From NCBI GenBank assembly GCA_013298185.1, contig JAAFJQ010000003.1, positions 694-64,693 on the forward strand: a stretch of 64,000 nt of DNA, read 5' to 3'. How positions within the stretch are numbered: the stretch's first letter is position 1; every line of letters starts with the position of its first letter. Source of the DNA: Deinococcales bacterium (GTDB taxonomy: Bacteria; Deinococcota; Deinococci; Deinococcales; JAAFIG01). Of this stretch, positions 1-64,000 are shown piece by piece. The notes under the pieces were generated by a model that saw only the letters and a program-made list of their open reading frames with translations, was not told where the DNA came from and ran no database searches. The translations under genes and the position numbers were made by a program.

Positions 1-655
1 GGGGAGTTTTACTGCCGATGATACCAGGGCTAATTTGCGTTTCGGGAAACGAATTATTTATATGTTCGCTAACAGTTTTGATTTGATTGTGGATGGACAA
101 GACATTCGCCTCAATGCCCCTGTGCTGTTCCAAAATAAGCGCTGGCTTGCCCCTCGAGTCCTCCTCGAGGCATTGCAACTCCGAGCGCCTGCGGCAGTTC
201 CAAGTGCCAATCCTGTGCAGAATTTTGAGTTACCGTGGGAAGAACTCGAGATTAAACCGGGTGTGTTTGGATTGCATTTATTTTATACTTCCGAATTTAA
301 CAGCACTAACGATGCCAGCCTGTTTTTGATGCCTTTTGAACAAGTCTCTAAACTCGAGAATAACTTGCAAAGCAATGTTCAAAAAGTCCTAGCGAACCTC
401 AACCTCGAGCAAGCAGGCAAAATTCTGTATTTCTCGGTGGTGCTAGAAGAAGGCAGCAACCCAATCAACCAACTCGAGTTTATCCAAGGCGCAACCCGTT
501 ACAGCGTCGAGAACGGCGCGGGGTTGTACAGTTTTTCAGGTGCATTCCCCAAAGCCAGTTTGGGCGCAATTAAACTACCAACCAGCTTTAATCTGCGCTT
601 ACCCATTCGAGTGGTTTGGGGCGACTCGAGCGCCGATTACGTGTTTGTGCGCTAA
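1..655 (+). CDS. hypothetical protein, 5' end probably outside the window
   Basis: The frame is open from nt 2 to the stop at 653-655. The first possible start inside the window is TTG at 35. No diagnostic motif recognised. Confidence 0.4.
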   Translation, partial: GSFTADDTRANLRFGKRIIYMFANSFDLIVDGQDIRLNAPVLFQNKRWLAPRVLLEALQLRAPAAVPSANPVQNFELPWEELEIKPGVFGLHLFYTSEFNSTNDASLFLMPFEQVSKLENNLQSNVQKVLANLNLEQAGKILYFSVVLEEGSNPINQLEFIQGATRYSVENGAGLYSFSGAFPKASLGAIKLPTSFNLRLPIRVVWGDSSADYVFVR

Positions 656-743
656 GTATCTCCCGCTTTCATTTTAGAATTTTCAAAAAGCGGCAATTCT
701 TTCATTACAGCGTGAGATACGCTGACCTTACTCCTGTTAGTCG

Positions 744-776
744 GAAATGTTTTAGCAAAAAACGCTAAAACATTTC
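744..776. other. perfect 13-bp stem-loop in the gap upstream region
   Basis: GAAATGTTTTAGC (744-756), a 7-nt loop, then GCTAAAACATTTC (764-776). No T-tract follows, so it is not a classical terminator. Confidence 0.4.
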
Positions 777-937
777 AGGGAGGTACTTAGTGTGTCAGAG
801 AAAAGAAAAAAGGCAAAAGAGGAAAGTGAAACTCTGCACTCGTTTCTCGAGTGTTGCGTAAGTGATTGTAAAAGCAAATCATAGGCTTATTGCCATCAGT
901 CCAGACAACCCAATACAAAAGCCTCACAACTCGGGTG

Positions 938-964
938 TTAGAATACCGTGGTTGTGTATTCTAA
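938..964 (+). promoter_or_regulatory. candidate operator upstream of gap
   Basis: Inverted repeat TTAGAATAC-N9-GTATTCTAA ends 24 nt upstream of the gap ATG, just before the GGAGG RBS. Confidence 0.3.
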
Positions 965-1987
<1,023 letters not shown>

Positions 1988-1998
1988 TCGTATATCTC

Positions 1999-2026
1999 GT
2001 AGGGGCGCAGCGCGCTGCGCCCCTAC
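1999..2026. repeat. perfect 28-nt GC-rich palindrome (GTAGGGG hairpin family) between gap and pgk
   Basis: GTAGGGGCGCAGCGCGCTGCGCCCCTAC is its own reverse complement. Related hairpins occur at 26520-26541, 27833-27850, 36348-36368 and 56735-56817. Confidence 0.8.
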
Positions 2027-2041
2027 GGTAGAGGTGAATGT

Positions 2042-3223
2042 ATGCCTATGAAAACCCTTGATGCCCTCGAGTTAGACGGTAAGCGCGTTCTGGTTCGGGT
2101 GGATTACAACGTCCCGCTCGAGGATGGCGTGGTTTCTGATGACACGCGCATCGTGGCGAGCTTGCCAACCATTCGTAATTTGCTGAGCCGCAATGCCAGC
2201 GTGATTCTGATGAGCCACTTTGGTCGCCCCAAAGGTGTGGATGATAAATTCCGCCTTGCGCCTATTGTGCCTGTGCTGGAAAAAGCCCTTGGTCAGGGCG
2301 TGCAGTACATCAGTTCTAAACCCGCCAGTGCTGAGACGGCTCAAGCCCTGCAAAGCCTCAAACCCGGGCAAGTCGCGTTGCTCGAGAATGTGCGTTTTGA
2401 AAGCGGTGAGGAGAAAAACGATCCTGAATTGAACCGCGCCTTAGCTGCGCTTGGCGATGCCTTTGTGCTGGATGCTTTTGGTAGCGCTCACCGCGCTCAC
2501 TCGAGCGTGTCTGGTGTGGCTGGTTTGTTGCCTCATGCGGCTGGTTTCTTGCTCGAGAAAGAAGTGTCGCAACTTTCTAAGTTGCTGAATGACGCTGTGC
2601 AGCCTTACGCAGTGATTCTGGGCGGTGCAAAAGTCTCGGATAAAATTGCTGTGATTGAAAACCTGTTGCCTCGAGTTCAAACCATGTTGATTGGTGGGGC
2701 AATGGCATTTACGTTTATTAAAGCGATGGGCGGAAAAATTGGTAAGAGCCTTGTCGAAGACGATAAGCTCGACCTTGCTCGAGACATCCTAGCCAAAGCC
2801 AAAGCTCGAGGCGTGAATCTGCTGATTCCCACTGATATGGTGATTGCCCAAGAATTCAAGGAACACGCCGAGAATAAAGTCGTGCCAGCCGGTGAAATCC
2901 CTGATGATTGGATGGGCTTGGACATTGGACCCGCTTCGACGGCTGCGTATATCGCTGCGCTGCAAGGTGCTAAAACCGTGTTCTGGAATGGACCGATGGG
3001 GGTTTTTGAAATGAAACCCTTTGACACAGGCACTTTCGCGCTTGCTAAAGCCGTGGCGGATTTATCCGCGACTGCCTTCACTGTGGTTGGAGGCGGCGAT
3101 AGCGTGGCAGCCATCAACGACTCTGGCAATGCCCCAAAAATTGGGCATATCAGCACGGGCGGCGGCGCGAGTCTCGAGTTGCTCGAGGGCAAAACCTTGC
3201 CTGGTGTGGCGGCACTCGAGTAA
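2042..3223 (+). CDS. pgk: phosphoglycerate kinase
   Basis: 393 aa. Motifs [20 protein letters not shown] and STGGGASLE. The start could also be the ATG at 2048. Confidence 0.95.
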
Positions 3224-3830
3224 AGATTTGTCCGTCAATAACTTCCTGATTTGAAATAAAAATGTAACTCAATCCTAAGTATTTAGGTGCAAAAAACTTA
3301 ACCCCACCTAGCGCCTCGAGTTGCTGCTCGAGGCTGGCTTTATCTTGGCTTGGGCGGCTGTTGGCATCGCCGGGCAGTGTACCAACCAGCACTTCTAAAG
3401 CATCAGGGTAGCCATCGGCGTCGTTGTCTGCTTCGAGTTTATAGTTCTGGTCATAGCGTTTTTGCAAGTCAGCTAATTTTTCACTTGGTTTGTCATCGCG
3501 TGAAGCTGGATTTGTGCCAACCATGCGTTCGATCACATCGGGGTAGCCATCGCGGTCTGTATCGCCGCCGTAACGCACTGCGCTGTAAATCGCATCGGTA
3601 ATGCTTTGTTTCTTGCCGCGCCAAAAACCCACAGCCAAACCAAAATTATTCCAAGGCGCGTCCCCTCGAGCATTCACATGACACATCTGACAATCGGCTT
3701 GTGCCAATGGGCTACTTGCCACCCGCTCGAGTTTGAGGACTTTATAAGCACTGCCTTCAAATCCACTGCGAGCCAGAACTACGCCGCCAGCCACAAAAGC
3801 CAGAACTCCAAGAAAACGCAAGGCAGTCAT
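3150..3830 (-). CDS. secreted protein with a CxxCH haem-c motif and two thrombospondin-type-3-like Ca-binding repeats
   Basis: N-terminal hydrophobic signal ([14 protein letters not shown]), CQMCH, and DTDRDGYPD and DNDADGYPD repeats. The last 24 codons overlap the pgk 3' end on the other strand, so the true C-terminus is uncertain. Confidence 0.55.
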
Positions 3831-3881
3831 ATACTTTTAGATACCCATTCCCCTCGAGAAGTTCCCAAGAAAGTCTAACCG

Positions 3882-3903
3882 CATAGCTCAAAGCTCATAG
3901 CCC
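3882..3903. repeat. heptanucleotide array (AGCTCAT/AGCTCAA type) directly after the kinase stop codon
   Basis: The gene strand reads TAA-A-GGGCTATGAGCTTTGAGCTATGC. Confidence 0.8.
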
Positions 3904-3904
3904 T

Positions 3905-6001
3905 TTATTTCGGACGTACAAACATGGCTAAGCTCTGCACAGGCGAATACGTTTCAATGGTTTGAATCAGGCTGCAATCTGGTGCGAACTTGCGAATCAG
4001 ATGCCCACCGCGTCGCGCCACATAAAGGTTGCCTTGTGGGTCAAGCACCAAATCAAGCACCTGGCTCGAGTCCTCGCCTTGGAGGGATTCAATCACCGCG
4101 TTTGGTCCTTGAGCGCCTTTGGGTGGTAGTAAAGTGCGGATTCTTGAGGCGGTTGAATCAGAAATATAAACCGAGCCTGAAGCCGAAGCGGTCACACCAT
4201 CCAAAACCCGCAGTTCAGGTGCGTCTTTGTTGACCTTAAACGAGTAACGGTTTAGGTATTCACCTTCTGGTGAGAAACGCTGAATGCGTTTATTGCCATA
4301 ATCAAGCACGTAAATCATGCCATCAGCCGCTGCCACCACATTGCGTGGGTCTTCAAATAAGCCTTGGGCTGTGCCACGCCCACCGAAACGCCCAATGTAA
4401 TTGCCATCAAGGTCAAACCGCGAGATGCTGTACGATTCGCCATCCAAGACGTAGAGCTGATTCCAGTGCGCCACGGAAAGCGACATTGGGTAAAGCAGTT
4501 CGCCTGGTTTCATGCCATAGGCACCAAAGGCAAGCAGTTGCTTATGGTCTTTATCAAATTTTCGCAGCAAACGCGCCGTTGGGTCATTGGAGCGGTACTC
4601 GAGGATCGAAACATAGAAATTCATGGCGGAGTCAACACCAATTGCCACGGGCGCTCCGGGCAGTTGCCCTGCGGCGATCTGACCAAAGCTGCGCTCGAGG
4701 TTGCCATTTAAGTCAAGCACCCGAATCGGTCCTTTGCGGGTGTTTAAGCTGACCACCAAATGGGCGGGTCCTTGCAGGTCGGTTTGTTGGTCAAACAATC
4801 CTTTGTCTATTTCTTCGATCACTTCGGTCAGGGTTGGGCGTTTATCAGGGTCTTTGTCAATCATTCGCATGATCAGATCATTTAACTTGGGAGGCACTTC
4901 AAGGTTAATCTGACGCGGTGGTTGAGGCGTTTGGAAAATCTGAGCTTGCACCACGGCTTCGTAACCGCCCTTAAAAGCGGTTTGCCCAGTTGCCATTTCA
5001 TAAAAAACCAAGCCTAAACTGTAAATATCGGTACGATGATCAATTTTGTTACCTCGAGCCTGCTCGGGACTCATGTACACAGGTGTTCCAACCCGAGCGC
5101 CCGTCATGGTCAAACGGGTCAGCACCCGTCCTGCGGCAATTCCAAAGTCCATCAGCTTGACGCTACCCAACTCGAGAACCGCGTTGGGATCGGTTTTAAT
5201 CGCGTTTTTCGTGACCATCACATTACCGGGTTTAATGTCACGGTGAATGATGCCTTGCTTATGTACATAACGCAGTGCATCCGAGACTTGTTTGATGATC
5301 TGCACGCCTTGTTCTAAAGTTAAGCGGCGGGTTTCAATCAGACTCTCGAGCGCTTCGCCTTCGATCAGTTCCATGGCAATAAAGTGCGTGGCAGCTTCGT
5401 TGTTATGCTCAAAAACCCGCACCACATTCGGGTGATTGAGTTTCATTAAGACATCGGCTTCACGGTGGAAACGCCGCACAAAACGCGCATCGGCAATAAA
5501 TTTATCCTGCGGGATTTTAAGCGCCACCATTTTATTGTCATCTTTGCGACGCGCCTTATAGACAGTTGCCATACCACCAATTCCGATTCGATCCAAAGTT
5601 TCGTAACGGGTCAGTTGCGTTCCAGCATCCATGTTTTTCTTACCACCAATACTGGTCAGGGTCGGGGTTTTGGAGGCTTGAGCCGCAGGACCTTTGCGTT
5701 TTGGCTTGCGGCGCACTTGCGGCGCCGCATCAGACTCGAGCGGCACAAGCGAAGCCGCCACCAACAAACCAATCACGGCGAGTATGGCAATGCTTCGTTC
5801 AGGTCGGGCTTTGCCACCACCAAAACTGGGATTGGAATTCAGGACAAAAAGACCAATTGCAACAATCAGCAAAAACCCTGAAACGGTGTAGATTAAAATT
5901 CTGGCAGGCACACGCCAAAAAATAAAAACCGATAAGCCAAAAAGTGCTAGTAACAACGCAAAAGTCAGCAGGCTCACGCGACCACCTGTGCAATGATACA
6001 A
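3905..6001 (-). CDS. Ser/Thr protein kinase with three N-terminal TM helices and a C-terminal NHL-repeat beta-propeller
   Basis: Hanks kinase motifs GIGGMATVY, VALK, HRDIKPGN, DFGIA and GTPVYMSPE. The C-terminal half has repeated YVLD/YVSD NHL-like blades. An alternative GTG start at 5977 gives a GTGA overlap with the PP2C stop. Confidence 0.9.
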   Translation of the reverse strand: MYHCTGGRVSLLTFALLLALFGLSVFIFWRVPARILIYTVSGFLLIVAIGLFVLNSNPSFGGGKARPERSIAILAVIGLLVAASLVPLESDAAPQVRRKPKRKGPAAQASKTPTLTSIGGKKNMDAGTQLTRYETLDRIGIGGMATVYKARRKDDNKMVALKIPQDKFIADARFVRRFHREADVLMKLNHPNVVRVFEHNNEAATHFIAMELIEGEALESLIETRRLTLEQGVQIIKQVSDALRYVHKQGIIHRDIKPGNVMVTKNAIKTDPNAVLELGSVKLMDFGIAAGRVLTRLTMTGARVGTPVYMSPEQARGNKIDHRTDIYSLGLVFYEMATGQTAFKGGYEAVVQAQIFQTPQPPRQINLEVPPKLNDLIMRMIDKDPDKRPTLTEVIEEIDKGLFDQQTDLQGPAHLVVSLNTRKGPIRVLDLNGNLERSFGQIAAGQLPGAPVAIGVDSAMNFYVSILEYRSNDPTARLLRKFDKDHKQLLAFGAYGMKPGELLYPMSLSVAHWNQLYVLDGESYSISRFDLDGNYIGRFGGRGTAQGLFEDPRNVVAAADGMIYVLDYGNKRIQRFSPEGEYLNRYSFKVNKDAPELRVLDGVTASASGSVYISDSTASRIRTLLPPKGAQGPNAVIESLQGEDSSQVLDLVLDPQGNLYVARRGGHLIRKFAPDCSLIQTIETYSPVQSLAMFVRPK

Positions 6002-6756
6002 GTGATGTTATCTAAGCCACCACGCGAATTTGCCATGCCAATAAAGTAATCCACCGCACTGCTTAAGTTCAGCGCCCGACGGCTGAGTTCCTCGAGGAAT
6101 TCGTTATCCTCGACAAAACCATGCAAACCATCCGAGGACAATAAGAAAATATCACCAACTTTAATTGGAACAACACCAATGTCCACCAGCACCTCGGCTC
6201 GAGTGCCAAGCGCTCGCATCAATTGATTACGATTTGGATGATTCTGAGCTTCTTCGGCAGTCAGAATGCCATGCTCAACTTGAAAACCAACCCAAGAGTG
6301 ATCGCGGGTGACTTGGGAAATCTCGCCGCCCCGAATCAAATAGGCTCTGGAATCACCCACATGCCCATAAATCAACTGCCGTTCTTGGGCAATACAGACT
6401 GTAATGGTTGTTCCCATACCACTGTACTCGGGGTTCTCGAGGGCTTCACGGTTGATGCGCTTATTGGCAGCCACTAAGGCTCGTTCTAAGGCTTTATCCA
6501 AAGGAATGGCTTTATTGCCTGCACTGGTAAAATCCACATAATCAGACACGGCTTTGGAAACCACTTCAATTGCAGTTTTACTGGCACGCTCTCCAGCGGC
6601 TGCGCCACCCATGCCATCCGCCACTGCAAAAAAATGCACAGCGTTACGCCCACTTAAAAAAGTCTTCACGCGGTGGTAATCCTCGTTGTGGTCACGAACG
6701 CGCCCGACACTCGAGCCGTGACCAAAGATGACATTGCTTTTCGTTTGCACCACCAT
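5974..6756 (-). CDS. PP2C-family Ser/Thr protein phosphatase
   Basis: 260 aa. Motifs RDHNEDY, AVADGMGG, DGL and DNIT. Overlaps the downstream kinase gene. Confidence 0.9.
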   Translation of the reverse strand: MVVQTKSNVIFGHGSSVGRVRDHNEDYHRVKTFLSGRNAVHFFAVADGMGGAAAGERASKTAIEVVSKAVSDYVDFTSAGNKAIPLDKALERALVAANKRINREALENPEYSGMGTTITVCIAQERQLIYGHVGDSRAYLIRGGEISQVTRDHSWVGFQVEHGILTAEEAQNHPNRNQLMRALGTRAEVLVDIGVVPIKVGDIFLLSSDGLHGFVEDNEFLEELSRRALNLSSAVDYFIGMANSRGGLDNITCIIAQVVA

Positions 6757-6918
6757 AAACTCCTGATTCCGACCGCTATTTAGTCTAGCATGAGACTGTC
6801 ACAACAAACTCACCGCAAATCTACCACAGTTAAGCCTCTGAAAGACAAAATGTGAAAAACTCGGCAGTAAACTCAGCCATAAACGCCTAGAGTAACCTTC
6901 CTTGAGGAGGGGACAGCC

Positions 6919-7260
6919 ATGACTTACGCGGTTCGACTTGATCTGAGTATCAAAAGTGGCAAGCGTCGCAACGACATTGCTGTGCGAGTCGCACCGCACC
7001 TTGGGCTAAGCATCCCCGACTTAGAACGCCAACTCGAACGCCCCGAAAAAAGCATTTTGGTTCGCAGCAACAAACGCAGCGCGGCAGAGTTTATTGCACG
7101 CTGGCTCAGGGCTTACGGCGTTCAAGTGACCGTCTTAGAACTACACGAAGTTGGAACAGTCATACGCTTAAACCGACACTCGAGCCTGACCATCCCACCA
7201 CGCGCCAATGGTTTCACTCGAGTTTCACTGGGGCGGCAACCAGCACCAACCTTGTGTTAA
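6919..7260 (+). CDS. hypothetical protein
   Basis: 113-aa ORF with a GAGGAGG RBS 6 nt upstream of the ATG. No motif recognised. Confidence 0.45.
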   Translation: MTYAVRLDLSIKSGKRRNDIAVRVAPHLGLSIPDLERQLERPEKSILVRSNKRSAAEFIARWLRAYGVQVTVLELHEVGTVIRLNRHSSLTIPPRANGFTRVSLGRQPAPTLC

Positions 7261-7283
7261 GTCAAACCTGTTAAACTAGCCCC

Positions 7284-7610
7284 ATGAGCGAACTCATCTC
7301 AGAAGACACCGTTATCGGCACAGGCGCAACCGCAACCAAAGGCAACATGGTCAAAGTGCATTACACAGGCATGTTCCCCGACGGGCGGATCTTTGACTCG
7401 AGCCTGCCACGCGGCGAAGCATTTAGTTTCCCATTGGGCGCTGGGCATGTGATCAAAGGCTGGGATGAAGGTGTAGCAGGTATGAAAGTCGGCGGTAAAC
7501 GCAAACTGACCATTCCACCGCACTTGGGATACGGCGCTCGCGGCGCTGGCGGAGTGATTCCACCCAACGCCACACTGGTTTTTGAAGTTGAACTGCTCGG
7601 CGTGGAGTAG
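7284..7610 (+). CDS. FKBP-type peptidyl-prolyl cis-trans isomerase
   Basis: 108 aa. Motifs [41 protein letters not shown] and [10 protein letters not shown]. Confidence 0.92.
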
Positions 7611-7678
7611 AATGTTGGTATGACCCAACTCGAGCAAGTCTTATCCAAAAAAGCCTTTGCTGCTTTAGAACAAATTCG
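7602..7678 (+). repeat. copy 1 of a 77-nt identical direct repeat (fkbp 3' end plus antitoxin 5' end)
   Basis: GTGGAGTAGAATGTTGGTATGACCCAACTCGAGCAAG...CAAATTCG is identical to 8213-8289. Confidence 0.95.
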
Positions 7679-7895
7679 ACGATCACGCGGAATTCGTTCT
7701 CGAGCCAAAGCACTGGAAATGTTATTGCTCGAGAATATGCCTGACGAAGATGAAATCAATGGTCAGATTGTCCACAGCCCCGAAGATGCAGCTATTTTTG
7801 CAGCCCGAGTTGCCTCGGCTAAAGCGGGAAATACCATTCCAGCCGAAGAAGTTTGGCGTATGTTGGACGAAAAAATCCGAAAGTCCGAACGGTGA
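7620..7895 (+). CDS. ribbon-helix-helix-like type II antitoxin (copy A)
   Basis: 91 aa. The N-terminal 37 aa are near-identical to the ORF at 8231. Its stop overlaps the GTG of the downstream RelE/ParE-like gene (GTGA). Confidence 0.7.
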   Translation: MTQLEQVLSKKAFAALEQIRRSRGIRSRAKALEMLLLENMPDEDEINGQIVHSPEDAAIFAARVASAKAGNTIPAEEVWRMLDEKIRKSER

Positions 7896-8188
7896 GACGC
7901 TTAGCTGGTGTACCACTACAAATCAGATTTCAGTCTGATTCACCAAAAGAGTTGTTGCAACTTGCGCCACATGACGCTGTTGCCGTTCGAGAAGCGCTTG
8001 GAGAACTGGCTTTGACAGGACTCGGCGATGTCAGACCATTGGCAGGATCAAAAGAATCGTTTCGATTACGGGTGGGCAAAGTCAGGATTGAGTTTTATGT
8101 CGAGCCAGATGTTCAACTTTTGGTCGCAACCCGAATCTTTTACCGTCAGGAAGGCTATAAAACCAAGGGACGCTCGAGACGAAGATAA
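7892..8188 (+). CDS. RelE/ParE-family type II toxin
   Basis: The GTG at 7892 overlaps the antitoxin stop. The pattern FRLRVGKVRIEFYVE...VATRIFYRQEGY is typical of RelE/ParE toxins. Confidence 0.7.
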   Translation: MRRLAGVPLQIRFQSDSPKELLQLAPHDAVAVREALGELALTGLGDVRPLAGSKESFRLRVGKVRIEFYVEPDVQLLVATRIFYRQEGYKTKGRSRRR

Positions 8189-8212
8189 AAGAACATCGGG
8201 TGTATTGACCAA

Positions 8213-8289
8213 GTGGAGTAGAATGTTGGTATGACCCAACTCGAGCAAGTCTTATCCAAAAAAGCCTTTGCTGCTTTAGAACAAATTCG
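8213..8289 (+). repeat. copy 2 of the 77-nt identical direct repeat
   Basis: Identical to 7602-7678. It includes GTGGAGTAG, the last codons and stop of fkbp, so it was copied from the first junction. Confidence 0.95.
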
Positions 8290-8479
8290 TCGTGCCAGAG
8301 GTATCCGCTCGAGAACCAAAGCCCTCGAGATTGCACTGCTCGAAGTGGCTGAGGATGACGAAGTCATCAGTGATGAAGAGCTTGCATTGATTGATGAGCG
8401 TCTAGCGGAAGCAACTCGAGGTGAGGTTATTCCGGCCAGCGTTGTTTATGCAGAGTTTGATAGGTTATATCAAACGTGA
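8231..8479 (+). CDS. ribbon-helix-helix-like antitoxin paralogue (copy B)
   Basis: 82 aa. The MTQLEQVLSKKAFAALEQIRR start is shared with copy A, but the C-terminus diverges. Its stop overlaps the GTG of the next gene (GTGA). Confidence 0.65.
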   Translation: MTQLEQVLSKKAFAALEQIRRARGIRSRTKALEIALLEVAEDDEVISDEELALIDERLAEATRGEVIPASVVYAEFDRLYQT

Positions 8480-9063
8480 AAACGCAGGAAATTACACCAT
8501 TTCAAGAGCAATTACTTTCGCTCATTTCTGGTTTAGTAATTGCTAAAAGTACAGATGTCTCATTCTTGAATAATTTCCATCTCGAAGGATACCTTGATTG
8601 GGAAATCAACAAGTATGAGAAAGATTTTGACTTTACTTTTCCTCGAGTTTACCGTGAATTTCTTGGGATCATTGGTAAATTCAAGAATGAAAGTAATAAT
8701 TACCTCATTAGACATAACGAATACAGTCAAATTTTTAACGCCAATATTTCTCTCAAAGGTATGTTTGACACAAAAAAATTATTCTTTGAATCATTCCAAG
8801 ACGGTCAGAGTATCGGGGTTTCATTTCCTTCTGAGAATCAAAATTTAATGTTTTACTCAGAATGGCAGAATTCAACATGGGAATTTTTTATTGCCAACGG
8901 TGATGACCCACAAGTGTTTCATTTTAATATTTTTGAAGGCATTATTGATTTGCAATGTACTTTTTCTGAACGAATTTGTTTTCTCCTTAAACGTGAAATT
9001 CGACAGGCTTCATTGGGTAAAATTCCAATGAGCGAATCAAAATCCGAAGTGTTCTTGGTATGA
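8476..9063 (+). CDS. SUKH/SMI1-KNR4-like protein in the toxin position of the module
   Basis: 195 aa and visibly AT-rich. FPRVYREFLGIIGKF resembles the LPxxYxxFL core of SMI1/KNR4. The TGA stop overlaps the ATG of the next gene. Confidence 0.5.
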   Translation: MKTQEITPFQEQLLSLISGLVIAKSTDVSFLNNFHLEGYLDWEINKYEKDFDFTFPRVYREFLGIIGKFKNESNNYLIRHNEYSQIFNANISLKGMFDTKKLFFESFQDGQSIGVSFPSENQNLMFYSEWQNSTWEFFIANGDDPQVFHFNIFEGIIDLQCTFSERICFLLKREIRQASLGKIPMSESKSEVFLV

Positions 9064-10298
9064 ACCAGCCCAATCTCGAGCAAAACCAACTGCTGGCTCA
9101 TGCGGTGCGCTTTAGCCGTGAATTGCGCGAGGCGGGGCTTCGGGTCACACCCAATCAAACCGAGGTCTTTGCATTGGCGCTCAGTCGTATTCCGATGCTC
9201 GAGCCAAGGGCTTTTGCCGATGCGGCTCGGGCTTGCTTAGTCTCGAGACGCGAGGATTTAGCCAAGTTCGAGCAGGTTTTTAAGTCCTTCTGGCTCGAGT
9301 TGGGTTTGGGTGGCATCCCAGAAGAATTACTCAACCAAGCCAGCCTACCCAATCAGCAACAAAAACCTCGTCCCGCCGAAGTGCGCGATGGCTCGAGCCA
9401 AGGTGATAAACCGCCTTCTGAGCTTCCACCGCAACCGCTCACCGATCGAGCGCTGACGTACAGCCCAGACTCAACCCAAAAGCACAAGCGCTTTGACCAA
9501 ATGAACCCTGCTGAACTCGAAGCAGCCAAACAAGCCTTGCGGCGTTTTCAGTGGCGGGTCGGTCAGCGTCGCACAAGGCGTTTTGTGGCTGCCAGAAGCG
9601 GCGAGCGCTTGGACTACCGCCGTAGTTTCCGCACTGCCATGCGTTTTGGCGGTGAGTGGATTAAACTCGAGATGCGCCGCAAGAAAACCAAGCCTCGACC
9701 ATTGGTGGTGTTGGCGGATGTCTCGGGGAGCATGGAACGTTATGCGCGGTTGCTGCTGCATTTTATGCACGCCGTGACTCAGCGGTTAGAACGGCGCAAC
9801 ATCGAAACCTTTGCCTTTGGAACGCACCTGACCAGAATCACCAAATCCCTCGAGCGGCGCGATGTTGACGCATCCCTAACCGAAGTTGGCAAAACCGTGA
9901 ATGATTGGTCTGGTGGTACGCGCATCGGTTCGAGTTTGGAGTTGTTCAATCGGGTTCATGCCAAACGGGTGCTTGGGCGCGGCGCGGTGGTGATTCTGAT
10001 TTCGGATGGTTGGGATCAAGGGCAACCCGAAGTTTTGGGTGCAGCCGTCGAGCGCTTGCAAAAAACCTGTCATCGTTTGATTTGGCTCAACCCCCTGATT
10101 GGTACAATTGGTTTTCAACCGCAGACTCGAGGCTTGCTGGCGGCACTGCCTTTTGTGGATGATTTTTTGAGCATTCATAACTTAAATTCCCTCGAGCAAC
10201 TCGCCACGCATCTCGAGGGAATCAGCCATTTGCGCTCGGCTCGGCGCAGTGGTATTAAAGGTTGGGAAATTCAACCAACGCACCAAGCCCCAGAATAA
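9060..10298 (+). CDS. CoxE-like VWA domain protein
   Basis: 412 aa. N-terminal LLAHAVRFSRELREAGLRV, the MIDAS-like motif DVSGSM, GGTRIG and ILISDGWD. Confidence 0.8.
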   Translation: MNQPNLEQNQLLAHAVRFSRELREAGLRVTPNQTEVFALALSRIPMLEPRAFADAARACLVSRREDLAKFEQVFKSFWLELGLGGIPEELLNQASLPNQQQKPRPAEVRDGSSQGDKPPSELPPQPLTDRALTYSPDSTQKHKRFDQMNPAELEAAKQALRRFQWRVGQRRTRRFVAARSGERLDYRRSFRTAMRFGGEWIKLEMRRKKTKPRPLVVLADVSGSMERYARLLLHFMHAVTQRLERRNIETFAFGTHLTRITKSLERRDVDASLTEVGKTVNDWSGGTRIGSSLELFNRVHAKRVLGRGAVVILISDGWDQGQPEVLGAAVERLQKTCHRLIWLNPLIGTIGFQPQTRGLLAALPFVDDFLSIHNLNSLEQLATHLEGISHLRSARRSGIKGWEIQPTHQAPE

Positions 10299-10638
10299 TT
10301 TCATCGAGTGTTTCAGGTTCAAGAACACCAAGACGCTGAATAAAACGCTGTGTGCTGATGGTCATGGCTCGAGTTTGAGCTGTATCTGCTGCCGATTTTT
10401 TCTCAAGACCATTTTGCAGAGTTGGTTCAACTGGGACAATCCAAATTCGGTTTTCATAAGTTTTTGCCCAACCCGTCAAAGGAATAACCAAGCGCACAGG
10501 ATGAAGCAGGAGTGCATCAGAGCTAACAACCACTGCGGGGCGTTGTTTTTGAATTTCAGAGCCTCGAGCTGGATTGAAATTGACGCGCCAAATATCACCG
10601 CGTTTGACAATTGGCGGAATACCATACGTTTCAGTCAT
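10255..10638 (-). CDS. mazF: MazF/PemK-family type II toxin (mRNA interferase)
   Basis: 127 aa. Motifs KRGDIWRVNFNPARGSEIQKQRPAVVVS and LVIPLT. Overlaps the coxE-like 3' end by 44 nt on the opposite strand. Confidence 0.85.
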   Translation of the reverse strand: MTETYGIPPIVKRGDIWRVNFNPARGSEIQKQRPAVVVSSDALLLHPVRLVIPLTGWAKTYENRIWIVPVEPTLQNGLEKKSAADTAQTRAMTISTQRFIQRLGVLEPETLDEIILGLGALVEFPNL

Positions 10639-10828
10639 GAAGTCCTGTCATATCGTCACTTTGCTCTAACCATTCCATTGCTTCAGAATCTGGCGTGTAG
10701 ATAGGCTCACCAATAGCTTGTAGCTCGAGCAAATCACGTCTTTGTTGAATGGATAATCGCATAAAAGCCCGTCTATCCATCAGTGGTGGCTGATGGGCTG
10801 GATCAACGATGTGCTGTGATGAGTTCAT
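10631..10828 (-). CDS. cognate antitoxin of MazF (small acidic-tailed protein)
   Basis: 65 aa from the ATG at 10828. Overlaps the mazF start by 8 nt. The longer ORF reaching 11095 runs antisense into hisA and is rejected. Confidence 0.6.
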   Translation of the reverse strand: MNSSQHIVDPAHQPPLMDRRAFMRLSIQQRRDLLELQAIGEPIYTPDSEAMEWLEQSDDMTGLHD

Positions 10829-10882
10829 ACAAACGAGTTTAGCATTTTCTGACTTTTTAGGTCTTATGTTAGGCTTACCGCG

Positions 10883-11584
10883 ATGGTGCAGATTATTCCT
10901 TGTGTGGACATTCAACGCGGACGTGCAGTGCGTTTGTACAAAGGCGATCCGAAACTCGAGACGGTGTATTTTGATTCGCCCCTTGAAGCCGCGCAGCACT
11001 GGGCGAACCTTGGCGCGAAACTGGTGCATTTGGTGGATTTGGATGCTGCCACGGGCGCTGGCGAAAACCGCGCAATCATCCTCGAGATTGCCCAAAAGTT
11101 ACCCGTGCCAGTCGAGGTCGGCGGTGGTATTCGCAACCTCGAGACGGCTCAAGAACTGCTTTCTGGTGGAGTCAGCCGAATTATCATTGGCACAGCCGCG
11201 ATCACCAATCCAGAATTCTTAGCTGCTGCGCTGCTCGAGTTTGGCGCTGAAAAAGTTGTGGTGAGCCTCGATGCCAAAGATGGTTTGGTGGCGATCAAAG
11301 GCTGGGCGGAACAAAGCACGCAAACCGCCGTAGACGCGGCGGCTCGAGTTTGGGATGTTGGCGTGCGAACCTTGATTTACACCGATATTGCGAGGGACGG
11401 CACACTCGAAGGTTTGAATCCCGAACCTCTAAAACCCATGCGAAGCGCGTGGGCTGGTGAGCTGATTGCTGGCGGTGGCGTGCGTGATGAGCGTGATATT
11501 GCCCTGCTCGAGAATCTGAGCATTGAGGGTGTGATTGTTGGTCGTGCCATTTACGAGGGAACACTGCAATTCAGAGGCGCTTAA
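10883..11584 (+). CDS. hisA: ProFAR isomerase HisA
   Basis: 233 aa. Motifs [30 protein letters not shown] and [11 protein letters not shown]. Confidence 0.92.
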
Positions 11585-12074
11585 TCATTGCGTTCTTGTG
11601 GTATTCCTTGTAGACCTTGGGTGGTAATTCCTCGAGTGAGATTTCGCTGTAACCACAGCGCACAAAAAAAACTGGCTCGAGTGTCCAAGCAAACAAGCGT
11701 AAAATCCCGAGTTCTCGAGCTTCGGGTTCAATTCCGTACACCAGTTGCTTGCCTAAGCCCTTGCCTTGGAAATTCGGGTGAATCGCAAGCGAACGCACTT
11801 CCGCAAGGTCTGACCACAGCACATGCAGCCCGACAATACCTGCTATGCCGTTGTCCATCGTCTCGAGTAAGTAAAAATCGCGGATTTGGCTGTACAGCAC
11901 ATCTCGAGACTTGGGTAGCATCGCCCCACGCCGCGCCCAATGTGCGATCAGTTGCAGCATCGCTTCGACATCGCGCATGGCTGCTTTTCGCATATGCAGA
12001 CTCGAGTTTGGGTCGAGGTCGGGCAAGCTCATACGGGCAGTATAAAACGATTTGAATCGCCATATTTTTGACAC
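11571..12074 (-). CDS. GNAT N-acetyltransferase (ArgA-like amino-acid acetyltransferase family)
   Basis: LAIHPNFQGKGLGKQL is the acetyl-CoA-binding Q/RxxGxG motif. The start may be an internal ATG (12032 or 11993). Confidence 0.75.
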   Translation of the reverse strand: MSKIWRFKSFYTARMSLPDLDPNSSLHMRKAAMRDVEAMLQLIAHWARRGAMLPKSRDVLYSQIRDFYLLETMDNGIAGIVGLHVLWSDLAEVRSLAIHPNFQGKGLGKQLVYGIEPEARELGILRLFAWTLEPVFFVRCGYSEISLEELPPKVYKEYHKNAMIKRL

Positions 12075-12077
12075 AAT

Positions 12078-12093
12078 TTGAAAGGGCTTTCAG
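12078..12093. promoter_or_regulatory. LacI-type operator-like palindrome upstream of the permease-acyltransferase fusion
   Basis: TTGAAAGGGCTTTCAG differs at 2 of 16 positions from the perfect palindrome at 16491-16506. It ends 15 nt before the ATG at 12109. Confidence 0.55.
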
Positions 12094-12108
12094 CGTTCAA
12101 TAGGGTGC

Positions 12109-15100
12109 ATGACTTTTCCGCCTTTCCACCGCCCTCGAGAACGCTTGGTGGGTCGAATTGTGCAGGCACACTCGAGCAGTGCGTATTGGTTTATTGCACC
12201 GTTTTTTGTGCTGTTGGTGTTGTTTGCTGTTTTTCCACTCGCCATGTCTTTGGTGGTTTCGTTCATGGAATGGAATCCCAGTTCTGGTTTGGGCGGTATG
12301 CGTTTTGATGGTCTGTGGGCATTTAATTACACTTTACAAGATGGTATTTTCTGGCAAGGCTGGTGGCGTTCGTTGCGCTTGGCACTGATAACCGCCGTCA
12401 CCCAACACCTGATTGCCATTCCACTGGCGTTTATGCTGCACATTGCTTTTAAGCGGGTTCAAGGCATGATTGCCACGGTTATTTTTGTGCCATTCATGAC
12501 CTCGAGCTTAGCGGCTGGCGCGGTGCTGGCAGCGATTTTTGGTATTTTCTGGGCGCTGCCGATGCAACTTTCTGACATCCTGCAAAGCCTGCCTTTGATT
12601 GGCTCGAGCTTGCCATCCTTATCGGTTTTTTATACCGAAAGCGGCGCGGCGTTCACGCAACTCTGGACAGTCACAGGTTGGAATGTGCTGCTGTACCTGA
12701 TGGTCTTAAACATTGTGCCACGCAGCTTGTACGAGGCGGCACAACTCGATGGTGCTGGTTTTTGGCGTTTGTTCTGGAATGTCGCCCTGCCGATGATGCG
12801 TCCAATGATTTTCGTGGCATTCACCATGAGTTTCTTGCGTGGTACACAGACTTCGGTTGGGCAATGGTTTGGACCGGTCTCCGATATTCGCAACATTGAT
12901 TTACCAACCTATATCATCCGCACCGCTTTTTGGGATACCGATTTTGGTTTAGCCAGCGCTCAAACATGGGTTTTTTTTCTTGGCATTGCGCTTTTTACCT
13001 TTGTGTTTTACTGGTTTTTTGGGCGTAACTTCACCTTGCTCGAGACGACTGCTTTAGGCGAAGCTGACAGCTCACCGTTGCGTTTTCCAGCCGCGTGGCG
13101 GGTTGCGATGAAGTTGTTGCTGCTGGCTGGTTTGGCACTTTGCCTGATTCCGATTTTCAATTTGTTATTGGCTGGCAGCCGAAGTTACAGCGATCAATGG
13201 CTGAGCATCGGTGATGCGTGGTCTGGCAATTATGCCCTCCTACTCGAGGCACAACCGACTTTTTGGCGCAACCTTTGGAATAGTGCTTATATTGCCACGC
13301 TTGCCAGCCTTGGCGCAGTGGTCGTCTCGAGCCTCGCAGGTTTTGCTTTTGCGCTGCTTGAGTTTCGTGGCAAAGCCATTTTGTACGGCGTGGTGCTGAG
13401 CGTGATGCTTTTTCCGAGCCTGATGAACCTGATTCCCACCGCCGTGAATATGGCGCTCCTTGGTTGGATTGACCAAGCTCGAGCCGTTTGGGTTCCGGGT
13501 GTGGTGAGTGCTTTTGGTGTGTTTTTACTGCGCCAATATGTTCAGGGCGCAGTGCCGAAATCCCTGCTCGAGGCAGCGAGAATAGATGGTGCAAGTGATT
13601 TGCGGATTTACTTTTCAATCATGTTGCCACTGGCTCGTCCTGCCCTTGCAACCTTGGGTTTGGTGACGTTTGTTACGGTTTGGAATAACAATTCGGTGGC
13701 GTTGGCGCTTCTGAAAAGCCCTGAGCAGCAAATGGTCAGTCAGATTCTGGCTTATATGAATGCCAGAAATGGTTTGAACGGCGCGTACCTGATAGGAACA
13801 GCCATCTCGAGCCTCGTGCCACTTTTGGCTTTCTTGGTTTTTGCACGGCAAATCAGCTTGGCACTGAACATTGCTGTACCTTCGAGCCAAAGCCCTTGGT
13901 GGTCTCGAGCTTGGGCAGCTTGGCGCAATCGAAGGCAAGTCCAAACACATGTCTCGAGCCAAACTTTGCTCGGCGCAGATGGCATTCGCGCCATTGCTTG
14001 CCTCATGGTGATTTTTCATCATCTCTGGCAACGTTTTGACTCGAGTAACGCTTCAGACACCCTTAAATTCTTTGATGCTTTTCTCGAGCAGGGTAGCGCT
14101 GGCGTGAGTGCTTTTTTTGTGCTTTCGGGAATGCTGCTTGCTACTCCTTTTTGGCGGGCGTATCTGAATCAAAAACCCATGCCGAATATGCTCGAGTACA
14201 CGCGGCGCAGAGCCGTGCGGATTGTACCGGGCTTTTATGCGAGTTTAATTGTGAGTTTTCTACTTGGACTCTTTTTTGCTGTGGACGGCGAGAAAATCTG
14301 GTGGCGTTTGGTTTCGGCACTCAGTTTCACCACGGCGTTTTCGCATGTTACTTTTTTTCCAGTTGAACTGAATGGTCCATTGTGGAGCATTGGTTTTGAA
14401 GTCTTTTGTTATATCCTGATGCCACTTGGTATGTGGGTGTTGTTTACGCAATTTCCAAAACGCGGTTTTTGGTTCGCGCTGCGCTTTTGGCTTTTCTTGC
14501 TTGGCTTGGTCTTTGTTGCCAATCACCTCATTCTCGAGAGTCTTATCCCAGACAACATCAATCGCGGTTGGGATCATGGGCTTTTGGGTGGTGCAAAATA
14601 CTGGATGCCCAACTACAACGCCATTGGTATGTTCGCTCATTATGTGCTTGGTGTGCTGGCGGCTGGTTTTATTGTGGACAGAAAAAACCGTGGGCGTGAA
14701 CCAAGTGCAGCTTTTGATTTGGTGGCACTGATTGTGTTTGTTGGCATGTTTGCACTGCTCTGGTTGTCGAGGGGGGCTGGGGATTTTGGTTTTAGTTTCC
14801 AAAGTCAACCGTACCGTTTCCCGTGGTTTCCAGCCTGTGTTGCTCTTTTACTAATTACCCTGCCATTCTCGAGGGTTTTTGGTCGTATTTTAGACAATAC
14901 TTTTTTTCGGTATACCGCTAAAATTTCCTTTGGTTTGTACATCTGGCACTACCCGATTCTCGAGTGTATTCGCTTGTTGCACAACGAAAATTTTCGTTAC
15001 GCTGGTATTCAAAACCCGCTCGAGTTCTTCTGGTTGGCTGGTTTGGGTTTGCTGCTTGCCTACATCGCTGCTGCCTGGTCGTACAAACATATCGAAGCCC

Positions 15101-15165
15101 CATTTCTTGGAAACCCATCACAGACGGAGAAATTACCGCAACAAACCTCACCTGTGGCTGGATAA
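12109..15165 (+). CDS. fusion protein: MalF-like ABC permease, MalG-like ABC permease and acyltransferase-3 (AT3) domain
   Basis: 1018 aa. Two EAA loops (YEAAQLDGAGFWRLFWNVALPMMRP and LLEAARIDGASDLRIYFSIMLPLARP). AT3 hallmarks GADGIRAIACLMVIFHH, FFVLSG, RRAVRIVPGFY and PLWSIGFEVFCY. Confidence 0.85.
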   Translation: MTFPPFHRPRERLVGRIVQAHSSSAYWFIAPFFVLLVLFAVFPLAMSLVVSFMEWNPSSGLGGMRFDGLWAFNYTLQDGIFWQGWWRSLRLALITAVTQHLIAIPLAFMLHIAFKRVQGMIATVIFVPFMTSSLAAGAVLAAIFGIFWALPMQLSDILQSLPLIGSSLPSLSVFYTESGAAFTQLWTVTGWNVLLYLMVLNIVPRSLYEAAQLDGAGFWRLFWNVALPMMRPMIFVAFTMSFLRGTQTSVGQWFGPVSDIRNIDLPTYIIRTAFWDTDFGLASAQTWVFFLGIALFTFVFYWFFGRNFTLLETTALGEADSSPLRFPAAWRVAMKLLLLAGLALCLIPIFNLLLAGSRSYSDQWLSIGDAWSGNYALLLEAQPTFWRNLWNSAYIATLASLGAVVVSSLAGFAFALLEFRGKAILYGVVLSVMLFPSLMNLIPTAVNMALLGWIDQARAVWVPGVVSAFGVFLLRQYVQGAVPKSLLEAARIDGASDLRIYFSIMLPLARPALATLGLVTFVTVWNNNSVALALLKSPEQQMVSQILAYMNARNGLNGAYLIGTAISSLVPLLAFLVFARQISLALNIAVPSSQSPWWSRAWAAWRNRRQVQTHVSSQTLLGADGIRAIACLMVIFHHLWQRFDSSNASDTLKFFDAFLEQGSAGVSAFFVLSGMLLATPFWRAYLNQKPMPNMLEYTRRRAVRIVPGFYASLIVSFLLGLFFAVDGEKIWWRLVSALSFTTAFSHVTFFPVELNGPLWSIGFEVFCYILMPLGMWVLFTQFPKRGFWFALRFWLFLLGLVFVANHLILESLIPDNINRGWDHGLLGGAKYWMPNYNAIGMFAHYVLGVLAAGFIVDRKNRGREPSAAFDLVALIVFVGMFALLWLSRGAGDFGFSFQSQPYRFPWFPACVALLLITLPFSRVFGRILDNTFFRYTAKISFGLYIWHYPILECIRLLHNENFRYAGIQNPLEFFWLAGLGLLLAYIAAAWSYKHIEAPFLGNPSQTEKLPQQTSPVAG

Positions 15166-15294
15166 CACATTTGTATCTCGTCAAACTTTTGTTCTCGAGC
15201 CATGAGAGGGAATGAGGGAGGGTTGTTTCTTTTTGACTTTGGAAAACCCATCAAATCTCGCCTATTCTCGAGAATGAGTCTAGGACTGATTTTC

Positions 15295-15333
15295 TCATAG
15301 CTCATAGCTCGTAGCTCGCAGCTCATAAGCCCA
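15295..15333. repeat. heptanucleotide array (AGCTCAT, AGCTCGT and AGCTCGC units)
   Basis: TCATAGCTCATAGCTCGTAGCTCGCAGCTCATAAGCCC. Confidence 0.8.
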
Positions 15334-15368
15334 AATCACCATTGAACTGTAGCCTCAAATTCAAAGAC

Positions 15369-15397
15369 TTGACAGCGCTTTCAAAGTTTGTTACACT
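15369..15397 (+). promoter_or_regulatory. lacI-family gene promoter with an overlapping operator
   Basis: TTGACA, a 17-nt spacer, then TACACT. The -35 lies inside TTGACAGCGCTTTCAA (15369-15384), one mismatch from the palindrome at 16491. Confidence 0.55.
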
Positions 15398-15434
15398 TCA
15401 CGAGTCCTAAATTCTCATCTCGGAGGTCTGGCTT

Positions 15435-16442
15435 GTGTCTCAGGCAAGAACATTAAATGATGTTGCAAAACATGCGAATGTCTCGCCTAGCACAGTCTCG
15501 AGGATTCTGAACGGGACAGCTTCGGTCAGCCCTGATAAGCGCAAATCGGTTGAAGAAGCCATTTCACTTTTGGGGTATCGTCCGAATCTCATGGCGCAAG
15601 CGCTTGCAAAAGGTCGTTCAATGACCATTGGAGTGGTGACTCAAGCCATCTCGAGTCCGTTTTATGGTGAAACCTTTGTGGGTATTGAGCAGGGTTTAGC
15701 CAGCAGTGGGTATCATCCGATGTTTATCTCTGGGCATTGGCGTGCCGAAGAAGAACGCGAAGCGGTGGATATTCTCACCTCCCGTCGGGCAGATGCACTG
15801 ATTATTCTTGGTGGTAATCTCGAGGATGATTATCTCTTAAAGATGGCGGAATCCTTGCCGATTGTCACGGTGGGGCGCACAGTTCAGGGTCTCGAGCATC
15901 AGAGCATCAACATCTCCCAAGAAGACGGCGCAATGCTTGGTATGCGGCACTTGCTTGATTTAGGACACCGACGCATTGCCCATATTTCTGGTCCTCCTTC
16001 GCACCGCGATGCCATCGAGCGCTTCACAGGTTATAAAAACGCTTTGGCTGAATATGGAATTGCCTATGACCCAGAGCTGGTTCTCGAGGGCAATTACCAA
16101 GAGCGAGCTGGTCTACTAGCTACTGAACAGTTGCTTTCGCGTCGTACCGATGTCACCGCGATTTTTGCTGCCAACGACCAAACCGCGATGGGTGCAAGGC
16201 TCGCCATGTTCCGCCGAGGAATTCGTGTTCCAGACGATATGAGTTTAATTGGTTTTGATGATTTGTTCGCTTCTGGTTATACCACTCCGCCGCTGACCAC
16301 GGTGCGTCAACCGGGTGAAGACATGGGCTTGGCGGCTGCCAATATGGTCTTTGCTTTGCTCGAGGGACACCGTCCTAAACCGCCTCGGTTATCGGCGAGT
16401 TTAATTGTTCGTGAATCTACTTCTCGCTTGCGTTTTGCTTAG
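15435..16442 (+). CDS. LacI-family transcriptional regulator
   Basis: 335 aa with a GTG start after a GGAGG RBS. HTH LNDVAKHANVSPSTVSRILNG followed by a periplasmic-binding-protein-like sugar-binding core. Confidence 0.92.
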   Translation: MSQARTLNDVAKHANVSPSTVSRILNGTASVSPDKRKSVEEAISLLGYRPNLMAQALAKGRSMTIGVVTQAISSPFYGETFVGIEQGLASSGYHPMFISGHWRAEEEREAVDILTSRRADALIILGGNLEDDYLLKMAESLPIVTVGRTVQGLEHQSINISQEDGAMLGMRHLLDLGHRRIAHISGPPSHRDAIERFTGYKNALAEYGIAYDPELVLEGNYQERAGLLATEQLLSRRTDVTAIFAANDQTAMGARLAMFRRGIRVPDDMSLIGFDDLFASGYTTPPLTTVRQPGEDMGLAAANMVFALLEGHRPKPPRLSASLIVRESTSRLRFA

Positions 16443-16490
16443 AGAATTTGCTTTTTAGAAGGAGGAACTACGTTACCCGTCGGAAGTGTT

Positions 16491-16506
16491 TTGAAAGCGC
16501 TTTCAA
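16491..16506. promoter_or_regulatory. perfect 16-bp LacI-type operator upstream of the sugar ABC operon
   Basis: TTGAAAGCGCTTTCAA lies 39 nt upstream of the solute-binding-protein ATG. Confidence 0.7.
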
Positions 16507-16544
16507 ATCTTTAGCCCTCACTCAATCCATTTTGGAGGAACACC

Positions 16545-17804
16545 ATGAAAGCACGTACATTGATTGCATTCGGTTTAGCTGCTGCCGCGATCACCGGTTT
16601 GGTCGCCGCACAAGGCGGTATGAAAAAAATCTCGATTGCTGCATTTCCTAGCTTAGACGAAGCTGTGAAGATCGCTATGCCCGCCCTGAAAAAGAAGTTT
16701 CCAAATTACGAAATCGAATTGGTTGCTTTGCAATACGGCGACCACCACCAGGCATTGACCACTGCTTTGGCAACTGGGCAAGGCTTGCACGACATCGAAG
16801 CTGTGGAAATTGGTTTTGTTGGTAAATTCGCTGAAGGCGGCGGCTTGGAAGACTTGAACAAAGCCCCATACAATGCCAAAGCCCTGAAAGCCCAATTCGT
16901 AGATTACACCGTCGGTCAAGCCACTGCCTCCGACGGACGCTACATTGGTCTACCCGCCGACATCGGACCCGGCACCACTTTCTACCGCAAAGATATTTTG
17001 GACAACGCAGGAGTCAATGCCAGCGAACTGACCTCATGGGAAGGCTACATTGCCGCCGGTAAGAAAATCCAAGCCAAGAATCCAAAAATCTTCTTGATTA
17101 ACTCTGCTGCCAGCGCCGCAGGTTTGATCTGGCGCTCGAACATTCCAGCCGGCGAGGGTATTTTCTTTAGTAAAGACAACAAAGTCTTGGTTGGACCAGA
17201 CAGCGCCCGTTGGGTCAAAGCCTTTACGGTGGCTAAACAAATTCGTGATGCTAAACTCGATGCCAAAATCGGCGAGTGGAGCAACGAATGGTACGAAGGT
17301 TTCAAAGGCGGCACGGTTGCCACCCAATTTAGCGGCGCATGGTTACAAGGTCACTTCCAAAACTGGATGGCACCAGAAACCAAAGGCTTATGGCGCGTTC
17401 AAGACTTGCCAGATGGCGCATACGCACCTTGGGGTGGTAGCTTCTACACGATTCCAACTGCCAGCAAGAACAAGAAAGAAGCATGGGACATCATCCGCTT
17501 CTTAACCACCGACCGCGCCCAACAAATTGCTGCTTTCAAAGGCAACGGCGCATTCCCAGCCTTAAAAGCCGCTTGGTCAGATACCAGCTTTAACGAAGCC
17601 GTGCCTTTCCTTGGTGGTCAAAAAGCCCGTCTGCTCTGGAAAGCTGCTGCCCAAAAAATCAAGCCACTTGATGTCAACAAGTACGATAGCGTGGCACAAA
17701 CCATTGTCGAAACTCAACTGACCGCCGTGCTTGACGAAGGCAAAGACATCAAAGCCGCTTTGTCAGAAGCTCGAGCCGAAATCGAAAAACGCGCCCGCCG
17801 ATAA
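16545..17804 (+). CDS. ABC transporter extracellular sugar-binding protein (family 1)
   Basis: 419 aa. Signal peptide MKARTLIAFGLAAAAITGLVAAQ. Heads the permease operon. Confidence 0.88.
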   Translation: MKARTLIAFGLAAAAITGLVAAQGGMKKISIAAFPSLDEAVKIAMPALKKKFPNYEIELVALQYGDHHQALTTALATGQGLHDIEAVEIGFVGKFAEGGGLEDLNKAPYNAKALKAQFVDYTVGQATASDGRYIGLPADIGPGTTFYRKDILDNAGVNASELTSWEGYIAAGKKIQAKNPKIFLINSAASAAGLIWRSNIPAGEGIFFSKDNKVLVGPDSARWVKAFTVAKQIRDAKLDAKIGEWSNEWYEGFKGGTVATQFSGAWLQGHFQNWMAPETKGLWRVQDLPDGAYAPWGGSFYTIPTASKNKKEAWDIIRFLTTDRAQQIAAFKGNGAFPALKAAWSDTSFNEAVPFLGGQKARLLWKAAAQKIKPLDVNKYDSVAQTIVETQLTAVLDEGKDIKAALSEARAEIEKRARR

Positions 17805-17815
17805 GACTTCTTCAT

Positions 17816-17885
17816 GTGGTGGGTTTAACCACCCACCACCCTCCTCCGAACAAAAAAGGCTCGAGCAGTTTTGTCTCGAGCCTTT
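17816..17885 (+). promoter_or_regulatory. two intercistronic stem-loops between the binding-protein and permease genes
   Basis: A 9-bp stem at 17816-17839 and an 11-bp stem AAAGGCTCGAG/CTCGAGCCTTT at 17855-17885. Neither has a strong T-tract. Confidence 0.5.
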
Positions 17886-17898
17886 ACATAAGGAAAAC

Positions 17899-18870
17899 GT
17901 GAATAGCCAAACCACCATAAAACAAGAATTTCATTTTGGACGTTTTTATACCCGTTGGCAACGAATTTTAGCGCCTTATGTTTTTATTAGTCCATTTTTT
18001 ATTTTGTTTCTCGTCTTTGGTTTATTTCCAATGCTATTCTCGATTTACGTTTCCATGACCAGTTGGGATGCGATTTCTGGCTTGGGCGGCATGAAATTTG
18101 TGGGCTTAGATAATTACCGCTTTTTGTTTCTCGAGGACACGGCGTTTTGGAATTCGGTCAAACAAACTGCTTATATTGCCCTGATTTCTGGCTTACCTCA
18201 GCACCTGATTGCCATTCCTTTGGCATTTATCATCCATACGGGCATGAAAAAAATGCAAGCCTTTGTGACCGCGATTTACTTTGCGCCATTCGTAACTTCG
18301 GTGGCAGCGATTGCGGCTGTTTTCGGCACGCTGTATTCGGAACGAAGTGGCGTTTTGAATTGGCTGGTTCTCGAGGTGTTTAATAAAATCCCACTTCTGA
18401 ACAGCATCATCCCCGACGATCCAATTCGTTGGTTGGGAGATCGGCATTTGGTTCCGATTTCCATTTCAATTCTGGTGATCTGGCGTTACACAGGTTGGAA
18501 TACCGTGCTGTATTTGGCGGGTCTACAAGCCATTTCACAAGATTTATACGAAGCTGCCGAAGTGGACGGCGCATCGCGTTTTGAGCGTTTTCGCTACATC
18601 ACCTTGCCGCTTCTACGCCCAACCATGTTCACAGCTTTTACCTTCACGATTATTGGCAATATGCAGTTGTTTGCTGAGCCTTTCTTATTGGTCAACACTT
18701 CAGGTGGTGTCGCCAATTCAGGGCGAACCTCGGTGATGTACCTCTGGGACAATGCTTTCAACAATTTGCTGTTCGGTGATGCAGCTACCCAGACTTGGGT
18801 TTTGTTCGCCATCATCATTACCCTCACCATCATCAACAATCAAATCTTTGCCCGACTGAGGAATGATTAA
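17899..18870 (+). CDS. ABC sugar permease (MalF/UgpA type)
   Basis: GTG start after AAGGAAAA. EAA loop YEAAEVDGASRFERFRYITLPLLRP. The ORF-track start at 17731 overlaps the upstream gene. Confidence 0.9.
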   Translation: MNSQTTIKQEFHFGRFYTRWQRILAPYVFISPFFILFLVFGLFPMLFSIYVSMTSWDAISGLGGMKFVGLDNYRFLFLEDTAFWNSVKQTAYIALISGLPQHLIAIPLAFIIHTGMKKMQAFVTAIYFAPFVTSVAAIAAVFGTLYSERSGVLNWLVLEVFNKIPLLNSIIPDDPIRWLGDRHLVPISISILVIWRYTGWNTVLYLAGLQAISQDLYEAAEVDGASRFERFRYITLPLLRPTMFTAFTFTIIGNMQLFAEPFLLVNTSGGVANSGRTSVMYLWDNAFNNLLFGDAATQTWVLFAIIITLTIINNQIFARLRND

Positions 18871-19720
18871 GATGCAAAAACTTACCCTTGGCAATGCCTT
18901 GATTTACGGTCTGATTTTATTTGGTGGTCTGCTGATGGCATTCCCCTTGTACTTTATGCTGGTTTTTGCCACGCAAAGCCGCGAAACGATTTTTTCCTTT
19001 CCACCACCACTTGTACCGGGTAGCATTGACCAGATTGTCAGCAACTACAACGCCTTGATGAAAATGACCGACAACACCTTCTGGCGCGTCTTTTACAATA
19101 GTTTTTACCTCGCCAGCATGGCAACCATCACCACCTTATTTTTCTGCTCACTGGCAGGATTTGGTTTTGCGATGTACGACTTCAAAGGCAAGAATGCACT
19201 CTTTGCTGTGGTCGTTGCCACCCAAGCCATTCCTGCGGCGCTGAATTTGATTCCGTTTTACCTCGTCATGAACTTAATCGGCTGGATCAACCAACCTCGA
19301 GCCTTATGGTTTCCGGGCATGGCAAGTGCCTTTGGCATCTTTTTAACCCGACAATACATTCAAAGCGCGATTCCTCGAGAACTGATGGACGCAGCTCGAG
19401 TAGACGGCAGCACCGAATTTGGCATGTTTTGGCGAATTATTTTACCGCTGATTCGTCCTGCACTTGGCACATTGGGCTTAATTACTTTTATTGGCGTTTG
19501 GAACGAATTTGTACTGCAAAGCCTGATTTTTAGAAGCCCCGAAACCCGCACCCTGCAAACCCTGATTCGCGCTATTTCAGGCGGAACAACTGCCACCAAT
19601 GTTGACTACGGCGGATTGATGATGGGAACAGCGATTACGGTTTTACCACTCTTGATTATCTTTATTTTCACCTCGAGACAACTGATAACAGGTTTAACGG
19701 CTGGGTCGGTGAAGAACTAG
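18863..19720 (+). CDS. ABC sugar permease (MalG/UgpE type)
   Basis: 285 aa. EAA loop LMDAARVDGSTEFGMFWRIILPLIRP. Confidence 0.9.
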   Translation: MIKMQKLTLGNALIYGLILFGGLLMAFPLYFMLVFATQSRETIFSFPPPLVPGSIDQIVSNYNALMKMTDNTFWRVFYNSFYLASMATITTLFFCSLAGFGFAMYDFKGKNALFAVVVATQAIPAALNLIPFYLVMNLIGWINQPRALWFPGMASAFGIFLTRQYIQSAIPRELMDAARVDGSTEFGMFWRIILPLIRPALGTLGLITFIGVWNEFVLQSLIFRSPETRTLQTLIRAISGGTTATNVDYGGLMMGTAITVLPLLIIFIFTSRQLITGLTAGSVKN

Positions 19721-19736
19721 CTTTGAGCTTTGAGAC
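19721..19736. repeat. heptanucleotide units directly after the permease stop codon
   Basis: TAG-CTTTGAG-CTTTGAG-AC. Confidence 0.7.
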
Positions 19737-19829
19737 GGTTTTCTCGAGGGTTGCTTTGGTTCAGGATAGAGATAGACATTCAGCTAAAGGGTTTTCTTAT
19801 GGTTCATTGAAAGAGAGCGATGCGTTAGA

Positions 19830-19949
19830 ACTCCCCCTCGCTTCGCTCGACCCCTCAAAGAGGGGTGCTAAGTTCAAGAGCAAAGGCAGGGTTTTTGGTT
19901 TTTAAGTCCCCCTCTTTGAGGGGGAACGCGAGGAACGAGCGTGGGGAGT
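19830..19949. repeat. inverted pair of a roughly 40-nt dispersed element
   Basis: 19830-19869 is the exact reverse complement of 62721-62760. A diverged inverted copy lies at 19907-19949. Each copy contains a CCCCTC-N3-GAGGGG mini-hairpin. Confidence 0.85.
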
Positions 19950-20082
19950 CCGTAAGAGCTTGCGTCTTTTCTCGAAAACCCTAAAGCACTCACTCGAGAC
20001 CAACCAACAACGCACCTCGAGCCACCGTTTTTGATCTTTCCTTCGACCTTCGACCTTCGCCTTTCGCCCTGCTGGAGTCCCC

Positions 20083-23000
20083 ATGAAGCGCTTCCTCTTT
20101 CCTCTCCTCACCCTTAGCGCTTTTGCCTCAGCGCAAGAAAACAGTTTGCAGCTCGGGCAGCCTCGAGCCATGATTCAGCCCGAGGCAGTGTCTGGTTTTA
20201 ACTTGGGCAACATGATGAACATTGTCGAGAACCAAAAAGCCTTGCAAGCCCTGAATCCAAAAATTGTGCGTTTTCCTGCTGGCAATGTCGGCGATGACCA
20301 AGACCTGAACGCCTCGAGCATGAGGATATTTGGGATTAACTTGCGCCTTCTCGAGCAAAAAGGGGTTCGCCCCAAAGTAATTATTCAAACGAGGGCTTTT
20401 CAGGGCGCTCGAGGAAATGGGAAAAACCGCGCTGAGGATGCGGCTGAGGCGGCTCGGCTAGCGATTCAGAATAAGATCAAAGTGGCTTATTGGAGCGTAG
20501 GCAACGAGCCAAATTTGTATGCCGTGACTCGAGGCGATAAGAGTTGGACGGTTGAGAAATACTGCGATACCTTTAAGGCACACCGAACTGCGATTTTAGG
20601 CGTGCAACCCGATGCGAAGTTCGCGGGTCCAAGTACCACTGGTGATGCGGCGTTTCTCGAGGGTTTTGTGCGCTTGTGCGGCGATCAGATTGATGTGTTG
20701 ACTTGGCATGTGTACCCCACAGACGGACGAGCCACCAACGAAGCCGCGATTGCCACCATCGAGAGGGTTGATAATGAACGCGAGCAGTACATGAACCTCT
20801 GGAAAGACCCTGAGAAAAACCCGCTTGCGTATCAAAAACAAATTGGGTTTGGTTTGACCGAGTACGGTTTGTCGTACCGCACCGAAAGCAATCGTCATAT
20901 TGCCGATCAATTGGCGGGTTTGTGGGCAGCCGAAACCACTTTGCGGATGGCGAGTGCTGGTGCGACCCTGAACACGTATTTTGCTTTGCAGGGCATTGGT
21001 GGGCATGGCACACTGGATATTTCAGGTGTGCCTCGAGCCACGTATTATGCTTTTCGGCATTTGCAGAACTTTGCTGGGCAGGCGTTTCAGGTTAGCTCGA
21101 GCAACCAAAAAGTCTGGCTTCATGCGGCGCAAAAAGACAATTTGCTGACGGTGATGGCGATCAACCCCTTTGATGAGCCTCAGAATCTCGAGACAACACT
21201 GGCTGGTTGGCAACTCATTGGTGTGAAGGGCTTTACCAATGCTGTGGTGCAAGCCGAAAAACCCGATTTGGCGCTCAAGCTCGAGGCACAAATTGCACTG
21301 CCAGCCCAGAGTTTTTGGCGCTTGGTGTATCGCCGCCCGACCACTGCCCAAAAACCCAATGTGCCACTGGCATTGGCATGGCGCGAGGGCAATTACCGCG
21401 CTCCTCCTGCGCCAGAATTCAAAACGGCTCGCTATGCCCCGCCTTACCCGACCAATGTTTGGTGGGGTTCGCTCTTGTGGGAAAAATTCTCGAGCGCATT
21501 GATGGCACAACCCCTTGCCCTGCAAGCCACGGCATCTGGGATGGCACTCAATTACCCTAAGCTCGAGGTCGGCACAGAAGGCTTCGCCACGCCGTTTTCG
21601 CCTGATGTCACGGTTGGACTCGAGGGGGTGGTTTTCCCCGATGCTCGAGTGGATGCTGCTTCAGAATTTTTGGTACGGGCTGAATTTAAACAAGGTAGTA
21701 ACACCCTCCACAGCACTTTTGGGCGCGGTTTACCGTTTGCTTGGTTTAAGAGCAGTGGCAAAACCTTTAAGCTCTCATTTCTCGAGACTCCACAAACTTG
21801 GGCGTTGCCGTGTCAAGGCATTCCCTGCGAGGCTCGAGGTTTACGTTTCGGTGGGCGGGATTATGTTTTATTCAGCTCGAGCCAAAGCAGTTGGCGTGGG
21901 AATGAACGAGAATGGACTATTTCTGGTGAGGATTTAAGCGTTGCAGCATTGCCAGAAGAAGCCCAACAAAATCCAGATTTACGTTTATCTGCCACGGCGT
22001 TTCTTGCAGCGCACCAAGTCATGCCAACCAATTCAAAAGTGACGATGCAATACCTCCCTGCCTCGAGCCAAGTTCAAACAACGCATCAACTCGAGACAGG
22101 CAGCCTCATGGGTTTATACCCGCATCAATGGAAAAATACCCAGACGAAACTCGAGCCTTGGAGCTATATTTCAGCTCGAGGGCAAATTCGTTTAGCAGCA
22201 AGCAATTCTTTTGAAACGATCACCAATTACACGGGCATTCTGCCTAATTTGCCGCTCAGTGCAGACCAAGCGGCTCGAGATTCACTTCGTACAGCGTTGC
22301 TCGAGTTTGTGGCTCTGAAACGCTTCTTTCCGCTCTCGCCCGAGAGCATTCGGATTACCGATTCCTACACCGATGCTCGGAATTTTGGGCGCTTGAGCCA
22401 AATGCTCGAGGTGGCTGACCAATTGGGTGAAAAAGAAGCTGCTCAGACGATTCTGAATGCCCTCAGAGAACGGTTGGATGAATGGTTTGACCCTGCACCA
22501 CCTCATGCGCTTTTGTGGGACGGGCGTTGGGGAACTCTGATTCCTGTGCCAGCTTCGCACGGGGCAGATTATCAATTGAATGACCATCACTTTAATTTTG
22601 GGTACTTTTTGCAAGCAGCTGCCAGTGTCGCCGAACGCGACCCAACTTGGCTCGAGAAAAACCGAGCTTTGCTGGATGTATTAGCTCGAGAAATTGCTGC
22701 GCCTGACAATGACCCTGCTTTTACGCAGCACCGAAATTTTGATGCCTATGCAGGTCATTCATGGGCAAGCGGCGACACCCGAGGGCAAATGCGTGGCGCA
22801 AACCAAGAAAGCTCGAGTGAAGCCGTGAATGCTTGGGCGGGTCTGATTCGCTATGCCCAAGTCAGTCAAAACACTGCCCTGCTCGAGCATGGCATTGGCA
22901 TGTATGCCCTCGAGACCAACGCGGTTTGGCAGTATTGGTTTTCGGCTGGTGGGAATTTCCCGAGCGGTTATCCAAAAACCACGCTTGGTATCTTGTGGGG

Positions 23001-23475
23001 CAACGGCGGTGAGTACAACACATGGTGGACGAATTCTCGAGGGGCGATTCATTTGATTCAAGCCCTGCCGCTGACTGGCTCGAGTTTGTATTTGGCACGG
23101 GAAACCGATTTTGTGCAGAAGAACTTTGCGATGATTGGCGACCAGCGTTACTTCAATGATTTATCAGCGATGTACTTGGCACTCTCTAACCCAGATCAGG
23201 GGTTTTCGCTCTGGAATCAAGAATTGCGTCCTGAATTTGGGAATTCACTGACCCAAACCAAAAACTGGTTCTCGAGTTTGCAGTTTTACGGTTCACCTAT
23301 GCAGAGCATCAGCGCCAATGTGCCGCAATTCGCGGTTTTTCAAAAAAACAAAACCAGAACCTATGTCGCTTATAACCCAAGCCAAAGCACTCAAATCGCC
23401 ACCTTCTCCGATGGTACGACCCTTTCCATGCCAGCCCATCGCTATGCCCAAATCCAACTCGAGGTTCAACCATGA
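20083..23475 (+). CDS. secreted two-domain glycoside hydrolase: clan GH-A TIM-barrel domain plus GH81 endo-beta-1,3-glucanase domain
   Basis: Signal peptide MKRFLFPLLTLSAFASAQE. The N-terminal half has VRFPAGN, GNEPN and TEYG (acid/base and nucleophile Glu). The C-terminal half has the GH81 signatures NDHHFNFGYF, GHSWASG and NQESSSE. Confidence 0.8.
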   Translation: MKRFLFPLLTLSAFASAQENSLQLGQPRAMIQPEAVSGFNLGNMMNIVENQKALQALNPKIVRFPAGNVGDDQDLNASSMRIFGINLRLLEQKGVRPKVIIQTRAFQGARGNGKNRAEDAAEAARLAIQNKIKVAYWSVGNEPNLYAVTRGDKSWTVEKYCDTFKAHRTAILGVQPDAKFAGPSTTGDAAFLEGFVRLCGDQIDVLTWHVYPTDGRATNEAAIATIERVDNEREQYMNLWKDPEKNPLAYQKQIGFGLTEYGLSYRTESNRHIADQLAGLWAAETTLRMASAGATLNTYFALQGIGGHGTLDISGVPRATYYAFRHLQNFAGQAFQVSSSNQKVWLHAAQKDNLLTVMAINPFDEPQNLETTLAGWQLIGVKGFTNAVVQAEKPDLALKLEAQIALPAQSFWRLVYRRPTTAQKPNVPLALAWREGNYRAPPAPEFKTARYAPPYPTNVWWGSLLWEKFSSALMAQPLALQATASGMALNYPKLEVGTEGFATPFSPDVTVGLEGVVFPDARVDAASEFLVRAEFKQGSNTLHSTFGRGLPFAWFKSSGKTFKLSFLETPQTWALPCQGIPCEARGLRFGGRDYVLFSSSQSSWRGNEREWTISGEDLSVAALPEEAQQNPDLRLSATAFLAAHQVMPTNSKVTMQYLPASSQVQTTHQLETGSLMGLYPHQWKNTQTKLEPWSYISARGQIRLAASNSFETITNYTGILPNLPLSADQAARDSLRTALLEFVALKRFFPLSPESIRITDSYTDARNFGRLSQMLEVADQLGEKEAAQTILNALRERLDEWFDPAPPHALLWDGRWGTLIPVPASHGADYQLNDHHFNFGYFLQAAASVAERDPTWLEKNRALLDVLAREIAAPDNDPAFTQHRNFDAYAGHSWASGDTRGQMRGANQESSSEAVNAWAGLIRYAQVSQNTALLEHGIGMYALETNAVWQYWFSAGGNFPSGYPKTTLGILWGNGGEYNTWWTNSRGAIHLIQALPLTGSSLYLARETDFVQKNFAMIGDQRYFNDLSAMYLALSNPDQGFSLWNQELRPEFGNSLTQTKNWFSSLQFYGSPMQSISANVPQFAVFQKNKTRTYVAYNPSQSTQIATFSDGTTLSMPAHRYAQIQLEVQP

Positions 23476-24851
23476 CACAAGTAAAAGAAAAACCTGCCCT
23501 CCTCCGCCAAGCCTTCCCCAAGAATTTTGTTTGGGGAACAGCCACCGCTTCTTATCAAATCGAAGGCGCAGCCAACCTCGAGGGGCGCAGTCCGAGCATC
23601 TGGGACGTGTTTGCTAAAATGCCTGGTAAAGTCAAAAATGGAGACACGGGCGATGTGGCTTGTGACCATTATCATCGTTACGAATCGGATTTTGATTTGA
23701 TGCAGAGCCTTGGTTTCAATGCGTATCGCTTTTCGATGTCGTGGTCGCGGGTGCTGCCCAATGGTCGTGGGCAAGTCAACCAAAAAGGCGTGGCATTTTA
23801 TGACCGTATTGTGGATGCACTGCTGGCTCGAGGGATTGAACCGTATGTGACGCTGTACCACTGGGATTTACCACAAGTTCTCGAGGAGACTGGCGGCTGG
23901 CTCAACCGTGATACGGCTGATGCTTTTGTCGAGTATACCGACCTCATGACCAATGCCCTTGGCGACCGCCTGAAGAACTGGGCAACGCTGAATGAACCTT
24001 GGTGTTCGGCATTTTTGGGGCATGGTGTTGGGATTCATGCCCCGGGCAAAACCGATTTTGCAGCTTCGCTGCAAGCTGCTCATCATTTGCTGCTGGCGCA
24101 CGGACAAGCCATGCCAATCATTCGCCAAAATGTGCCTGATGCCAGTGCTGGGATTGTGCTGAATCCAGCGCCAGTTTATCCAGCTTCGGACTCGAGCGAG
24201 GATTTGGCTGCGGCGCATCGCGCCGATGGCTTCCAGAACCGTTGGTACTTCGACCCTGTGTTTGGCAAGGGTTACCCAGAAGATCTATGGCAAGCTTATG
24301 GAAAACATGCACCCAAAATCCAAGACGGGGACCTCGAGAAAATCGCTGCACCACTGGATTACATCGGCATCAATTACTACAGCCGCACTGTGGTCAAAGC
24401 TGCACCGATCCAAGACACTCCTTTTCCTTGGGCATTGTTGGGTTATGAGCATATGCAACTCGAAAATGTGCCACGCACTTTTTTTGACTGGGAGGTCTAC
24501 CCACAAGGGCTGACCGATTTCTTGGTGCGTCTACAAAACGAGTACCAACCCAAAAGTATCTTGATTACTGAAAACGGCGCGACCTACCAAGACCAACTGC
24601 ATAACAGTCAAATCAATGACCTCGAGCGGACTGCATATTTTGAGCAGCACCTCAGTGCCAGCCTCAAAGCCATTGGGCAGGGCGCGAAGTTGCACGGTTA
24701 TTTTGCATGGAGTTTTTTAGATAATTTTGAATGGGCAGAAGGGTATGAAAAACGCTTTGGCATGACCTACGTGGACTTTCAGACCCAAAAGCGAATCGTG
24801 AAGCACTCAGGGCGCTGGTTTCAGGCATTTTTGGGGGAGAAATCCTTATGA
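23472..24851 (+). CDS. GH1 beta-glucosidase
   Basis: 459 aa. Motifs FVWGTATASYQIEGA, TLNEPW and ITENGA. ATGA overlap with the upstream gene. Confidence 0.93.
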   Translation: MTQVKEKPALLRQAFPKNFVWGTATASYQIEGAANLEGRSPSIWDVFAKMPGKVKNGDTGDVACDHYHRYESDFDLMQSLGFNAYRFSMSWSRVLPNGRGQVNQKGVAFYDRIVDALLARGIEPYVTLYHWDLPQVLEETGGWLNRDTADAFVEYTDLMTNALGDRLKNWATLNEPWCSAFLGHGVGIHAPGKTDFAASLQAAHHLLLAHGQAMPIIRQNVPDASAGIVLNPAPVYPASDSSEDLAAAHRADGFQNRWYFDPVFGKGYPEDLWQAYGKHAPKIQDGDLEKIAAPLDYIGINYYSRTVVKAAPIQDTPFPWALLGYEHMQLENVPRTFFDWEVYPQGLTDFLVRLQNEYQPKSILITENGATYQDQLHNSQINDLERTAYFEQHLSASLKAIGQGAKLHGYFAWSFLDNFEWAEGYEKRFGMTYVDFQTQKRIVKHSGRWFQAFLGEKSL

Positions 24852-26470
24852 CCCAAACCCTCGAGCCTCCTCAAACCCTAGCTTTGATTGAAAACCCGAT
24901 TCTGCCGGGTTTTCATGCCGACCCAAGCATCTTGCGGGTAGGACAGGATTATTACATTGCCACCAGCACCTTTGAATGGTTTCCGGGGGTGCGGATTCAT
25001 CACAGCCGCGACCTTGTGCATTGGCGCACGATCAAACCGCCTTTGCGCCGCTCGAGCCAGTTGGACATGATCGGCAATCCGAACTCGTGTGGCATTTGGG
25101 CGCCTTGTTTAAGTCATGATGGTGAGCAGTTTCATTTGATTTACACCGATGTCAAAACATGGGGCGTACAAGAAGTGTTTAAGGACACCCACAATTATTT
25201 GGTCACCACCACCGACATCGAAGGCGAATGGTCAGAGCCGATTTACCTCAACTCGAGTGGCTTTGACCCCAGCTTGTTTCATGACACCGATGGGCGCAAG
25301 TGGTTGGTCAACATGCGTTGGGATCACCGTGCAGGCAAGAATCCTTTCTCTGGGATTTTGCTGCAAGAATACGACCCCAAAGCCAAAAAACTGGTTGGGG
25401 AAATCAAAAACATCTTTCTTGGCTCGCCGCTTGGTTTGGTCGAAGGCGCACACCTGTACAAACGCAATGGTTGGTATTACTTGCTGACCGCCGAGGGCGG
25501 CACCAGTTACGAACACGCCGCTACCCTGGCTCGCTCGAGAACTTTGGATGGAGATTACGAAATTCACCCAAAAAACCCACTGATCAGTTCATGGAAACAA
25601 CCTCATCTCGAGATTCAAAAAGCTGGTCATGCCAGTTTGGTCGAAACCCAAACTGGCGATTGGTACATGGCGCATTTGTGTGGTCGCCCGATTGAACCCA
25701 TCGGTGAGCGCGGTTTCTGCCCACTTGGGCGCGAAACCAGCTTACAAGCGATGGAATGGCAAGATGACTGGCTGTACGTCAAGGGCGGCGGCAACAGCCC
25801 CAAAGCGCAAGTGCCACATCCAAACCTGACCCCACATCCTTGGAAAGTCGCGCCTGCTCGAGACGACTTTGACTCGAGTGAGTTGTCGTTGGATTGGCAG
25901 AGTCAACGCATCCCAATAGATAATACTTGGCTGAGTCTGACTGAACGCCCAAGTCATGTGCGCTTGTTTGGTCGTGAGAGCCTACAAAGCCACCATCATC
26001 AAAGCCTGATTGGACGACGCTTGCAGCACTTTCATGCCACCGCCAGCACCAAACTCGAGTTTCACCCGAAGCATTTTCAGCAGATGGCGGGTATGGCAGT
26101 GTATTACGACACCAAGCACTGGGTCTATTTGCGTGTCTCGAGAGACGAAGTGCTTGGAAAAACCTTGAACATCTTGGTCAATGATGCCAATCGGTACTCT
26201 GAACCACTGCCGCAAGAGGTCTCCATCGAAAGTCTCGAGGCTGTCCATTTACAAGTGCAGTTCAAGCGCAAAACTTTTTCTTTTGCTTACTCGAGCGACG
26301 GAGAGAATTGGACACCGATTGGTGAAGATTTTGAATTGTATAAGCTCTCTGATGACTACTGCAATGGCTTGTCGTTTACAGGTGTGTTTATTGCCCTGTG
26401 CGCTCAGGACTTGGCAGGGACAAGATTAGCAGCAGACTTTGATTACTTTGAATATCACTCAGGGGATTAG
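24848..26470 (+). CDS. GH43 glycoside hydrolase (beta-xylosidase/arabinofuranosidase type) with a C-terminal beta-sandwich
   Basis: 540 aa. NPILPGFHADPSI and YYIATSTFEWFPG. ATGA overlap with GH1. Confidence 0.88.
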   Translation: MTQTLEPPQTLALIENPILPGFHADPSILRVGQDYYIATSTFEWFPGVRIHHSRDLVHWRTIKPPLRRSSQLDMIGNPNSCGIWAPCLSHDGEQFHLIYTDVKTWGVQEVFKDTHNYLVTTTDIEGEWSEPIYLNSSGFDPSLFHDTDGRKWLVNMRWDHRAGKNPFSGILLQEYDPKAKKLVGEIKNIFLGSPLGLVEGAHLYKRNGWYYLLTAEGGTSYEHAATLARSRTLDGDYEIHPKNPLISSWKQPHLEIQKAGHASLVETQTGDWYMAHLCGRPIEPIGERGFCPLGRETSLQAMEWQDDWLYVKGGGNSPKAQVPHPNLTPHPWKVAPARDDFDSSELSLDWQSQRIPIDNTWLSLTERPSHVRLFGRESLQSHHHQSLIGRRLQHFHATASTKLEFHPKHFQQMAGMAVYYDTKHWVYLRVSRDEVLGKTLNILVNDANRYSEPLPQEVSIESLEAVHLQVQFKRKTFSFAYSSDGENWTPIGEDFELYKLSDDYCNGLSFTGVFIALCAQDLAGTRLAADFDYFEYHSGD

Positions 26471-26519
26471 TGGCTGCTCGAGGGTTTGTTTAGGATATTT
26501 TGGTTTATGTTCTCTTACA

Positions 26520-26541
26520 GGGCAGACCCCTGTGTCTGCCC
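26520..26541. repeat. GC-rich hairpin of the GTAGGG family between the convergent GH43 and argR genes
   Basis: GGGCAGAC-CCCTGT-GTCTGCCC followed by CTAC. Same family as 56735-56765. Confidence 0.6.
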
Positions 26542-26561
26542 CTACAAAATGCTTTATATTT

Positions 26562-27053
26562 TCACCCCGCCAAATAATCTTCAAACTCGAGCATCACGGC
26601 TTTGGCTTGTTCAGCTGAACGCACTGCCACAAAAATCGTGTCCTGCCCTGCCAAAGTCCCAACAATGTCATCTCGAGATAACTGGTCTAAGGTCAGTGCC
26701 ACGCCCATTGCATAACCATCGCTGACTTTGAGAACCACGATGTTTTCGGCGCGGTCAATGTCGCGCACAAATTGCTTGAATTGAATTCGCAGTTCTTCGT
26801 AAGGGTCGGCTGACATGCCATATGGCGAGAGGGCATAACGGTATTTATTTTTACCAAAGGGTTGGCGCACCAGCCTGAGTTCTGAAATATCGCGGCTGAC
26901 GGTGGCTTGGGTGACTTGAAAACCCTCCTCGAGTAAGCGCTTGGCAAGGTCGCCTTGGGTTGCCACAAATTCTTTGCCAATGATCTCTTGTATTCGGCGC
27001 TGGCGGTACTCTTTGCTTTGCATAATGGTGCAGTATAACGCATATTCATGCAC
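26562..27053 (-). CDS. argR: arginine repressor
   Basis: QATVSRDISELRLVR winged-helix region and a C-terminal GTLAGQDTIFV oligomerisation core. The likely start is the second ATG at 27023. Confidence 0.88.
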   Translation of the reverse strand: MHEYALYCTIMQSKEYRQRRIQEIIGKEFVATQGDLAKRLLEEGFQVTQATVSRDISELRLVRQPFGKNKYRYALSPYGMSADPYEELRIQFKQFVRDIDRAENIVVLKVSDGYAMGVALTLDQLSRDDIVGTLAGQDTIFVAVRSAEQAKAVMLEFEDYLAG

Positions 27054-27078
27054 GCCTGAAATCAGTTACAATGCCCTT

Positions 27079-27822
27079 ATGCAACATTTTGGTTTTACCC
27101 GCACCAGCGTCCAGCGCGAGCATTCGCTTCTCACCCCTGATTCGTTTATCCGAGCGCCATTTCCGGGCGATCAAAACGGTACTCGAGTGGTGCATATCAA
27201 CCCTGCCATCGGCGCGGGTTTTACGATGTTCACACTCGAGGCAGCTTCCAACGCCACCTTTGCGCCTGCTTTGGATGGTTGCTCGAGTCTAATTTTTATT
27301 CTCGAGGGGGCGTTTAGTTTACAAATTGCCAAGAAAAAACACAGCTTAAAAGTTGGGGATTATGCTTTTTTACCACTGACTGCCGATTACACCCTGAGCA
27401 GCAAAAATGGTGGTCGTGCCATTGTTTTTGAAAAGCCTTATAACGCCATTGCTGGCACAAACCTGCCCGAAATCATCATTGGCAACAGCCAAAGCCTGCC
27501 GAAAAACCCTGTACTCGGCGACCCTCGAGTTTTGGTGCAGACCTTACTACCAGACCAACCGAGTTTTGATTTTGCGGTCAACATCATGAACTTTGAAACA
27601 GGCGCACACTTGAGCTTGGTCGAAACGCATGTGATGGAACACGGGCTGCTGATGCTCTCAGGCGGTGGGATTTACCGCCTTGGCAATGACTGGTATCCCG
27701 TACAGACTGGCGATGTGATTTATATGGCACCATACTGCCCACAATGGTTTGGGGCGCTAGGCAGTGCCTCCTCGAGCTACCTGATTTACAAGGACTGGAA
27801 TCGGCACTCCCTCGAGTCATAA
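27079..27822 (+). CDS. allE: (S)-ureidoglycine aminohydrolase-like bicupin
   Basis: 247 aa from the ATG at 27079. ETHVMEHGLLMLSGGGIYRLGNDWYPVQTGDVIYM closely matches my recollection of E. coli AllE/YlbA. Confidence 0.75.
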   Translation: MQHFGFTRTSVQREHSLLTPDSFIRAPFPGDQNGTRVVHINPAIGAGFTMFTLEAASNATFAPALDGCSSLIFILEGAFSLQIAKKKHSLKVGDYAFLPLTADYTLSSKNGGRAIVFEKPYNAIAGTNLPEIIIGNSQSLPKNPVLGDPRVLVQTLLPDQPSFDFAVNIMNFETGAHLSLVETHVMEHGLLMLSGGGIYRLGNDWYPVQTGDVIYMAPYCPQWFGALGSASSSYLIYKDWNRHSLES

Positions 27823-27856
27823 AAATTGTAGAGGCGCAGCGTGCTGCGCCCCTTTT
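27821..27856. terminator. bidirectional intrinsic terminator candidate
   Basis: AAAAA, then GGCGCAGC-GT-GCTGCGCC, then CCTTTT, between the convergent allE-like and pilT genes. Confidence 0.5.
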
Positions 27857-27870
27857 GGCAACCCGTTTTC

Positions 27871-28995
27871 CTAAGAGATATGGGCGTTGTTTTTGTCGCT
27901 AAAGGAATTGGCGGCGGTTGAGCCTTTGGTAATCATCAGCACGTACTCGTCGCGGCTGGTGGCTGCCGATAAGCCTTCTTCGTAAGAAATCATGCCCGAG
28001 AAGTACAGTTCAACCAAGTGCTGGTCAAAAATTTTCATACCACGGTTGTTGTCTTCGGACATGGCATCGCGGATTTCAGGGGTTTTGTTTTCGTCTTTGA
28101 TGTAGCTTTGAATCAGTGGGGTGTTGATCATCACCTCGAGCGCCAAAACCCGCCCTGAACCATCGGCTCGAGCCAATAGACGCTGCGATAAAATACCAAT
28201 TAAGGACTCGGCAAACAAAATCCGAATTTGGTCGCGTTCGTGCGGCGCAAAAAAGTCAATGATACGGTTGACGCTGCGAATGGCATCTTGGGTGTGCAAA
28301 GTGCTTAAGACCAAGTGACCTGTTTGCGCGGCGGTGATGGCGGTTTCGACGGTTTCTTTGTCGCGCATCTCACCGATCATGATCACATCAGGGTCTTGAC
28401 GCATGGCGTACTTCAGAGCGCTCTTGAAGTCCGAAGTATCCGAGCCAACTTCGCGTTGCACCACAAGGCTGCGTTGGTTGCGGTGCAGGTATTCGATCGG
28501 GTCCTCGATGGTGATGATGTTATGGGCGTAGCTGCGGTTGATTTTGTCAATGATGGCTGCCATGGTGGTGCTTTTACCTGAACCTGTTGGACCAGTGGTG
28601 AGGATAATGCCGCGTTCTTTGCTGCAAAAATCTTCCATGATCATGGCGGGCAAACCCAGACTTTCAAAGCTGGCAATCGCGTCTGGAATAACACGCATGA
28701 CCAAACCAATGCTGCCGCGTTGCCTGAAAATATTGCAACGAAAACGAGCCACTTTTGGTACGAGGTAAGCAAAATCGAGTTCATGACGGTACTCGAATTC
28801 TTCCCATTGTTCGGTGGTCAAAAGCGTGCGCCCAATCATCTGGGTTTGCTCTGGTTTTAACGCCTCGCTGTGAAAAGGGGTCAGTGTGCCATGAACCCGA
28901 CCCATTGGGGGCGAACCGACCTGCAAATGCACATCAGACACGCCTCGAGCGACCATCGTCCGTAATAAGTCAACAATTGTGAGGCTTTGCGCCAT
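27871..28995 (-). CDS. pilT: type IV pilus retraction ATPase PilT
   Basis: 374 aa. Motifs SDVHLQVGSPP, Walker A GPTGSGKSTT and GEMRD. Confidence 0.92.
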   Translation of the reverse strand: MAQSLTIVDLLRTMVARGVSDVHLQVGSPPMGRVHGTLTPFHSEALKPEQTQMIGRTLLTTEQWEEFEYRHELDFAYLVPKVARFRCNIFRQRGSIGLVMRVIPDAIASFESLGLPAMIMEDFCSKERGIILTTGPTGSGKSTTMAAIIDKINRSYAHNIITIEDPIEYLHRNQRSLVVQREVGSDTSDFKSALKYAMRQDPDVIMIGEMRDKETVETAITAAQTGHLVLSTLHTQDAIRSVNRIIDFFAPHERDQIRILFAESLIGILSQRLLARADGSGRVLALEVMINTPLIQSYIKDENKTPEIRDAMSEDNNRGMKIFDQHLVELYFSGMISYEEGLSAATSRDEYVLMITKGSTAANSFSDKNNAHIS

Positions 28996-29038
28996 GATTA
29001 TTTCTCCTCGAGTACCTACAGTCTACACCCAAATTGGC

Positions 29039-29848
29039 TCAACCTTCTGGTTTTAATAAAACATTGCCTCCGGCACGCAAATTAAAGCGAGTCAAAGCAT
29101 TGTTAGAAAAAAGCGCATACGCACCTAGATTTGGCGCACTGATCGCCTCAAAAATGAACTCGCGTCCAGATTCGTCACGCATTCGCACTTTTTTAACCGG
29201 ACGACCATGTTGCCGATCCCAAGCCCGCAGAATCACATCATCTACGCAAACCTGCATTCCTGTCATTTCCCGAGACAAACCCAGCACCAAACGCGCCACC
29301 CGAGCTTTGCGCTTATTGACCTCGAGCAAACCCATGCTTGCAAGGCGCACCAAGGTTTTCTGCACCGCCTCGAGCGGCTGCGAAGTGGCTTGCGACAACG
29401 AAACCACGCTGCGTTCACCATCAATTAGTTGCACAATTGCAAATTCATCAGCTGACATCGTCAGCGCACTAACCCGAGCCACATCAAGGATTTTTGGCGT
29501 ATCCAATTCCTCAGGCACAGGGATTTGTTTTTCAATCGTACTCGAGCCATCATCCAAACCACGAATCACCTCGAGCATGAGGTTATCAAACGCCTGATCA
29601 ATGGTTTTTTTAGCAGGCGCTTTAGAAGGCTGAAACTCAAAATTACCACGTTCGTCTTTCAGCATCGCATGAAGCGCATCGCTATCGGTGGTTGTTCCAA
29701 AAGCAACATGGGTAATTCGTCCAGCTTCAAAGAAAACCCGTCCCTCACGTTCTGAAGGATGATAAACCACCAAACAGCCTTTGGACTGATTCTGCGATAA
29801 AAGCTGCAACAAATCCAGTAAATTAAAAACGCCAAGTGAACCACGCAC
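29039..29848 (-). CDS. DUF4388 (PatA-N-like) domain protein
   Basis: The N-terminal GSLGVFNLLDLLQLLSQNQSKGCLVV is the DUF4388 signature. The gene ends 43 nt upstream of pilT. Confidence 0.65.
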   Translation of the reverse strand: MRGSLGVFNLLDLLQLLSQNQSKGCLVVYHPSEREGRVFFEAGRITHVAFGTTTDSDALHAMLKDERGNFEFQPSKAPAKKTIDQAFDNLMLEVIRGLDDGSSTIEKQIPVPEELDTPKILDVARVSALTMSADEFAIVQLIDGERSVVSLSQATSQPLEAVQKTLVRLASMGLLEVNKRKARVARLVLGLSREMTGMQVCVDDVILRAWDRQHGRPVKKVRMRDESGREFIFEAISAPNLGAYALFSNNALTRFNLRAGGNVLLKPEG

Positions 29849-29892
29849 GAGGACATTCTACAACCTCTGTTCAAAAAAAGAGTGATGGTTTG

Positions 29893-30047
29893 GGAAGAGC
29901 AGAGGAAAGAGAAAAGGCAAAAGAGGAAAGAAATAACCTAGTGACGCCAAAACATCTGAATAGCTCGAGAACCAATATTCTCGAGTTGCCTTTGACCTTT
30001 GACCTGTGTTTTTTAACCTTTGTCCTTTAACCTTTCACCTTTCCTCT
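29893..30047. repeat. long imperfect inverted repeat of purine-only and pyrimidine-only heptamer arrays
   Basis: The left arm GAAGAGCAGAGGAAAGAGAAAAGGCAAAAGAGGAAAGAAATAACC faces the right arm TTGCCTTTGACCTTTGACCT...TTAACCTTTCACCTTTCCTCT. The centre holds two CTCGAG sites. Confidence 0.75.
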
Positions 30048-30059
30048 ATACACTACCTT

Positions 30060-30815
30060 GTGAATCAAAAAAATATTCTCATTGCCAACGACGACGGCAT
30101 TTACAGTCACGGACTGCGAGCCTTAGCCAATGCCCTTAGCGAGCTTGGAAAAGTCAGTGTTGTTGCCCCAGAATTCGAGCAGAGCGGCGTTGGACATGGA
30201 ATCACAGTGCGTCGCCCGCTGCGTTTTAAGCCAACCAAACTCGAGGGCTTGGATGCTCGAGTGCAGGCTTTTCGGGTGGATGGCACACCCACTGATTGTG
30301 TGGTCATGGGCGTTCACCGATTTGGCAAACCCGATTTGGTGGTCAGTGGCATCAATTACGGACCAAATCTGGGTTATGACCTGACCCACTCTGGAACATT
30401 TGCTTGTGCGATTGAAGGTACGCACATGGGTATTCCGAGCATTGCTTTTAGTCAGTCATTTGCTGACCAAATGGATTACAGTCACAGCGCCGCTTTTGCC
30501 CGTAGCCTCGCAGCCCAGATTCTCGAGCGTGGATTGCCGTCAAAAACTGTGCTGAACGTCAATGTTCCGACTGGAATCCCCAAAGGTGTGCGTGTCACCG
30601 TTCAAGGCACGCATCATTACGAAGAAAACATTTCAGAACGCTTTGACCCCGAAGGCAAAACTTATTACTGGGTTGGTGGAATCCCCACAGGCGACAGCGA
30701 AGCTGATTCCGATTACACTGCGCTCGAGCAAGGTTTTATTTCCGTGACGCCATTAAAACTGGATTTTACGCACCGCGAGTACCTCGAGACACTGCGCGGG
30801 TTTTTAGGGACGTGA
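30060..30815 (+). CDS. surE: 5'/3'-nucleotidase SurE
   Basis: GTG start at 30060. ILIANDDGIYSHGLRAL and GTPTDCV. Confidence 0.9.
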   Translation: MNQKNILIANDDGIYSHGLRALANALSELGKVSVVAPEFEQSGVGHGITVRRPLRFKPTKLEGLDARVQAFRVDGTPTDCVVMGVHRFGKPDLVVSGINYGPNLGYDLTHSGTFACAIEGTHMGIPSIAFSQSFADQMDYSHSAAFARSLAAQILERGLPSKTVLNVNVPTGIPKGVRVTVQGTHHYEENISERFDPEGKTYYWVGGIPTGDSEADSDYTALEQGFISVTPLKLDFTHREYLETLRGFLGT

Positions 30816-30855
30816 AGCGTCAAGGCTTTGACCTTTAACCTTTTCTCTTTGACTT

Positions 30856-31566
30856 TTATTTCAGCGCTGCTAAATCCGTTTTCGCTCGAGCCAAATCCAA
30901 TTGCTCAGCAGCGTCCTTGGGTTTTAGAATAACGGCTTCCTCGAGCAGGTTTACGGCTTTCTCAAGGTATTTTTTCTTATCAACCAGCACCAGTGCATAG
31001 GCATACTCGACTTTGGGTATGATCATTTTCGGCTCGAGTTTGATCGCACGTTCAAAGTACCCAATTGCCGCTTCAAAATTCGCGCCGTACAACCAACCCA
31101 CGCCTTTGGCAACAATTTCACTGTGCCACAGACCATATGCCACCAGACTCTGCACATGCTTAGGTTCAAATTGCAAAGCACTGTCCAAAGCCTCACGGAT
31201 TTGACTACCAAGCCCTTGGGATAAGGCTGCCAGCACACCACGCAACTGACTTAAACGCCCCAAAGCTCGAGCCAGTTCAAAATACGCATCCGAGTTTTTA
31301 TTGTCCAAAGCAATGGCTTTACGAGCGTACTGTTCGGCTTTTACATAAATCGGTTCTTGTTTACTTTCAGGCATGGTCAACGCATAGGTGTTGGTGGCTT
31401 TAGCTGCCAGTGTCTGCCCATCGGAGGTTGGCAGATCATCTGCCATTTCGGCTGCGCCCTTAAAATCGCCTTTGCTGTACAAGGCTTTGGCAGCCTCGAG
31501 CGAACGGTTCTGAGCAAGGCTCAAACCAAGAAAAAGCATCAAACAACAAGCCAAAAAGTTCTTCAT
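30856..31566 (-). CDS. secreted TPR/Sel1-like repeat protein
   Basis: 236 aa. Signal peptide MKNFLACCLMLFLGLSLAQ followed by repeated A/Y/G helical-pair patterns. Confidence 0.6.
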   Translation of the reverse strand: MKNFLACCLMLFLGLSLAQNRSLEAAKALYSKGDFKGAAEMADDLPTSDGQTLAAKATNTYALTMPESKQEPIYVKAEQYARKAIALDNKNSDAYFELARALGRLSQLRGVLAALSQGLGSQIREALDSALQFEPKHVQSLVAYGLWHSEIVAKGVGWLYGANFEAAIGYFERAIKLEPKMIIPKVEYAYALVLVDKKKYLEKAVNLLEEAVILKPKDAAEQLDLARAKTDLAALK

Positions 31567-31659
31567 GCAAAGATTTTACTGCTCAAAGCCAAAAAATTCT
31601 ATTGGGTGATTTTATCCCGTCCTCTTGTTCCCATGACAATCTCGAGCTATGCTTATTAC

Positions 31660-33186
31660 ATGAAAAGTTCACAAGTCATGACGGCACTGGCAATTATTTT
31701 TGGACTTGGTGCAATTGGAGTGGCATTGCGCTCGGCTGGAGCGGGTGAAACACGCCCGATGCGCCCCACAAGTTTGCATGGCGCTCATATGAGTCTGGCT
31801 AATCCAGCCACCAGTGGCAAAGTCCCAGCGCTGCTGGATTACATTCCTAATTATTACCAGCATGTCAAACCAATCCTCGAGGCAAATTGTGTTTCGTGTC
31901 ATGTCAAGGACGGCATTGCACCTTTTGCCTTAACCAGTTTTGAAGATGCCAAAGCCAATCATCGGCAAATTTATTTGGACACCCGCGCTCAAAGAATGCC
32001 GCCTTTTCCACCCAACGGTGAAAGCCCTAAGTTTAAGCACGAATTGCGTATCAGCCAAGAAGAAATTGCGATTCTTGCCAATTGGTCATGGAGTGGCGCT
32101 CCGGCTGGCGATAGTAAAAAAGCGGTTTCAGCGGTTTCAAAAGTCTCGAGGGTCAATATCCGTCAGGACTTGAAGCTCTCAATGCCCAAAGTTTTTATGC
32201 CAAACGACAAGTTATCCGATGAGTACCGCTGCTTTATTGTTGACCCAAAACTCGAGGGTGAACGGTTTATTACGGGGTACGACATCCTACCCGGCAATGC
32301 AGCCGTGGTACATCATGTGCTGATGTTTGAACTCGAGAACAGCCTGATTCCCGAGGCTCAAAAACTTGAACGTGAAGAAGGCGACAACCGCGATGGTTAC
32401 ACCTGCTTTGGTGGACCAAGGGTAGCCAATGGCTTGCAACCTATTGGTGCTTGGGCGCCTGGTAGCCCAGCTGTAAAATTTCCTGAAGGCACTGGTATTC
32501 GCCTGAAAACTGGTTCGCAACTGTTGCTGCAAGTGCATTACAACCTTGCCAACGGCTCAAAACCAGATCAGAGCGCAGTGAAACTCGAGGTTGCACCAAT
32601 TGGTACTCGCTTAAAAGCGATTCTCAATTTTGCCCCAACTGCCCCGGTTGAACTGCCCTGCCCGGGGGCTTACCCAAGCGATCCGAAAAATCCTTGTAAC
32701 CGCGAAGCTGCTTATGATCGTGTTCTTGCCTTGAATAACTCGAGTGGCAACCGCAACCGCAAAGGAGGCAGTGTCTTACGCAGTTGTGTTCGTAACTTGG
32801 AGCAGTACATCAATGGTTCGGACGCAACCAACATTGAAACCGTTTGCGAATACCCAGTTCCAGCCAATTTAACGCTGCATGGTTTAGCTGGTCACATGCA
32901 CTACCTTGGTAAAAGCATTAAGCTCGAGATCAACCCAAACCGAGCCAATCGCACGGTGCTGCTTGATATCCCCAACTGGGATTTCCACTGGCAAGGTTTT
33001 TACTGGTTTGAAAAACCAGTAGCGGTTCAACCCGGCGATGTTTTCCGAATCACTTGTGTTTTTGATAACAGCCAAGCCAACCAACCGTACCTTGGCGGCG
33101 AGCAACGCAAACCCAAATACTTGGTTTGGGGCGAAGGCACAGAAGAAGAAATGTGCTTGGGCTATATCCAAACCACCCTAAATTAA
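31660..33186 (+). CDS. membrane-anchored CxxCH-motif protein fused to a PHM/DBH-like type II copper monooxygenase
   Basis: N-terminal anchor VMTALAIIFGLGAIGVAL and haem motif CVSCH. Motifs VVHHVLMF, LLLQVHYN, GHMHYLGK and EEMCLGY align with the PHM copper ligands (HH, H, HxH, M). The start could also be the ATG at 31633. Confidence 0.75.
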   Translation: MKSSQVMTALAIIFGLGAIGVALRSAGAGETRPMRPTSLHGAHMSLANPATSGKVPALLDYIPNYYQHVKPILEANCVSCHVKDGIAPFALTSFEDAKANHRQIYLDTRAQRMPPFPPNGESPKFKHELRISQEEIAILANWSWSGAPAGDSKKAVSAVSKVSRVNIRQDLKLSMPKVFMPNDKLSDEYRCFIVDPKLEGERFITGYDILPGNAAVVHHVLMFELENSLIPEAQKLEREEGDNRDGYTCFGGPRVANGLQPIGAWAPGSPAVKFPEGTGIRLKTGSQLLLQVHYNLANGSKPDQSAVKLEVAPIGTRLKAILNFAPTAPVELPCPGAYPSDPKNPCNREAAYDRVLALNNSSGNRNRKGGSVLRSCVRNLEQYINGSDATNIETVCEYPVPANLTLHGLAGHMHYLGKSIKLEINPNRANRTVLLDIPNWDFHWQGFYWFEKPVAVQPGDVFRITCVFDNSQANQPYLGGEQRKPKYLVWGEGTEEEMCLGYIQTTLN

Positions 33187-33196
33187 AGTTTCTCGA

Positions 33197-33245
33197 GGCA
33201 CACGCCCTGTTTTCCAGCAGGGCGTGTGCCTTGGTTTTATTTGTG
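33197..33245 (+). terminator. intrinsic terminator
   Basis: 13-bp stem GGCACACGCCCTG/CAGGGCGTGTGCC followed by TTGGTTTTATTTG. Confidence 0.75.
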
Positions 33246-33276
33246 TTGCGCTTTATGATTGTACTAAACTGATTCC

Positions 33277-34752
33277 ATGCCCGAAGAAACCAAATCCGCT
33301 ACGCCACTCGAGGATAAAATCGTTACCACCCAGCATAGCCTGATGCTGCGCGGTAAAAAACTCGAATACACAGCTCGAGCTGGCACAATTGTGCTGCGTG
33401 ATGAAAAAGAAAAAGATGGTGTCTCGGAAGGAAACCAAGACCAAGCACAACTCTTCTTCGTGGCGTACACCTTAAATGGGGTTAAAGACCTCGGTAGCCG
33501 CCCAATTACCTTTTGTTTCAATGGTGGTCCTGGCAGCTCGAGTGTTTGGTTGCACATGGGCGTGTTCGGTCCGCGCAGGGTCGTCATGGGCGATGCTGGC
33601 GCACTACTACCCGCACCGTTTGGACTCGAGGATAATCCACAAACCATGCTCGAGCATTCGGATATGGTCTTCATAGACCCTGTTGGCACGGGTTTCTCGA
33701 GGGTGGCGCAGGGCGGTAAAGCCAAGGATTTTTATGGGTTTACGCGCGACATCGAATCAGTTGGGGATTTTATTCGGTTGTTTGTCAGCCGTGATGGGCG
33801 CTGGCTATCGCCGAAGTTCTTGGCTGGCGAGAGCTACGGTACAACTCGAGCCAGTGGTTTAGCGGGGTATTTGCAAGAGCGTCATGGGATGTACTTAAAC
33901 GGTATCACGCTGGTTTCGACGGTGCTGGATTTTTCAACCATTCGTTTTTCACTTGGCAATGATTTACCACACACGTTGTACTTACCAGCTTTCGCGGCGA
34001 CTGCTTATTATCATGGTGTAACCAGAGGCGCATCGTTAGAAACCCATTTGCGTCAAGCCGAGGAATTTGCCCAAGGCGCGTACATGAGCGCCTTGTTTAA
34101 GGGACATCGGCTCGAGGGTAATGACCAAACCCGAGTGGTGCGCGAAGTGGCACGTTTAACTGGAGTCTCGAGGGATTTTGTGGAGCGTTCTAACCTTCGC
34201 CTCGAGATCATGCGTTTTTGCAAAGAATTGCTGCGCCACAAGGGTCTGACCGTTGGGCGCTTAGACTCGAGATTCACCGCCACAGACCGAGATTCAGCCG
34301 GAGAGACTTTTGAATTTGACCCAAGTTACGCCGCGATTTATGGGGCATACACCGCCGCTTTTAATCAGTATGTGCGCTCTGAGTTGGGTTTTGAAACTGA
34401 TACAACTTATGAAATCCTGAACTTCAAGGTTTTCCAGCCGTGGAGTTACAAAGAATTCGAGAACCGCTACGTCAATGTCTCTGAAACCCTGCGAAAAGCC
34501 ATGACCATGAATCCAAGTCTGCGGGTACTGGTCTTAAATGGTTATTATGACCTTGCCACACCATACTGGGCTTCGGATTATGTGTTTGACCACTTGGGTA
34601 TTCCGCAGCACTTGCGCGAAAACCTAGAAACCAAGTACTACCAAGCGGGTCATATGATGTACGTGCATCAAGAAAGTTTAGAGCAGATGGCAACCGACAT
34701 CAAAGGTTTTATTGGACGCAGCGTACCAAGCAACAAGAAACGCAAAACCTAG
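33277..34752 (+). CDS. serine carboxypeptidase, peptidase family S10
   Basis: 491 aa. NGGPGSSSVWLHMGVFGP and the catalytic-Ser motif GESYG. Confidence 0.85.
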   Translation: MPEETKSATPLEDKIVTTQHSLMLRGKKLEYTARAGTIVLRDEKEKDGVSEGNQDQAQLFFVAYTLNGVKDLGSRPITFCFNGGPGSSSVWLHMGVFGPRRVVMGDAGALLPAPFGLEDNPQTMLEHSDMVFIDPVGTGFSRVAQGGKAKDFYGFTRDIESVGDFIRLFVSRDGRWLSPKFLAGESYGTTRASGLAGYLQERHGMYLNGITLVSTVLDFSTIRFSLGNDLPHTLYLPAFAATAYYHGVTRGASLETHLRQAEEFAQGAYMSALFKGHRLEGNDQTRVVREVARLTGVSRDFVERSNLRLEIMRFCKELLRHKGLTVGRLDSRFTATDRDSAGETFEFDPSYAAIYGAYTAAFNQYVRSELGFETDTTYEILNFKVFQPWSYKEFENRYVNVSETLRKAMTMNPSLRVLVLNGYYDLATPYWASDYVFDHLGIPQHLRENLETKYYQAGHMMYVHQESLEQMATDIKGFIGRSVPSNKKRKT

Positions 34753-35012
34753 CGAATGGTTGAAATCGCTGTGCCTGCCCAAAGTTTTAAGAGGGTTTCA
34801 ACTTGAACTTCGCTAATTCGCAGGTTCTCCGAGCCACTGCTGACATACCAAGCCTCGAGTGGTTCGTTGCGCCTGCCATTGGTGCGAATAAAAACAATTT
34901 CTAAGCCAGTTTGAAGCGCCACTCGAGCATAAGCTCGCGCTCCTTTTTGCGGCATGATACAAGCGGTTTGCAGTGCTTCTAAGGTGGGTGGGTTCATCGT
35001 TGCACGATACAC
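34749..35012 (-). CDS. small hypothetical protein downstream of the VWA gene
   Basis: The GTG at 35012 directly follows the VWA stop codon (alternative ATG at 34997). No motif recognised. Confidence 0.35.
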   Translation of the reverse strand: MYRATMNPPTLEALQTACIMPQKGARAYARVALQTGLEIVFIRTNGRRNEPLEAWYVSSGSENLRISEVQVETLLKLWAGTAISTIR

Positions 35013-36239
35013 TTATTTCTTGCTTCTTTGATAGCGCTCCGATAAAGCCTGTTTGCGAGCCGAAGCGGTTTCGTTGCGGCGCAGACGGTCAGCTAAGCCC
35101 TCGAGTTGACTTTTTTCTTCAAAGTACATCGGACTGGCTGGTATGGCGGATAACAGCAACAAGTCGCTTTCCACTTGCTGTAGGGCTTCTTCGGTTTGTC
35201 CAGCATCAATGTTTTGCGCTGTTTTGAGTTTATTTCGTGCCACCTCGAGAATGGTGCTGTATTCGCGCACCATGCTTTGTTCTGGTAACTGCTCGAGTTC
35301 TGATTGTCCTAGGCTGAGCAGGTGCTTAATCACCATGCGCTGATTGTCGGTTTGGGTGTAACCAAGGCGAAGCTCGAGGATTTCATTGGTTTTGCGTTGC
35401 TTAGGAATTTCGAGGCGCACCACCACCTCGAGGGTTTTGCCGTAACGCAATTGATCGAGTTTGTACCGCCCTGTGTTGGTTTTATCAAAATCGTTCAGAA
35501 CATCCAAAACCTGCACATTGTTTTTGCTTTCTAACCCAAGGCTGACCAAACGCCCAAAGGTGGAAAGTAAACCGTTTAGTTCAGTGGCAAAAATTTGCTC
35601 GAGTGCCGAAGGGTGTTCAATAAAATGATAATTGCCATCGCCTGCCATTGCCATCGCCTCGAGCAAATCCTCGTTAAAGCCAATCCCCACACCAAGGGTG
35701 CTGGTGCTGATGCCTTTGCTGGCTAAGCCCGAAACTTGTTGGCAAATGGTTTTTTGATCGGTGATGCCCGTGTTGGTTTCACCGTCGGAAAGCAGCAAAA
35801 CGCGGTTCAGGCGCTCAGGTTCAAGTCCCCGTGCAGTTTGTGTGCCACCCTCGAGCCAACCTGCTTGTAAATCGGTATTGCCTCGGCTTTCAATGCTTTG
35901 AATGCGCTGATTGATTTTGTCTGGCTGATGCGCGTTTTGATTCGGGATAATCGTTTCGACTTCATGATCAAAAATCGTGACACTGATTCGGTCTGTCGGT
36001 AAAAGCTGCGACACTGCGTACTTCGCAGCCGCTTTAGCATACTCGAGCCGGTCGCCTGCCATTGAACCACTTCGGTCAAGCACCAAGCCTAAGTTCAGCC
36101 GTGGACGGGTTGTTGCTTGATTGGCGGGTCGCTTGGGAGCATGAATGCGAATCAGCAACTCGAGTTGGTGGTTGGATTCATGGTTTTGGCTTGGCATTTT
36201 GCTGGGAATGATTTCGATGCTTGGACGTGGGTTGGACAT
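35013..36239 (-). CDS. von Willebrand factor A domain protein
   Basis: The ATG at 36239 follows a GGAGA RBS. MIDAS motif LVLDRSGSM, LLSDGETN, then a roughly 190-aa uncharacterised C-terminal region. Confidence 0.8.
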   Translation of the reverse strand: MSNPRPSIEIIPSKMPSQNHESNHQLELLIRIHAPKRPANQATTRPRLNLGLVLDRSGSMAGDRLEYAKAAAKYAVSQLLPTDRISVTIFDHEVETIIPNQNAHQPDKINQRIQSIESRGNTDLQAGWLEGGTQTARGLEPERLNRVLLLSDGETNTGITDQKTICQQVSGLASKGISTSTLGVGIGFNEDLLEAMAMAGDGNYHFIEHPSALEQIFATELNGLLSTFGRLVSLGLESKNNVQVLDVLNDFDKTNTGRYKLDQLRYGKTLEVVVRLEIPKQRKTNEILELRLGYTQTDNQRMVIKHLLSLGQSELEQLPEQSMVREYSTILEVARNKLKTAQNIDAGQTEEALQQVESDLLLLSAIPASPMYFEEKSQLEGLADRLRRNETASARKQALSERYQRSKK

Positions 36240-36262
36240 GATGGTCTCCTTTTTTGGGTGTG

Positions 36263-36312
36263 AGAAGGCGAGAAAGGACGTAGGTAAAAGGTAAAAGAGG
36301 AAAGAGATAACC
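36263..36312. repeat. purine-only heptamer array
   Basis: GAGAAGGCGAGAAAGGACGTAGGTAAAAGGTAAAAGAGGAAAGAGATAACC shares the AAAAGAGGAAAGA-ATAACC end with 29919-29937. Confidence 0.7.
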
Positions 36313-36605
36313 TGATGAATAATCTGGTTCACTGGGGAAGCAAAATTGTAGGGTGGGCAAAGCCCACCTGAAGCTCAAGAAACGGTATACGCTGCACAAG
36401 CTCGGGCTAAAATCAGGTCAAACGAAAGGCTCGAGAAACGCCAAAAACGGGCTGCTCAGGGTGGGCGAGGCAGCGACCCTGCCCGTCAGGTGCGCGTTTA
36501 GGGTCAAGACAGCCTCGCCCCTACGGCTGGATTGCTAAAGTTCTGTGCTGGACTGTTTTTCGAGTTTAAGTTGTAATCCACATGAAGCTCGAGAAAACAG
36601 GTAAG

Positions 36606-36628
36606 TCATAGCTCATAGCTCATAGCCC
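36606..36628. repeat. heptanucleotide array 5 nt after the stop of the MerR-like gene
   Basis: The gene strand reads GGGCTATGAGCTATGAGCTATGA. Confidence 0.8.
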
Positions 36629-36633
36629 AACAC

Positions 36634-37374
36634 CTAACTCTTCAAAATCGTTTCTATTGCCCCTAATAACCGTTGCCGCTCGAGTTCCGTGCGGGGTTTT
36701 TGGGCATCTTGGCGCAGCCAGAGTTCAATGCCAGTCTCGAGTTGGTATTGTTGCCAGTGTTGGCTGGGCTGTGGGGCTTGGATTTCTCGTCTGCGCGGCG
36801 CGGATAAGCTGGATAAGTAATCGAGGGCTTCGCGTTGGGCTGGGTTGGGCGTGGCTTCTTCTCGAGCTAAATCTTGGGTTTGGCTGGGTGCAGCGGCGAC
36901 TCGAGACAGTTGTGGGGCTGGGCTGGCGGATAAGAGACTCGAGGCAACTCTGTTTTGGCTTTGATAGGCTTCAACACTGCGGTTTTGGCTGATGCGCTCG
37001 GGTTTTTCTAAGCTGGGTAAGTCGCCGTTGAGTAAGCGCTCGAGGTGATTGGTGTCTTGTTGCAAGATGCTGTACATCAATTTGTTGGTGTAGCCTTCAG
37101 CACTGGCTCGGCGGATCAGCAGGACTTGAATCAGGTGGCGGTAGCTGTACCGAGCTTCTTTGCCAGCTTTGAGTGGCTCGTCAAGTAGGTTTTCCGAGGC
37201 GTAATGGCGGATGTTGCGGCTGCTGATTGGTTCTTTGGCTCGAGTGCCTTGGTAGTTTTCGGGCAGGTAGTCTCGTAACCAGCGGTTGCAGATCACCACA
37301 AATTCCTCGAGGTTGAAAATGTGGTCTTGTAGCATCTCCAAGGTTGGTTGTGCGGCTAATCTTCGGAGTGCCAT
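36634..37374 (-). CDS. MerR-like HTH protein with a low-complexity Q/S/P-rich linker
   Basis: NIRHYASENLLDEP...ARYSYRHLIQVLLI resembles the MerR recognition helix and wing. The assignment is weak. Confidence 0.45.
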   Translation of the reverse strand: MALRRLAAQPTLEMLQDHIFNLEEFVVICNRWLRDYLPENYQGTRAKEPISSRNIRHYASENLLDEPLKAGKEARYSYRHLIQVLLIRRASAEGYTNKLMYSILQQDTNHLERLLNGDLPSLEKPERISQNRSVEAYQSQNRVASSLLSASPAPQLSRVAAAPSQTQDLAREEATPNPAQREALDYLSSLSAPRRREIQAPQPSQHWQQYQLETGIELWLRQDAQKPRTELERQRLLGAIETILKS

Positions 37375-37499
37375 GCGATTACATTAACAGATTTTTTTGA
37401 AAATGTCAAGTAAAGTTGAATTTGTTTTCGGCTGGCTTGTCCTCGAGCTTCAATTTAACTTCATCTTACTCTTACTTCTCTTAAAATTAAGTCTTTAAG

Positions 37500-39605
37500 A
37501 TGACGAGCGTGAAATCGCGCATTTTAACCGCCGCCATAGCTGTGGCCGCTTTGGCAGGGGTCGCCAATGGTCAACGCATTGGCATGTACCCACTCGAGAC
37601 AACCGATCAGGCTTTGGCTTTGGCAGTACCAACTGCCGTAGGACGCAGCTTAGAAACCATTGATGGCGCGATTTTCCCAGCCCCACAGGATTTATTTACT
37701 GCGGTGCGGACCCGTCCGGCTTTTCAAGCCACGCTTGATAAAGTGTTTTCCTTGGATGCCTTGGTCAGCGGTAAACTCGAGGGAACAGCCGGTGCTTACA
37801 CAGTTACCTACACCATCAGACGCGGCACAGCCACCCAGAACATCGTGGCTCGAGGCGCGGATTTTGCAGCTTTGGTACGCGCCAGCAACCTTGGGCTGGT
37901 TGGTGCATTGGGCTTAAAGCCAACAGCTCTGGACAGTCAAGAACTGGCTTCTGTGGAACGTGCTTTACCAGCAGCTGATGTGGTCACTGCCAGCACTGCA
38001 CCGGGGGTTGACGCCAATAAAGCCATCCTCGAGAAAGCAGGCGCAAACCCTTGGGCGCTGGCAGCTCGGGCTTTGGTTTTGGTTGGTTCAGGCAAAAACG
38101 ATGATGCGATTACCCTGATTCAACCAGCCGTGCGAGCTGCTGCCAACGATCCTTTTGTTCAAGCCAGCAATATCGTGGCACTGGTTTCGGCACGTAAAAA
38201 CCCAGAAACCAAAGCGGCATTGGCGGCTGCCTTTAAGATCAATCCTGCCAAACCAGAACTGCATTATCTTAATGGGCGTTACTTATTGCGCTCGGCAACA
38301 CCTGTCACCCAAGCCATCGCCCAAAGTGCTTTGGATGCGTTGCAACTGGCATTGCAATACAACCCACGTTACTTTGAAGCCGCTGTTTCTGCCGCCGATA
38401 TTCTCGAGCAGTACGGCAATGCCGAACGAGCCGTGAATGTTCTGACTGGCATGGTGGCTCGGATGCCCGACGATGCTGGTCTGCACAACCGCGTGCTGGA
38501 TACCTTGCTTGACACCGACCGCGATGGTGCGGTCAGTTACCTCCAAGAAGTGATTAAAACCTATCCCGATGTTCCAGATACGGTTTACGGGCTGAGTCAG
38601 CGTTTACTGGACACCGATGCTGCCAATGCCTTGGTTGCGGCTGGGGAGCAACGCTACCCGCGCAGTGCAGTGCTGGCTTTGGTGCGAGGTTTCTTGCTCG
38701 AGCGGGTTGGTAGTTACGATTTAGCCATAGCAGCGTATCGTCAAAGTGTCGAACGCGACCCAAGTCTACTGCGAGCCAACCTGAACATGGCTGGAGCATT
38801 TTCTAAACTCGGGCGTTTTGATGATGCCGAAGCTGCGCTTAAATTGGCTTCGCCAAGCAACGACCAAAAATTACTGGCGCGAATGTACTTACAAACAGGT
38901 CGGCTTGACCGCGCCAAAACAGTTCTGGCAAAATTACCACAAACCGATTTTGACGTGGTTTACATGAACGGTGTGATTGCCCTGCGCGAATACCGCGCCG
39001 ATGATGCAGCTCGGCTTTTGGATGCGGCTTCTAAAATTGCTGGCATCAGTGCCGGTCAAACCCAGCAAGTCAGGGCATCCCTGACCGAAGTACCTGATTC
39101 GCGTCGTTTAGGAGCGCCAAAACTCACCGGAGACGCACTGTATCAATTTCGTTTAGGACAGGCATTGATTGATGCAGGCAACATGCTCGAGGCGGTCAGT
39201 GCCTTTAACCGCGCTGTGAAAACCGCACCAACCGATGTTCACACGCTTTTGTACCGAGGCATTGCGCTCTTAGCCACCGCCGACCCTGATGATGCTCGAG
39301 ATGCCTTTGTTGATTTGGCAAAAATTGCGCCAAATAACCCAATGGTGCAAACCTATTTGGCAGTCGCAGAATTAGGACGAGGACGTTTTGACCTCGCCAT
39401 AGAAGCTGCCCAAAAAGCCATTGCACTGGATAAAAACTATGCTCGAGGTTTTTATATTTTAGGCACAATTTACTTTCAGCAATGGGCGCTATTCGGTACA
39501 GCTTCGGATGTCACTGCTGCTCGAGATGCGTTTCAGCGTTGTGTCGCAGCCGATAGCAATTTCCGTGGACTGGTTGAATTACGTTTAAGTGTTATGCCGA
39601 AGTAA
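37500..39605 (+). CDS. secreted TPR-repeat protein
   Basis: 701 aa. Signal peptide ILTAAIAVAALAGVANGQ and many TPR-like A/L/Y/G/P repeats. Confidence 0.7.
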   Translation: MTSVKSRILTAAIAVAALAGVANGQRIGMYPLETTDQALALAVPTAVGRSLETIDGAIFPAPQDLFTAVRTRPAFQATLDKVFSLDALVSGKLEGTAGAYTVTYTIRRGTATQNIVARGADFAALVRASNLGLVGALGLKPTALDSQELASVERALPAADVVTASTAPGVDANKAILEKAGANPWALAARALVLVGSGKNDDAITLIQPAVRAAANDPFVQASNIVALVSARKNPETKAALAAAFKINPAKPELHYLNGRYLLRSATPVTQAIAQSALDALQLALQYNPRYFEAAVSAADILEQYGNAERAVNVLTGMVARMPDDAGLHNRVLDTLLDTDRDGAVSYLQEVIKTYPDVPDTVYGLSQRLLDTDAANALVAAGEQRYPRSAVLALVRGFLLERVGSYDLAIAAYRQSVERDPSLLRANLNMAGAFSKLGRFDDAEAALKLASPSNDQKLLARMYLQTGRLDRAKTVLAKLPQTDFDVVYMNGVIALREYRADDAARLLDAASKIAGISAGQTQQVRASLTEVPDSRRLGAPKLTGDALYQFRLGQALIDAGNMLEAVSAFNRAVKTAPTDVHTLLYRGIALLATADPDDARDAFVDLAKIAPNNPMVQTYLAVAELGRGRFDLAIEAAQKAIALDKNYARGFYILGTIYFQQWALFGTASDVTAARDAFQRCVAADSNFRGLVELRLSVMPK

Positions 39606-39684
39606 GTTCGGTTTTTTTTGTGATTGAAATAAATTTTCAAATCAGAACACCAAATCCCAAGCATTTGCACATGGATTTGGTGTT

Positions 39685-41181
39685 TTGTCTTATGCTAAAC
39701 CCATGATTGGCAAATTGGTGATGGTGGATATTCCCGATCCACAGCTTAGCGAAGCAACCCGAATTCATCTAAGTCGTTTTCAACCTGGCGGAATTATTTT
39801 ATTTCGCAAGAACCTAATTGATGCTGCCCAAGCCCAAAATTTGGTTCTCGAGTTAAAAGCCTTACTTGGCAACGACCTGCTGATTGCGATTGACATGGAA
39901 GGCGGCGGAGTTTGGCGTACCAATTTTTTGCCGTATGCGCCAAGTGCCATGAATTTAGGAGCTTCCAATGACCCAGCTTTGGCTCGAGCCATTGGTGCTT
40001 TGGTAGGACGCGGTTTACGCAGCTTGGGCATCAATTGGAATTTTGCTCCTGTGCTGGATGTAAACAACAACCCTGCCAATCCCGTGATTTCTGATCGCAG
40101 TTTTGGCGAGAACCCAAAACAAGTCTCGGCGCTTGGCATGGCTTGGGCAGAAGGGCTGATGGAAGCTGGTGTGGCAGCTTGCGCTAAGCATTTCCCCGGG
40201 CATGGCGACACACACCTGGATTCGCATTTGGCATTACCCACCGTGACCAGAAACCTCGAGGGTCTGGAAGAATACGAACTCGTACCCTTTCGAGCAGCTG
40301 TGGCACAAAGCCTGCCCAGCATCATGACAGCACATATTATTTACCCTGCCATAGACCCAGATTTCCCCGCGACCTTATCGAAAAAAATCTTAACTGGTTT
40401 GCTGCGTGAACGCGCCAATTACCAAGGCGTGATTGTCACCGACAGCATGGGCATGGACGCGATAGATAAAAACTATGGGCGCGGCGAAGCGGCTGTGCTG
40501 AGCATTCAAGCTGGTGCGGACATGATCGAAGCCCTTGGTAGCCAAGCCTCGCAGGAAAAAACCTTTTTGGCACTCGAGGCGGCAGTGCAGAACAATGAAA
40601 TTTCAAAACAACGCATCGAAGAAAGCCTTGCACGCCTACAAAAACTGGCTCAGCGCTTTCCAATTGCGCCGCTCGAGTATAGCCAAAATCAGCAGGATTT
40701 GGATTCTAAAACCATGCAAGCTGCGTGGCAACGCGGCATTGTGGCGTATCAAAACCCAAGTCTGCCTGAGCTGGGTACAAACCTAACATTGCTGGTTGCC
40801 ACCGAAGAGCAAAGCCATAATGTCTCTGAACTTGGCATCAGCGGCTCGAGCTTAGCAGCTGCTCTAGGCAATCTGTACCAACTCGAAACGATTTTGTATG
40901 ACCACAAAAACCCATTGGCTGCCCTCGAGTTGCTTCAAAATACCAAGCACCCGATTATTTTTGCCAGCACCAGCCGTAGGCGCTTAAGCGAGGAGGTCAA
41001 AACCTTGGTGAAAGCCGCTCATCCGACGCTGCACTTGGCACTTTGGAATGCCTATAACGTGCTGGATGTTCCTGCCCCAGCTTTAATAACCTTTGGCTAC
41101 CGCCCAGAAGCCATTGCTGCCCTGCTCGAGGTGTTGCGCGGACAGGCACAAATCACAGGTCAAGCGCCAATTCAACTTTAA
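39685..41181 (+). CDS. nagZ: GH3 beta-N-acetylhexosaminidase (NagZ-like) with a C-terminal extension
   Basis: IDMEGGGVWR and KHFPGHGDTHLDSH. The start may be the ATG at 39703. Confidence 0.85.
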   Translation: MSYAKPMIGKLVMVDIPDPQLSEATRIHLSRFQPGGIILFRKNLIDAAQAQNLVLELKALLGNDLLIAIDMEGGGVWRTNFLPYAPSAMNLGASNDPALARAIGALVGRGLRSLGINWNFAPVLDVNNNPANPVISDRSFGENPKQVSALGMAWAEGLMEAGVAACAKHFPGHGDTHLDSHLALPTVTRNLEGLEEYELVPFRAAVAQSLPSIMTAHIIYPAIDPDFPATLSKKILTGLLRERANYQGVIVTDSMGMDAIDKNYGRGEAAVLSIQAGADMIEALGSQASQEKTFLALEAAVQNNEISKQRIEESLARLQKLAQRFPIAPLEYSQNQQDLDSKTMQAAWQRGIVAYQNPSLPELGTNLTLLVATEEQSHNVSELGISGSSLAAALGNLYQLETILYDHKNPLAALELLQNTKHPIIFASTSRRRLSEEVKTLVKAAHPTLHLALWNAYNVLDVPAPALITFGYRPEAIAALLEVLRGQAQITGQAPIQL

Positions 41182-41188
41182 CTTGGTG

Positions 41189-42358
41189 TTAAAAACGCTT
41201 CAACCATTCTCGAGCAATAATCACTTGCTGAATTTCACTCGAGCCTTCGCCAATTCGCATCAGGCGAGCGTCACGCCAGTAGCGCTCGACAGGATATTCT
41301 TTGCTATAACCATAACCGCCATGAATCTGAATCGCATGGTCGCAGGCTGCCACAGCCACTTCGGAGGCGTAGAACTTGGCTTGGGCTGCCTCGAGGGTGT
41401 ATGGGCGGTGTGCGTCGCGCAGACTGGCGGCTTTCAGGGTCAGCAATCTGGCTGCCTCGAGTTGAGTTGCCATCTCGGCAATCTTAAAAGCAATACCTTG
41501 AAATTCAGCGATGGGTTTATCAAATTGTTTGCGCTCGAGCGCGTATCTGCTGCTGGCTTCGAGGGCAGCTCGTCCTAAACCAAGGCTGATGGCGGCAATG
41601 CCAATGCGCCCGCCATCCAAAACCCGCATCACATCCTTAAAACCTTGTCCCCTTGTGCCAAGCAAGGCGTGAGACGGCACAAACATCTCCTCAAAGATCA
41701 GCATGGCGGTGTCTGAGGAATTTAAGCCCAGTTTTTCTTCTTTGCGCCCAATCACCAAGCCCTTGGTTTCTCGAGGTAACACAAAAGCGCTTAAGCCATC
41801 GGTTTTGCTTTTATCTGGTCTTGGTGGGTCGGTGCGGGCATTGATCACATACGTACCTGCCACGCTGCCTTGGGTGATGAAAATTTTTGAGCCATTTAAT
41901 ACAAAGCCACCCTCAACTTCTTTGGCATGGGTTTGCATGGCTCCGCTGTCCGAGCCACTGCTTGGTTCGGTTAAGCCCCAAGCCCCCAAAGTCTTGGCAC
42001 TGGACAGGTCTGGTAGGTATTGGGCTTTTTGTTCGGCTGTTCCAGCCAGCAGAATATGCCCTGTGCAGAGCGAATTATGCGAGGCTACCGTCAGCGCCAA
42101 GCTACCATCTGCCGCCGCGATTTCCTCGAGCAGCAGCGCAAAAGTGGTGCTGGGTAAGTTGCTACCGCCGTACTCTTCGGGGGTTTGTGCGCCCATGATG
42201 CCAAGTTCAGCCAGTTGCTTCACCAGCTCAAAGGGAAATTCATGGGTTTTGTCTCGAGTGGCGGCGCTTGGAGCGACTTCGCGGCGCAGAAAATCACGCA
42301 GGGTTTGCAGCATGTCTTGCTGCTCTTGGCTGGGTTCAAAGAACAAAGGTTGGGTCAT
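41189..42358 (-). CDS. acyl-CoA dehydrogenase
   Basis: 389 aa. [10 protein letters not shown], the FAD-binding region and C-terminal IGEGSSEIQ. Confidence 0.92.
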
Positions 42359-42527
42359 ACCAAAAGCATAACACTTTTTAAGTGCATCTGTAAAAAATCG
42401 TCATACGATAAACTCGATTCCTGCATAGATTTGGTCTAATTCAGGCTCGTTTCAAAACATGGAATATCGAACTCGCCTGTATTTTTGATTTTGTGTTTTC
42501 TATAGACTTTTGCGGTAAACTCTGCAC

Positions 42528-43769
42528 ATGGCGCATCGTGTCGTGATAACTGGACTTGGACCTGTAACCCCAATTGGGATTGGAGCAACCGCTTTTCATC
42601 AAGCGCAACTGGCTGGCAAAAGTGGCGCTGGGTACATCAAAAAATTTGATACCAGCAAACTGCGTTGTCATTTTGCTGCCGAAGTGGACATTAACTTCAC
42701 CGATTATGGTTTGGATCTCAGGGAACTCAAACGCATGGATCGGTACGTGCATCTGACCCTTGTGGCAGCCGAACTGGCGCGGCTCGACTCGGGTCTCGAG
42801 TTATCGCAACTCGAGGGTTCAGAGGTCGGCACACTGATTGGCACAGGCATTGGTGGCATGGAAACCTTTGAAAACCAAACTCGAGTCATGGTTGAACGTG
42901 GCGCAGACCGCCTTAGCCCATTTTTTATTCCAATGATGATTGCCAACATGGCTTCTGGACAAGTCGCCATGCGCTATGGCAGCACAGGAGTCTCGAGCAG
43001 TGTGGTCACGGCATGTAGCACCAGCACGGTTGCTCTGCACGATGCCTACCACTTCCTCAACCGAGGCGACTGCCAAGTGATGATTGTTGGCGGCGCAGAA
43101 GCCGCCGTGACCCCACTGTCAATTGGTGCATTCGGCAACATGGGAGCGCTCTCTACCCGCAATGACGACCCCGCCACTGCCAGCCGACCATTTACCAAAT
43201 CTCGAGATGGCTTTGTCATGGGCGAAGGGGCTGGGGTACTGATTCTCGAGACGTTAGAACACGCCCAAAAACGCGGTGCAAGAATTTATGGCGAAATGCT
43301 CGGGGCTGGGCTTGCCGCCGATGCCTTTCACATCACTGCCCCAGCTCCCGAAGGGCGAGGCTATGTGATGGCAATTGAACGTGCGCTTAGAAACGCCAAA
43401 GTCAATGCTGACCAAATTGGTTATGCCAACCTGCACGGCACCAGCACCCCAATGAATGATTTGGCAGAAACCCAAGGGGTCAAAACCGTCTTTGGTGAAC
43501 ATGCCAAGAAACTGGCGACCAGCAGCACCAAATCCATGACCGGACACCTCCTCGGCGCGGCTGGCGCAGTCGAAGCGATTGCTACCCTTCAAGCCCTGCA
43601 CACGGGCATCCTGCCCCCAACCATCAACTACATTGACCCAGACCCAGAGCTTGATTTGGACTACATTCCCAACACCCCAAAAGAACAGCAAGTCGAATAC
43701 GCCATTTCAAACTCCAACGCCTTCGGCGGTCAAAACGCTGTCGCGGTGTTTAAGCGCTTCGCGCAGTAA
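42528..43769 (+). CDS. fabF: 3-oxoacyl-ACP synthase II
   Basis: 413 aa. Active-site ACSTS, HGTSTP and NSNAFGGQN. Confidence 0.95.
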   Translation: MAHRVVITGLGPVTPIGIGATAFHQAQLAGKSGAGYIKKFDTSKLRCHFAAEVDINFTDYGLDLRELKRMDRYVHLTLVAAELARLDSGLELSQLEGSEVGTLIGTGIGGMETFENQTRVMVERGADRLSPFFIPMMIANMASGQVAMRYGSTGVSSSVVTACSTSTVALHDAYHFLNRGDCQVMIVGGAEAAVTPLSIGAFGNMGALSTRNDDPATASRPFTKSRDGFVMGEGAGVLILETLEHAQKRGARIYGEMLGAGLAADAFHITAPAPEGRGYVMAIERALRNAKVNADQIGYANLHGTSTPMNDLAETQGVKTVFGEHAKKLATSSTKSMTGHLLGAAGAVEAIATLQALHTGILPPTINYIDPDPELDLDYIPNTPKEQQVEYAISNSNAFGGQNAVAVFKRFAQ

Positions 43770-43779
43770 AAAGGTCAAA

Positions 43780-43819
43780 GGTAAAAGAGGAAAGCAGCTC
43801 AATGCTTTCCTCTTTTACC
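43780..43819. terminator. 16-bp hairpin built from purine/pyrimidine heptamer arrays between the convergent fabF and terC genes
   Basis: GGTAAAAGAGGAAAGC, loop AGCTCAAT, then GCTTTCCTCTTTTACC, followed by a T-rich tract. Confidence 0.6.
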
Positions 43820-43840
43820 TTTCTTCTTTCCTCTAATCTC

Positions 43841-44848
43841 TCAATCGCCTGCGTGTGGTTTTTTCTCGAGACTCGAGTCACCAGGGCGCTTGGCGGTCTT
43901 AATCAAGCTGGCAATCACACTGATGGCAAGGATGCTGACAATCACACCAAGCGAAACGGCGGTGGGGATTTTGATGCTTTCACCAAGAATCCATTTGGAG
44001 ACATCGGGCATCAAGAGCTTGACACCAACAAAGCTAAGAATCACAGCCAAACCAGTTTTCAGGTAAACAAAGCGATCCACAATGTCGGCTAATAAGAAGT
44101 ACAAGCTGCGTAAACCAAGAATTGCCATGACATTTGATGTAAAGACAATAAACGGGTCTTGGGTGATCGCAAAGATGGCAGGAATGCTATCCACCGCAAA
44201 AATCAAATCGGTGAACTCAATGAACACCAGCACCAAGAACAGTGGAGTTGCCATACGAACGCCATTTTCGACGGTAAAGAACTTTTGACCATCGTAGTTA
44301 TCAGAAACCTTGAAAAAGCGCTTGGCGAGCTTAATGGCTGGGTTTTTGTCCATATCCACATGGGCTTCGGATTCTTTTTGGGTCAGCATCTTGATGCCCG
44401 TGTACAGCAAAAACACACCGAAGACAATCAAGATCCAGTGGAATTCTTTAATCAGCGCCGAACCCAAGCCAATCATCGCACCACGCATGACGAGCGCACC
44501 CAAAATGCCCCAGAACAAAACACGGTGGCGGTATTGCGGTGGCACTTTGAAATAACCAAAGACCAGCACAAAGACAAAGATGTTATCCACCGCCAAGCTA
44601 TACTCGACCACATAGCCAGTCAGCCATTCAAAGCCTTTTTGTTGCCCCTGCCAAAGAAAAATAACTGCCGCAAAAGCCAAACCAAGCGTCACCCAGACGG
44701 TTGTCCAAATGGCAGCTTCTTTGACACTGACGACATGGGCTTTTTTATTAAAAACCCCTAAATCAAGTGCCAGCACACCCAGCACACCCGCTAAAAAAGC
44801 CACCCAAACCCAGAGTGGCACGACGATATTGGCAACAGCGTTTTCCAT
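43841..44848 (-). CDS. TerC-family integral membrane protein
   Basis: The ATG at 44848 follows an AAGGGG RBS. The protein has multiple TM segments, with DNIFVF and AVDSIPA TerC motifs. Confidence 0.85.
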   Translation of the reverse strand: MENAVANIVVPLWVWVAFLAGVLGVLALDLGVFNKKAHVVSVKEAAIWTTVWVTLGLAFAAVIFLWQGQQKGFEWLTGYVVEYSLAVDNIFVFVLVFGYFKVPPQYRHRVLFWGILGALVMRGAMIGLGSALIKEFHWILIVFGVFLLYTGIKMLTQKESEAHVDMDKNPAIKLAKRFFKVSDNYDGQKFFTVENGVRMATPLFLVLVFIEFTDLIFAVDSIPAIFAITQDPFIVFTSNVMAILGLRSLYFLLADIVDRFVYLKTGLAVILSFVGVKLLMPDVSKWILGESIKIPTAVSLGVIVSILAISVIASLIKTAKRPGDSSLEKKPHAGD

Positions 44849-44864
44849 CAAAGACCCCTTTTCT

Positions 44865-44970
44865 TTGATGAGTCTCGCCCTTTTCTTGCGCGCCGGAATT
44901 CTGACCCCATAGAAAGAATTCGTACTGACGACCACGCAAACCCCGTTTGGGGTGGCTACTCCCTCAACAA
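44865..44970 (-). promoter_or_regulatory. candidate yybP-ykoY (Mn2+) riboswitch in the terC leader
   Basis: The gene strand reads UUGAGGGAGUAGCC...GGGCGAGACUCAUCAA. The GGAGUAG and GAGAC conserved cores are flanked by pairing UGAG/CUCA, with two internal hairpins. TerC genes are classic targets of this riboswitch. Confidence 0.55.
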
Positions 44971-45210
44971 CTTATGTATTGTGACTTATTGGCTATACTT
45001 TGCAGTTGATAAACAGACATTTTTGTTCAGAGCCTGACTTTATACTGTGACAGACGAATTGAATCAATATCCAAAAAAAGTACAGCATATCCTCGAGACA
45101 AGCTATTTCTCTCGAGCCTAACAAATCAAATTCAATTTTTTCAACCTCGAGTTTTGGTCTGTCACTGGCTGCGTACACCCTTCTCGAGAACACCGTCTGC
45201 AATTGCTTTT

Positions 45211-45262
45211 CTCAAAGCTCAAAGCTCAAAGCCCATAGCTCATAGCTCATAGCTCATAGCCC
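45211..45262. repeat. longest heptanucleotide array (7 units); it supplies the last two codons and the stop of the GH1 gene
   Basis: The gene strand reads GGG-CTA-TGA-GCTATGAGCTATGAGCTATGGGCTTTGAGCTTTGAGCTTTGAG. Confidence 0.9.
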
Positions 45263-46666
45263 AACAATAAAATCCCGATACCACGCCCCACTGCTTTTCA
45301 ACGTTCGCTGCTGCGTGGCAAAATCCACATGGTACAAACCAAAGCGCTGGCTATAGCCTTCTGCCCATTCAAAATTATCGAGCAATGACCAGCAAAAATA
45401 TCCCTCGAGTGGAATACCTTGTTCAATCAGCAAAGCACACTGCTCGAGGTGAAGTTCTAGGTAACGCCTGCGTTCAGGGTCGTGAACAGCCCCATCGCGC
45501 ATTTCGTCTGGATACGCCGCGCCGTTCTCGGTAATGAAGATGTGTTTTGGCGCATAATCCAAATGCACTTTCTCGAGTTGCTGGTATAAACCTTTTGGGT
45601 AGACCTCCCAACCAAACCCTGTGGTTGGGTTTCCTCGAGCGGCTTCGGGAATAATTTCTACGGGCATTCCTGCAAATTGCAACAAAGCCGCCACGCCTTC
45701 TGCGGTCGAATTGGCTTTTGGGGTTTGTACCAAGTAGCGAAAATAATAGTTGACGCCCAGAAAATCCAGTGGCTGAGCAATAGTTGGTAGGTCATCAGTG
45801 AAGTTTTCTGGCAAAGCTGGCAAAAAAGCCTCGAGTTCAGGTGGGTAATGTCCTTTGTAAATCGGGTCGGCAAACAGTCGGTTCATCAGCGCATCAAGGG
45901 CATTAGCTGCAAAAACATCTTCACTCGAGTCGGTGACAGGTTCAACGTAACTCATGGACAAGGCAATGCCCACGGGGGTCTTACAAGCCTCACGGATACC
46001 CTGCACTGCCAAGCCATGCGCCAGAAGTGCATGGTGCGCCACCCGAAACGCCAGACTTAAATCCGTATGTCCGGGTGCGTGCTGCCCAGTCACATGCCCA
46101 AGCATGGTAAACACCAAAGGCTCGTTAAGGGTAATGATTCCTTCGACTCGAGAACCAAAGTGCTGTGCCATCAGATGCGCGTACTCAGCAAAACGCAACG
46201 CCGTATCCCGATTTGCCCAGCCGCCGCGTGATTCCGAATCTCGAGTCTCCTCGAGGGCTTGAGGTAAATCCCAATGGTACAAAGTCATGAACGGCGCTAT
46301 TCCCGCCTCGAGCAGCGCATCGAGCAGTTGGTCATAAAAAGCAATGCCTTTCGGGTTAGGCTTACCCTTGCCGTTTGGTTGGATTCTCGACCACGCCGCG
46401 CTAAAACGATACGCATTGGTGTTCAGGGCTTGCATCAGGCGGACATCATCTTTGAAGCGGTGGTAATGGTCGCAGGCAAAGTCGCCCGTATCGGCATTGT
46501 GGATTTTGTTTTTGGTGTGGGCAAAGGTATCCCAAATCGAAGTGCCTTTGCCATCCTCGAGAACCGCACCTTCGATTTGATAAGCAGCTGTGGCAGTTCC
46601 CCAGAAGAAGTTTTTCGGAAATTTTTCTCGCATGGTTTTATTGTACTCGAGTGGCGTGGTTTTCAT
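45254..46666 (-). CDS. GH1 beta-glucosidase (second copy)
   Basis: The ATG at 46666 lies just after the slpA terminator. FFWGTATAAYQIEGA, TLNEPL and ITENGA. Confidence 0.9.
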   Translation of the reverse strand: MKTTPLEYNKTMREKFPKNFFWGTATAAYQIEGAVLEDGKGTSIWDTFAHTKNKIHNADTGDFACDHYHRFKDDVRLMQALNTNAYRFSAAWSRIQPNGKGKPNPKGIAFYDQLLDALLEAGIAPFMTLYHWDLPQALEETRDSESRGGWANRDTALRFAEYAHLMAQHFGSRVEGIITLNEPLVFTMLGHVTGQHAPGHTDLSLAFRVAHHALLAHGLAVQGIREACKTPVGIALSMSYVEPVTDSSEDVFAANALDALMNRLFADPIYKGHYPPELEAFLPALPENFTDDLPTIAQPLDFLGVNYYFRYLVQTPKANSTAEGVAALLQFAGMPVEIIPEAARGNPTTGFGWEVYPKGLYQQLEKVHLDYAPKHIFITENGAAYPDEMRDGAVHDPERRRYLELHLEQCALLIEQGIPLEGYFCWSLLDNFEWAEGYSQRFGLYHVDFATQQRTLKSSGAWYRDFIVGL

Positions 46667-46680
46667 GTACTCGAGAATTG

Positions 46681-46704
46681 AAAAACCCCCGCTTTTGGCG
46701 GGGG
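46681..46704 (-). terminator. intrinsic terminator of slpA
   Basis: The gene strand reads CCCCCGC-CAAAA-GCGGGGG-TTTTT, 20 nt after the TAA stop. Confidence 0.8.
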
Positions 46705-46724
46705 TCTTGAACTCGAGTTCTGGT

Positions 46725-49700
46725 TTAGAACTTGAGGGCGTAGGTGATACGGAAGCGTTGACCGAAGATTGGTTGTGCCAAGCTGAAGTCACTGAACGCA
46801 AAGATACCGTATTCAAAGTTCAAACCATAGTAGCCAAAGTTAGCGTAGATACCGCTGACGTTTGCGCCAGCAGCGGTGCTATCGCTACCCCATGAGCCAA
46901 CACCGACTGGTGCGGCGAAGCTAGGTCCAAAGCCTGAACCGTTACGGTTTGTATCGGTACGTGAAGCAAATTGGATACCAAAGGTGCTTGGAGCGCCAAA
47001 TGGTCCAACTGCCCAGTTCAAGCCAAGCAAGAACCAACCAGTGCTTGCAGTGAAGTTGGTGGCTGCGGTGTGGCTGGTGGTGTCATATGCCAAACCGAGG
47101 GTGATTGCCGAACCGAACAAGAAGTTACCGCTGGCTGTGACCGCACCACCGAAGTTGGTTGGGTCGTCAGCGCCGAATGCAGCACCGTTGCTTGGTGTGG
47201 AAATGGTGCTGAAGTAGGCTTTTGGTGCAATGTCGAAGCCAGCCAAGTTGAACTTGGTGTCAACATACGCATAGAAGCGGGTATCAGTTTCAACGCTAAA
47301 GCTGTCACGGACACGCACACCCAAGGCGATATTCACGCCACCGATAAGCGCTCCAGCTTTTGTGCCATCGTGAGCAGCGGTGAATTCGAGTGTGCCACGG
47401 CTACGGACAGCTGTTGCGCCAGCGATTTCGTTCTCAAAGTCGTACTTCAGACCAAAGTCAAAGCCGAGCAGTCTAAAGCCAGTCAATGAGAAGCCGTAGT
47501 CGGTTTCAGCAGTGGCTGAAGCAACATTGGTGTCTGATTTTGGACCGTTGCCCAAAGCAACGCCTGGGTCGAGGCGACCACGGGCATCGTAGTACAAGGC
47601 AAAGCTGAACAAGCCAAAGATGTTCTTGATACCCAAGTCAACACCAAAGCCAGTTTGGTTCTTGGCGTACTTGCCATCTGAACCAAGTCCGTTGAAGTGA
47701 CCGTCAACAAAGCGGTAGTTAATACCGACGGTGAATGGATCGAGGTTAGCACCAACTTCAACAAAGGCAGCTGCGCTGCTTGCAATGGTTGGGGTGTCGC
47801 TCTTGTTCAATTCGCCCTTGAGATCCAAGAAGCCGAACAATTTACCGCCGAAATCCAAACCGTAAATGGTTGTGGTGTTGTTTGGCGAACCGAGGACATC
47901 TTGACCTTCGTAGCCGTAGTAAACGCCGCCACGGAAGCCTGGGATCAAGCTGGCAGTACCACGCACACCGGCGAAGTAACGGAAGTCACCGTTGTTGGAA
48001 GTACCAGCACTTGCCCCATTTGCCTGTGCAGCGGCAGTGATAGCGGTAACCGTACCGACGCTGGTTGGCAAGCTCAGATTTGTGCTTGTATCTGTGCCAA
48101 AGTCAACCGTATAGTTTGTACCATTGACGTTAATACGGAAGATTGTTGCAGTCGCATTACCAGTTACAGTACGCAAGTTAGCCAAGCTCAAGCTGACACG
48201 ACTGCTACCGTCTGAGCCAGTAATCAACTGGGTAACGGCAGCACCTGGGTTGTTGCCCGGGGTGTAAATTGAAACAGCAGCTCCGAAAGTCTGACCAATT
48301 GCACCATTCCTCGAGCCGTAAACAAAGGTCAAAGCCATATCGAGTGGCAACAAGCCTGCGCCGCTGAGTTGGGCAACAAAGCCTGCACCGCGTCCGCTGG
48401 TGTTCTTGAAGCCGTAGTCGGTAAAGCTGAAACCTGGTGTGTAACCAAAGTTAATCAGCAATGGTGCGCTACCAACATTGAACAAGGTTTGGAAAGCGGA
48501 AATACGGATGACTGGGTTAAAGCCAAAGGCATTGCTTGGATCGGTGAAGTTGCGGGTGCCACCATCGGTGAACGACAACACAAGGTTGAAGTTCGGGTAG
48601 GTGTTCCAGCTGTTGCTGCTCTCGATCAAGTTGCGTGGACGGAAAGTAAACGCCAAGTTCAGACCGTAGGTAACAACGCCTTCGGTACGGACGCCTGCTG
48701 CGGTGCTTAGAGTTCCACCTGCTAATGGACGTACCAATCCGTTCGTAACAGCCAAGCTGTTTCCGAAGTCGGAAACCGCAGTACCACCTGAAGCATAGCC
48801 AACTCGAGCCAAACCAAGGCGGTCAATATCGAAGTCGTTAGCGCCAACGTTTGCGCCACCAGCGGTGGTCCAAACTCGAGCTGTGTTGTAGGTCAAGCTG
48901 ATTGTTCCACCAATGGTGAAAGCACTTGCCTCGAGGGTAGCAACGCGACCTTCGACAGCTGTAACACGTCCTGCGACTCGAGCCAAGTCTGCTTCAACAG
49001 AGCCAACGCGGTCAGCAAGGGCGGTTTGGTCGCGGCGGAGGAGCGTGGTGAATTCGCGCAAGGATTCCAAGTCGTCTTGGCTTGCAGCGCTGTCAGCCAA
49101 GTCAGCCAAACCAGCATTGGTCACGGACAAGCCGCGCTCGAGTTGGGTTGTGCGGTCTTGGAGGCTCAGCACGTCTTGGTTCAAAAGAACAACAAGGTCG
49201 TTTAGAGCAGCAATGCTGTCGGCTTGACCTTCGACGGTTGCGCCGAGTTCGCCGAGTTGGCTCTCGAGGTCGTCAATGCGACCATTGAGTTCGTCGTAAC
49301 GGTCTTGGAGTTCACGAGCTTGAGCAAGTGCGGTGTCAGCAGCGATGCTGGTTGCTTCGACTTGATCGGTCAAGTCGGCAAATGCGGCTGGGTCAACACC
49401 GGCTGGCAAGTTCTCGAGGGCAGAAGCGACTGCTTCGGCAAGGTCACGGGCTTGGTTGGCGGTTTCTGCAACAGCAGCCAAGTCGTCGTTGGTGGCGTAA
49501 TCGCCAGCTGGTTGGGCTTCTTGGGCAAGTGCCAAGGCATCATCAGCAGTTTGTTGTGCAACTTCGGCAGCAGCCAAAGCAGCAGCAGCAGCGTCGGCGG
49601 CGTCCATGGCAGCTGCCATAGCGTCGTCGGCGGTTTCCTGTGCATTTGCAGCAGCGCCTAATGCGTCATCGGCGCTTTGTTGTGCAACTTCAACACCAGC

Positions 49701-51122
49701 AGCAGCATCGTCGGCGGTTTGTTGCGCGGCGGCAGCAGCAGCCAGTGCATCGTCGGCGGTTTGTTGCGCGGTAGCAGCAGCAGCAGCGGCAGCGTCGGCA
49801 GAATCTTGAGCAGCCATTGCCATTTGTGCAGCATCAGCAGCAGCTGCCATAGCGTCATCGGCGGTTTGTTGTGCGTTTGCAGCAGCGCCTAATGCGTCGT
49901 CGGCGCTTTGTTGTGCAACTTCAACACCAGCAGCAGCGTCGTCGGCGGTTTGTTGCGCGGCGGCAGCAGCAGCCAGTGCATCGTCGGCGGTTTGTTGGGC
50001 AGCCATGGCAGCAGCCATTGCATCATCAGCGCTTTGTTGGGCGTTGGCAGCGGCGTTGATTGCATCGTCGGCGGTTTGTTGGGCAGCACTTGCACCAGCA
50101 GCAGCGTCATCGGCAGCTTGTTGGGCAGCAGCAGCAGCAGCCAAGGCGTCGTCGCCTGTTTGTTGGGCAGCAGCAGCAGCAGCAGCGGCAGCGTCGGCGC
50201 TTTCTTGAGCGGCGGCAGCGGCAGCCATGGCGTCATCGCCTGTTTGTTGGGCAGCAGCAGCAGCACCTAATGCGTCGTCGGCGGTCTGTTGAGCAGCAGC
50301 AGCGGCAGCAGCAGCGTCATCGGCTGCTTGTTGTGCAGCAGCAGCAGCAGCCAGTCCGTCGTCGCCTGTTTGTTGGGCAGCGGCGGCAGCAGCGTTGGCA
50401 GCGTCGGCAGCAGCACCAGCAGCATCAGCGGTTTGTTGAGCGCCAGCAGCGGCAGCACCGGCTGCATCAGCTGCTTGTTGTGCAGCAGCAGCGCTGTCGC
50501 TTGCAGCTTGGGCAGCGCCAGCAGCAGCTTCGGCGAGGTCGCGGGCTTGGGTGGCAATTTCTTCAACGCGAGCCAAGTCGTCGGCAGTGACTGCGTTGTC
50601 CTCGAGTTCGGCAACGCGAACACCGAGTTGGGCAAGGTCAGCAGCCAATTCTTGGATGGCGTTTTGCAAAACAACCAAGTCAGCGGCGGTCAAGAAATTC
50701 TTAAGGTCGTCTTTGGTCGCGACATTGGTTGGCAATGGAGCAGTTCCGCCAGTTTGTGCAGCTTTGATAGCAGCATCCAAGTCAGCTTTGGTAGCGTAAC
50801 GTGGAATGCCACATTCGCCGTTGCGGACAGCGTCGAGCAAACGAGCAACAATAGCGGCGGCTTGGTAACGGCTCACTGGTTCGTTACCACGGAAAGTGCC
50901 ATCTGGGAAACCACGAACGATACCGCAGTTCGCAGCGACTTGGATGGCGGCGGATGCCCAGTGACCGGCTGGAATGTCTTTCAATTCAGCTGGTTTCTGG
51001 TTTTGAGTCTGGGCGGTTGCTGGATCTACTTGCCCAGTTGGGTTGGTGCCTGTTTGCGCGAACGCGGTAGCTCCCGCACTGAGCGCAGCAGTCAACAACA
51101 TTGCAGCCGTGATTTTCTTCAT
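46725..51122 (-). CDS. slpA: giant SlpA-type envelope protein: SLH domain, Ala-rich coiled coil and C-terminal beta-barrel
   Basis: 1465 aa. Signal peptide MKKITAAMLLTAALSAGATAFAQ. SLH motif DIPAGHWASAAIQVAANCGIVRGFPDGTFRGNEPVSRYQAA. The C-terminal part is rich in alternating G/S/T/aromatic beta-strand patterns and ends YALKF. Confidence 0.85.
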   Translation of the reverse strand: MKKITAAMLLTAALSAGATAFAQTGTNPTGQVDPATAQTQNQKPAELKDIPAGHWASAAIQVAANCGIVRGFPDGTFRGNEPVSRYQAAAIVARLLDAVRNGECGIPRYATKADLDAAIKAAQTGGTAPLPTNVATKDDLKNFLTAADLVVLQNAIQELAADLAQLGVRVAELEDNAVTADDLARVEEIATQARDLAEAAAGAAQAASDSAAAAQQAADAAGAAAAGAQQTADAAGAAADAANAAAAAAQQTGDDGLAAAAAAQQAADDAAAAAAAAQQTADDALGAAAAAQQTGDDAMAAAAAAQESADAAAAAAAAAQQTGDDALAAAAAAQQAADDAAAGASAAQQTADDAINAAANAQQSADDAMAAAMAAQQTADDALAAAAAAQQTADDAAAGVEVAQQSADDALGAAANAQQTADDAMAAAADAAQMAMAAQDSADAAAAAAATAQQTADDALAAAAAAQQTADDAAAGVEVAQQSADDALGAAANAQETADDAMAAAMDAADAAAAALAAAEVAQQTADDALALAQEAQPAGDYATNDDLAAVAETANQARDLAEAVASALENLPAGVDPAAFADLTDQVEATSIAADTALAQARELQDRYDELNGRIDDLESQLGELGATVEGQADSIAALNDLVVLLNQDVLSLQDRTTQLERGLSVTNAGLADLADSAASQDDLESLREFTTLLRRDQTALADRVGSVEADLARVAGRVTAVEGRVATLEASAFTIGGTISLTYNTARVWTTAGGANVGANDFDIDRLGLARVGYASGGTAVSDFGNSLAVTNGLVRPLAGGTLSTAAGVRTEGVVTYGLNLAFTFRPRNLIESSNSWNTYPNFNLVLSFTDGGTRNFTDPSNAFGFNPVIRISAFQTLFNVGSAPLLINFGYTPGFSFTDYGFKNTSGRGAGFVAQLSGAGLLPLDMALTFVYGSRNGAIGQTFGAAVSIYTPGNNPGAAVTQLITGSDGSSRVSLSLANLRTVTGNATATIFRINVNGTNYTVDFGTDTSTNLSLPTSVGTVTAITAAAQANGASAGTSNNGDFRYFAGVRGTASLIPGFRGGVYYGYEGQDVLGSPNNTTTIYGLDFGGKLFGFLDLKGELNKSDTPTIASSAAAFVEVGANLDPFTVGINYRFVDGHFNGLGSDGKYAKNQTGFGVDLGIKNIFGLFSFALYYDARGRLDPGVALGNGPKSDTNVASATAETDYGFSLTGFRLLGFDFGLKYDFENEIAGATAVRSRGTLEFTAAHDGTKAGALIGGVNIALGVRVRDSFSVETDTRFYAYVDTKFNLAGFDIAPKAYFSTISTPSNGAAFGADDPTNFGGAVTASGNFLFGSAITLGLAYDTTSHTAATNFTASTGWFLLGLNWAVGPFGAPSTFGIQFASRTDTNRNGSGFGPSFAAPVGVGSWGSDSTAAGANVSGIYANFGYYGLNFEYGIFAFSDFSLAQPIFGQRFRITYALKF
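49490..50530 (-). repeat. tandem 42-nt (14-codon) repeats inside slpA, with a 231-bp higher-order duplication
   Basis: At least 18 units of the type QQTADDAxAAAAAA. 49646-49766 is near-identical to 49877-49997 (2 mismatches seen). Confidence 0.85.
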
Positions 51123-51324
51123 TACTACCCCCTAAAGGTATGCGCGGCTTTGTGGCTTTGGTGGTTCTTGGGGGGACTCGAGGCGAGTTACCGTGTTTCC
51201 TCTCTCGGGTTTGACCTTAAAAAACCATGTCCAGCGTAGGCGTTGCACGTTGCAGGCACTCGAGAACCGTTTGGGGTTTTCGCTATCGCGAAGAGGTTCT
51301 GTTGTGACGCTGCTCCAGTTCTAG

Positions 51325-51355
51325 ATTTTAACACAATGAGAGCAGGTAAAGTCAA
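51325..51355 (-). promoter_or_regulatory. candidate slpA promoter
   Basis: The gene strand reads TTGACT, about 18-19 nt, then TTAAAAT, roughly 200 nt upstream of the ATG. The spacing is longer than ideal. Confidence 0.3.
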
Positions 51356-51566
51356 ATCTAAGAATTGATGCGGCTCATGAGACACCAAAAGCGGCTTTGC
51401 TGTTGTGTGAGAGCAATTGTAAGCCTATCGAGCATGTATCGCGTTTGTTCTCATGAAGCTACCATAGTAACAAGATGAGCATAAAAAATCAGAATCTCGA
51501 GTCATCTGTGCTAAAAGCATCAATGAAGTCAAAAAAGACCGATTGTATTTTTTTATTCTCATGAAA

Positions 51567-53000
51567 CTATTGGAGTAAACTACCTCGAGCTTGCATCGGT
51601 TGAGAAAAAATTAAAATCGTCAGGATGTTCAGTAACAACAACAACAGCACTTGAGGCAGCATCCTCAGAACCACACCTCGAGTATCCTTGGCTTGGCTCG
51701 AGGCTTTTTGGTACGTGATGTACAAACCAGCAAAAAAGGCGAGGTATGTCACCACCACCTGAAAAGGAAAAATCGCATCCAAACGCGGCGTGACCGCCAA
51801 AGGCGCTGGCTCGAGCGGCAACCCTAGGCGCATGAAAGCGGTGATGATGTTGGGGTACAAGGTGTTTGCCCCAGTCACAAAATGAAATAGGTAATGCCCG
51901 CCCCAAATCGAGAGTAGAATCGGATACAAAACCCCGACCCAATCGCGCAGATGACCCGAGGCTCGAGCCGCCAAGACCGTCAGACCAACTCCTAAACCCA
52001 GTGCAACCACAAAAATCAAAGCCAACAGCAGCGCTTCATCTCGAGTACCGAGCAGACCAGATAGCCAATTTGCCAAGTTATAATACGGCGGAATCATCGC
52101 AAAGGCATTCAGCAGCCCCGCCCAAGTCAGCAGCAGCACAAACCAAGTCCAATCGGTTTTGGGTTTGCTATGCAATGCTTCACGCAACGGATTTCTGACC
52201 TCGAGCGCGACATTGTCATACGGGCAGGCCCGAACGCAGTTCAGGCAGAGCGTGCAATCTTCGTTGCTGCTGATACTCGGCACAAACAAATTGGTTTCGC
52301 AGCCCGAGAACGCCCCAAGTGGTTTGGCGTTCATTGGCTCGAGTTGCAACAGCACATGCTCGGCGCGGTTGCCAAGCATCGGCGCTCGAGTGCTGGCAGT
52401 CTCGAGCCGACCATTGAGACAGTACTTGCCTTCGCAACTCGAGCAGACGTTATGGTCTTTGGCAGTAATTTGGGTTGGGCTAACCGTCGAGAGCGCAAAG
52501 TTGAAGTTACCCAGTGGGCAAACATATTTGCAAAATGTTCCCACCGGAAAAAGTGCATCCACAAAAAACGCTGCCACAAAATACCCAACAATCAGCCAAG
52601 CCGTCAGCCAAGGACTTGCCCAGAGGTCAAAGTGTTCATAAGAAAATAGGAATACAAGTGTGGCAGCCAGCACCAAGTACTTGTTTTTTAGCGCTCGAGG
52701 GAAAGAAAATTCGGGCAGGAAACGCTTCGCCAGTTTGGTCGCACCTCGAGTCAGCATCAAAGGGCAAGCGGCGCAAAATAAATTACCAAACACAGCAATT
52801 GCCAAAGCCACCAGCCCACGATAATGCACCCAAACCGCCACGGTTGCGGTGTTGGTTGGCGCGAGTTGTCGCCCAGAAAAACCATCGTAAATTGCAAGAA
52901 GTGCGATTGCCAGCAGCGGCACTTGCAGCACAAACCTCGAGTAACGCCAGCGCAGAAAACCACCCAGAAGTGGAACACGCAAAACGTCTAAACGGGTCAT
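51567..53000 (-). CDS. integral-membrane polyferredoxin (CcoG/FixG/NapH-like 4Fe-4S protein)
   Basis: 477 aa with multiple TM helices. Cys clusters CAACP, CKYVCP, CSSCEGKYC and CTLCLNCVRACP. Confidence 0.8.
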   Translation of the reverse strand: MTRLDVLRVPLLGGFLRWRYSRFVLQVPLLAIALLAIYDGFSGRQLAPTNTATVAVWVHYRGLVALAIAVFGNLFCAACPLMLTRGATKLAKRFLPEFSFPRALKNKYLVLAATLVFLFSYEHFDLWASPWLTAWLIVGYFVAAFFVDALFPVGTFCKYVCPLGNFNFALSTVSPTQITAKDHNVCSSCEGKYCLNGRLETASTRAPMLGNRAEHVLLQLEPMNAKPLGAFSGCETNLFVPSISSNEDCTLCLNCVRACPYDNVALEVRNPLREALHSKPKTDWTWFVLLLTWAGLLNAFAMIPPYYNLANWLSGLLGTRDEALLLALIFVVALGLGVGLTVLAARASGHLRDWVGVLYPILLSIWGGHYLFHFVTGANTLYPNIITAFMRLGLPLEPAPLAVTPRLDAIFPFQVVVTYLAFFAGLYITYQKASSQAKDTRGVVLRMLPQVLLLLLLNILTILIFSQPMQARGSLLQ

Positions 53001-53007
53001 GGATGAT

Positions 53008-53403
53008 TCATGGGTTCACCCCAAGCCTCGTTTCGCCAAGCAGGGTTTTGGAATTGGTCTTGGCGGTGATGCTCAGCACCCAATCACCCGACATGGTGAA
53101 ATGAAACGCCTCGAGCCGATAACGCCCATTGCCGATTGCCTTAGCGGTTTGTTGGACAGGTGCCATACCCGCATGGGTCATATCACCACGCACAATCACT
53201 TCGGCATTCTCGAGGGGCTTATTTTGATAGAGCAAGGTCAGGGTGATTGGGGCAAAACCAACTTTGGGATTCGTGACCTCGAGTTTGACGGTCAGGTCGT
53301 TTTGTTGGGGTGGGGCGCAAGCGATCAGGAAAACAAACAGGCTTTGAGCTATGAGCTTTGAGCCATGAGGGGGAACTCGAGAAGGGTAGCCCGAGAGCTT
53401 CAT
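53008..53403 (-). CDS. YtkA/FixH-like lipoprotein
   Basis: Lipobox LFVFLIAC. DMTHAGM and FTMSGDW are typical of the YtkA-like domain. Confidence 0.65.
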   Translation of the reverse strand: MKLSGYPSRVPPHGSKLIAQSLFVFLIACAPPQQNDLTVKLEVTNPKVGFAPITLTLLYQNKPLENAEVIVRGDMTHAGMAPVQQTAKAIGNGRYRLEAFHFTMSGDWVLSITAKTNSKTLLGETRLGVNP

Positions 53404-53906
53404 GGCTGGACTTCCTTATTCTTGGGGCGGGTGAATAAGACCAATGCCAAGGCAATCAAGGCAATCACCACGGGCAATGCAGCCAAAATGATTAAGAGGG
53501 TGATGTCGGGTTGACCAACTTTTGAAGGCGGTAAAACCAAACGCACTGGTTCTTTCAGTGGAAACTGCACAGTGGCAGCCACCTCGAGGGCTTCTTGTGG
53601 GAAGGTGGTATCGCGGAATTTCAGGGTGTACGTACCACTTGGGATTTGCACTGGAACTCGGTACTCACCGTCGGCAATGGGTTTGACTGTGCCACTCGAG
53701 ATTTCGCCAGCATCGGATAAAAAACTGTAGGCAAGGGTCGCACCGTTGATGGGTTCGCCTTGGACACCGTTCATCAGGACGACAAGGTCTTTGCCTTCGG
53801 TGAAGGTATCTAAATTCACAGCAACAGCATGGGCAAGGGCAGAGGAAAGGGGAAAGAGGAAAGAGGAAAGAAAAAGCAGTAAGTAGAGGAAACGCATCGA
53901 GCGCAT
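53400..53906 (-). CDS. secreted Ig-like protein with a predicted N-terminal His and a C-terminal TM anchor
   Basis: The ATG at 53906 starts signal peptide MRSMRFLYLLLFLSSFLFPLSSALA, followed by HAVAV. C-terminal anchor ITLLIILAALPVVIALIALALVLF. ATGA-type overlap with the next gene. Confidence 0.6.
   Translation of the reverse strand: MRSMRFLYLLLFLSSFLFPLSSALAHAVAVNLDTFTEGKDLVVLMNGVQGEPINGATLAYSFLSDAGEISSGTVKPIADGEYRVPVQIPSGTYTLKFRDTTFPQEALEVAATVQFPLKEPVRLVLPPSKVGQPDITLLIILAALPVVIALIALALVLFTRPKNKEVQP
53838..53892. repeat. purine-only heptamer array lying inside coding sequence (it encodes the signal peptide on the other strand)
   Basis: GCAGAGGAAAGGGGAAAGAGGAAAGAGGAAAGAAAAAGC. The reverse strand encodes FLYLLLFLSSFLFPLSSA. 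Confidence 0.8.
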
Positions 53907-54072
53907 GGCAAAATTGTAGCGCAGATTCTTATAGACGTTTGCCTGTCTCAAGTTGTACGGCACAAGTACGCCAAATAGCCCAAGGCAAAAAAAACGATTC
54001 TCGAGTAGGCTAATAAGAGAACTCGAGGAAGGAGGAAAGAGGAACGAAAAATTCAAAACCGTTTCGTTTTAT

Positions 54073-54894
54073 ATGTTTACTTTCCTTGATTTCCTCGATA
54101 TTGCGCTGGTCACGGTACTGCTCTACCAAGCCTACCGTCTGATGGCGGATTCACGCACACTGAACTTGGTGCGCGGTTTGGTGGTTTTTGGCTTGACTTT
54201 GTACGCGGCTCGGTGGTTGGGTTTGACCACGCTGTACGCGATTCTCGAGCGGATCGCAGCGATTGGTGTGTTTGCTTTGATTGTGATTTTTCAACCTGAA
54301 CTCCGCGCTGTTCTCGAGCGGGTTGGCAGACCACGACAAACCGAGGATACCCCGCAGTTCTTGGCGCTGAACGAAATCACTCGAGCTGTGGAATGGTTGG
54401 CAGAACGTAAAATTGGGGCGCTGATTGCCTTGGAACGCCAAACGCCGCTGGGCGATTACGCTGGCAGTGGGATTAAACTCGATGCTGAAGTTTCAAGTGG
54501 TTTACTCGAGACCATTTTTGCTCGGAACACACCGCTACACGATGGCGGGGTGATTGTGCAGCACGGACGGATTCGGGCAGCGGGTTGCTTATTTCCACTG
54601 CAAAGCGATTCAAGCGGGGTGCAGCGTTTTCTTGGCACGCGCCACCGTGCAGCGTTGGGTTTATCTGACCAGACCGATGCTTTAATTGTTGTGGTTTCCG
54701 AGGAACGCGGTTCGGTTCGCTTAGCCGAAAGCGGGGTTCTTAGCCCAGATTTAACCGTCCTCGAGTTGCGCGAACGGCTTCGCACATCCACCGTGCAGAA
54801 AACCGCACCCAGCAAAATTCGGCGTTTTGGTTTAACCAGACAAAAACTCCAAGAAAGTCGTCAAAATCCTTCTGAGGTTGGCAATGCAAGCTAG
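54073..54894 (+). CDS. cdaA: diadenylate cyclase CdaA (DisA_N domain)
   Basis: Three N-terminal TM helices, then TPLHDGGVIV and GTRHRAALGLSDQTDALIVVVSEERG. Confidence 0.9.
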   Translation: MFTFLDFLDIALVTVLLYQAYRLMADSRTLNLVRGLVVFGLTLYAARWLGLTTLYAILERIAAIGVFALIVIFQPELRAVLERVGRPRQTEDTPQFLALNEITRAVEWLAERKIGALIALERQTPLGDYAGSGIKLDAEVSSGLLETIFARNTPLHDGGVIVQHGRIRAAGCLFPLQSDSSGVQRFLGTRHRAALGLSDQTDALIVVVSEERGSVRLAESGVLSPDLTVLELRERLRTSTVQKTAPSKIRRFGLTRQKLQESRQNPSEVGNAS

Positions 54895-54902
54895 TTCTGA
54901 GG

Positions 54903-55523
54903 TTGGCAATGCAGGTTAAACTGCTCGAGCAGTTACGGCGTTATGGTTGGTTTGAAAATTGGTTGGCTAAACTTGGGGCGTTACTGATTGCGATTGTCTT
55001 GTGGTTTGCTGCCACCACCGAGCGCCGCACCACAGCAACCCGAAGCATCGAAGTGCCACTCGAGGTGCGAGGCTTAAGCGAAAACCGCGTGATCCAAGAC
55101 TTACCCAAAACCGTGCGCTTACAAATCCAAGGCGCTCGCAGTGAACTCGAGCAAATCCAAAGCAGCAACCTTGAAGCCAGCATCAACATCTCGAGTCGCC
55201 CCGATGGTTTTTTCTCGAGCGATGTTCGGGTTGACGCCCCAACCAACGTCAGCGTGATTTCTTATGAACCACGCCGCATTTCCGCCACCCTAAAAAGCGT
55301 GGTGCAAGAAAGTGTGCTGGTCAGAATTGCTTCGGATAACCCAGCTCAGACCTTCCCCTCGAGTTTCACAGTCCTAGCCATTGGTACAAGCGAACAAGTC
55401 AGCCAAGTTGCTTTTGCAGTTGGTATTGCAGGCAGCGCCCAAACCACCCTGACCCCAGTGGACAAGGACGGAAAATTTGTCGAAGGCGTGCGCCTCGAGC
55501 CAAGCAGTGTACAAATTAGGTAA
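54903..55523 (+). CDS. cdaR: YbbR-domain protein (CdaR-like regulator of CdaA)
   Basis: Has an N-terminal TM anchor followed by repeated YbbR-like beta modules (IEVPLEVRGL, VRLQIQG). Sits directly after cdaA. Confidence 0.7.
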   Translation: MAMQVKLLEQLRRYGWFENWLAKLGALLIAIVLWFAATTERRTTATRSIEVPLEVRGLSENRVIQDLPKTVRLQIQGARSELEQIQSSNLEASINISSRPDGFFSSDVRVDAPTNVSVISYEPRRISATLKSVVQESVLVRIASDNPAQTFPSSFTVLAIGTSEQVSQVAFAVGIAGSAQTTLTPVDKDGKFVEGVRLEPSSVQIR

Positions 55524-55596
55524 AAGAGAAAAGAGAAAAGAGGAAGGGTGCGTAAAGATTTTTACTTTTCTCTTTAACCTTTCCTCTTTCCTCCTC
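55519..55596. repeat. purine/pyrimidine heptamer inverted arrays between the convergent cdaR and lipA genes
   Basis: GGTAAAAGAGAAAAGAGAAAAGAGGAAGG...TTTTACTTTTCTCTTTAACCTTTCCTCTTTCCTCC. Confidence 0.7.
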
Positions 55597-56533
55597 AGCC
55601 CTTCAACACCTGTTCTGCCTTGTAACTCGAGCGCACCAACGGACCCGCCACAACCTCGAGGAAACCATACTCGAGGGCTTCAATGCGAATTTCATCAAAT
55701 TCGGCAGGTGGAATATAACGCTCCACAGGCAAGTGGTTACGGGTGGGGCGCAGGTACTGCCCAAAGGTGACAATATCCACGTTAGCAGCTCGAATATCAC
55801 GCAATGCCTCGCGGATTTCTTCTCGGGTTTCGCCAAGTCCGAGCATCAGGCTGGTTTTGGTATACACACTGGGCTTATAGGCTTTTGCGCCTTGAAGCAC
55901 ATGCAGGGTTTGCTCGTAACTTGCCCTCGAGTCTCGGACTGGATGGGTTAAGCGCCGTACCGTCTCGAGGTTCTGGGCATAGACTTCGACACCGCTATCA
56001 ATCACGGTGTAAACACCCTCGAGATTGCCTTGAAAATCTGGGGTCAGGGCTTCGACTTTGGCAGTTGGCACTCGGGTTTTAATAGCCTCTACAGTTCGGG
56101 CAAAATGAGCTGCGCCGCCATCGGGCAGGTCATCGCGGTCTACGCTGGTCAGAACAACGTACTTTAAGCCCATCAGTTCAACCGATTCGGCAATATGATC
56201 TGGTTCGGATTCGTCTATTCGCCCTTGAGGGTTGCCTGTGTTGACCGCACAGAACTTACAGGCTCTGGTACAAACACTTCCCAACAACATAAACGTAGCT
56301 GTACCTGCGCTCCAGCACTCCGCGATATTTGGACACATCGCTTCTTGGCAAACCGTGGCTAAACCATGTCGCCCAACAATATCCTTGATGCTCGAGTAAC
56401 CAATCCCGCTCGGCAAGGAAACTTTTAACCAATCGGGTTTACGTTCACGCACAGGTAGCGGTGCATCTTTAAGACGCACTCCATCTTTCACCACTGGAAA
56501 ATCGTATTCACGGGCAGGTTTAATCACCATCAA
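55595..56533 (-). CDS. lipA: lipoyl synthase
   Basis: 312 aa. Radical-SAM CTRACKFC plus the auxiliary cluster [12 protein letters not shown]. Confidence 0.95.
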
Positions 56534-56700
56534 ATCTTAAAGCATTTTGGCTTCGATGATTGTGTGCTTAGAGACGCGGTACTCTCACCCCGTGCTACGC
56601 ACGACCCTCTCTCGCAAATTGCGAGAGAGGGTGACTTTTGCGAGAGCATTTTGCGACAGCAAAATGCGGGTGAGATTACCACCCGCTTAAACAACACATA

Positions 56701-56875
56701 GAGCCTCCGAAAGAATGCCATTTCATCGTAAGTTACAGGACAGACACAGGGGTCTGTCCCTACATTCAAGGCATGAAAAATGCGTGAGGTAGGGGCGAAC
56801 CCCCGTGTTCGCCCTGTTTTTCCATTTACGTATTTAATGATAAATCTGTAAGAATTTTGGACCTTTCGGAGGCTC
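56701..56875. mobile_element. MITE-like non-autonomous element in the lipB-lipA spacer
   Basis: Perfect 13-bp terminal inverted repeats GAGCCTCCGAAAG/CTTTCGGAGGCTC. Flanked by the direct repeat AAACAACACATA (56689-56700 and 56877-56888). No ORF. The interior carries two GTAGGG-family hairpins. Confidence 0.75.
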
Positions 56876-56903
56876 TAAACAACACATACAAGTCAAGCAA
56901 AGC

Positions 56904-57575
56904 TCATAGCTCGTAGCTCACCGCTCGCTCCTCGAGCCATTTGTACTCAGCAAACTCGAGCCGAAAAGCCCGCTCGAGATGGGCTTTGGCTTCAGGCATT
57001 GGTATGGAGTGTCCAAGGATTTTTTCTAAACTGGTCATTCGGGTGTCGGTTAAACCACATGGGATGATCAAATCAAAGTCCGCAAGATTGGTGTTGATGT
57101 TCAATGCCAAACCATGCAGGGCAACATTTTGGCGAATCGCAACGCCAATGCTACCGATTTTATCGCTTTCCACGTACACGCCAGCGTACCCCGGGTTGCC
57201 TTGGGCGAGAACACCATACTGCTCGAGCAGCCGAATTTGCACTTGCTCGAGACGACGCAGGAAATCACGCACTTTGCGTCCAACAGGAAAAATCGGATAC
57301 GCCACCAACTGCCCAAGCCCGTGATACGTGGCAGTGCCGCCGCGTTCGGTGCTGATCACATCTATGCCGAGCTTGGCAAGTACCTCGAGCGGGGTGACAA
57401 GGTTGGTGGTTTCAGTGTCTTTGCGCCCGTGGGTGATCACCCTAGGATGCTCGAGCAGCAATAAGGCTGGGGTTGCACCAGCCACCACCCGAGCATGTGT
57501 CTCGAGTTGCAAAGCATAGGCTTGTTGGTAGGGCATGACCCCGAGGTCTTTGGTGATGAACATCTCAAGCTCCAA
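56904..57575 (-). CDS. lipB: octanoyltransferase LipB
   Basis: LLLLEHPRVITHGRK and GGTATYHGLGQLVAYPI. The C-terminal VSYEL and the stop are encoded by a heptamer array. Confidence 0.92.
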   Translation of the reverse strand: MELEMFITKDLGVMPYQQAYALQLETHARVVAGATPALLLLEHPRVITHGRKDTETTNLVTPLEVLAKLGIDVISTERGGTATYHGLGQLVAYPIFPVGRKVRDFLRRLEQVQIRLLEQYGVLAQGNPGYAGVYVESDKIGSIGVAIRQNVALHGLALNINTNLADFDLIIPCGLTDTRMTSLEKILGHSIPMPEAKAHLERAFRLEFAEYKWLEERAVSYEL

Positions 57576-57578
57576 TCA

Positions 57579-58142
57579 TTAGAAACTGACCAGAGGCTCG
57601 AGTTTTTTCAGCATACTCGGTCCAATGCCTTTGACTGCATCTAAATCCTTCAGGCTCGAGAGTGGACGGGCTTCTATAATCCGCGCTGCCATTTTTGGTC
57701 CAACACCTGGTAAACCCTCGATTTGGGCTTGGGTTGCGGTGTTGAGGTTGATTCGTTGACCGGATAGGAGCGGCTGACTCGAGCTTGCTGCACCAGTTTG
57801 GCTTGAGGGGGCGCTACTCATCTGGCTTGAGGGGGCAATTGATTTACTTGGAACACGAACTTGGTCGCCATCGGTCAGGATTTGAGCCGGATTAACAAGG
57901 CTCATTTCGGCTTTGCTGGTTGCACCACCCGCGATCTGAATAGCAGATTCGGTACGAGAACCCCAAGGTAATTGATACACCCCCGGCTTATTGACCTCTC
58001 CTGCCACAGAAACCCGAATAGGTAGGCGCTCGAGTGCATTTTGCGCCGCAGGGATTTCATTGGGGCGCAAAGCAAAAAAACTGGCTCCACCGACAATCGC
58101 CAGTAAACCTGTGAACACCACCATCTCGCGCTTGGCTGCCAT
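57579..58142 (-). CDS. comEA: competence protein ComEA (DNA receptor)
   Basis: Has an N-terminal anchor, an SLBB-like region and the C-terminal helix-hairpin-helix INLNTATQAQIEGLPGVGPKMAARII. Confidence 0.88.
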   Translation of the reverse strand: MAAKREMVVFTGLLAIVGGASFFALRPNEIPAAQNALERLPIRVSVAGEVNKPGVYQLPWGSRTESAIQIAGGATSKAEMSLVNPAQILTDGDQVRVPSKSIAPSSQMSSAPSSQTGAASSSQPLLSGQRINLNTATQAQIEGLPGVGPKMAARIIEARPLSSLKDLDAVKGIGPSMLKKLEPLVSF

Positions 58143-58162
58143 ACTTAAGTCAGTCTAGCATT

Positions 58163-58645
58163 TCAATCGTTTTCTTGGAGTTGCGGCACCAAAAAAGACA
58201 ACAATTCCAGCCTCGAGCGACCAATCACAAAAGCCACCAGACTCGAGGCAAGTAAACCCAGCACACCCCAAGAAAAACCCTCGAACAAAAAAGCCAAAGC
58301 TGCCAGCATCGCAGGAATCGCACTCGAGACAGCCGTTAAAATACAAAAACGCATCAGAACAGGAAAACTGGGTTCTTCTCGAAAAGCCCGTTCCGAAAAA
58401 ACCGCTGCAAAAACATGCAAAGAAACACCAATCACCAAAAACCAAGTCCAAACCTCAACCACCCGACTCGAGCCTCGAGTCAGTAAAATACCAAGCATCA
58501 CCAAAAAAATCAGTCCGACCTGCACAACAAACATGGCTATTTGCAATTGGTGTAAACCTTGGGCAACACGCACCCCGCGCTCTGGGTTGGCTAGACGCAG
58601 CACGGTTTTTTGTTCAATCAGTAAGCGCTGGAGTTTCTCGAGCAT
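58163..58645 (-). CDS. hypothetical integral membrane protein
   Basis: 160 aa with about four hydrophobic segments. Preferred over the overlapping Cys/Phe-rich ORF at 58155-58451. Confidence 0.5.
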   Translation of the reverse strand: MLEKLQRLLIEQKTVLRLANPERGVRVAQGLHQLQIAMFVVQVGLIFLVMLGILLTRGSSRVVEVWTWFLVIGVSLHVFAAVFSERAFREEPSFPVLMRFCILTAVSSAIPAMLAALAFLFEGFSWGVLGLLASSLVAFVIGRSRLELLSFLVPQLQEND

Positions 58646-58658
58646 GGGGTAGTTTAAG

Positions 58659-58770
58659 GGGCTGTGAGCTGTGAGCTATGAGCTTTGAAGGTTAAAGGTC
58701 AAAGAGGAAAGAGGAAAGGTTAAAGATGATTGGTTTACTTTCCTCTTTAACCTTTCCTCTTTTCTCTAAT
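58659..58770. repeat. heptamer array (GCTGTGA type) followed by a 16-bp purine/pyrimidine hairpin
   Basis: GGGGCTGTGAGCTGTGAGCTATGAGCTTTGAAGG, then AGAGGAAAGGTTAAAG...CTTTAACCTTTCCTCT. Confidence 0.8.
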
Positions 58771-59840
58771 TACTCACTCAAACTAAATGGTTGTGCTAAA
58801 CCAGCTTGTGCCACAGTCCTTGCCTCGAGTGGACAAAACGATAGGGCTAGGGCGGCGGTGTAGGCTCGTTTGGCGCGGTCACGCTCGAGCATCAAGTCTC
58901 GGACTTGTCCAAGGCGAGCAAGGACGTAACCTGCTAAGTAACTCGGGCGCTCGAATTGCCCTTGGGAGACTGCCTCGAGTAAATCTCTGGCGCTTGCCCA
59001 GTCGCCCACAGCGAGGTACAAACCACTGGCGGCGAACCGCGCCTCGAGAGCCATTCGTGCTAAAGATGTGTCGGCAGGAGCATCCAAGGCAAGCAATTGA
59101 TGCACCAGTGCATCCAAGTCATCGTGATCTTCTAAGCGGTATGCCCTATCTATGATGGCGCGAAAGCGGCTGGCTTCGCTTGGGGCAAACCCAGTCAGGT
59201 CTGGTAACTCGAGTCCCATTTCAAGCAGCACAGGCACATCATCCAAAGTTGCCAGCAGCACCGCATCTGGCTCGAGGGCAGCCACGACTTTTTGTAGGCG
59301 CTCGATTCGATGAGCTGTGCCAGGACCTTCCTCGAGAATTTGTGTAGTGCGTTGATGATGGGCTGTGACCGTCTCGAGCAAACTGCCATGCACAGTTTGG
59401 GCATCGAGTGGAATCTCGAGTGCGGTTTTCAGGTCGCGTTCGGCGGTGTTAAATTCGGCAAGGCGCTTTTGACCTTGGGGAAACTGCTGCAAAAACTCGA
59501 GCATTTTTTGTTGTTCGGCTTCTGCCCACGCCCAATCTGGGGCAATACCAAAGCAATTGATCCGCGCATCCTCGAGGGCGAACAGCATAGGGTCATCAAG
59601 GTCGCGCCAAGTACCTGATTGCCAGCTTTGGGCGGTGGTGTTCGCCAGCAGCACTTTTTTAGCACCCAAGAAATTCAGTAGCTCAAGAACCGTTTGGGCA
59701 TTGTAAAGCGGGGACTTGGCGTGGAGTGCGCCGAGGGTAGCAATGACGTTCACAGTGCGATGAGTGGCAACAACATTCACAAGGCAATGTATCTTTTTTC
59801 TCGAGGGAATGACAAGGGTTTCTATTTGCAGTTCAGTCAT
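58770..59840 (-). CDS. hypothetical protein with a TPR-like C-terminus
   Basis: 356-aa ORF with native-like CTCGAG density. No family recognised. Confidence 0.5.
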   Translation of the reverse strand: MTELQIETLVIPSRKKIHCLVNVVATHRTVNVIATLGALHAKSPLYNAQTVLELLNFLGAKKVLLANTTAQSWQSGTWRDLDDPMLFALEDARINCFGIAPDWAWAEAEQQKMLEFLQQFPQGQKRLAEFNTAERDLKTALEIPLDAQTVHGSLLETVTAHHQRTTQILEEGPGTAHRIERLQKVVAALEPDAVLLATLDDVPVLLEMGLELPDLTGFAPSEASRFRAIIDRAYRLEDHDDLDALVHQLLALDAPADTSLARMALEARFAASGLYLAVGDWASARDLLEAVSQGQFERPSYLAGYVLARLGQVRDLMLERDRAKRAYTAALALSFCPLEARTVAQAGLAQPFSLSE

Positions 59841-59862
59841 TTTTTTGAAGTATCAATGCGTT

Positions 59863-62527
59863 ATGCTTTGTAATGTGAAAAAAAGTTTACTGATTGGTTT
59901 GCTGGTTGGCGCAGCTTTGCTCCTGCCTCGAGCTGGTGCGCTCGAGCTGAAAACAGAGCGCTACACACTGAAAAACGGTTTGACGGTGATTCTCCACGAG
60001 GACAACCGCAGCCCCAATGTGACCGTGAATTTCTTGGTCAAAGTTGGTTCAAAGGATGAGCCAGACCGCCGCTCTGGTTTTGCCCATTTGTTTGAACACC
60101 TGATGTTCATGGGAACAAAACGTGTTCCTCAAGGGCAATATGACCAGATCATCGAAAGTTACGGCGGCACGAACAATGCTTTTACTGCGCCCGACATGAC
60201 TTTGTACTACTCGAGCGCCCCTGCCAAAGCCCTGCCAACGCTGCTCTGGCTCGAGGCTGACCGGCTCGAGGCGTTGGGTGAGAACATTGACCAGAAAAAA
60301 TTGGATTTGCAACGGGCTGTGGTGTTGAATGAACGGCGGCAAAACACCGAAAACACCCCGTATGGCGAAGCTGATGAAGCGATTAACCAACTGATTTACC
60401 CAAGCGATCACCCATATTATCGAGGCACGATTGGTTCACCCATCGATTTGAATGCGGCGACGGTCGCGGATGTCAAAGCCTTTTTTGCCACGTATTACGT
60501 GCCGAACAACATTTCGCTCTTGGTGGCAGGTAATTTCAAAAGTGGCGGATGTCAAACCACAAATCGAAAAACTCTTTGCTGGTTTAGCCCGTAAAAACGA
60601 TACACTGCGAAAAACCGTACCAGCCAAGGTTTCGATGGGTGAAAAACGCGCTACTTTTGTGGATCGGGTTTCACAACCTCGAGTCAGCATGGTTTGGCGC
60701 GTACCAAAAATTGGTTCGGATGATTACTTAAAACTTGATGTCGTGACCACGATTTTGCAAAACCGTATCAACGAACAACTCTTGGATGAGGGCATTGCCT
60801 CGGATGCCTATGCGTATGTCCAAGGCGGCATCCTCGAGTCTCAGGTGAACTTCACGGCTTTTCCGGGCGAAGGGGTCAGCTTAAGTGCCTTGGAACAAAA
60901 AATGAATGCAATGCTGCAAGAATTTCAGCAAAAAGGTGTCACGGCGGCGGAACTCAGCACAGCTATCGCTGCGACTGAAAAGAATTTACTTGGTGGTATG
61001 CAAGAACTGGTTGGTCGGGCGCAAACCATGAACATAGATGCGTATTATTATGGCAACCCCAACTACACTTTGCAGAGTTTGGAGAAGTACAAGAAACTCA
61101 ACATCAACGCCGTGGTTGCCTCGAGCCGCACTTTTTTACCAAGCAATGACCGCCTGATTTTAACGGTGTTACCAGCCAGCCCAAGCACCGATGCTACCAC
61201 TCGAGACACCCGCCCAAGCGATGCCAGCAGCGCTGCTTTTGCCTTCCCAAAGAACACTGAATTTAAGTTATCCAACGGTATTCCTGTGTCCTACTGGCAA
61301 TCTGGACAATTCCCCATGACTTACCTTGGAGTCTCGAGCAGCCAAGGCACAGGCTCGGAAAGCGTGCTTGGTAGCACGCAGCTCTTGGCAGGATTGCTGG
61401 ATAAGGGCAGCAAAACCAAGAATTTCTCGAGGGTGTTAAGCAGTCTGGGCGCAGATTTAAGTACCAGCGCCGATGTTAAACAACTTTCAATCAACAGCAA
61501 AACCTTATCTCGCAACCTCGAGCCGAGTTTGAAACTGCTGACCGAAGCCATTGCCTCGCCGCTCCTGACCCAAGATGAATTTGAGAATGAACGGGCAGGT
61601 CTGAATTTTGAACGCGAATCCCTGCCCGACGACCCGCGCCGTTTATCGCTCGAGATTGCCATGAATGCCTTTCATGGTGCGAGTCACCCAATGGGGCGTT
61701 TTGTCAGTCCAGCCCAAGTCAAAAAACTGACCTTAGATCAAGTACGAAATCGTTATCGTGAAATCATCAATCCAGCCAACTTAAAAATTTTTATGGCAGG
61801 TGATTTAAGTGTGCAGCAAGTGCGCTCCATCCTCGAGAAAACCATCGGTGCATGGAAAGGCACAGGCGCAACCAAAGCCATGCTGCCGATGCCCGCGCCA
61901 AGCCTAAGTAAAGCCCGTTTACTGATTGTGGATCGCCCAGATTCACCACAAACCTTTGTGCGGGTTTTTACGCCAAGCATTGGGTATAACAGCAATTACC
62001 TCGAGTACGCCACGCTCGGCACGGTTTTGGGAGGGACATTCACCAGCCGACTGATGTCCAATTTACGCGAAGACAAGGGCTACACCTACGGCATTGGCTC
62101 GAGTTTTATATTTGAAAACACTTACGGCATCCTCAACACCCGCAGCGCCGTAGACAGCACCGTGACAGGTGAATCGATCAAGGAAATCCTCAAGGAATTC
62201 AAGTTGATTTCCGAACAAGGCATCACCGATGCGGAAACGCAAAAGGCAGTACAAAGCCAGCTGAGCGGTATTTATGACAGTCTCGCAACGCCAGAGTACA
62301 TTGTGTTTAGCGCATCGTCCTTGAGTGCCGAAGGCAGGAGCTTTGCCAATTTAGCTGCCGAAAGCGCTGCGCTTGGCAGAATCAGCACTGCCAGTGTCAA
62401 TGCCATAGCCAAGAATGCCATTCAACTCGAGAATGCGATTTGGGTCTTGGTCGGCGATAAGAAAACCATTGTGCCGCAACTCGAGGGGTTGGGTTTACCA
62501 GTGCCAGAGGATGTTGTACCGCAGTAA
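59863..62527 (+). pseudogene. M16 (insulinase/pitrilysin) zinc metallopeptidase interrupted by a 1-nt frameshift
   Basis: The HxxEH motif AHLFEHLMF is in the first ORF. The reading GNFK|VADVKPQIEKLF continues in the +1 frame after an A4 run at 60538-60541. The joined length is about 887 aa. Confidence 0.75.
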
Positions 62528-62720
62528 GGAATTCCTTTACGATTGGTCAACAGATCATCTTAACAGCAAAAACCTCTCGAGTACATGTAAAATTGCAGTC
62601 AGTCAGCCCCTCACCCGACTTCGTCACCCTCTCCCAAAGTACGCGCTTCGCGCAGGGAGAGGGGTTCGGGTTCGCTTTTCGTTCCAGTTATGTAACTCGA
62701 GAAGCCAAGTTCATAATACC

Positions 62721-62760
62721 AGCACCCCTCTTTGAGGGGTCGAGCGAAGCGAGGGGGAGT
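62721..62760. repeat. dispersed 40-nt element
   Basis: AGCACCCCTCTTTGAGGGGTCGAGCGAAGCGAGGGGGAGT is the exact reverse complement of 19830-19869. Confidence 0.9.
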
Positions 62761-62884
62761 ACGTAAGGCATTGCGTTTTTACGATTTGATCCTCGAGAAA
62801 ATTCCTTAAGTTAGTGCGAACGTGGCACAGTGTGCTTTGCCCAACGATTCACGGATTTCATTGATGAACAGTTTCTAAGAAACC

Positions 62885-63265
62885 TTATCCAAGCGCCACC
62901 AGCAATGAGCAGCTGAGCAGCCCAACCACATGTGGTAGCCAAAGTACCCGTTCCCAATAACTTGGTGTGATGATGTGTAGCCCCACACCTAAGCCGCAGT
63001 AGGCAACCACAAACCAAATCAGGACTCGAGCCACGCCCAACAAATCTGGAAAGACCACATTGGCTCGAGTCAGTACCACCAGTGCCAAAAACACCAAGAG
63101 CAGCATCGAGACTGCCACCACACGGCGCATGGCGATGGGCAGCACGCCTTGGTGCGCTCCGCCCATGGTCAGGTGTCCCCATGGCGCTCCGAACAAAAGG
63201 GCTGTTTGAAAAAGTAAAGCTATTCCGATTAAAACTGCAAAGCCGTAAGCTGCTAAAAGATTCAT
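62885..63265 (-). CDS. small hypothetical membrane protein
   Basis: 126 aa from the ATG at 63265, with four hydrophobic segments. Confidence 0.5.
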   Translation of the reverse strand: MNLLAAYGFAVLIGIALLFQTALLFGAPWGHLTMGGAHQGVLPIAMRRVVAVSMLLLVFLALVVLTRANVVFPDLLGVARVLIWFVVAYCGLGVGLHIITPSYWERVLWLPHVVGLLSCSLLVALG

Positions 63266-63318
63266 GGTTTGAATTTTGGCGCAACTTGGCTCAGCAAAAC
63301 AGCCTAAAATCTGAGTGG

Positions 63319-63981
63319 ATGATTCCAGACTTTCCAGAGCCACCATTTCAAATTGTTCTCGAGCCGAGTGCCATTGCTTTGCTGTACAAAGAAAAATACC
63401 GTCAATTGCTCGGGGTTTTCATGCCGCAACCAAGAAGCGTTTCTGAAGCTGCCAAGCTACTGACTCGAGACTTAAAACGCACCTTTAACGATGTGCAAAC
63501 ACTTGTGAAACACGGATTACTCCAAGAAATGCCAAGCGCTGGACGGATGCGTTTCTACCAAGCGGTGGCTCAGAATTACTTTATGCCATTTGCTGCCTCG
63601 AGTTTTACTGGTTATGGCGAATTGCTGCAAGACCAATTGCAAGACCTGCAAAAAGCCATGCTTCACAGCCTCGAGCAGTTTTTAGAACAACGCCACCCAA
63701 GCCTTTGGGGGACACGGTTTTTTCTTGACCCAGATGGAAAAACCCATTTTGCTTTAACCCCCAAAGACAACTGGCAACAACAGTGGTTACTCAGTGAATT
63801 GCTGCAAGCCGATTCACCTGCACTGATGCACTTTTTTGGCAGGTTGCAGCTCTTGCCAAGCCAAGCCAAAGACTTGCAACTCGAGTTGGCGCAACTTTGG
63901 CAACGGTATTATTTTCTATCACTCGAGCCTGATGAGCAAAAAACGACTTTTGGCTTGGGGTTGGGACTCGCCCCCATCTGA
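63319..63981 (+). CDS. hypothetical protein
   Basis: 220 aa from the ATG at 63319. The upstream part of the ORF-track call overlaps the membrane-protein gene on the other strand. Confidence 0.45.
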   Translation: MIPDFPEPPFQIVLEPSAIALLYKEKYRQLLGVFMPQPRSVSEAAKLLTRDLKRTFNDVQTLVKHGLLQEMPSAGRMRFYQAVAQNYFMPFAASSFTGYGELLQDQLQDLQKAMLHSLEQFLEQRHPSLWGTRFFLDPDGKTHFALTPKDNWQQQWLLSELLQADSPALMHFFGRLQLLPSQAKDLQLELAQLWQRYYFLSLEPDEQKTTFGLGLGLAPI

Positions 63982-64000
63982 ATAGAGCATGTTGTACTAA

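Follow-up and report, generated by a model that had tools for sequence, protein, structure and literature searches.

Dispersed heptanucleotide arrays adjoining stop codons in an uncultured bacterial lineage nearest to Deinococcota

Why do tandem arrays of one seven-nucleotide unit lie on, or directly after, the stop codons of several genes within a single stretch of bacterial DNA? The stretch in question, a 64-kb piece of DNA that we call the window, constitutes our entire sample of the host. An earlier reading made from the sequence alone had listed eight such arrays, and all eight are found where it had placed them, with the unit types that it had named. Tandem Repeats Finder and direct reading give the units TCATAGC, TCAAAGC, TCGTAGC, TCGCAGC and TCACAGC, which on the opposite strand read GCTNTGA, with a period of 7 and 2.3-7.7 copies per array. 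A three-unit 20-nt pattern (GCTNTGAGCTNTGAGCTNTG), allowing up to two mismatches, has 15 matches in the window against 0.01 expected from shuffles; a two-unit pattern, allowing up to one mismatch, has 21 matches against 0.36 expected. Because all 21 two-unit matches fall inside the eight arrays, the catalogue is complete, and the window contains exactly eight (GCTNTGA)n arrays (family A). Seven of these are intergenic or lie in the last codons of a gene, and the eighth lies within a signal peptide:

Array 1, 3882..3903, minus strand: reads GGGCTATGAGCTTTGAGCTATG; head 1 nt past the TAA of a Ser/Thr kinase gene.
Array 2, 15295..15333, minus strand: reads TGGGCTTATGAGCTGCGAGCTACGAGCTATGAGCTATGA; antisense to both of its plus-strand neighbours; its head precedes the start of a LacI-type gene at 15435 by 101 nt.
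Array 3, 19720..19736, plus strand: reads GCTTTGAGCTTTGAGAC; the shortest, with 2.3 units, at the stop of an ABC permease gene.
Array 4, 36606..36628, minus strand: reads GGGCTATGAGCTATGAGCTATGA; 5 nt past the TAG of a MerR-like gene.
Array 5, 45211..45262, minus strand: 7.4 units at the end of a GH1 beta-glucosidase gene.
Array 6, 53341..53369, plus strand: reads GCTTTGAGCTATGAGCTTTGAGCCATGAG; antisense within the signal-peptide part of a YtkA-like lipoprotein gene (53008-53403, minus strand).
Array 7, 56897..56920, minus strand: reads TGAGCTACGAGCTATGAGCTTTGC; at the end of the LipB gene.
Array 8, 58659..58690, plus strand: reads GGGCTGTGAGCTGTGAGCTATGAGCTTTGAAG; antisense to both of its minus-strand neighbours; its head precedes the ATG of the gene at 58163-58645 (minus strand) by 13 nt.

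Open reading frames and Pfam assignments bear out the placement described earlier for five of the arrays, which are sense-oriented and either begin 0-5 nt past a stop codon or supply the stop themselves:

Ser/Thr kinase gene, 3905-6001, minus strand: ends TAA-A-GGGCTATGAG.
ABC permease gene, 18863-19720, plus strand: TAG stop, the last G of which is the first G of GCTTTGAGCTTTGAGAC.
MerR-like gene, 36634-37374, minus strand: stop codon 5 nt before the array.
GH1 gene, 45254-46633, minus strand: ends GGG CTA TGA within array 5, with the last two codons and the TGA derived from the array.
LipB gene, 56904-57575, minus strand: ends GTG AGC TAC GAG CTA TGA (VSYEL*) within array 7; the called protein has 219 aa.

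We compared this arrangement with a random model in which the eight arrays were given a random site and orientation within the intergenic DNA and the outermost 21 nt at every gene end. Of 20,000 trials, 2 gave at least five sense placements at stops (P ~ 1e-4), upholding for the window the bias in distance and orientation that the sequence-only reading had proposed. Array 1 begins 1 nt past a separate TAA although 74 nt of intergenic DNA was available to it, and array 4 begins 5 nt past a separate TAG with 301 nt available. The remaining three arrays (2, 6 and 8) run antisense to the genes beside them; a search for small ORFs ending at the heads of arrays 2 and 8 gave no credible candidate. 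An ordinary hairpin terminator, with no array, is found at many of the window's genes.

The arrays had also been said to place stops in all frames, on both strands. This is true of the sense strand, where TGA falls in every frame. The other strand has TAG in every frame where the units are TCATAGC, and only there; units of the TCAAAGC and TCACAGC types lack a stop on that strand, and array 6 is translated through in antisense within its signal peptide.

Family-A arrays are polar, with a GGGCT head on five of the eight. Array 5 is made up of two adjoining head-to-tail sub-arrays, (GGGCTATGA GCTATGA GCTATGA GCTATG) and (GGGCTTTGA GCTTTGA GCTTTGAG), each with a GGGCT head of its own. Arrays 4 and 5 have five further bases in common 5′ of the head (TGTTG-GGGCTATGAGCTATGAGCTATGA). 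In all eight arrays the head is directed toward the nearer gene boundary, leaving a spacer of 37-363 nt on the tail side. Comparing 200 nt of flank all-against-all returned only 10-13-nt matches and hence no shared flanking sequence, and neither target-site duplications nor terminal repeats were found at the arrays. Folding of the sense RNA gave z-scores of -1.8 to +1.1, with no significant structure overall and no significant hairpin in the five sense arrays. No Rfam family was found at the arrays, and the 64-kb window has no tRNA genes.

These properties bear on several familiar kinds of element. A scan of positions 44000-60000, which covers arrays 5-8, placed no terminator-like site at any of those four arrays, and the terminator-like sites that it did report are no commoner than in shuffled sequence; with no G+C-rich hairpin and U-tract at arrays 5-8, we rejected an intrinsic (Rho-independent) terminator. 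Mobile repeats of the REP, BIME or MITE type were set aside on the strength of the unshared flanks and the fold z-scores, and a larger mobile element around the arrays likewise, given flanks that share nothing beyond matches of 10-13 nt. A G-quadruplex-forming heptamer repeat, which needs at least four tracts of three or more G, does not fit a unit that has no G-tract, GGG being present in the array head only.

There is another heptamer family in the window, family B or (AAAGRNN)n, which is free of stop codons. Its arrays start 0-11 nt past stop codons in the sense orientation, and it forms inverted pairs with fold z-scores of -2.5 to -7.8, whereas family A has no inverted pairs. Array 8 continues directly into a family-B array hairpin. 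Next to the YtkA-like lipoprotein gene, on its upstream side, is a gene whose signal peptide contains a family-B array. For one array of the family the coordinates are:

Family-B array, 53841-53871.

To place the arrays in time, we turned to related genomes. The host belongs to an uncultured lineage. Among named organisms, Deinococcus, Meiothermus and Marinithermus come nearest to it, at ~52-56% identity for the LipB and GH1 proteins; other relatives reach 76-82% identity. Three related species are represented by four loci totalling 83 kb (L119, L121, L123 and L285). L119 and L121 are syntenic with the window, all four have an excess of the hexamer CTCGAG, and none of the four carries a family-A array in these 83 kb. 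LipB orthologues end in RGLEL*, RGLES* or RGLEVAY*, with ordinary stops and no array, where the host protein has the array-derived end AVSYEL*. GH1 orthologues have short and variable tails of 3-12 residues past WYRDFI, such as AGHILS* and AGQ*, where the host has VGL*, with GL* derived from the array; the 21-kb locus of the orthologue ending in AGHILS* has no period-7 array of at least 19 nt. We looked downstream of array 5 for a remnant of the original C-terminus and dropped this idea, the host GH1 not being truncated relative to its orthologues; with orthologue tails that are themselves short and variable, no such remnant is expected.

The YtkA-like gene presents a comparable case at its 5′ end. 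Its signal peptide reads MKRLWLCLALVAC in L121 and MKLSGYPSRVPPHGSKLIAQSLFVFLIAC in the host, the difference being an in-frame extra stretch of ~48 nt that contains antisense array 6 and a CTCGAG, is absent from the L121 orthologue and adds ~16 residues. For array 3, a candidate permease orthologue in L119 was discarded, as the gene there is not an orthologue. Array 7 is identical, with the same number of units, in the window and in two further loci (L117 and L118) of 95-98% identical DNA, despite a flank divergence of 2-5%. As the arrays are absent from relatives at 80% identity and array 7 is unchanged between strains, they are younger than the split from those relatives and older than the divergence of the strains. 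Judged from these orthologous sites, the arrays are recent, look specific to this species and are not conserved parts of their genes, and in the host they have replaced the last codons of LipB and GH1.

Dispersed heptamers are known from several bacterial groups, and the sequence-only reading had likened the arrays to the STRR of cyanobacteria. STRR units of the CCCCAGT, TTGGTCA and ACTGTTG types occur in heterocystous cyanobacteria. We know of no function for these heptamers, of which further details are said to be given by Mazel et al. (1990). As far as the STRR of Calothrix PCC 7601 are described in PMC4692102, they are families of tandem heptanucleotides dispersed in intergenic DNA, like the arrays here. 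The likeness stands as one of class, that of dispersed tandem heptamers. Membership does not follow from it: the units differ, the host is nearest to Deinococcota by protein similarity, and we see no evidence that STRR and GCTNTGA arrays share a common descent. The REP elements of E. coli offer a parallel in position. Liang, Rudd and Deutscher reportedly found in 2015 that when REP lies within ~15 nt of a stop, ribosomes stall as they terminate and the gene upstream is expressed less. REP elements and family-A arrays are alike as extragenic repeats immediately past stop codons; REP, however, acts through a stable hairpin, and family-A arrays have no significant structure. The arrays are thus not STRR, REP/MITE elements, terminators or G-quadruplex repeats, since a defining feature of each is missing.

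The closest match in kind is provided by long simple-sequence repeats (LSSRs), in which heptamer units are the most over-represented class in bacteria, for which slippage during replication has been given as the cause (Mrazek et al. 2007, as reported in PMC4679880 and PMC4692102). The arrays have two features of this class, head-to-tail 7-nt units beyond chance and eight dispersed, mostly noncoding loci that share one unit. As those two papers present the LSSR heptamers of Mrazek, Guo and Shah (2007), they and the arrays here have in common 2-8 units per array, mostly intergenic positions, one unit per family and confinement to a lineage; the GCTNTGA unit and the host lineage are new.

Two published heptamer families come closer in detail. 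According to Rehm et al. (2015, PMC4692102), GGGAATC repeats in Xanthomonas and Nostoc occupy two kinds of site: when on the coding strand they lie close to the stop, and when on the non-coding strand they precede a gene. The polarity rule of these GGGAATC and GGGGA(C/T)T repeats is obeyed by all eight arrays here, with five in sense at stops and three in antisense with the head toward a gene start. Further points of likeness are that they are rare between divergent genes and that their length and sequence vary among related species (PMC4692102). Unlike family A, which has no G-tracts, a TGA in each unit and never an inverted pair, GGGAATC units are G-rich, G-quadruplex-forming and stop-free, and often occur as inverted pairs. 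TAACTGA repeats, found in marine Beggiatoaceae, cyanobacteria and Bacteroidetes, have stops in all three forward frames (MacGregor 2015, PMC4679880), as GCTNTGA has. An overlap of their arrays with a gene cannot exceed 18 nt at its end, and a protein can accommodate insertions at its two termini only (PMC4679880). In the best-studied genome, however, forward TAACTGA repeats lie directly upstream of start codons, over the ribosome-binding site, whereas forward arrays here follow stops (5 of 8). With a different unit and a forward orientation that follows stop codons, the arrays do not belong to the TAACTGA repeat network. Both the logic of stops in all frames (TAACTGA, PMC4679880) and the crowding at stop codons (GGGAATC, PMC4692102) are therefore already published.

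Taken together, we consider it probable that the eight arrays are one dispersed heptanucleotide simple-sequence-repeat family, recent and either selfish or neutral, that selection has filtered to gene ends. Copies would be seeded at new sites by some copying process and would then lengthen or shorten by slippage; such a dispersal step must be assumed, because independent slippage cannot produce one unit at eight sites. Since every sense unit contains TGA and 7 is not a multiple of 3, any reading frame is closed within three units, so that sense arrays would be excluded from deep within ORFs and would survive only at or beyond a dispensable gene end, where an array may donate the stop codon. 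Antisense copies lacking TAG would be read through and could persist in tolerant coding sequence, such as signal peptides, or upstream of genes. The spacer between stop and array presumably carries no signal and would be lost, while the far side holds the promoter and ribosome-binding site of the next gene; on these grounds arrays would end up against the stop. On this reading, the supply of stop codons is a by-product and not a dedicated termination device.

Arrays from other genomes agree with the exclusion that this selective filter predicts. A genome scan revealed true (GCTNTGA)n arrays in many phyla, among the matches listed, and of 247 foreign arrays among these matches, 52 lie in antisense and one in sense inside ORFs of at least 100 aa. 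The logic described for TAACTGA (PMC4679880) and the stop crowding of GGGAATC (PMC4692102) provide precedents. An all-frame translational stop, as the sequence-only reading had suggested, is accordingly a true property of the sense strand that is neither needed nor supported as a function. Stop-free heptamers adjoin stops alike, including family B, the control heptamer (GTCCAAR)n, which in viral contigs starts 0-5 nt past stops in ten cases and in one orientation only, and GGGAATC (PMC4692102). Furthermore, three of the eight arrays are behind no gene, and the orthologous gene ends in relatives have no arrays. That stop-free heptamers are placed likewise means that stop codons cannot be the whole reason for the position.

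We next examined the position of foreign arrays relative to stops, using crude gene calls for these loci (the longest non-overlapping ORFs of at least 100 aa). Among 307 pooled foreign arrays (matches listed), 35 close the upstream ORF with a stop codon of their own. Distances to a stop were distributed as follows:

Sense arrays, head to stop (307 foreign arrays, matches listed): 0-5 nt, 21; 6-30 nt, 16; 31-100 nt, 26.
Antisense arrays, distance to stop (307 foreign arrays, matches listed): 0-5 nt, 6; 6-30 nt, 20; 31-100 nt, 44.

Where a foreign sense array follows a separate stop, the density over the first 6 nt is ~3x that over the 25 nt beyond, with no such peak for antisense arrays. After removal of cases in which a partial unit supplies the TGA, ~12 sense arrays (of the 307, matches listed) still begin no more than 5 nt past a separate stop. 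The signal is clear only once orientation is considered: for all period-7 arrays, with crude ORFs and orientation ignored, the excess at stops is weak (bacterial loci, 44 observed and 36.8 expected; viral loci, 85 observed and 64.5 expected). The preference for gene ends put forward from the sequence is thus a real pattern, seen in the window as well as among 307 arrays taken from unrelated genomes (matches listed), and these cross-genome counts, among the matches listed, suggest that crowding of heptamer repeats at stop codons is general.

The GCTNTGA motif, by contrast, is not special, given that control heptamers are about as common and that unrelated heptamer arrays abound at motif loci. 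Viral contigs contain the motif at 49 loci and two arbitrary control heptamers at 29 and 82, and this similar frequency led us to reject a pan-bacterial conserved motif. Loci carrying GCTNTGA also hold many unrelated heptamer arrays: across 0.94 Mb of loci fetched by pattern, together with the window and a few related loci, there are 263 arrays of period 7 and at most 29 of each other period from 5 to 11.

It is not obvious how selection by itself would account for the tightness and polarity of the arrangement. Arrays 1 and 4 hug their stops despite the 74 and 301 nt of spacer, the heads of all eight arrays are directed toward the nearer gene boundary, and the ~3x density of foreign sense arrays in the first 6 nt has no antisense counterpart. 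The selective filter also leaves unaccounted for an association with CTCGAG, which occurs 6-23 nt past the tail in six of the eight arrays, against a background of 6.2 per kb (post hoc P ~ 1e-4).

CTCGAG is in its own right far more striking than the arrays, with 404 occurrences in the 64-kb window. We found no extended consensus around it, and rejected a general relation between CTCGAG and stop codons as the cause of the tail association, the median distance from a stop to the next CTCGAG being 77 nt. A metagenome scan that required a nearby CTCGAG returned nothing from the CTCGAG-rich clade among the 120 loci listed.

These observations invite an active and polar copy-and-paste process, by template switching, gene conversion from an existing array, or some enzyme, which would start at the GGGCT head, prefer gene boundaries or the vicinity of CTCGAG, and extend tail-wards. 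We regard this as unlikely, although it would explain one unit at eight sites, the GGGCT head on five of them, the two headed elements that make up array 5, and the TGTTG that precedes the heads of arrays 4 and 5. The direction of all eight heads toward the nearer gene boundary is also consistent with it, as are the CTCGAG past six of eight tails, with no general stop-codon relation behind them, and the YtkA insertion, which contains both an array and a CTCGAG. Furthermore, the L119 LipB orthologue reads GGT-CTCGAG-TTG where the host reads GGT-GAGCTACGAGCTATGAGCT-TTG. Several findings argue against such a process, however: the arrays lack target-site duplications, terminal repeats and shared flanks, no candidate enzyme was identified, and array 3 could be a simple duplication in situ. 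The CTCGAG association is post hoc and rests on eight cases, and many genomes with GCTNTGA arrays, among the matches listed, show no CTCGAG excess.

A functional 3′-end element is a doubtful alternative, and could take three forms. As an all-frame back-up stop, an array would catch read-through or frameshifted ribosomes; as overlapping start-stop mini-ORFs (ATG AGC TAT GAG CTA TGA), it would handle terminating ribosomes; as a platform for an RNA-binding protein, it would set the 3′ end or the stability of the mRNA. The placement of five of eight arrays in sense, 0-5 nt from a stop (P ~ 1e-4), points in this direction, as does the cross-phylum sense peak at 0-5 nt (21 against 16 in the next 25 nt, with 6 against 20 in antisense, matches listed). 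Other heptamers follow the same rule, and the Xanthomonas repeats are mostly transcribed, with transcripts that start or stop at G4-forming repeats more than at control repeats (PMC4692102). Also in its favour, the fourth base of the unit varies among A, T and G, which yields ATG, TTG or GTG, and is much more rarely C; a skew at the variable position is, however, present in control motifs too. Against a 3′-end function are also the absence of arrays from LipB, GH1 and YtkA at their orthologous sites, and from the 83 kb examined in three relatives, the three of eight arrays that are antisense to their neighbours, one of them within a coding region, and the many window genes with a hairpin terminator and no array. 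Stop-free heptamers are, in addition, placed alike, and the arrays have neither RNA structure nor an Rfam family.

Both of these alternatives have a broader counterpart, in which a general polar process places heptamer arrays of any sequence at translation stops, or a 3′-end function keeps them there, across bacteria and phages. This reading derives from the shared location of GCTNTGA (in the host and in 307 foreign arrays, matches listed), family B, the control motif and GGGAATC at 0-5 nt past stops in one orientation. We give it only a slim chance. Why unlike heptamers crowd with fixed polarity into the first bases past stops is the wider question, and one that has been noted in the literature; if the pattern is not just a residue of selection, it would imply an unrecognised link between the end of translation and the birth or retention of microsatellites. 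In the host, such a link, if true, might also connect with the hyper-abundant CTCGAG.

Phase variation, in which gain or loss of one unit switches genes or alters their products, is very improbable as an account of the set: tandem short repeats are its classical basis (background in PMC4679880), but in five of the eight arrays, which lie at 3′ ends, gain or loss of a unit would alter a few terminal residues at most, the genes are of housekeeping type (LipB, GH1, kinase, permease), and the unit number of array 7 is the same in three samples at 2-5% flank divergence. It becomes plausible in two cases only, array 6 and the family-B array next to it, which lie in the 5′ coding part of one gene and in the signal peptide of the gene upstream, where one unit shifts the frame.

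With the selective filter as our preferred reading, the finding itself is a minor one, adding one more heptamer microsatellite family from an uncultured lineage nearest to Deinococcota. It is of value chiefly as description, for the repeat-derived stops and the signal-peptide insertions, and also for the cross-genome counts that bear on the positional rule. Such repeats remodel genes, replacing C-terminal residues and donating stops (LipB and GH1) or lengthening signal peptides (YtkA and the neighbouring gene). This matters for annotation, because the stops and last codons of several genes are repeat-derived. Repeats of this kind also break short-read assemblies: the sole contig that covers array 5 ends inside it.

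The hexamer CTCGAG occurs 404 times in the window (positions 1-64000), against an expectation of about 16, and the second-ranking 6-bp palindrome there occurs 41 times. Its density is equal in coding and intergenic sequence (6.3 and 6.2 per kb, respectively), and within genes the frame CTC-GAG is favoured (196 occurrences, versus 88 and 86). Loci from three related species (L119, L121, L123 and L285) carry the word at 4-6.6 per kb. This excess resembles the HIP1 phenomenon of cyanobacteria, though the word is another one and the host is not a cyanobacterium. No extended consensus was found around the CTCGAG sites of the window, and the literature we searched held no mention of the excess, which is probably of greater interest than the heptamer arrays themselves.

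CTCGAG also lies 6-23 nt past the tail, on the downstream side, in six of the eight (GCTNTGA)n arrays of family A (arrays 1-6). The association has a post hoc P of about 1e-4 across the eight arrays of the window, and may be a coincidence. The sequence of the family-A unit, written as CT-NT-GAG or CT-NC-GAG, resembles that of CTCGAG with one base added. At the end of the LipB gene, the orthologue in L119, a syntenic locus, reads GGT-CTCGAG-TTG versus GGT-(array)-TTG in the host.

Arrays 4 and 5 have five extra bases in common 5′ of the head, TGTTG-GGGCTATGAGCTATGAGCTATGA (window 36606-36633 and 45240-45267, both on the - strand), perhaps left over from a copying event between the two sites. 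In sample SRR9948926 (L117 964-993), about 170 nt are missing 3′ of array 7 relative to window 56872-56700; these are present in the window and in L118, the same region from another sample, and array 7 itself is unaltered in L117. A short-read contig from SRR9948930 (L284) stops inside array 5, at window position 45235, and family-A arrays appear to break assemblies.

In (GCTNTGA)n arrays of unrelated genomes (L001-L116 and L124-L172), C is much rarer at the variable base than G, A or T (14 units versus 254, 113 and 115 among the matches listed for the bacterial loci), so that the unit usually holds GTG, ATG or TTG followed by A. This skew may be without meaning, since control heptamer motifs are also skewed at their variable position. 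Arrays of one arbitrarily chosen control, (GTCCAAR)n, begin 0-10 nt past the stop codons of many different genes in viral loci (L202-L281), always in the identical orientation.

The window holds a second heptamer family, family B, (AAAGRNN)n, which is purine-rich and free of stop codons.

Family-B arrays in the window
43770-43834, array
55518-55593, array
58685-58767, array
29901-30043, further site
20040-20068, further site
30826-30850, further site
797-822, further site

Inverted pairs are frequent in this family and occupy the whole spacer between convergent genes, each arm beginning 0-11 nt past the stop codon of its own gene. Folding predicts a strong hairpin for such pairs, with z of -7.8, -2.5 and -5.1 and with 3′ arms rich in U, so they are likely to act as bidirectional terminators.

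Purine-rich repeats also directly follow the LipA stop codon in related species, though their periods are not those of the window.

Repeats behind LipA
L121 12050-12118, mixed units of 7-9 nt
L119 12454-12491, (AGGTCAAA)n, period 8
Window 55524-55594, family B

By this comparison of sequences, family B predates family A and its position is conserved.

A heptamer array lies antisense within the signal-peptide coding region of each of two neighbouring genes, which are translationally coupled and encode exported proteins.

Arrays in signal-peptide coding regions
53841-53871, family B, in the gene at about 53400-53906 (-), encoding FLSSFLFPLSS
53341-53369, family A (array 6), in the gene at 53008-53403 (-)

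Both signal peptides are longer than those of their L121 orthologues. A change of one unit in these arrays would shift the frame, which makes the two genes candidates for phase variation.

A long coding repeat rich in GCA and GCT codons, with periods of 42, 126 and 168 nt, lies at 49567-50493 within a 1465-aa gene (46725-51122, -). The product of this gene is probably an S-layer protein, as its L121 orthologue bears SLH and SlpA_C domains.

Follow-up and report, generated by a model that had tools for sequence, protein, structure and literature searches.

The window, by which we mean the whole 64-kb stretch of DNA analysed, carries three co-directional open reading frames on the minus strand between positions 53906 and 51567, which we call P1, P2 and P3 (Table 1). 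A preliminary description of this DNA had given these coordinates together with a short overlap and a short gap, and both are confirmed: the ATG of P2 overlaps the stop codon of P1 by 4 nt (ATGA), and 7 nt separate the stop codon of P2 from the start of P3. This tight spacing fits one operon-like module. The number of homologues found for P3 (n=1474) and for P1 (n=36) indicates that both are real genes. Rfam and promoter/terminator scans found no riboswitch and no clear promoter or terminator signal around the cluster. No gene for an oxidase, Sco or a copper transporter occurs in the window, nor do ccoGHIS or ccoNOQP, in agreement with the earlier statement that the cluster is not linked here to a cbb3 operon.

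Table 1. Genes and predicted features of the P1-P2-P3 cluster (positions in the window).
Feature	Residues	Position	Strand	Description
P1		53400..53906	minus	168 aa; 165 aa from second ATG at 53897
P1 His26 codon	26	53829..53831	minus	Predicted mature N-terminal residue
P1 C-terminal TM anchor	135-159	53430..53504	minus	AlphaFold2 helix; hydrophobic stretch followed by RPK, conserved
P2		53008..53403	minus	131 aa; YtkA-domain lipoprotein
P2 DMTHAGM	74-80	53164..53184	minus	Putative Cu(I) Met/His site
P3		51567..53000	minus	477 aa; 9-TM polyferredoxin
P3 CAACP	76-80	52761..52775	minus	Cys pair, cytoplasmic end of TM2
P3 CKYVCP	157-162	52515..52532	minus	Cys pair, cytoplasmic end of TM4
P3 cytoplasmic ferredoxin domain	176-280	52161..52475	minus	Eight Cys for two [4Fe-4S] clusters, predicted
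P3 C-terminal 5-TM domain	282-477	51570..52157	minus	Family-specific, no known family
P3 H369-x3-H373	369-373	51882..51896	minus	Periplasmic end of TM7
P3 QPM(Q/E)(A/M)RG	467-473	51582..51602	minus	C-terminal, predicted periplasmic

P1 opens with a signal-like leader that ends in ...SSALA and is followed by HAVAV. Alignment with its homologues showed that A25-H26 is invariant in 27/27 sequences, that the leader before it is variable with conservation starting exactly at this point, and that A always occupies position -1 and either A or V position -3. We place the cleavage site at ...ALA|HAV from the -3/-1 rule and this onset of conservation, which would expose His26, the sole His of mature P1. 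The AlphaFold2 model (pLDDT 87.6) consists of a leader helix (residues 3-17), eight beta strands (30-125) and a TM helix (135-159), so that both the leader and the C-terminal anchor noticed earlier are present. The remaining invariant blocks (N46-I53, D79-R83 and D99-E105) fall in loops at the N-terminus end of the sandwich, as judged from strand alternation in the model.

The preliminary description likened P1 to YcnI/CopC-type proteins, and its predicted layout does match that of YcnI (DUF1775): a signal peptide whose putative cleavage would leave His at the mature N-terminus, a small beta-sandwich and one C-terminal TM anchor. P1 also shares conserved carboxylates near the N-terminal end with the N-terminal histidine-brace Cu(II) binders (YcnI/CopC). 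However, Trp is missing from mature P1, whereas YcnI has a conserved Trp that stabilises its Cu site, and P1 lacks the second His and the DxH (Asp) of the CopC Cu(II) site. P1 belongs to no Pfam or NCBIfam family, with no Pfam match at E<=1 and thus none to DUF1775 (PF07987) or CopC (PF04234), and its alignment profile found no relatives among PDB sequences. A Foldseek search of the PDB returned generic Ig-like matches only, all with E>0.001, among which CopC (5icu) ranked 10th (E=8.5e-3) and YcnI fell outside the top 50. Because these matches are generic, we reject a specific YcnI or CopC fold for P1. A jackhmmer search in a small ORF database had merged P1 with YtkA; since this could reflect profile drift, we re-tested the link by hhalign, which aligned P1 with YtkA-like proteins at a probability of 88.5% (E=2.7e-6). 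A fold relationship between the two is moderately supported, and P1 looks like a diverged YtkA-fold paralogue.

By its sequence, P2 is a bona fide YtkA-domain protein, matching Pfam YtkA (PF13115) over profile positions 3-84 of 85 with a score of 52.5 bits (cut-off 25.9). Its lipobox reads LIAC, with Cys29 invariant in the P2-family alignment, and a lipobox-like motif occurs in 49/60 YtkA family members gathered from the comparison loci. All 60 of these carry an MxH(A/P)GM core, which in P2 lies within GDMTHAGM, and 50 of the 60 sit directly upstream of a P3 homologue. Residues M75, H77, G79, M80, M104 and W108 are invariant in the P2-family alignment. The initial reading of P2 as a lipoprotein with the YtkA motif DMTHAGM was therefore sound. 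YtkA (CtaK) of Bacillus subtilis is likewise a lipoprotein with a YtkA domain and conserved His/Met residues; it works with Sco in CuA assembly, and added copper rescues its loss (PMC9145763, PMC13344008). In contrast to CtaK, P2 has no His-rich C-terminal tail, and its gene is operonic with a polyferredoxin gene, an arrangement that has not been described in Bacillus.

The AlphaFold2 model of P3 (pLDDT 92.7, pTM 0.90) has 9 TM helices, five of them after the ferredoxin domain, with a predicted N-in, C-out topology and K/R-rich loops flanking the ferredoxin domain. All three Cys motifs first reported for P3 are present, namely CAACP, CKYVCP and CTLCLNCVRACP, and comparison with 81 relatives shows complete or almost complete conservation of the Cys in all of them. 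The preliminary description had missed C186-x2-C189-x4-C194 and C234, which complete a second cluster and bring the total to eight Cys. Across the 81 sequences, conservation is complete for C76, C79 and P80 of the first pair, for C157, C161 and P162 of the second pair, and for C186, C189, C194, C234, C249, C255 and C259; for C252 it is at least 90%. The CKYVCP region matches Pfam Fer4_5 in P3 relatives, and the Pfam Fer4 matches of P3 are weak. Conserved across phyla, the 5-TM C-terminal domain (residues 282-477) had no match in Pfam or NCBIfam and none in the PDB by fold or profile: Foldseek with the P3 model found nothing meaningful (best E=0.15, TM about 0.1), and the P3 alignment profile recovered no relatives from PDB sequences. 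Within this domain W366 and H373 are invariant in the 81 sequences, while H369, P468, M469, R472 and G473 are each at least 90% conserved. The family alignments show no conserved periplasmic Cys in P3, P1 or P2, and for this reason we judged a CcdA/DsbD-like thiol-reductase role for the P3 TM Cys pairs unlikely.

P3 had been thought to resemble CcoG/FixG, an identification that we reject. It scored 9.0 bits (E=0.59) against the CcoG/FixG model TIGR02745, for which the cut-off is 316.7 bits, has no match to the FixG_C domain (PF11614) and lies outside any ccoGHIS context. Its best curated matches were NapH/MauN and NosR-like models rather than CcoG, and even the nearest of these, NapH/MauN (TIGR02163), scored 31.9 bits, far below its cut-off of 213 bits. 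P3 aligned with E. coli YccM by hhalign over residues 52-272 (probability 97.2%, E=3e-11) and, in a tblastn search of plasmids, with NapH (E=2e-4); the plasmid search also recovered a distant paralogue from Deinococcus ficus but no FixG. On these comparisons P3 is a distant member of the NapH/YccM/CcoG superfamily and not a CcoG orthologue. NapH/MauN and YccM (TIGR02163, PRK09477) are its best curated relatives, and the Cys pairs at TM ends are found in NapH too; however, these proteins have no counterpart of the extra C-terminal membrane domain of P3, and no nap, mau or nos genes lie near P3.

No specific bacterial cupric reductase other than CcoG has been described, and YccM is listed as a homologue of this protein, which reduces Cu(II) and contains two [4Fe-4S] clusters along with two Cu sites (PMC7558416). 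As a cbb3 assembly factor and cupric reductase, CcoG/FixG/RdxA shares with P3 the superfamily of membrane polyferredoxins, Cys pairs near TM helices, two cytoplasm-facing [4Fe-4S] motifs and a tie to heme-copper oxidase biogenesis. It differs in ending with a periplasmic Ig-like domain, whereas here the Ig-like P1 and P2 are encoded by separate genes and the place of FixG_C is taken by a 5-TM domain with periplasmic His/Met invariants. The Cys pairs of CcoG are Cx3CP, whereas one pair of P3 (CAACP) is CxxCP, and the oxidases found with P3 relatives are A-type (COX1/2/3, CtaA/B).

A neighbourhood survey of the kind proposed in the preliminary description showed that P3 relatives recur with YtkA, Sco, cox and bc-complex genes and with CtaG fusions. 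The module occurs in at least 8 phyla, including Deinococcota, Chloroflexota, Acidobacteriota and Planctomycetota, and in most lineages the gene immediately upstream of P3 encodes a YtkA protein. Oxidase-related genes (Sco, cox or bc-complex) on the same strand and within 6 kb were found in 20/84 comparison loci; Sco was present in 7 of the 84 and directly adjacent in 5, and COX1/2/3, CtaA/B, DUF420 and Rieske/cyt b were also among the neighbours. One locus has the order COX2-COX1-COX3-YtkA-P3-third gene (L077) and another COX2-COX1-COX3-...-cyt b-[CtaG::P3] (L085). Among the best 150 cluster representatives of the P3 family, 50 carry an N-terminal Caa3_CtaG domain (PF09678), the Bacillus-type cytochrome c oxidase assembly factor, and Caa3_CtaG::P3 fusion genes sit in cox-bc operons. 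In this window P3 lacks that domain, and a separate CtaG gene was not seen either.

Genes for anchored beta-sandwich proteins with an AxA|H start lie beside P3 in about 49/85 loci across phyla, while in about 13 loci, mostly CtaG-fused, the third gene product starts with DGGT or NGGT and has no N-terminal His. A large HxGPPFP family has no homology demonstrable by hhalign to P1 or to YtkA, and the third gene therefore represents an architectural class rather than one homologous family.

We put at roughly 55% the probability that P1-P2-P3 is an operon-like module that supplies copper to a membrane-bound cytochrome c oxidase of the heme-copper (aa3/caa3) type. P1, tethered outside the membrane by its C-terminal helix, would capture Cu(II) through its free N-terminal His and the nearby conserved carboxylates. 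P3 would provide reducing power through its two cytoplasmic [4Fe-4S] clusters and two membrane-edge Cys pairs, as proposed for CcoG, and its 5-TM domain may take in or release the metal at a periplasm-facing His/Met site. P2, with its Met/His site of the YtkA/CtaK type, would accept Cu(I) and pass it to the oxidase, possibly via Sco. We infer every step of this scheme, and because P3 scores far below the curated CcoG and NapH models, its presumed cupric-reductase activity is carried over from CcoG by analogy only. The geometry also speaks against the copper module: the clusters and Cys pairs of P3 are predicted to be cytoplasmic and P1 and P2 to lie outside, which requires the passage of either copper or electrons through the membrane, and P3 has no evident cofactor for transmembrane electron transfer. 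Further points against it are the lack of oxidase, Sco and copper-transporter genes in the window, the third genes without an N-terminal His in about 13 loci, the HxGPPFP family with no demonstrable homology to P1, and the absence from P1 of the second His and the Trp seen in CopC and YcnI. Copper capture, reduction and handover is nevertheless the best-supported reading of the sequence evidence. The CtaG fusions, the Sco, cox and bc-complex neighbours and the upstream YtkA genes sustain that part of the original proposal, whereas its links to CcoG, to YcnI/CopC and to the monooxygenase at 31660-33186 fall away.

NapH, NosR and MauN support periplasmic redox enzymes, and the best curated matches of P3 are to NapH/MauN and NosR-like families. 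P3 might accordingly be a NapH/NosR-type quinol dehydrogenase or electron conduit for periplasmic partners instead of a reductase of free Cu(II), for instance keeping the cysteines of Sco or apo-CuA reduced or maintaining a metal centre, with P1 and P2 as adaptors or redox partners. The TM-end Cys pairs common to P3 and NapH fit this account, and association with Sco and cox genes is equally compatible with a thiol-reductant role. We nevertheless consider it unlikely: conserved periplasmic Cys are missing from P3, P1 and P2, His and Met, typical ligands of copper, are the residues that P3 conserves on its periplasmic side, P2 has a Cu(I)-type Met/His motif, and a fusion partner presumed to insert copper (CtaG) suggests a role in metal handling over thiol chemistry. 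NapH-like polyferredoxins also exist in non-copper systems (FtrABCD), and no relationship of P1 to known copper proteins was detected, so the module could handle another metal or substrate, such as iron as with FtrD of Ftr-type uptake, its copper-like features being coincidental. This we regard as highly improbable, as copper is indicated alike by the YtkA domain with its invariant Met/His motif, by fusion to CtaG and by the Sco/cox neighbourhoods, and the conserved neighbours in the comparison loci include no Ftr1, P19 or other iron-transport gene.

The cluster could instead be a general copper uptake or tolerance module that serves other envelope cuproenzymes or acts against excess copper. 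The gene at 31660-33186, 18 kb from the cluster, is a real PHM/DBH-like copper monooxygenase, and the cluster is not beside oxidase genes in the window. Loss of CcoG increases copper sensitivity and its overproduction increases tolerance (PMC7558416), and the parts list parallels B. subtilis YcnI and YcnJ (CopC-CopD-YtkA), which form a copper-acquisition system (PMC12362106, PMC13344008). However, YcnJ itself chiefly supports heme-copper oxidases (PMC13344008), and the recurrent neighbours in the comparison loci are Sco, cox and bc-complex genes and CtaG, with no monooxygenase, multicopper oxidase, CopA, CsoR or CueR among them. A general copper role thus appears improbable to us. The preliminary description suggested the monooxygenase as a client, but nothing links the two, and the context in other genomes points to an A-type cytochrome c oxidase. 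On the basis of the CtaG fusions and the Sco/cox/bc neighbours in the comparison loci, the likely client of the proposed copper-supply module is an aa3/caa3-type oxidase.

Our literature searches found no description of a P1-P2-P3 module. Copper reduction and delivery to aa3/caa3-type oxidases are only partly understood; a 2026 mBio study of B. subtilis states that Firmicutes lack a CcoG homologue and considers that assembly of the oxidase might need a cupric reductase that is localised and dedicated to it (PMC13344008). We tentatively suggest, as a speculative extension, that A-type (aa3/caa3) oxidases could owe their copper to the P3 family, acting with its YtkA partner and anchored N-terminal-His sandwich as the dedicated machine for cupric reduction and copper insertion that has so far been missing. 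The 5-TM domain, not recognised before, would then link the reducing power of the cytoplasmic Fe-S clusters to a His/Met copper site that faces the periplasm. If true, such a module would carry either copper or electrons through the membrane in a manner not described for CcoG. The P3 family is widespread and unannotated, recurs in fusions with CtaG and shares operons with YtkA, Sco and cox genes, and it offers a testable candidate for a dedicated reductase in many phyla. The module would also assign a function to YtkA domains outside Bacillus and to several unannotated families of anchored proteins with an N-terminal His, which may be new Cu(II) binders.

The three genes occupy 51567-53906 on the minus strand, where the preliminary description had placed them. 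The P1 stop and P2 start overlap as ATGA, and a 7 nt gap separates the P2 stop from the P3 start; an identical protein to P1 in the public gene call starts at the second ATG (165 aa). Genes for a diadenylate cyclase (cdaA) and a ybbR-like protein diverge from the cluster's upstream end, an S-layer gene lies 445 nt downstream, and the matching order cdaA/P1/YtkA/polyferredoxin/SlpA occurs in a close relative (L004), whose cdaA homologue carries CdaA_N and DAC domains and whose syntenic S-layer homologue matches Pfam SLH and SlpA_C. The S-layer protein of the window combines an N-terminal SLH-like region, long Ala/Gln-rich repeats (AAAAQQTADDA...) and a beta-rich C-terminal part. Scans of the flanks turned up neither a riboswitch nor a sigma-70 consensus promoter around the cluster, nor any clear terminator.

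Features of the window and of comparison loci, which carry P3 homologues in other genomes
Feature	Position	Strand	Description
P1	53400-53906	minus	168 aa ORF
P2	53008-53403	minus	131 aa ORF
P3	51567-53000	minus	477 aa ORF
cdaA and ybbR-like gene	53953-55523	plus	
SlpA-like S-layer gene	46725-51122	minus	1465 aa
PHM/DBH-like monooxygenase	31660-33186	plus	Pfam Cu2_monooxygen and Cu2_monoox_C
His-rich membrane protein	L034:4910-5527		also 31 other loci, among them L015, L016, L018, L022, L024, L027 and L036
HxGPPFP family example	L051:1458-1982		also 37 other loci
Multi-TM protein, Deinococcus ruber	L003:4010-5098		362 aa

The window has a GC content near 50%, and its most abundant hexamer is the palindrome CTCGAG, with 404 copies over 1-64000 (about 1 per 158 bp, versus 9.6 expected from shuffles), evenly spread and without extended flanking consensus. 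We examined it in the window and in loci L004, L005, L006, L001 and L008; enrichment extends to loci from related Deinococcales MAGs (4.7-6.3 per kb), to Deinobacterium (2.7 per kb) and to Truepera (3.0 per kb), but the Deinococcus ruber locus has no copy. CTCGAG looks like a highly iterated palindrome specific to the lineage, comparable to cyanobacterial HIP1, and a literature search found no description of it.

P3 contains all the Cys motifs previously listed for it (CAACP, CKYVCP and a third), and its resemblance to CcoG/FixG holds as superfamily homology but not as a curated CcoG assignment, which we reject (TIGR02745, 9 bits versus 316.7). The best curated match is NapH/MauN (31.9 bits versus 213). 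Homology at superfamily level is real even so: tblastn relates P3 to Salmonella NapH (E=2e-4), and hhalign relates the family profile (81 sequences) to E. coli YccM over residues 52-272 (probability 97.2%, E=3e-11). E. coli YccM itself matches NapH, NosR and CcoG models, and has been cited as a CcoG homologue without the Ig-like domain (PMC7558416).

Across 81 P3 sequences from many phyla, C76, C79, P80, C157, C161 and P162 are invariant, as are C186, C189, C194, C234, C249, C255 and C259, with C252 conserved in at least 90%; these last eight Cys would suffice for two [4Fe-4S] clusters. Two residues of the C-terminal half, W366 and H373, never vary, and H369, M302, P468, M469, R472 and G473 are kept in at least 90% of the sequences. 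Helix positions and K/R distribution predict an N-in, C-out protein with nine TM helices, with the two Cys pairs and the ferredoxin domain turned towards the cytoplasm, and Y121/E122/W127, N298/M302, W366/H369/H373 and the C-terminal QPMxxRG motif on the periplasmic side. The AlphaFold2 model (pLDDT 92.7, pTM 0.90) has no PDB match by fold, nor does the sequence profile, and the last five helices (residues 282-477) belong to no annotated family. P3 may bind metal and act as a reductase.

The identification of P2 as a YtkA lipoprotein with the motif DMTHAGM was borne out: it scores 52.5 bits against Pfam YtkA (cut-off 25.9) and has the lipobox LIAC. A single-pass phmmer search found one YtkA-like protein in each of 60 of 85 loci. 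Every one of the 60 carries MxH(A/P)GM, and in 50 cases its gene precedes the P3 homologue on the same strand at a distance of at most 150 nt. M75, H77, G79, M80, M104 and W108 are invariant in the P2 family, which presumably binds metal. In B. subtilis the lipoprotein YtkA (CtaK), whose His/Met residues are conserved, is required along with Sco for assembly of the cytochrome caa3 CuA site, and adding copper suppresses the defect (PMC9145763, PMC13344008). In 32 loci, mostly of Acidobacteriota, the YtkA gene is directly preceded by one for a conserved, very His-rich membrane protein of ~170-200 aa (motifs HWxEH, WHHxEH and HHN, C-terminal CxC), which matches no Pfam or NCBIfam family and may add to the copper handling of the module in that phylum.

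P1 has 36 close homologues, all in one Deinococcales clade. Among 27 aligned sequences the leaders differ in both length and sequence, and it is precisely at A25-H26 that conservation sets in, with Ala throughout at -1 and either Ala or Val at -3. Such a pattern is expected of signal peptidase I cleavage that would expose His26 (the sole His of mature P1), in agreement with the mature N-terminus predicted earlier. The AlphaFold2 model (pLDDT 87.6) consists of a leader helix, eight strands within residues 30-125, a Pro-rich linker and a TM helix (135-159). The other invariant blocks lie in loops (N46-I53, D79-R83 and D99-E105, the last a DTTFPxE motif); because consecutive strands cross a sandwich in alternating directions, the secondary-structure string suggests that these loops share the N-terminal end of the sandwich. 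P1 is a putative metal binder.

Its proposed kinship with YcnI or CopC did not survive. No Pfam or NCBIfam family matched, including DUF1775 and CopC, the sole profile match being sub-threshold CarboxypepD_reg, a generic beta-sandwich; a PDB profile search with the P1 alignment found no sequence relatives. Foldseek against the PDB returned only generic Ig-like matches (all E>0.001), with a chain of the cbb3 'NOH' complex second, CopC 5icu tenth and YcnI outside the top 50. The copper site of YcnI includes a Trp and that of CopC a second His (PMC12362106), whereas P1 has neither. The P1 core aligns instead with the family of YtkA-like proteins (hhalign over 57 columns, probability 88.5%, E=2.7e-6), with SDAGEISSG in place of the Met/His segment GDMTHAGM. 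On this evidence P1 resembles a paralogue with the YtkA fold in which the soft Met/His site was lost and a hard-ligand N-terminal one gained.

At other P3 loci a third gene, usually directly after P3, encodes a signal peptide, beta-sandwich and C-terminal TM helix. In 38 loci the predicted mature protein begins H-x-G-P-P-F/Y-P (H, G, P and P invariant in the 34 aligned); this anchored periplasmic family has a W-x-x-P-D motif, always lies immediately downstream of the P3 homologue, matches no Pfam family and is a candidate new N-terminal-His metal binder. Other mature starts are HATLVFG (Trueperaceae), HAEPV (Deinobacterium), HFGEPY and HGTGTP (two Chloroflexota loci) and HILPL (D. ruber, where the gene lies upstream as P1 does in the window), and about 13 loci have DGGT or NGGT starts without His. 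Not all of these families can be shown to be homologous, and some score weakly as YtkA. The multi-TM protein directly upstream of the D. ruber P1-like gene has conserved-looking His/Trp motifs (WDIQWHADVGPD...) and no Pfam match on record; the window lacks a homologue.

The named homologues of P3 belong to Deinococcales, Trueperaceae, Deinobacterium and Deinococcus, which places the window in a Deinococcota genome. Representatives clustered at 50% identity were searched exhaustively and gave 1412 relatives with E<=1e-3, of which 178 reached E<=1e-30, and a one-genome-per-species scan gave 80 full-length loci in Deinococcota, Chloroflexota, Acidobacteriota, Planctomycetota, Gemmatimonadota, Rhodothermales, Verrucomicrobiota, Armatimonadota and a few Proteobacteria. 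Existing annotations of the module proteins read only 'polyferredoxin', '4Fe-4S binding protein' or 'hypothetical'; we found no description of the module in the literature that we searched, and the family survey of the primary CcoG paper may mention the P3 subgroup.

Four lines of context bear on function: the upstream YtkA gene, the third gene, fusion to CtaG and the neighbourhood. An N-terminal Caa3_CtaG domain is present in 50 of the 150 best P3-family representatives, and Pfam confirms it in 13/13 long representatives in which the P3-like region starts far from the N-terminus. Ten loci (Planctomycetota, some Acidobacteriota and Bryobacteraceae) carry this CtaG::P3 fusion, mostly in the order COX1-COX3-...-cyt c-Rieske-cyt b-[CtaG::P3]-DGGT protein, and a Phycisphaerales MAG has COX2-COX1-COX3-...-cyt b-[CtaG::P3]. 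Oxidase-related genes lie on the same strand within 6 kb in 20 of 84 comparison loci, and Sco in seven of the 84 (directly adjacent in five). Individual loci read COX2-COX1-COX3-YtkA-P3-third gene (L077) and COX1/COX3/CtaG/CtaB/Sco/YtkA/P3 (L073), and in Deinobacterium chartae P3 lies beside DUF420 (the CtaM family), CtaA, CtaB, COX2 and COX1.

The proposed capture, reduction and delivery of copper is the reading that these fusions and neighbourhoods favour, with a client other than the one first suggested. The PHM/DBH-like monooxygenase is genuine, with both copper type II domains in Pfam, and unusual for bacteria; we found no link between it and the cluster. General copper uptake or tolerance, possibly for this enzyme, is improbable; its gene is not linked to the module in any comparison genome. 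When all neighbour ORFs were clustered without bias, neither a monooxygenase nor a multicopper oxidase, CopA or copper regulator recurred. Somewhat less unlikely is a conduit of the NapH/NosR type that carries electrons or reduces thiols, and a non-copper system we consider very improbable.

The B. subtilis protein YcnI is anchored, starts with a His and binds Cu(II); the copper-acquisition pair to which it belongs supports heme-copper oxidases (PMC12362106, PMC13344008). The module's parts list closely parallels that pair, and its separate proteins would supply in trans the Ig-like domain of CcoG; given these parallels, we favour, at a probability of about 0.55, a copper capture, reduction and hand-over system with an A-type oxidase as its presumed client and a likewise presumed direction of copper flow. 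The predicted topology leaves a gap in sidedness, with the reducing centres cytoplasmic and the chaperone-like partners outside: copper might pass through P3, or reduction might be cytoplasmic as in the CcoG model, with another protein exporting the metal. The module combines a known superfamily, CcoG/NapH, with a known chaperone, YtkA; the C-terminal membrane domain of P3 and the N-terminal-His partner families are new.
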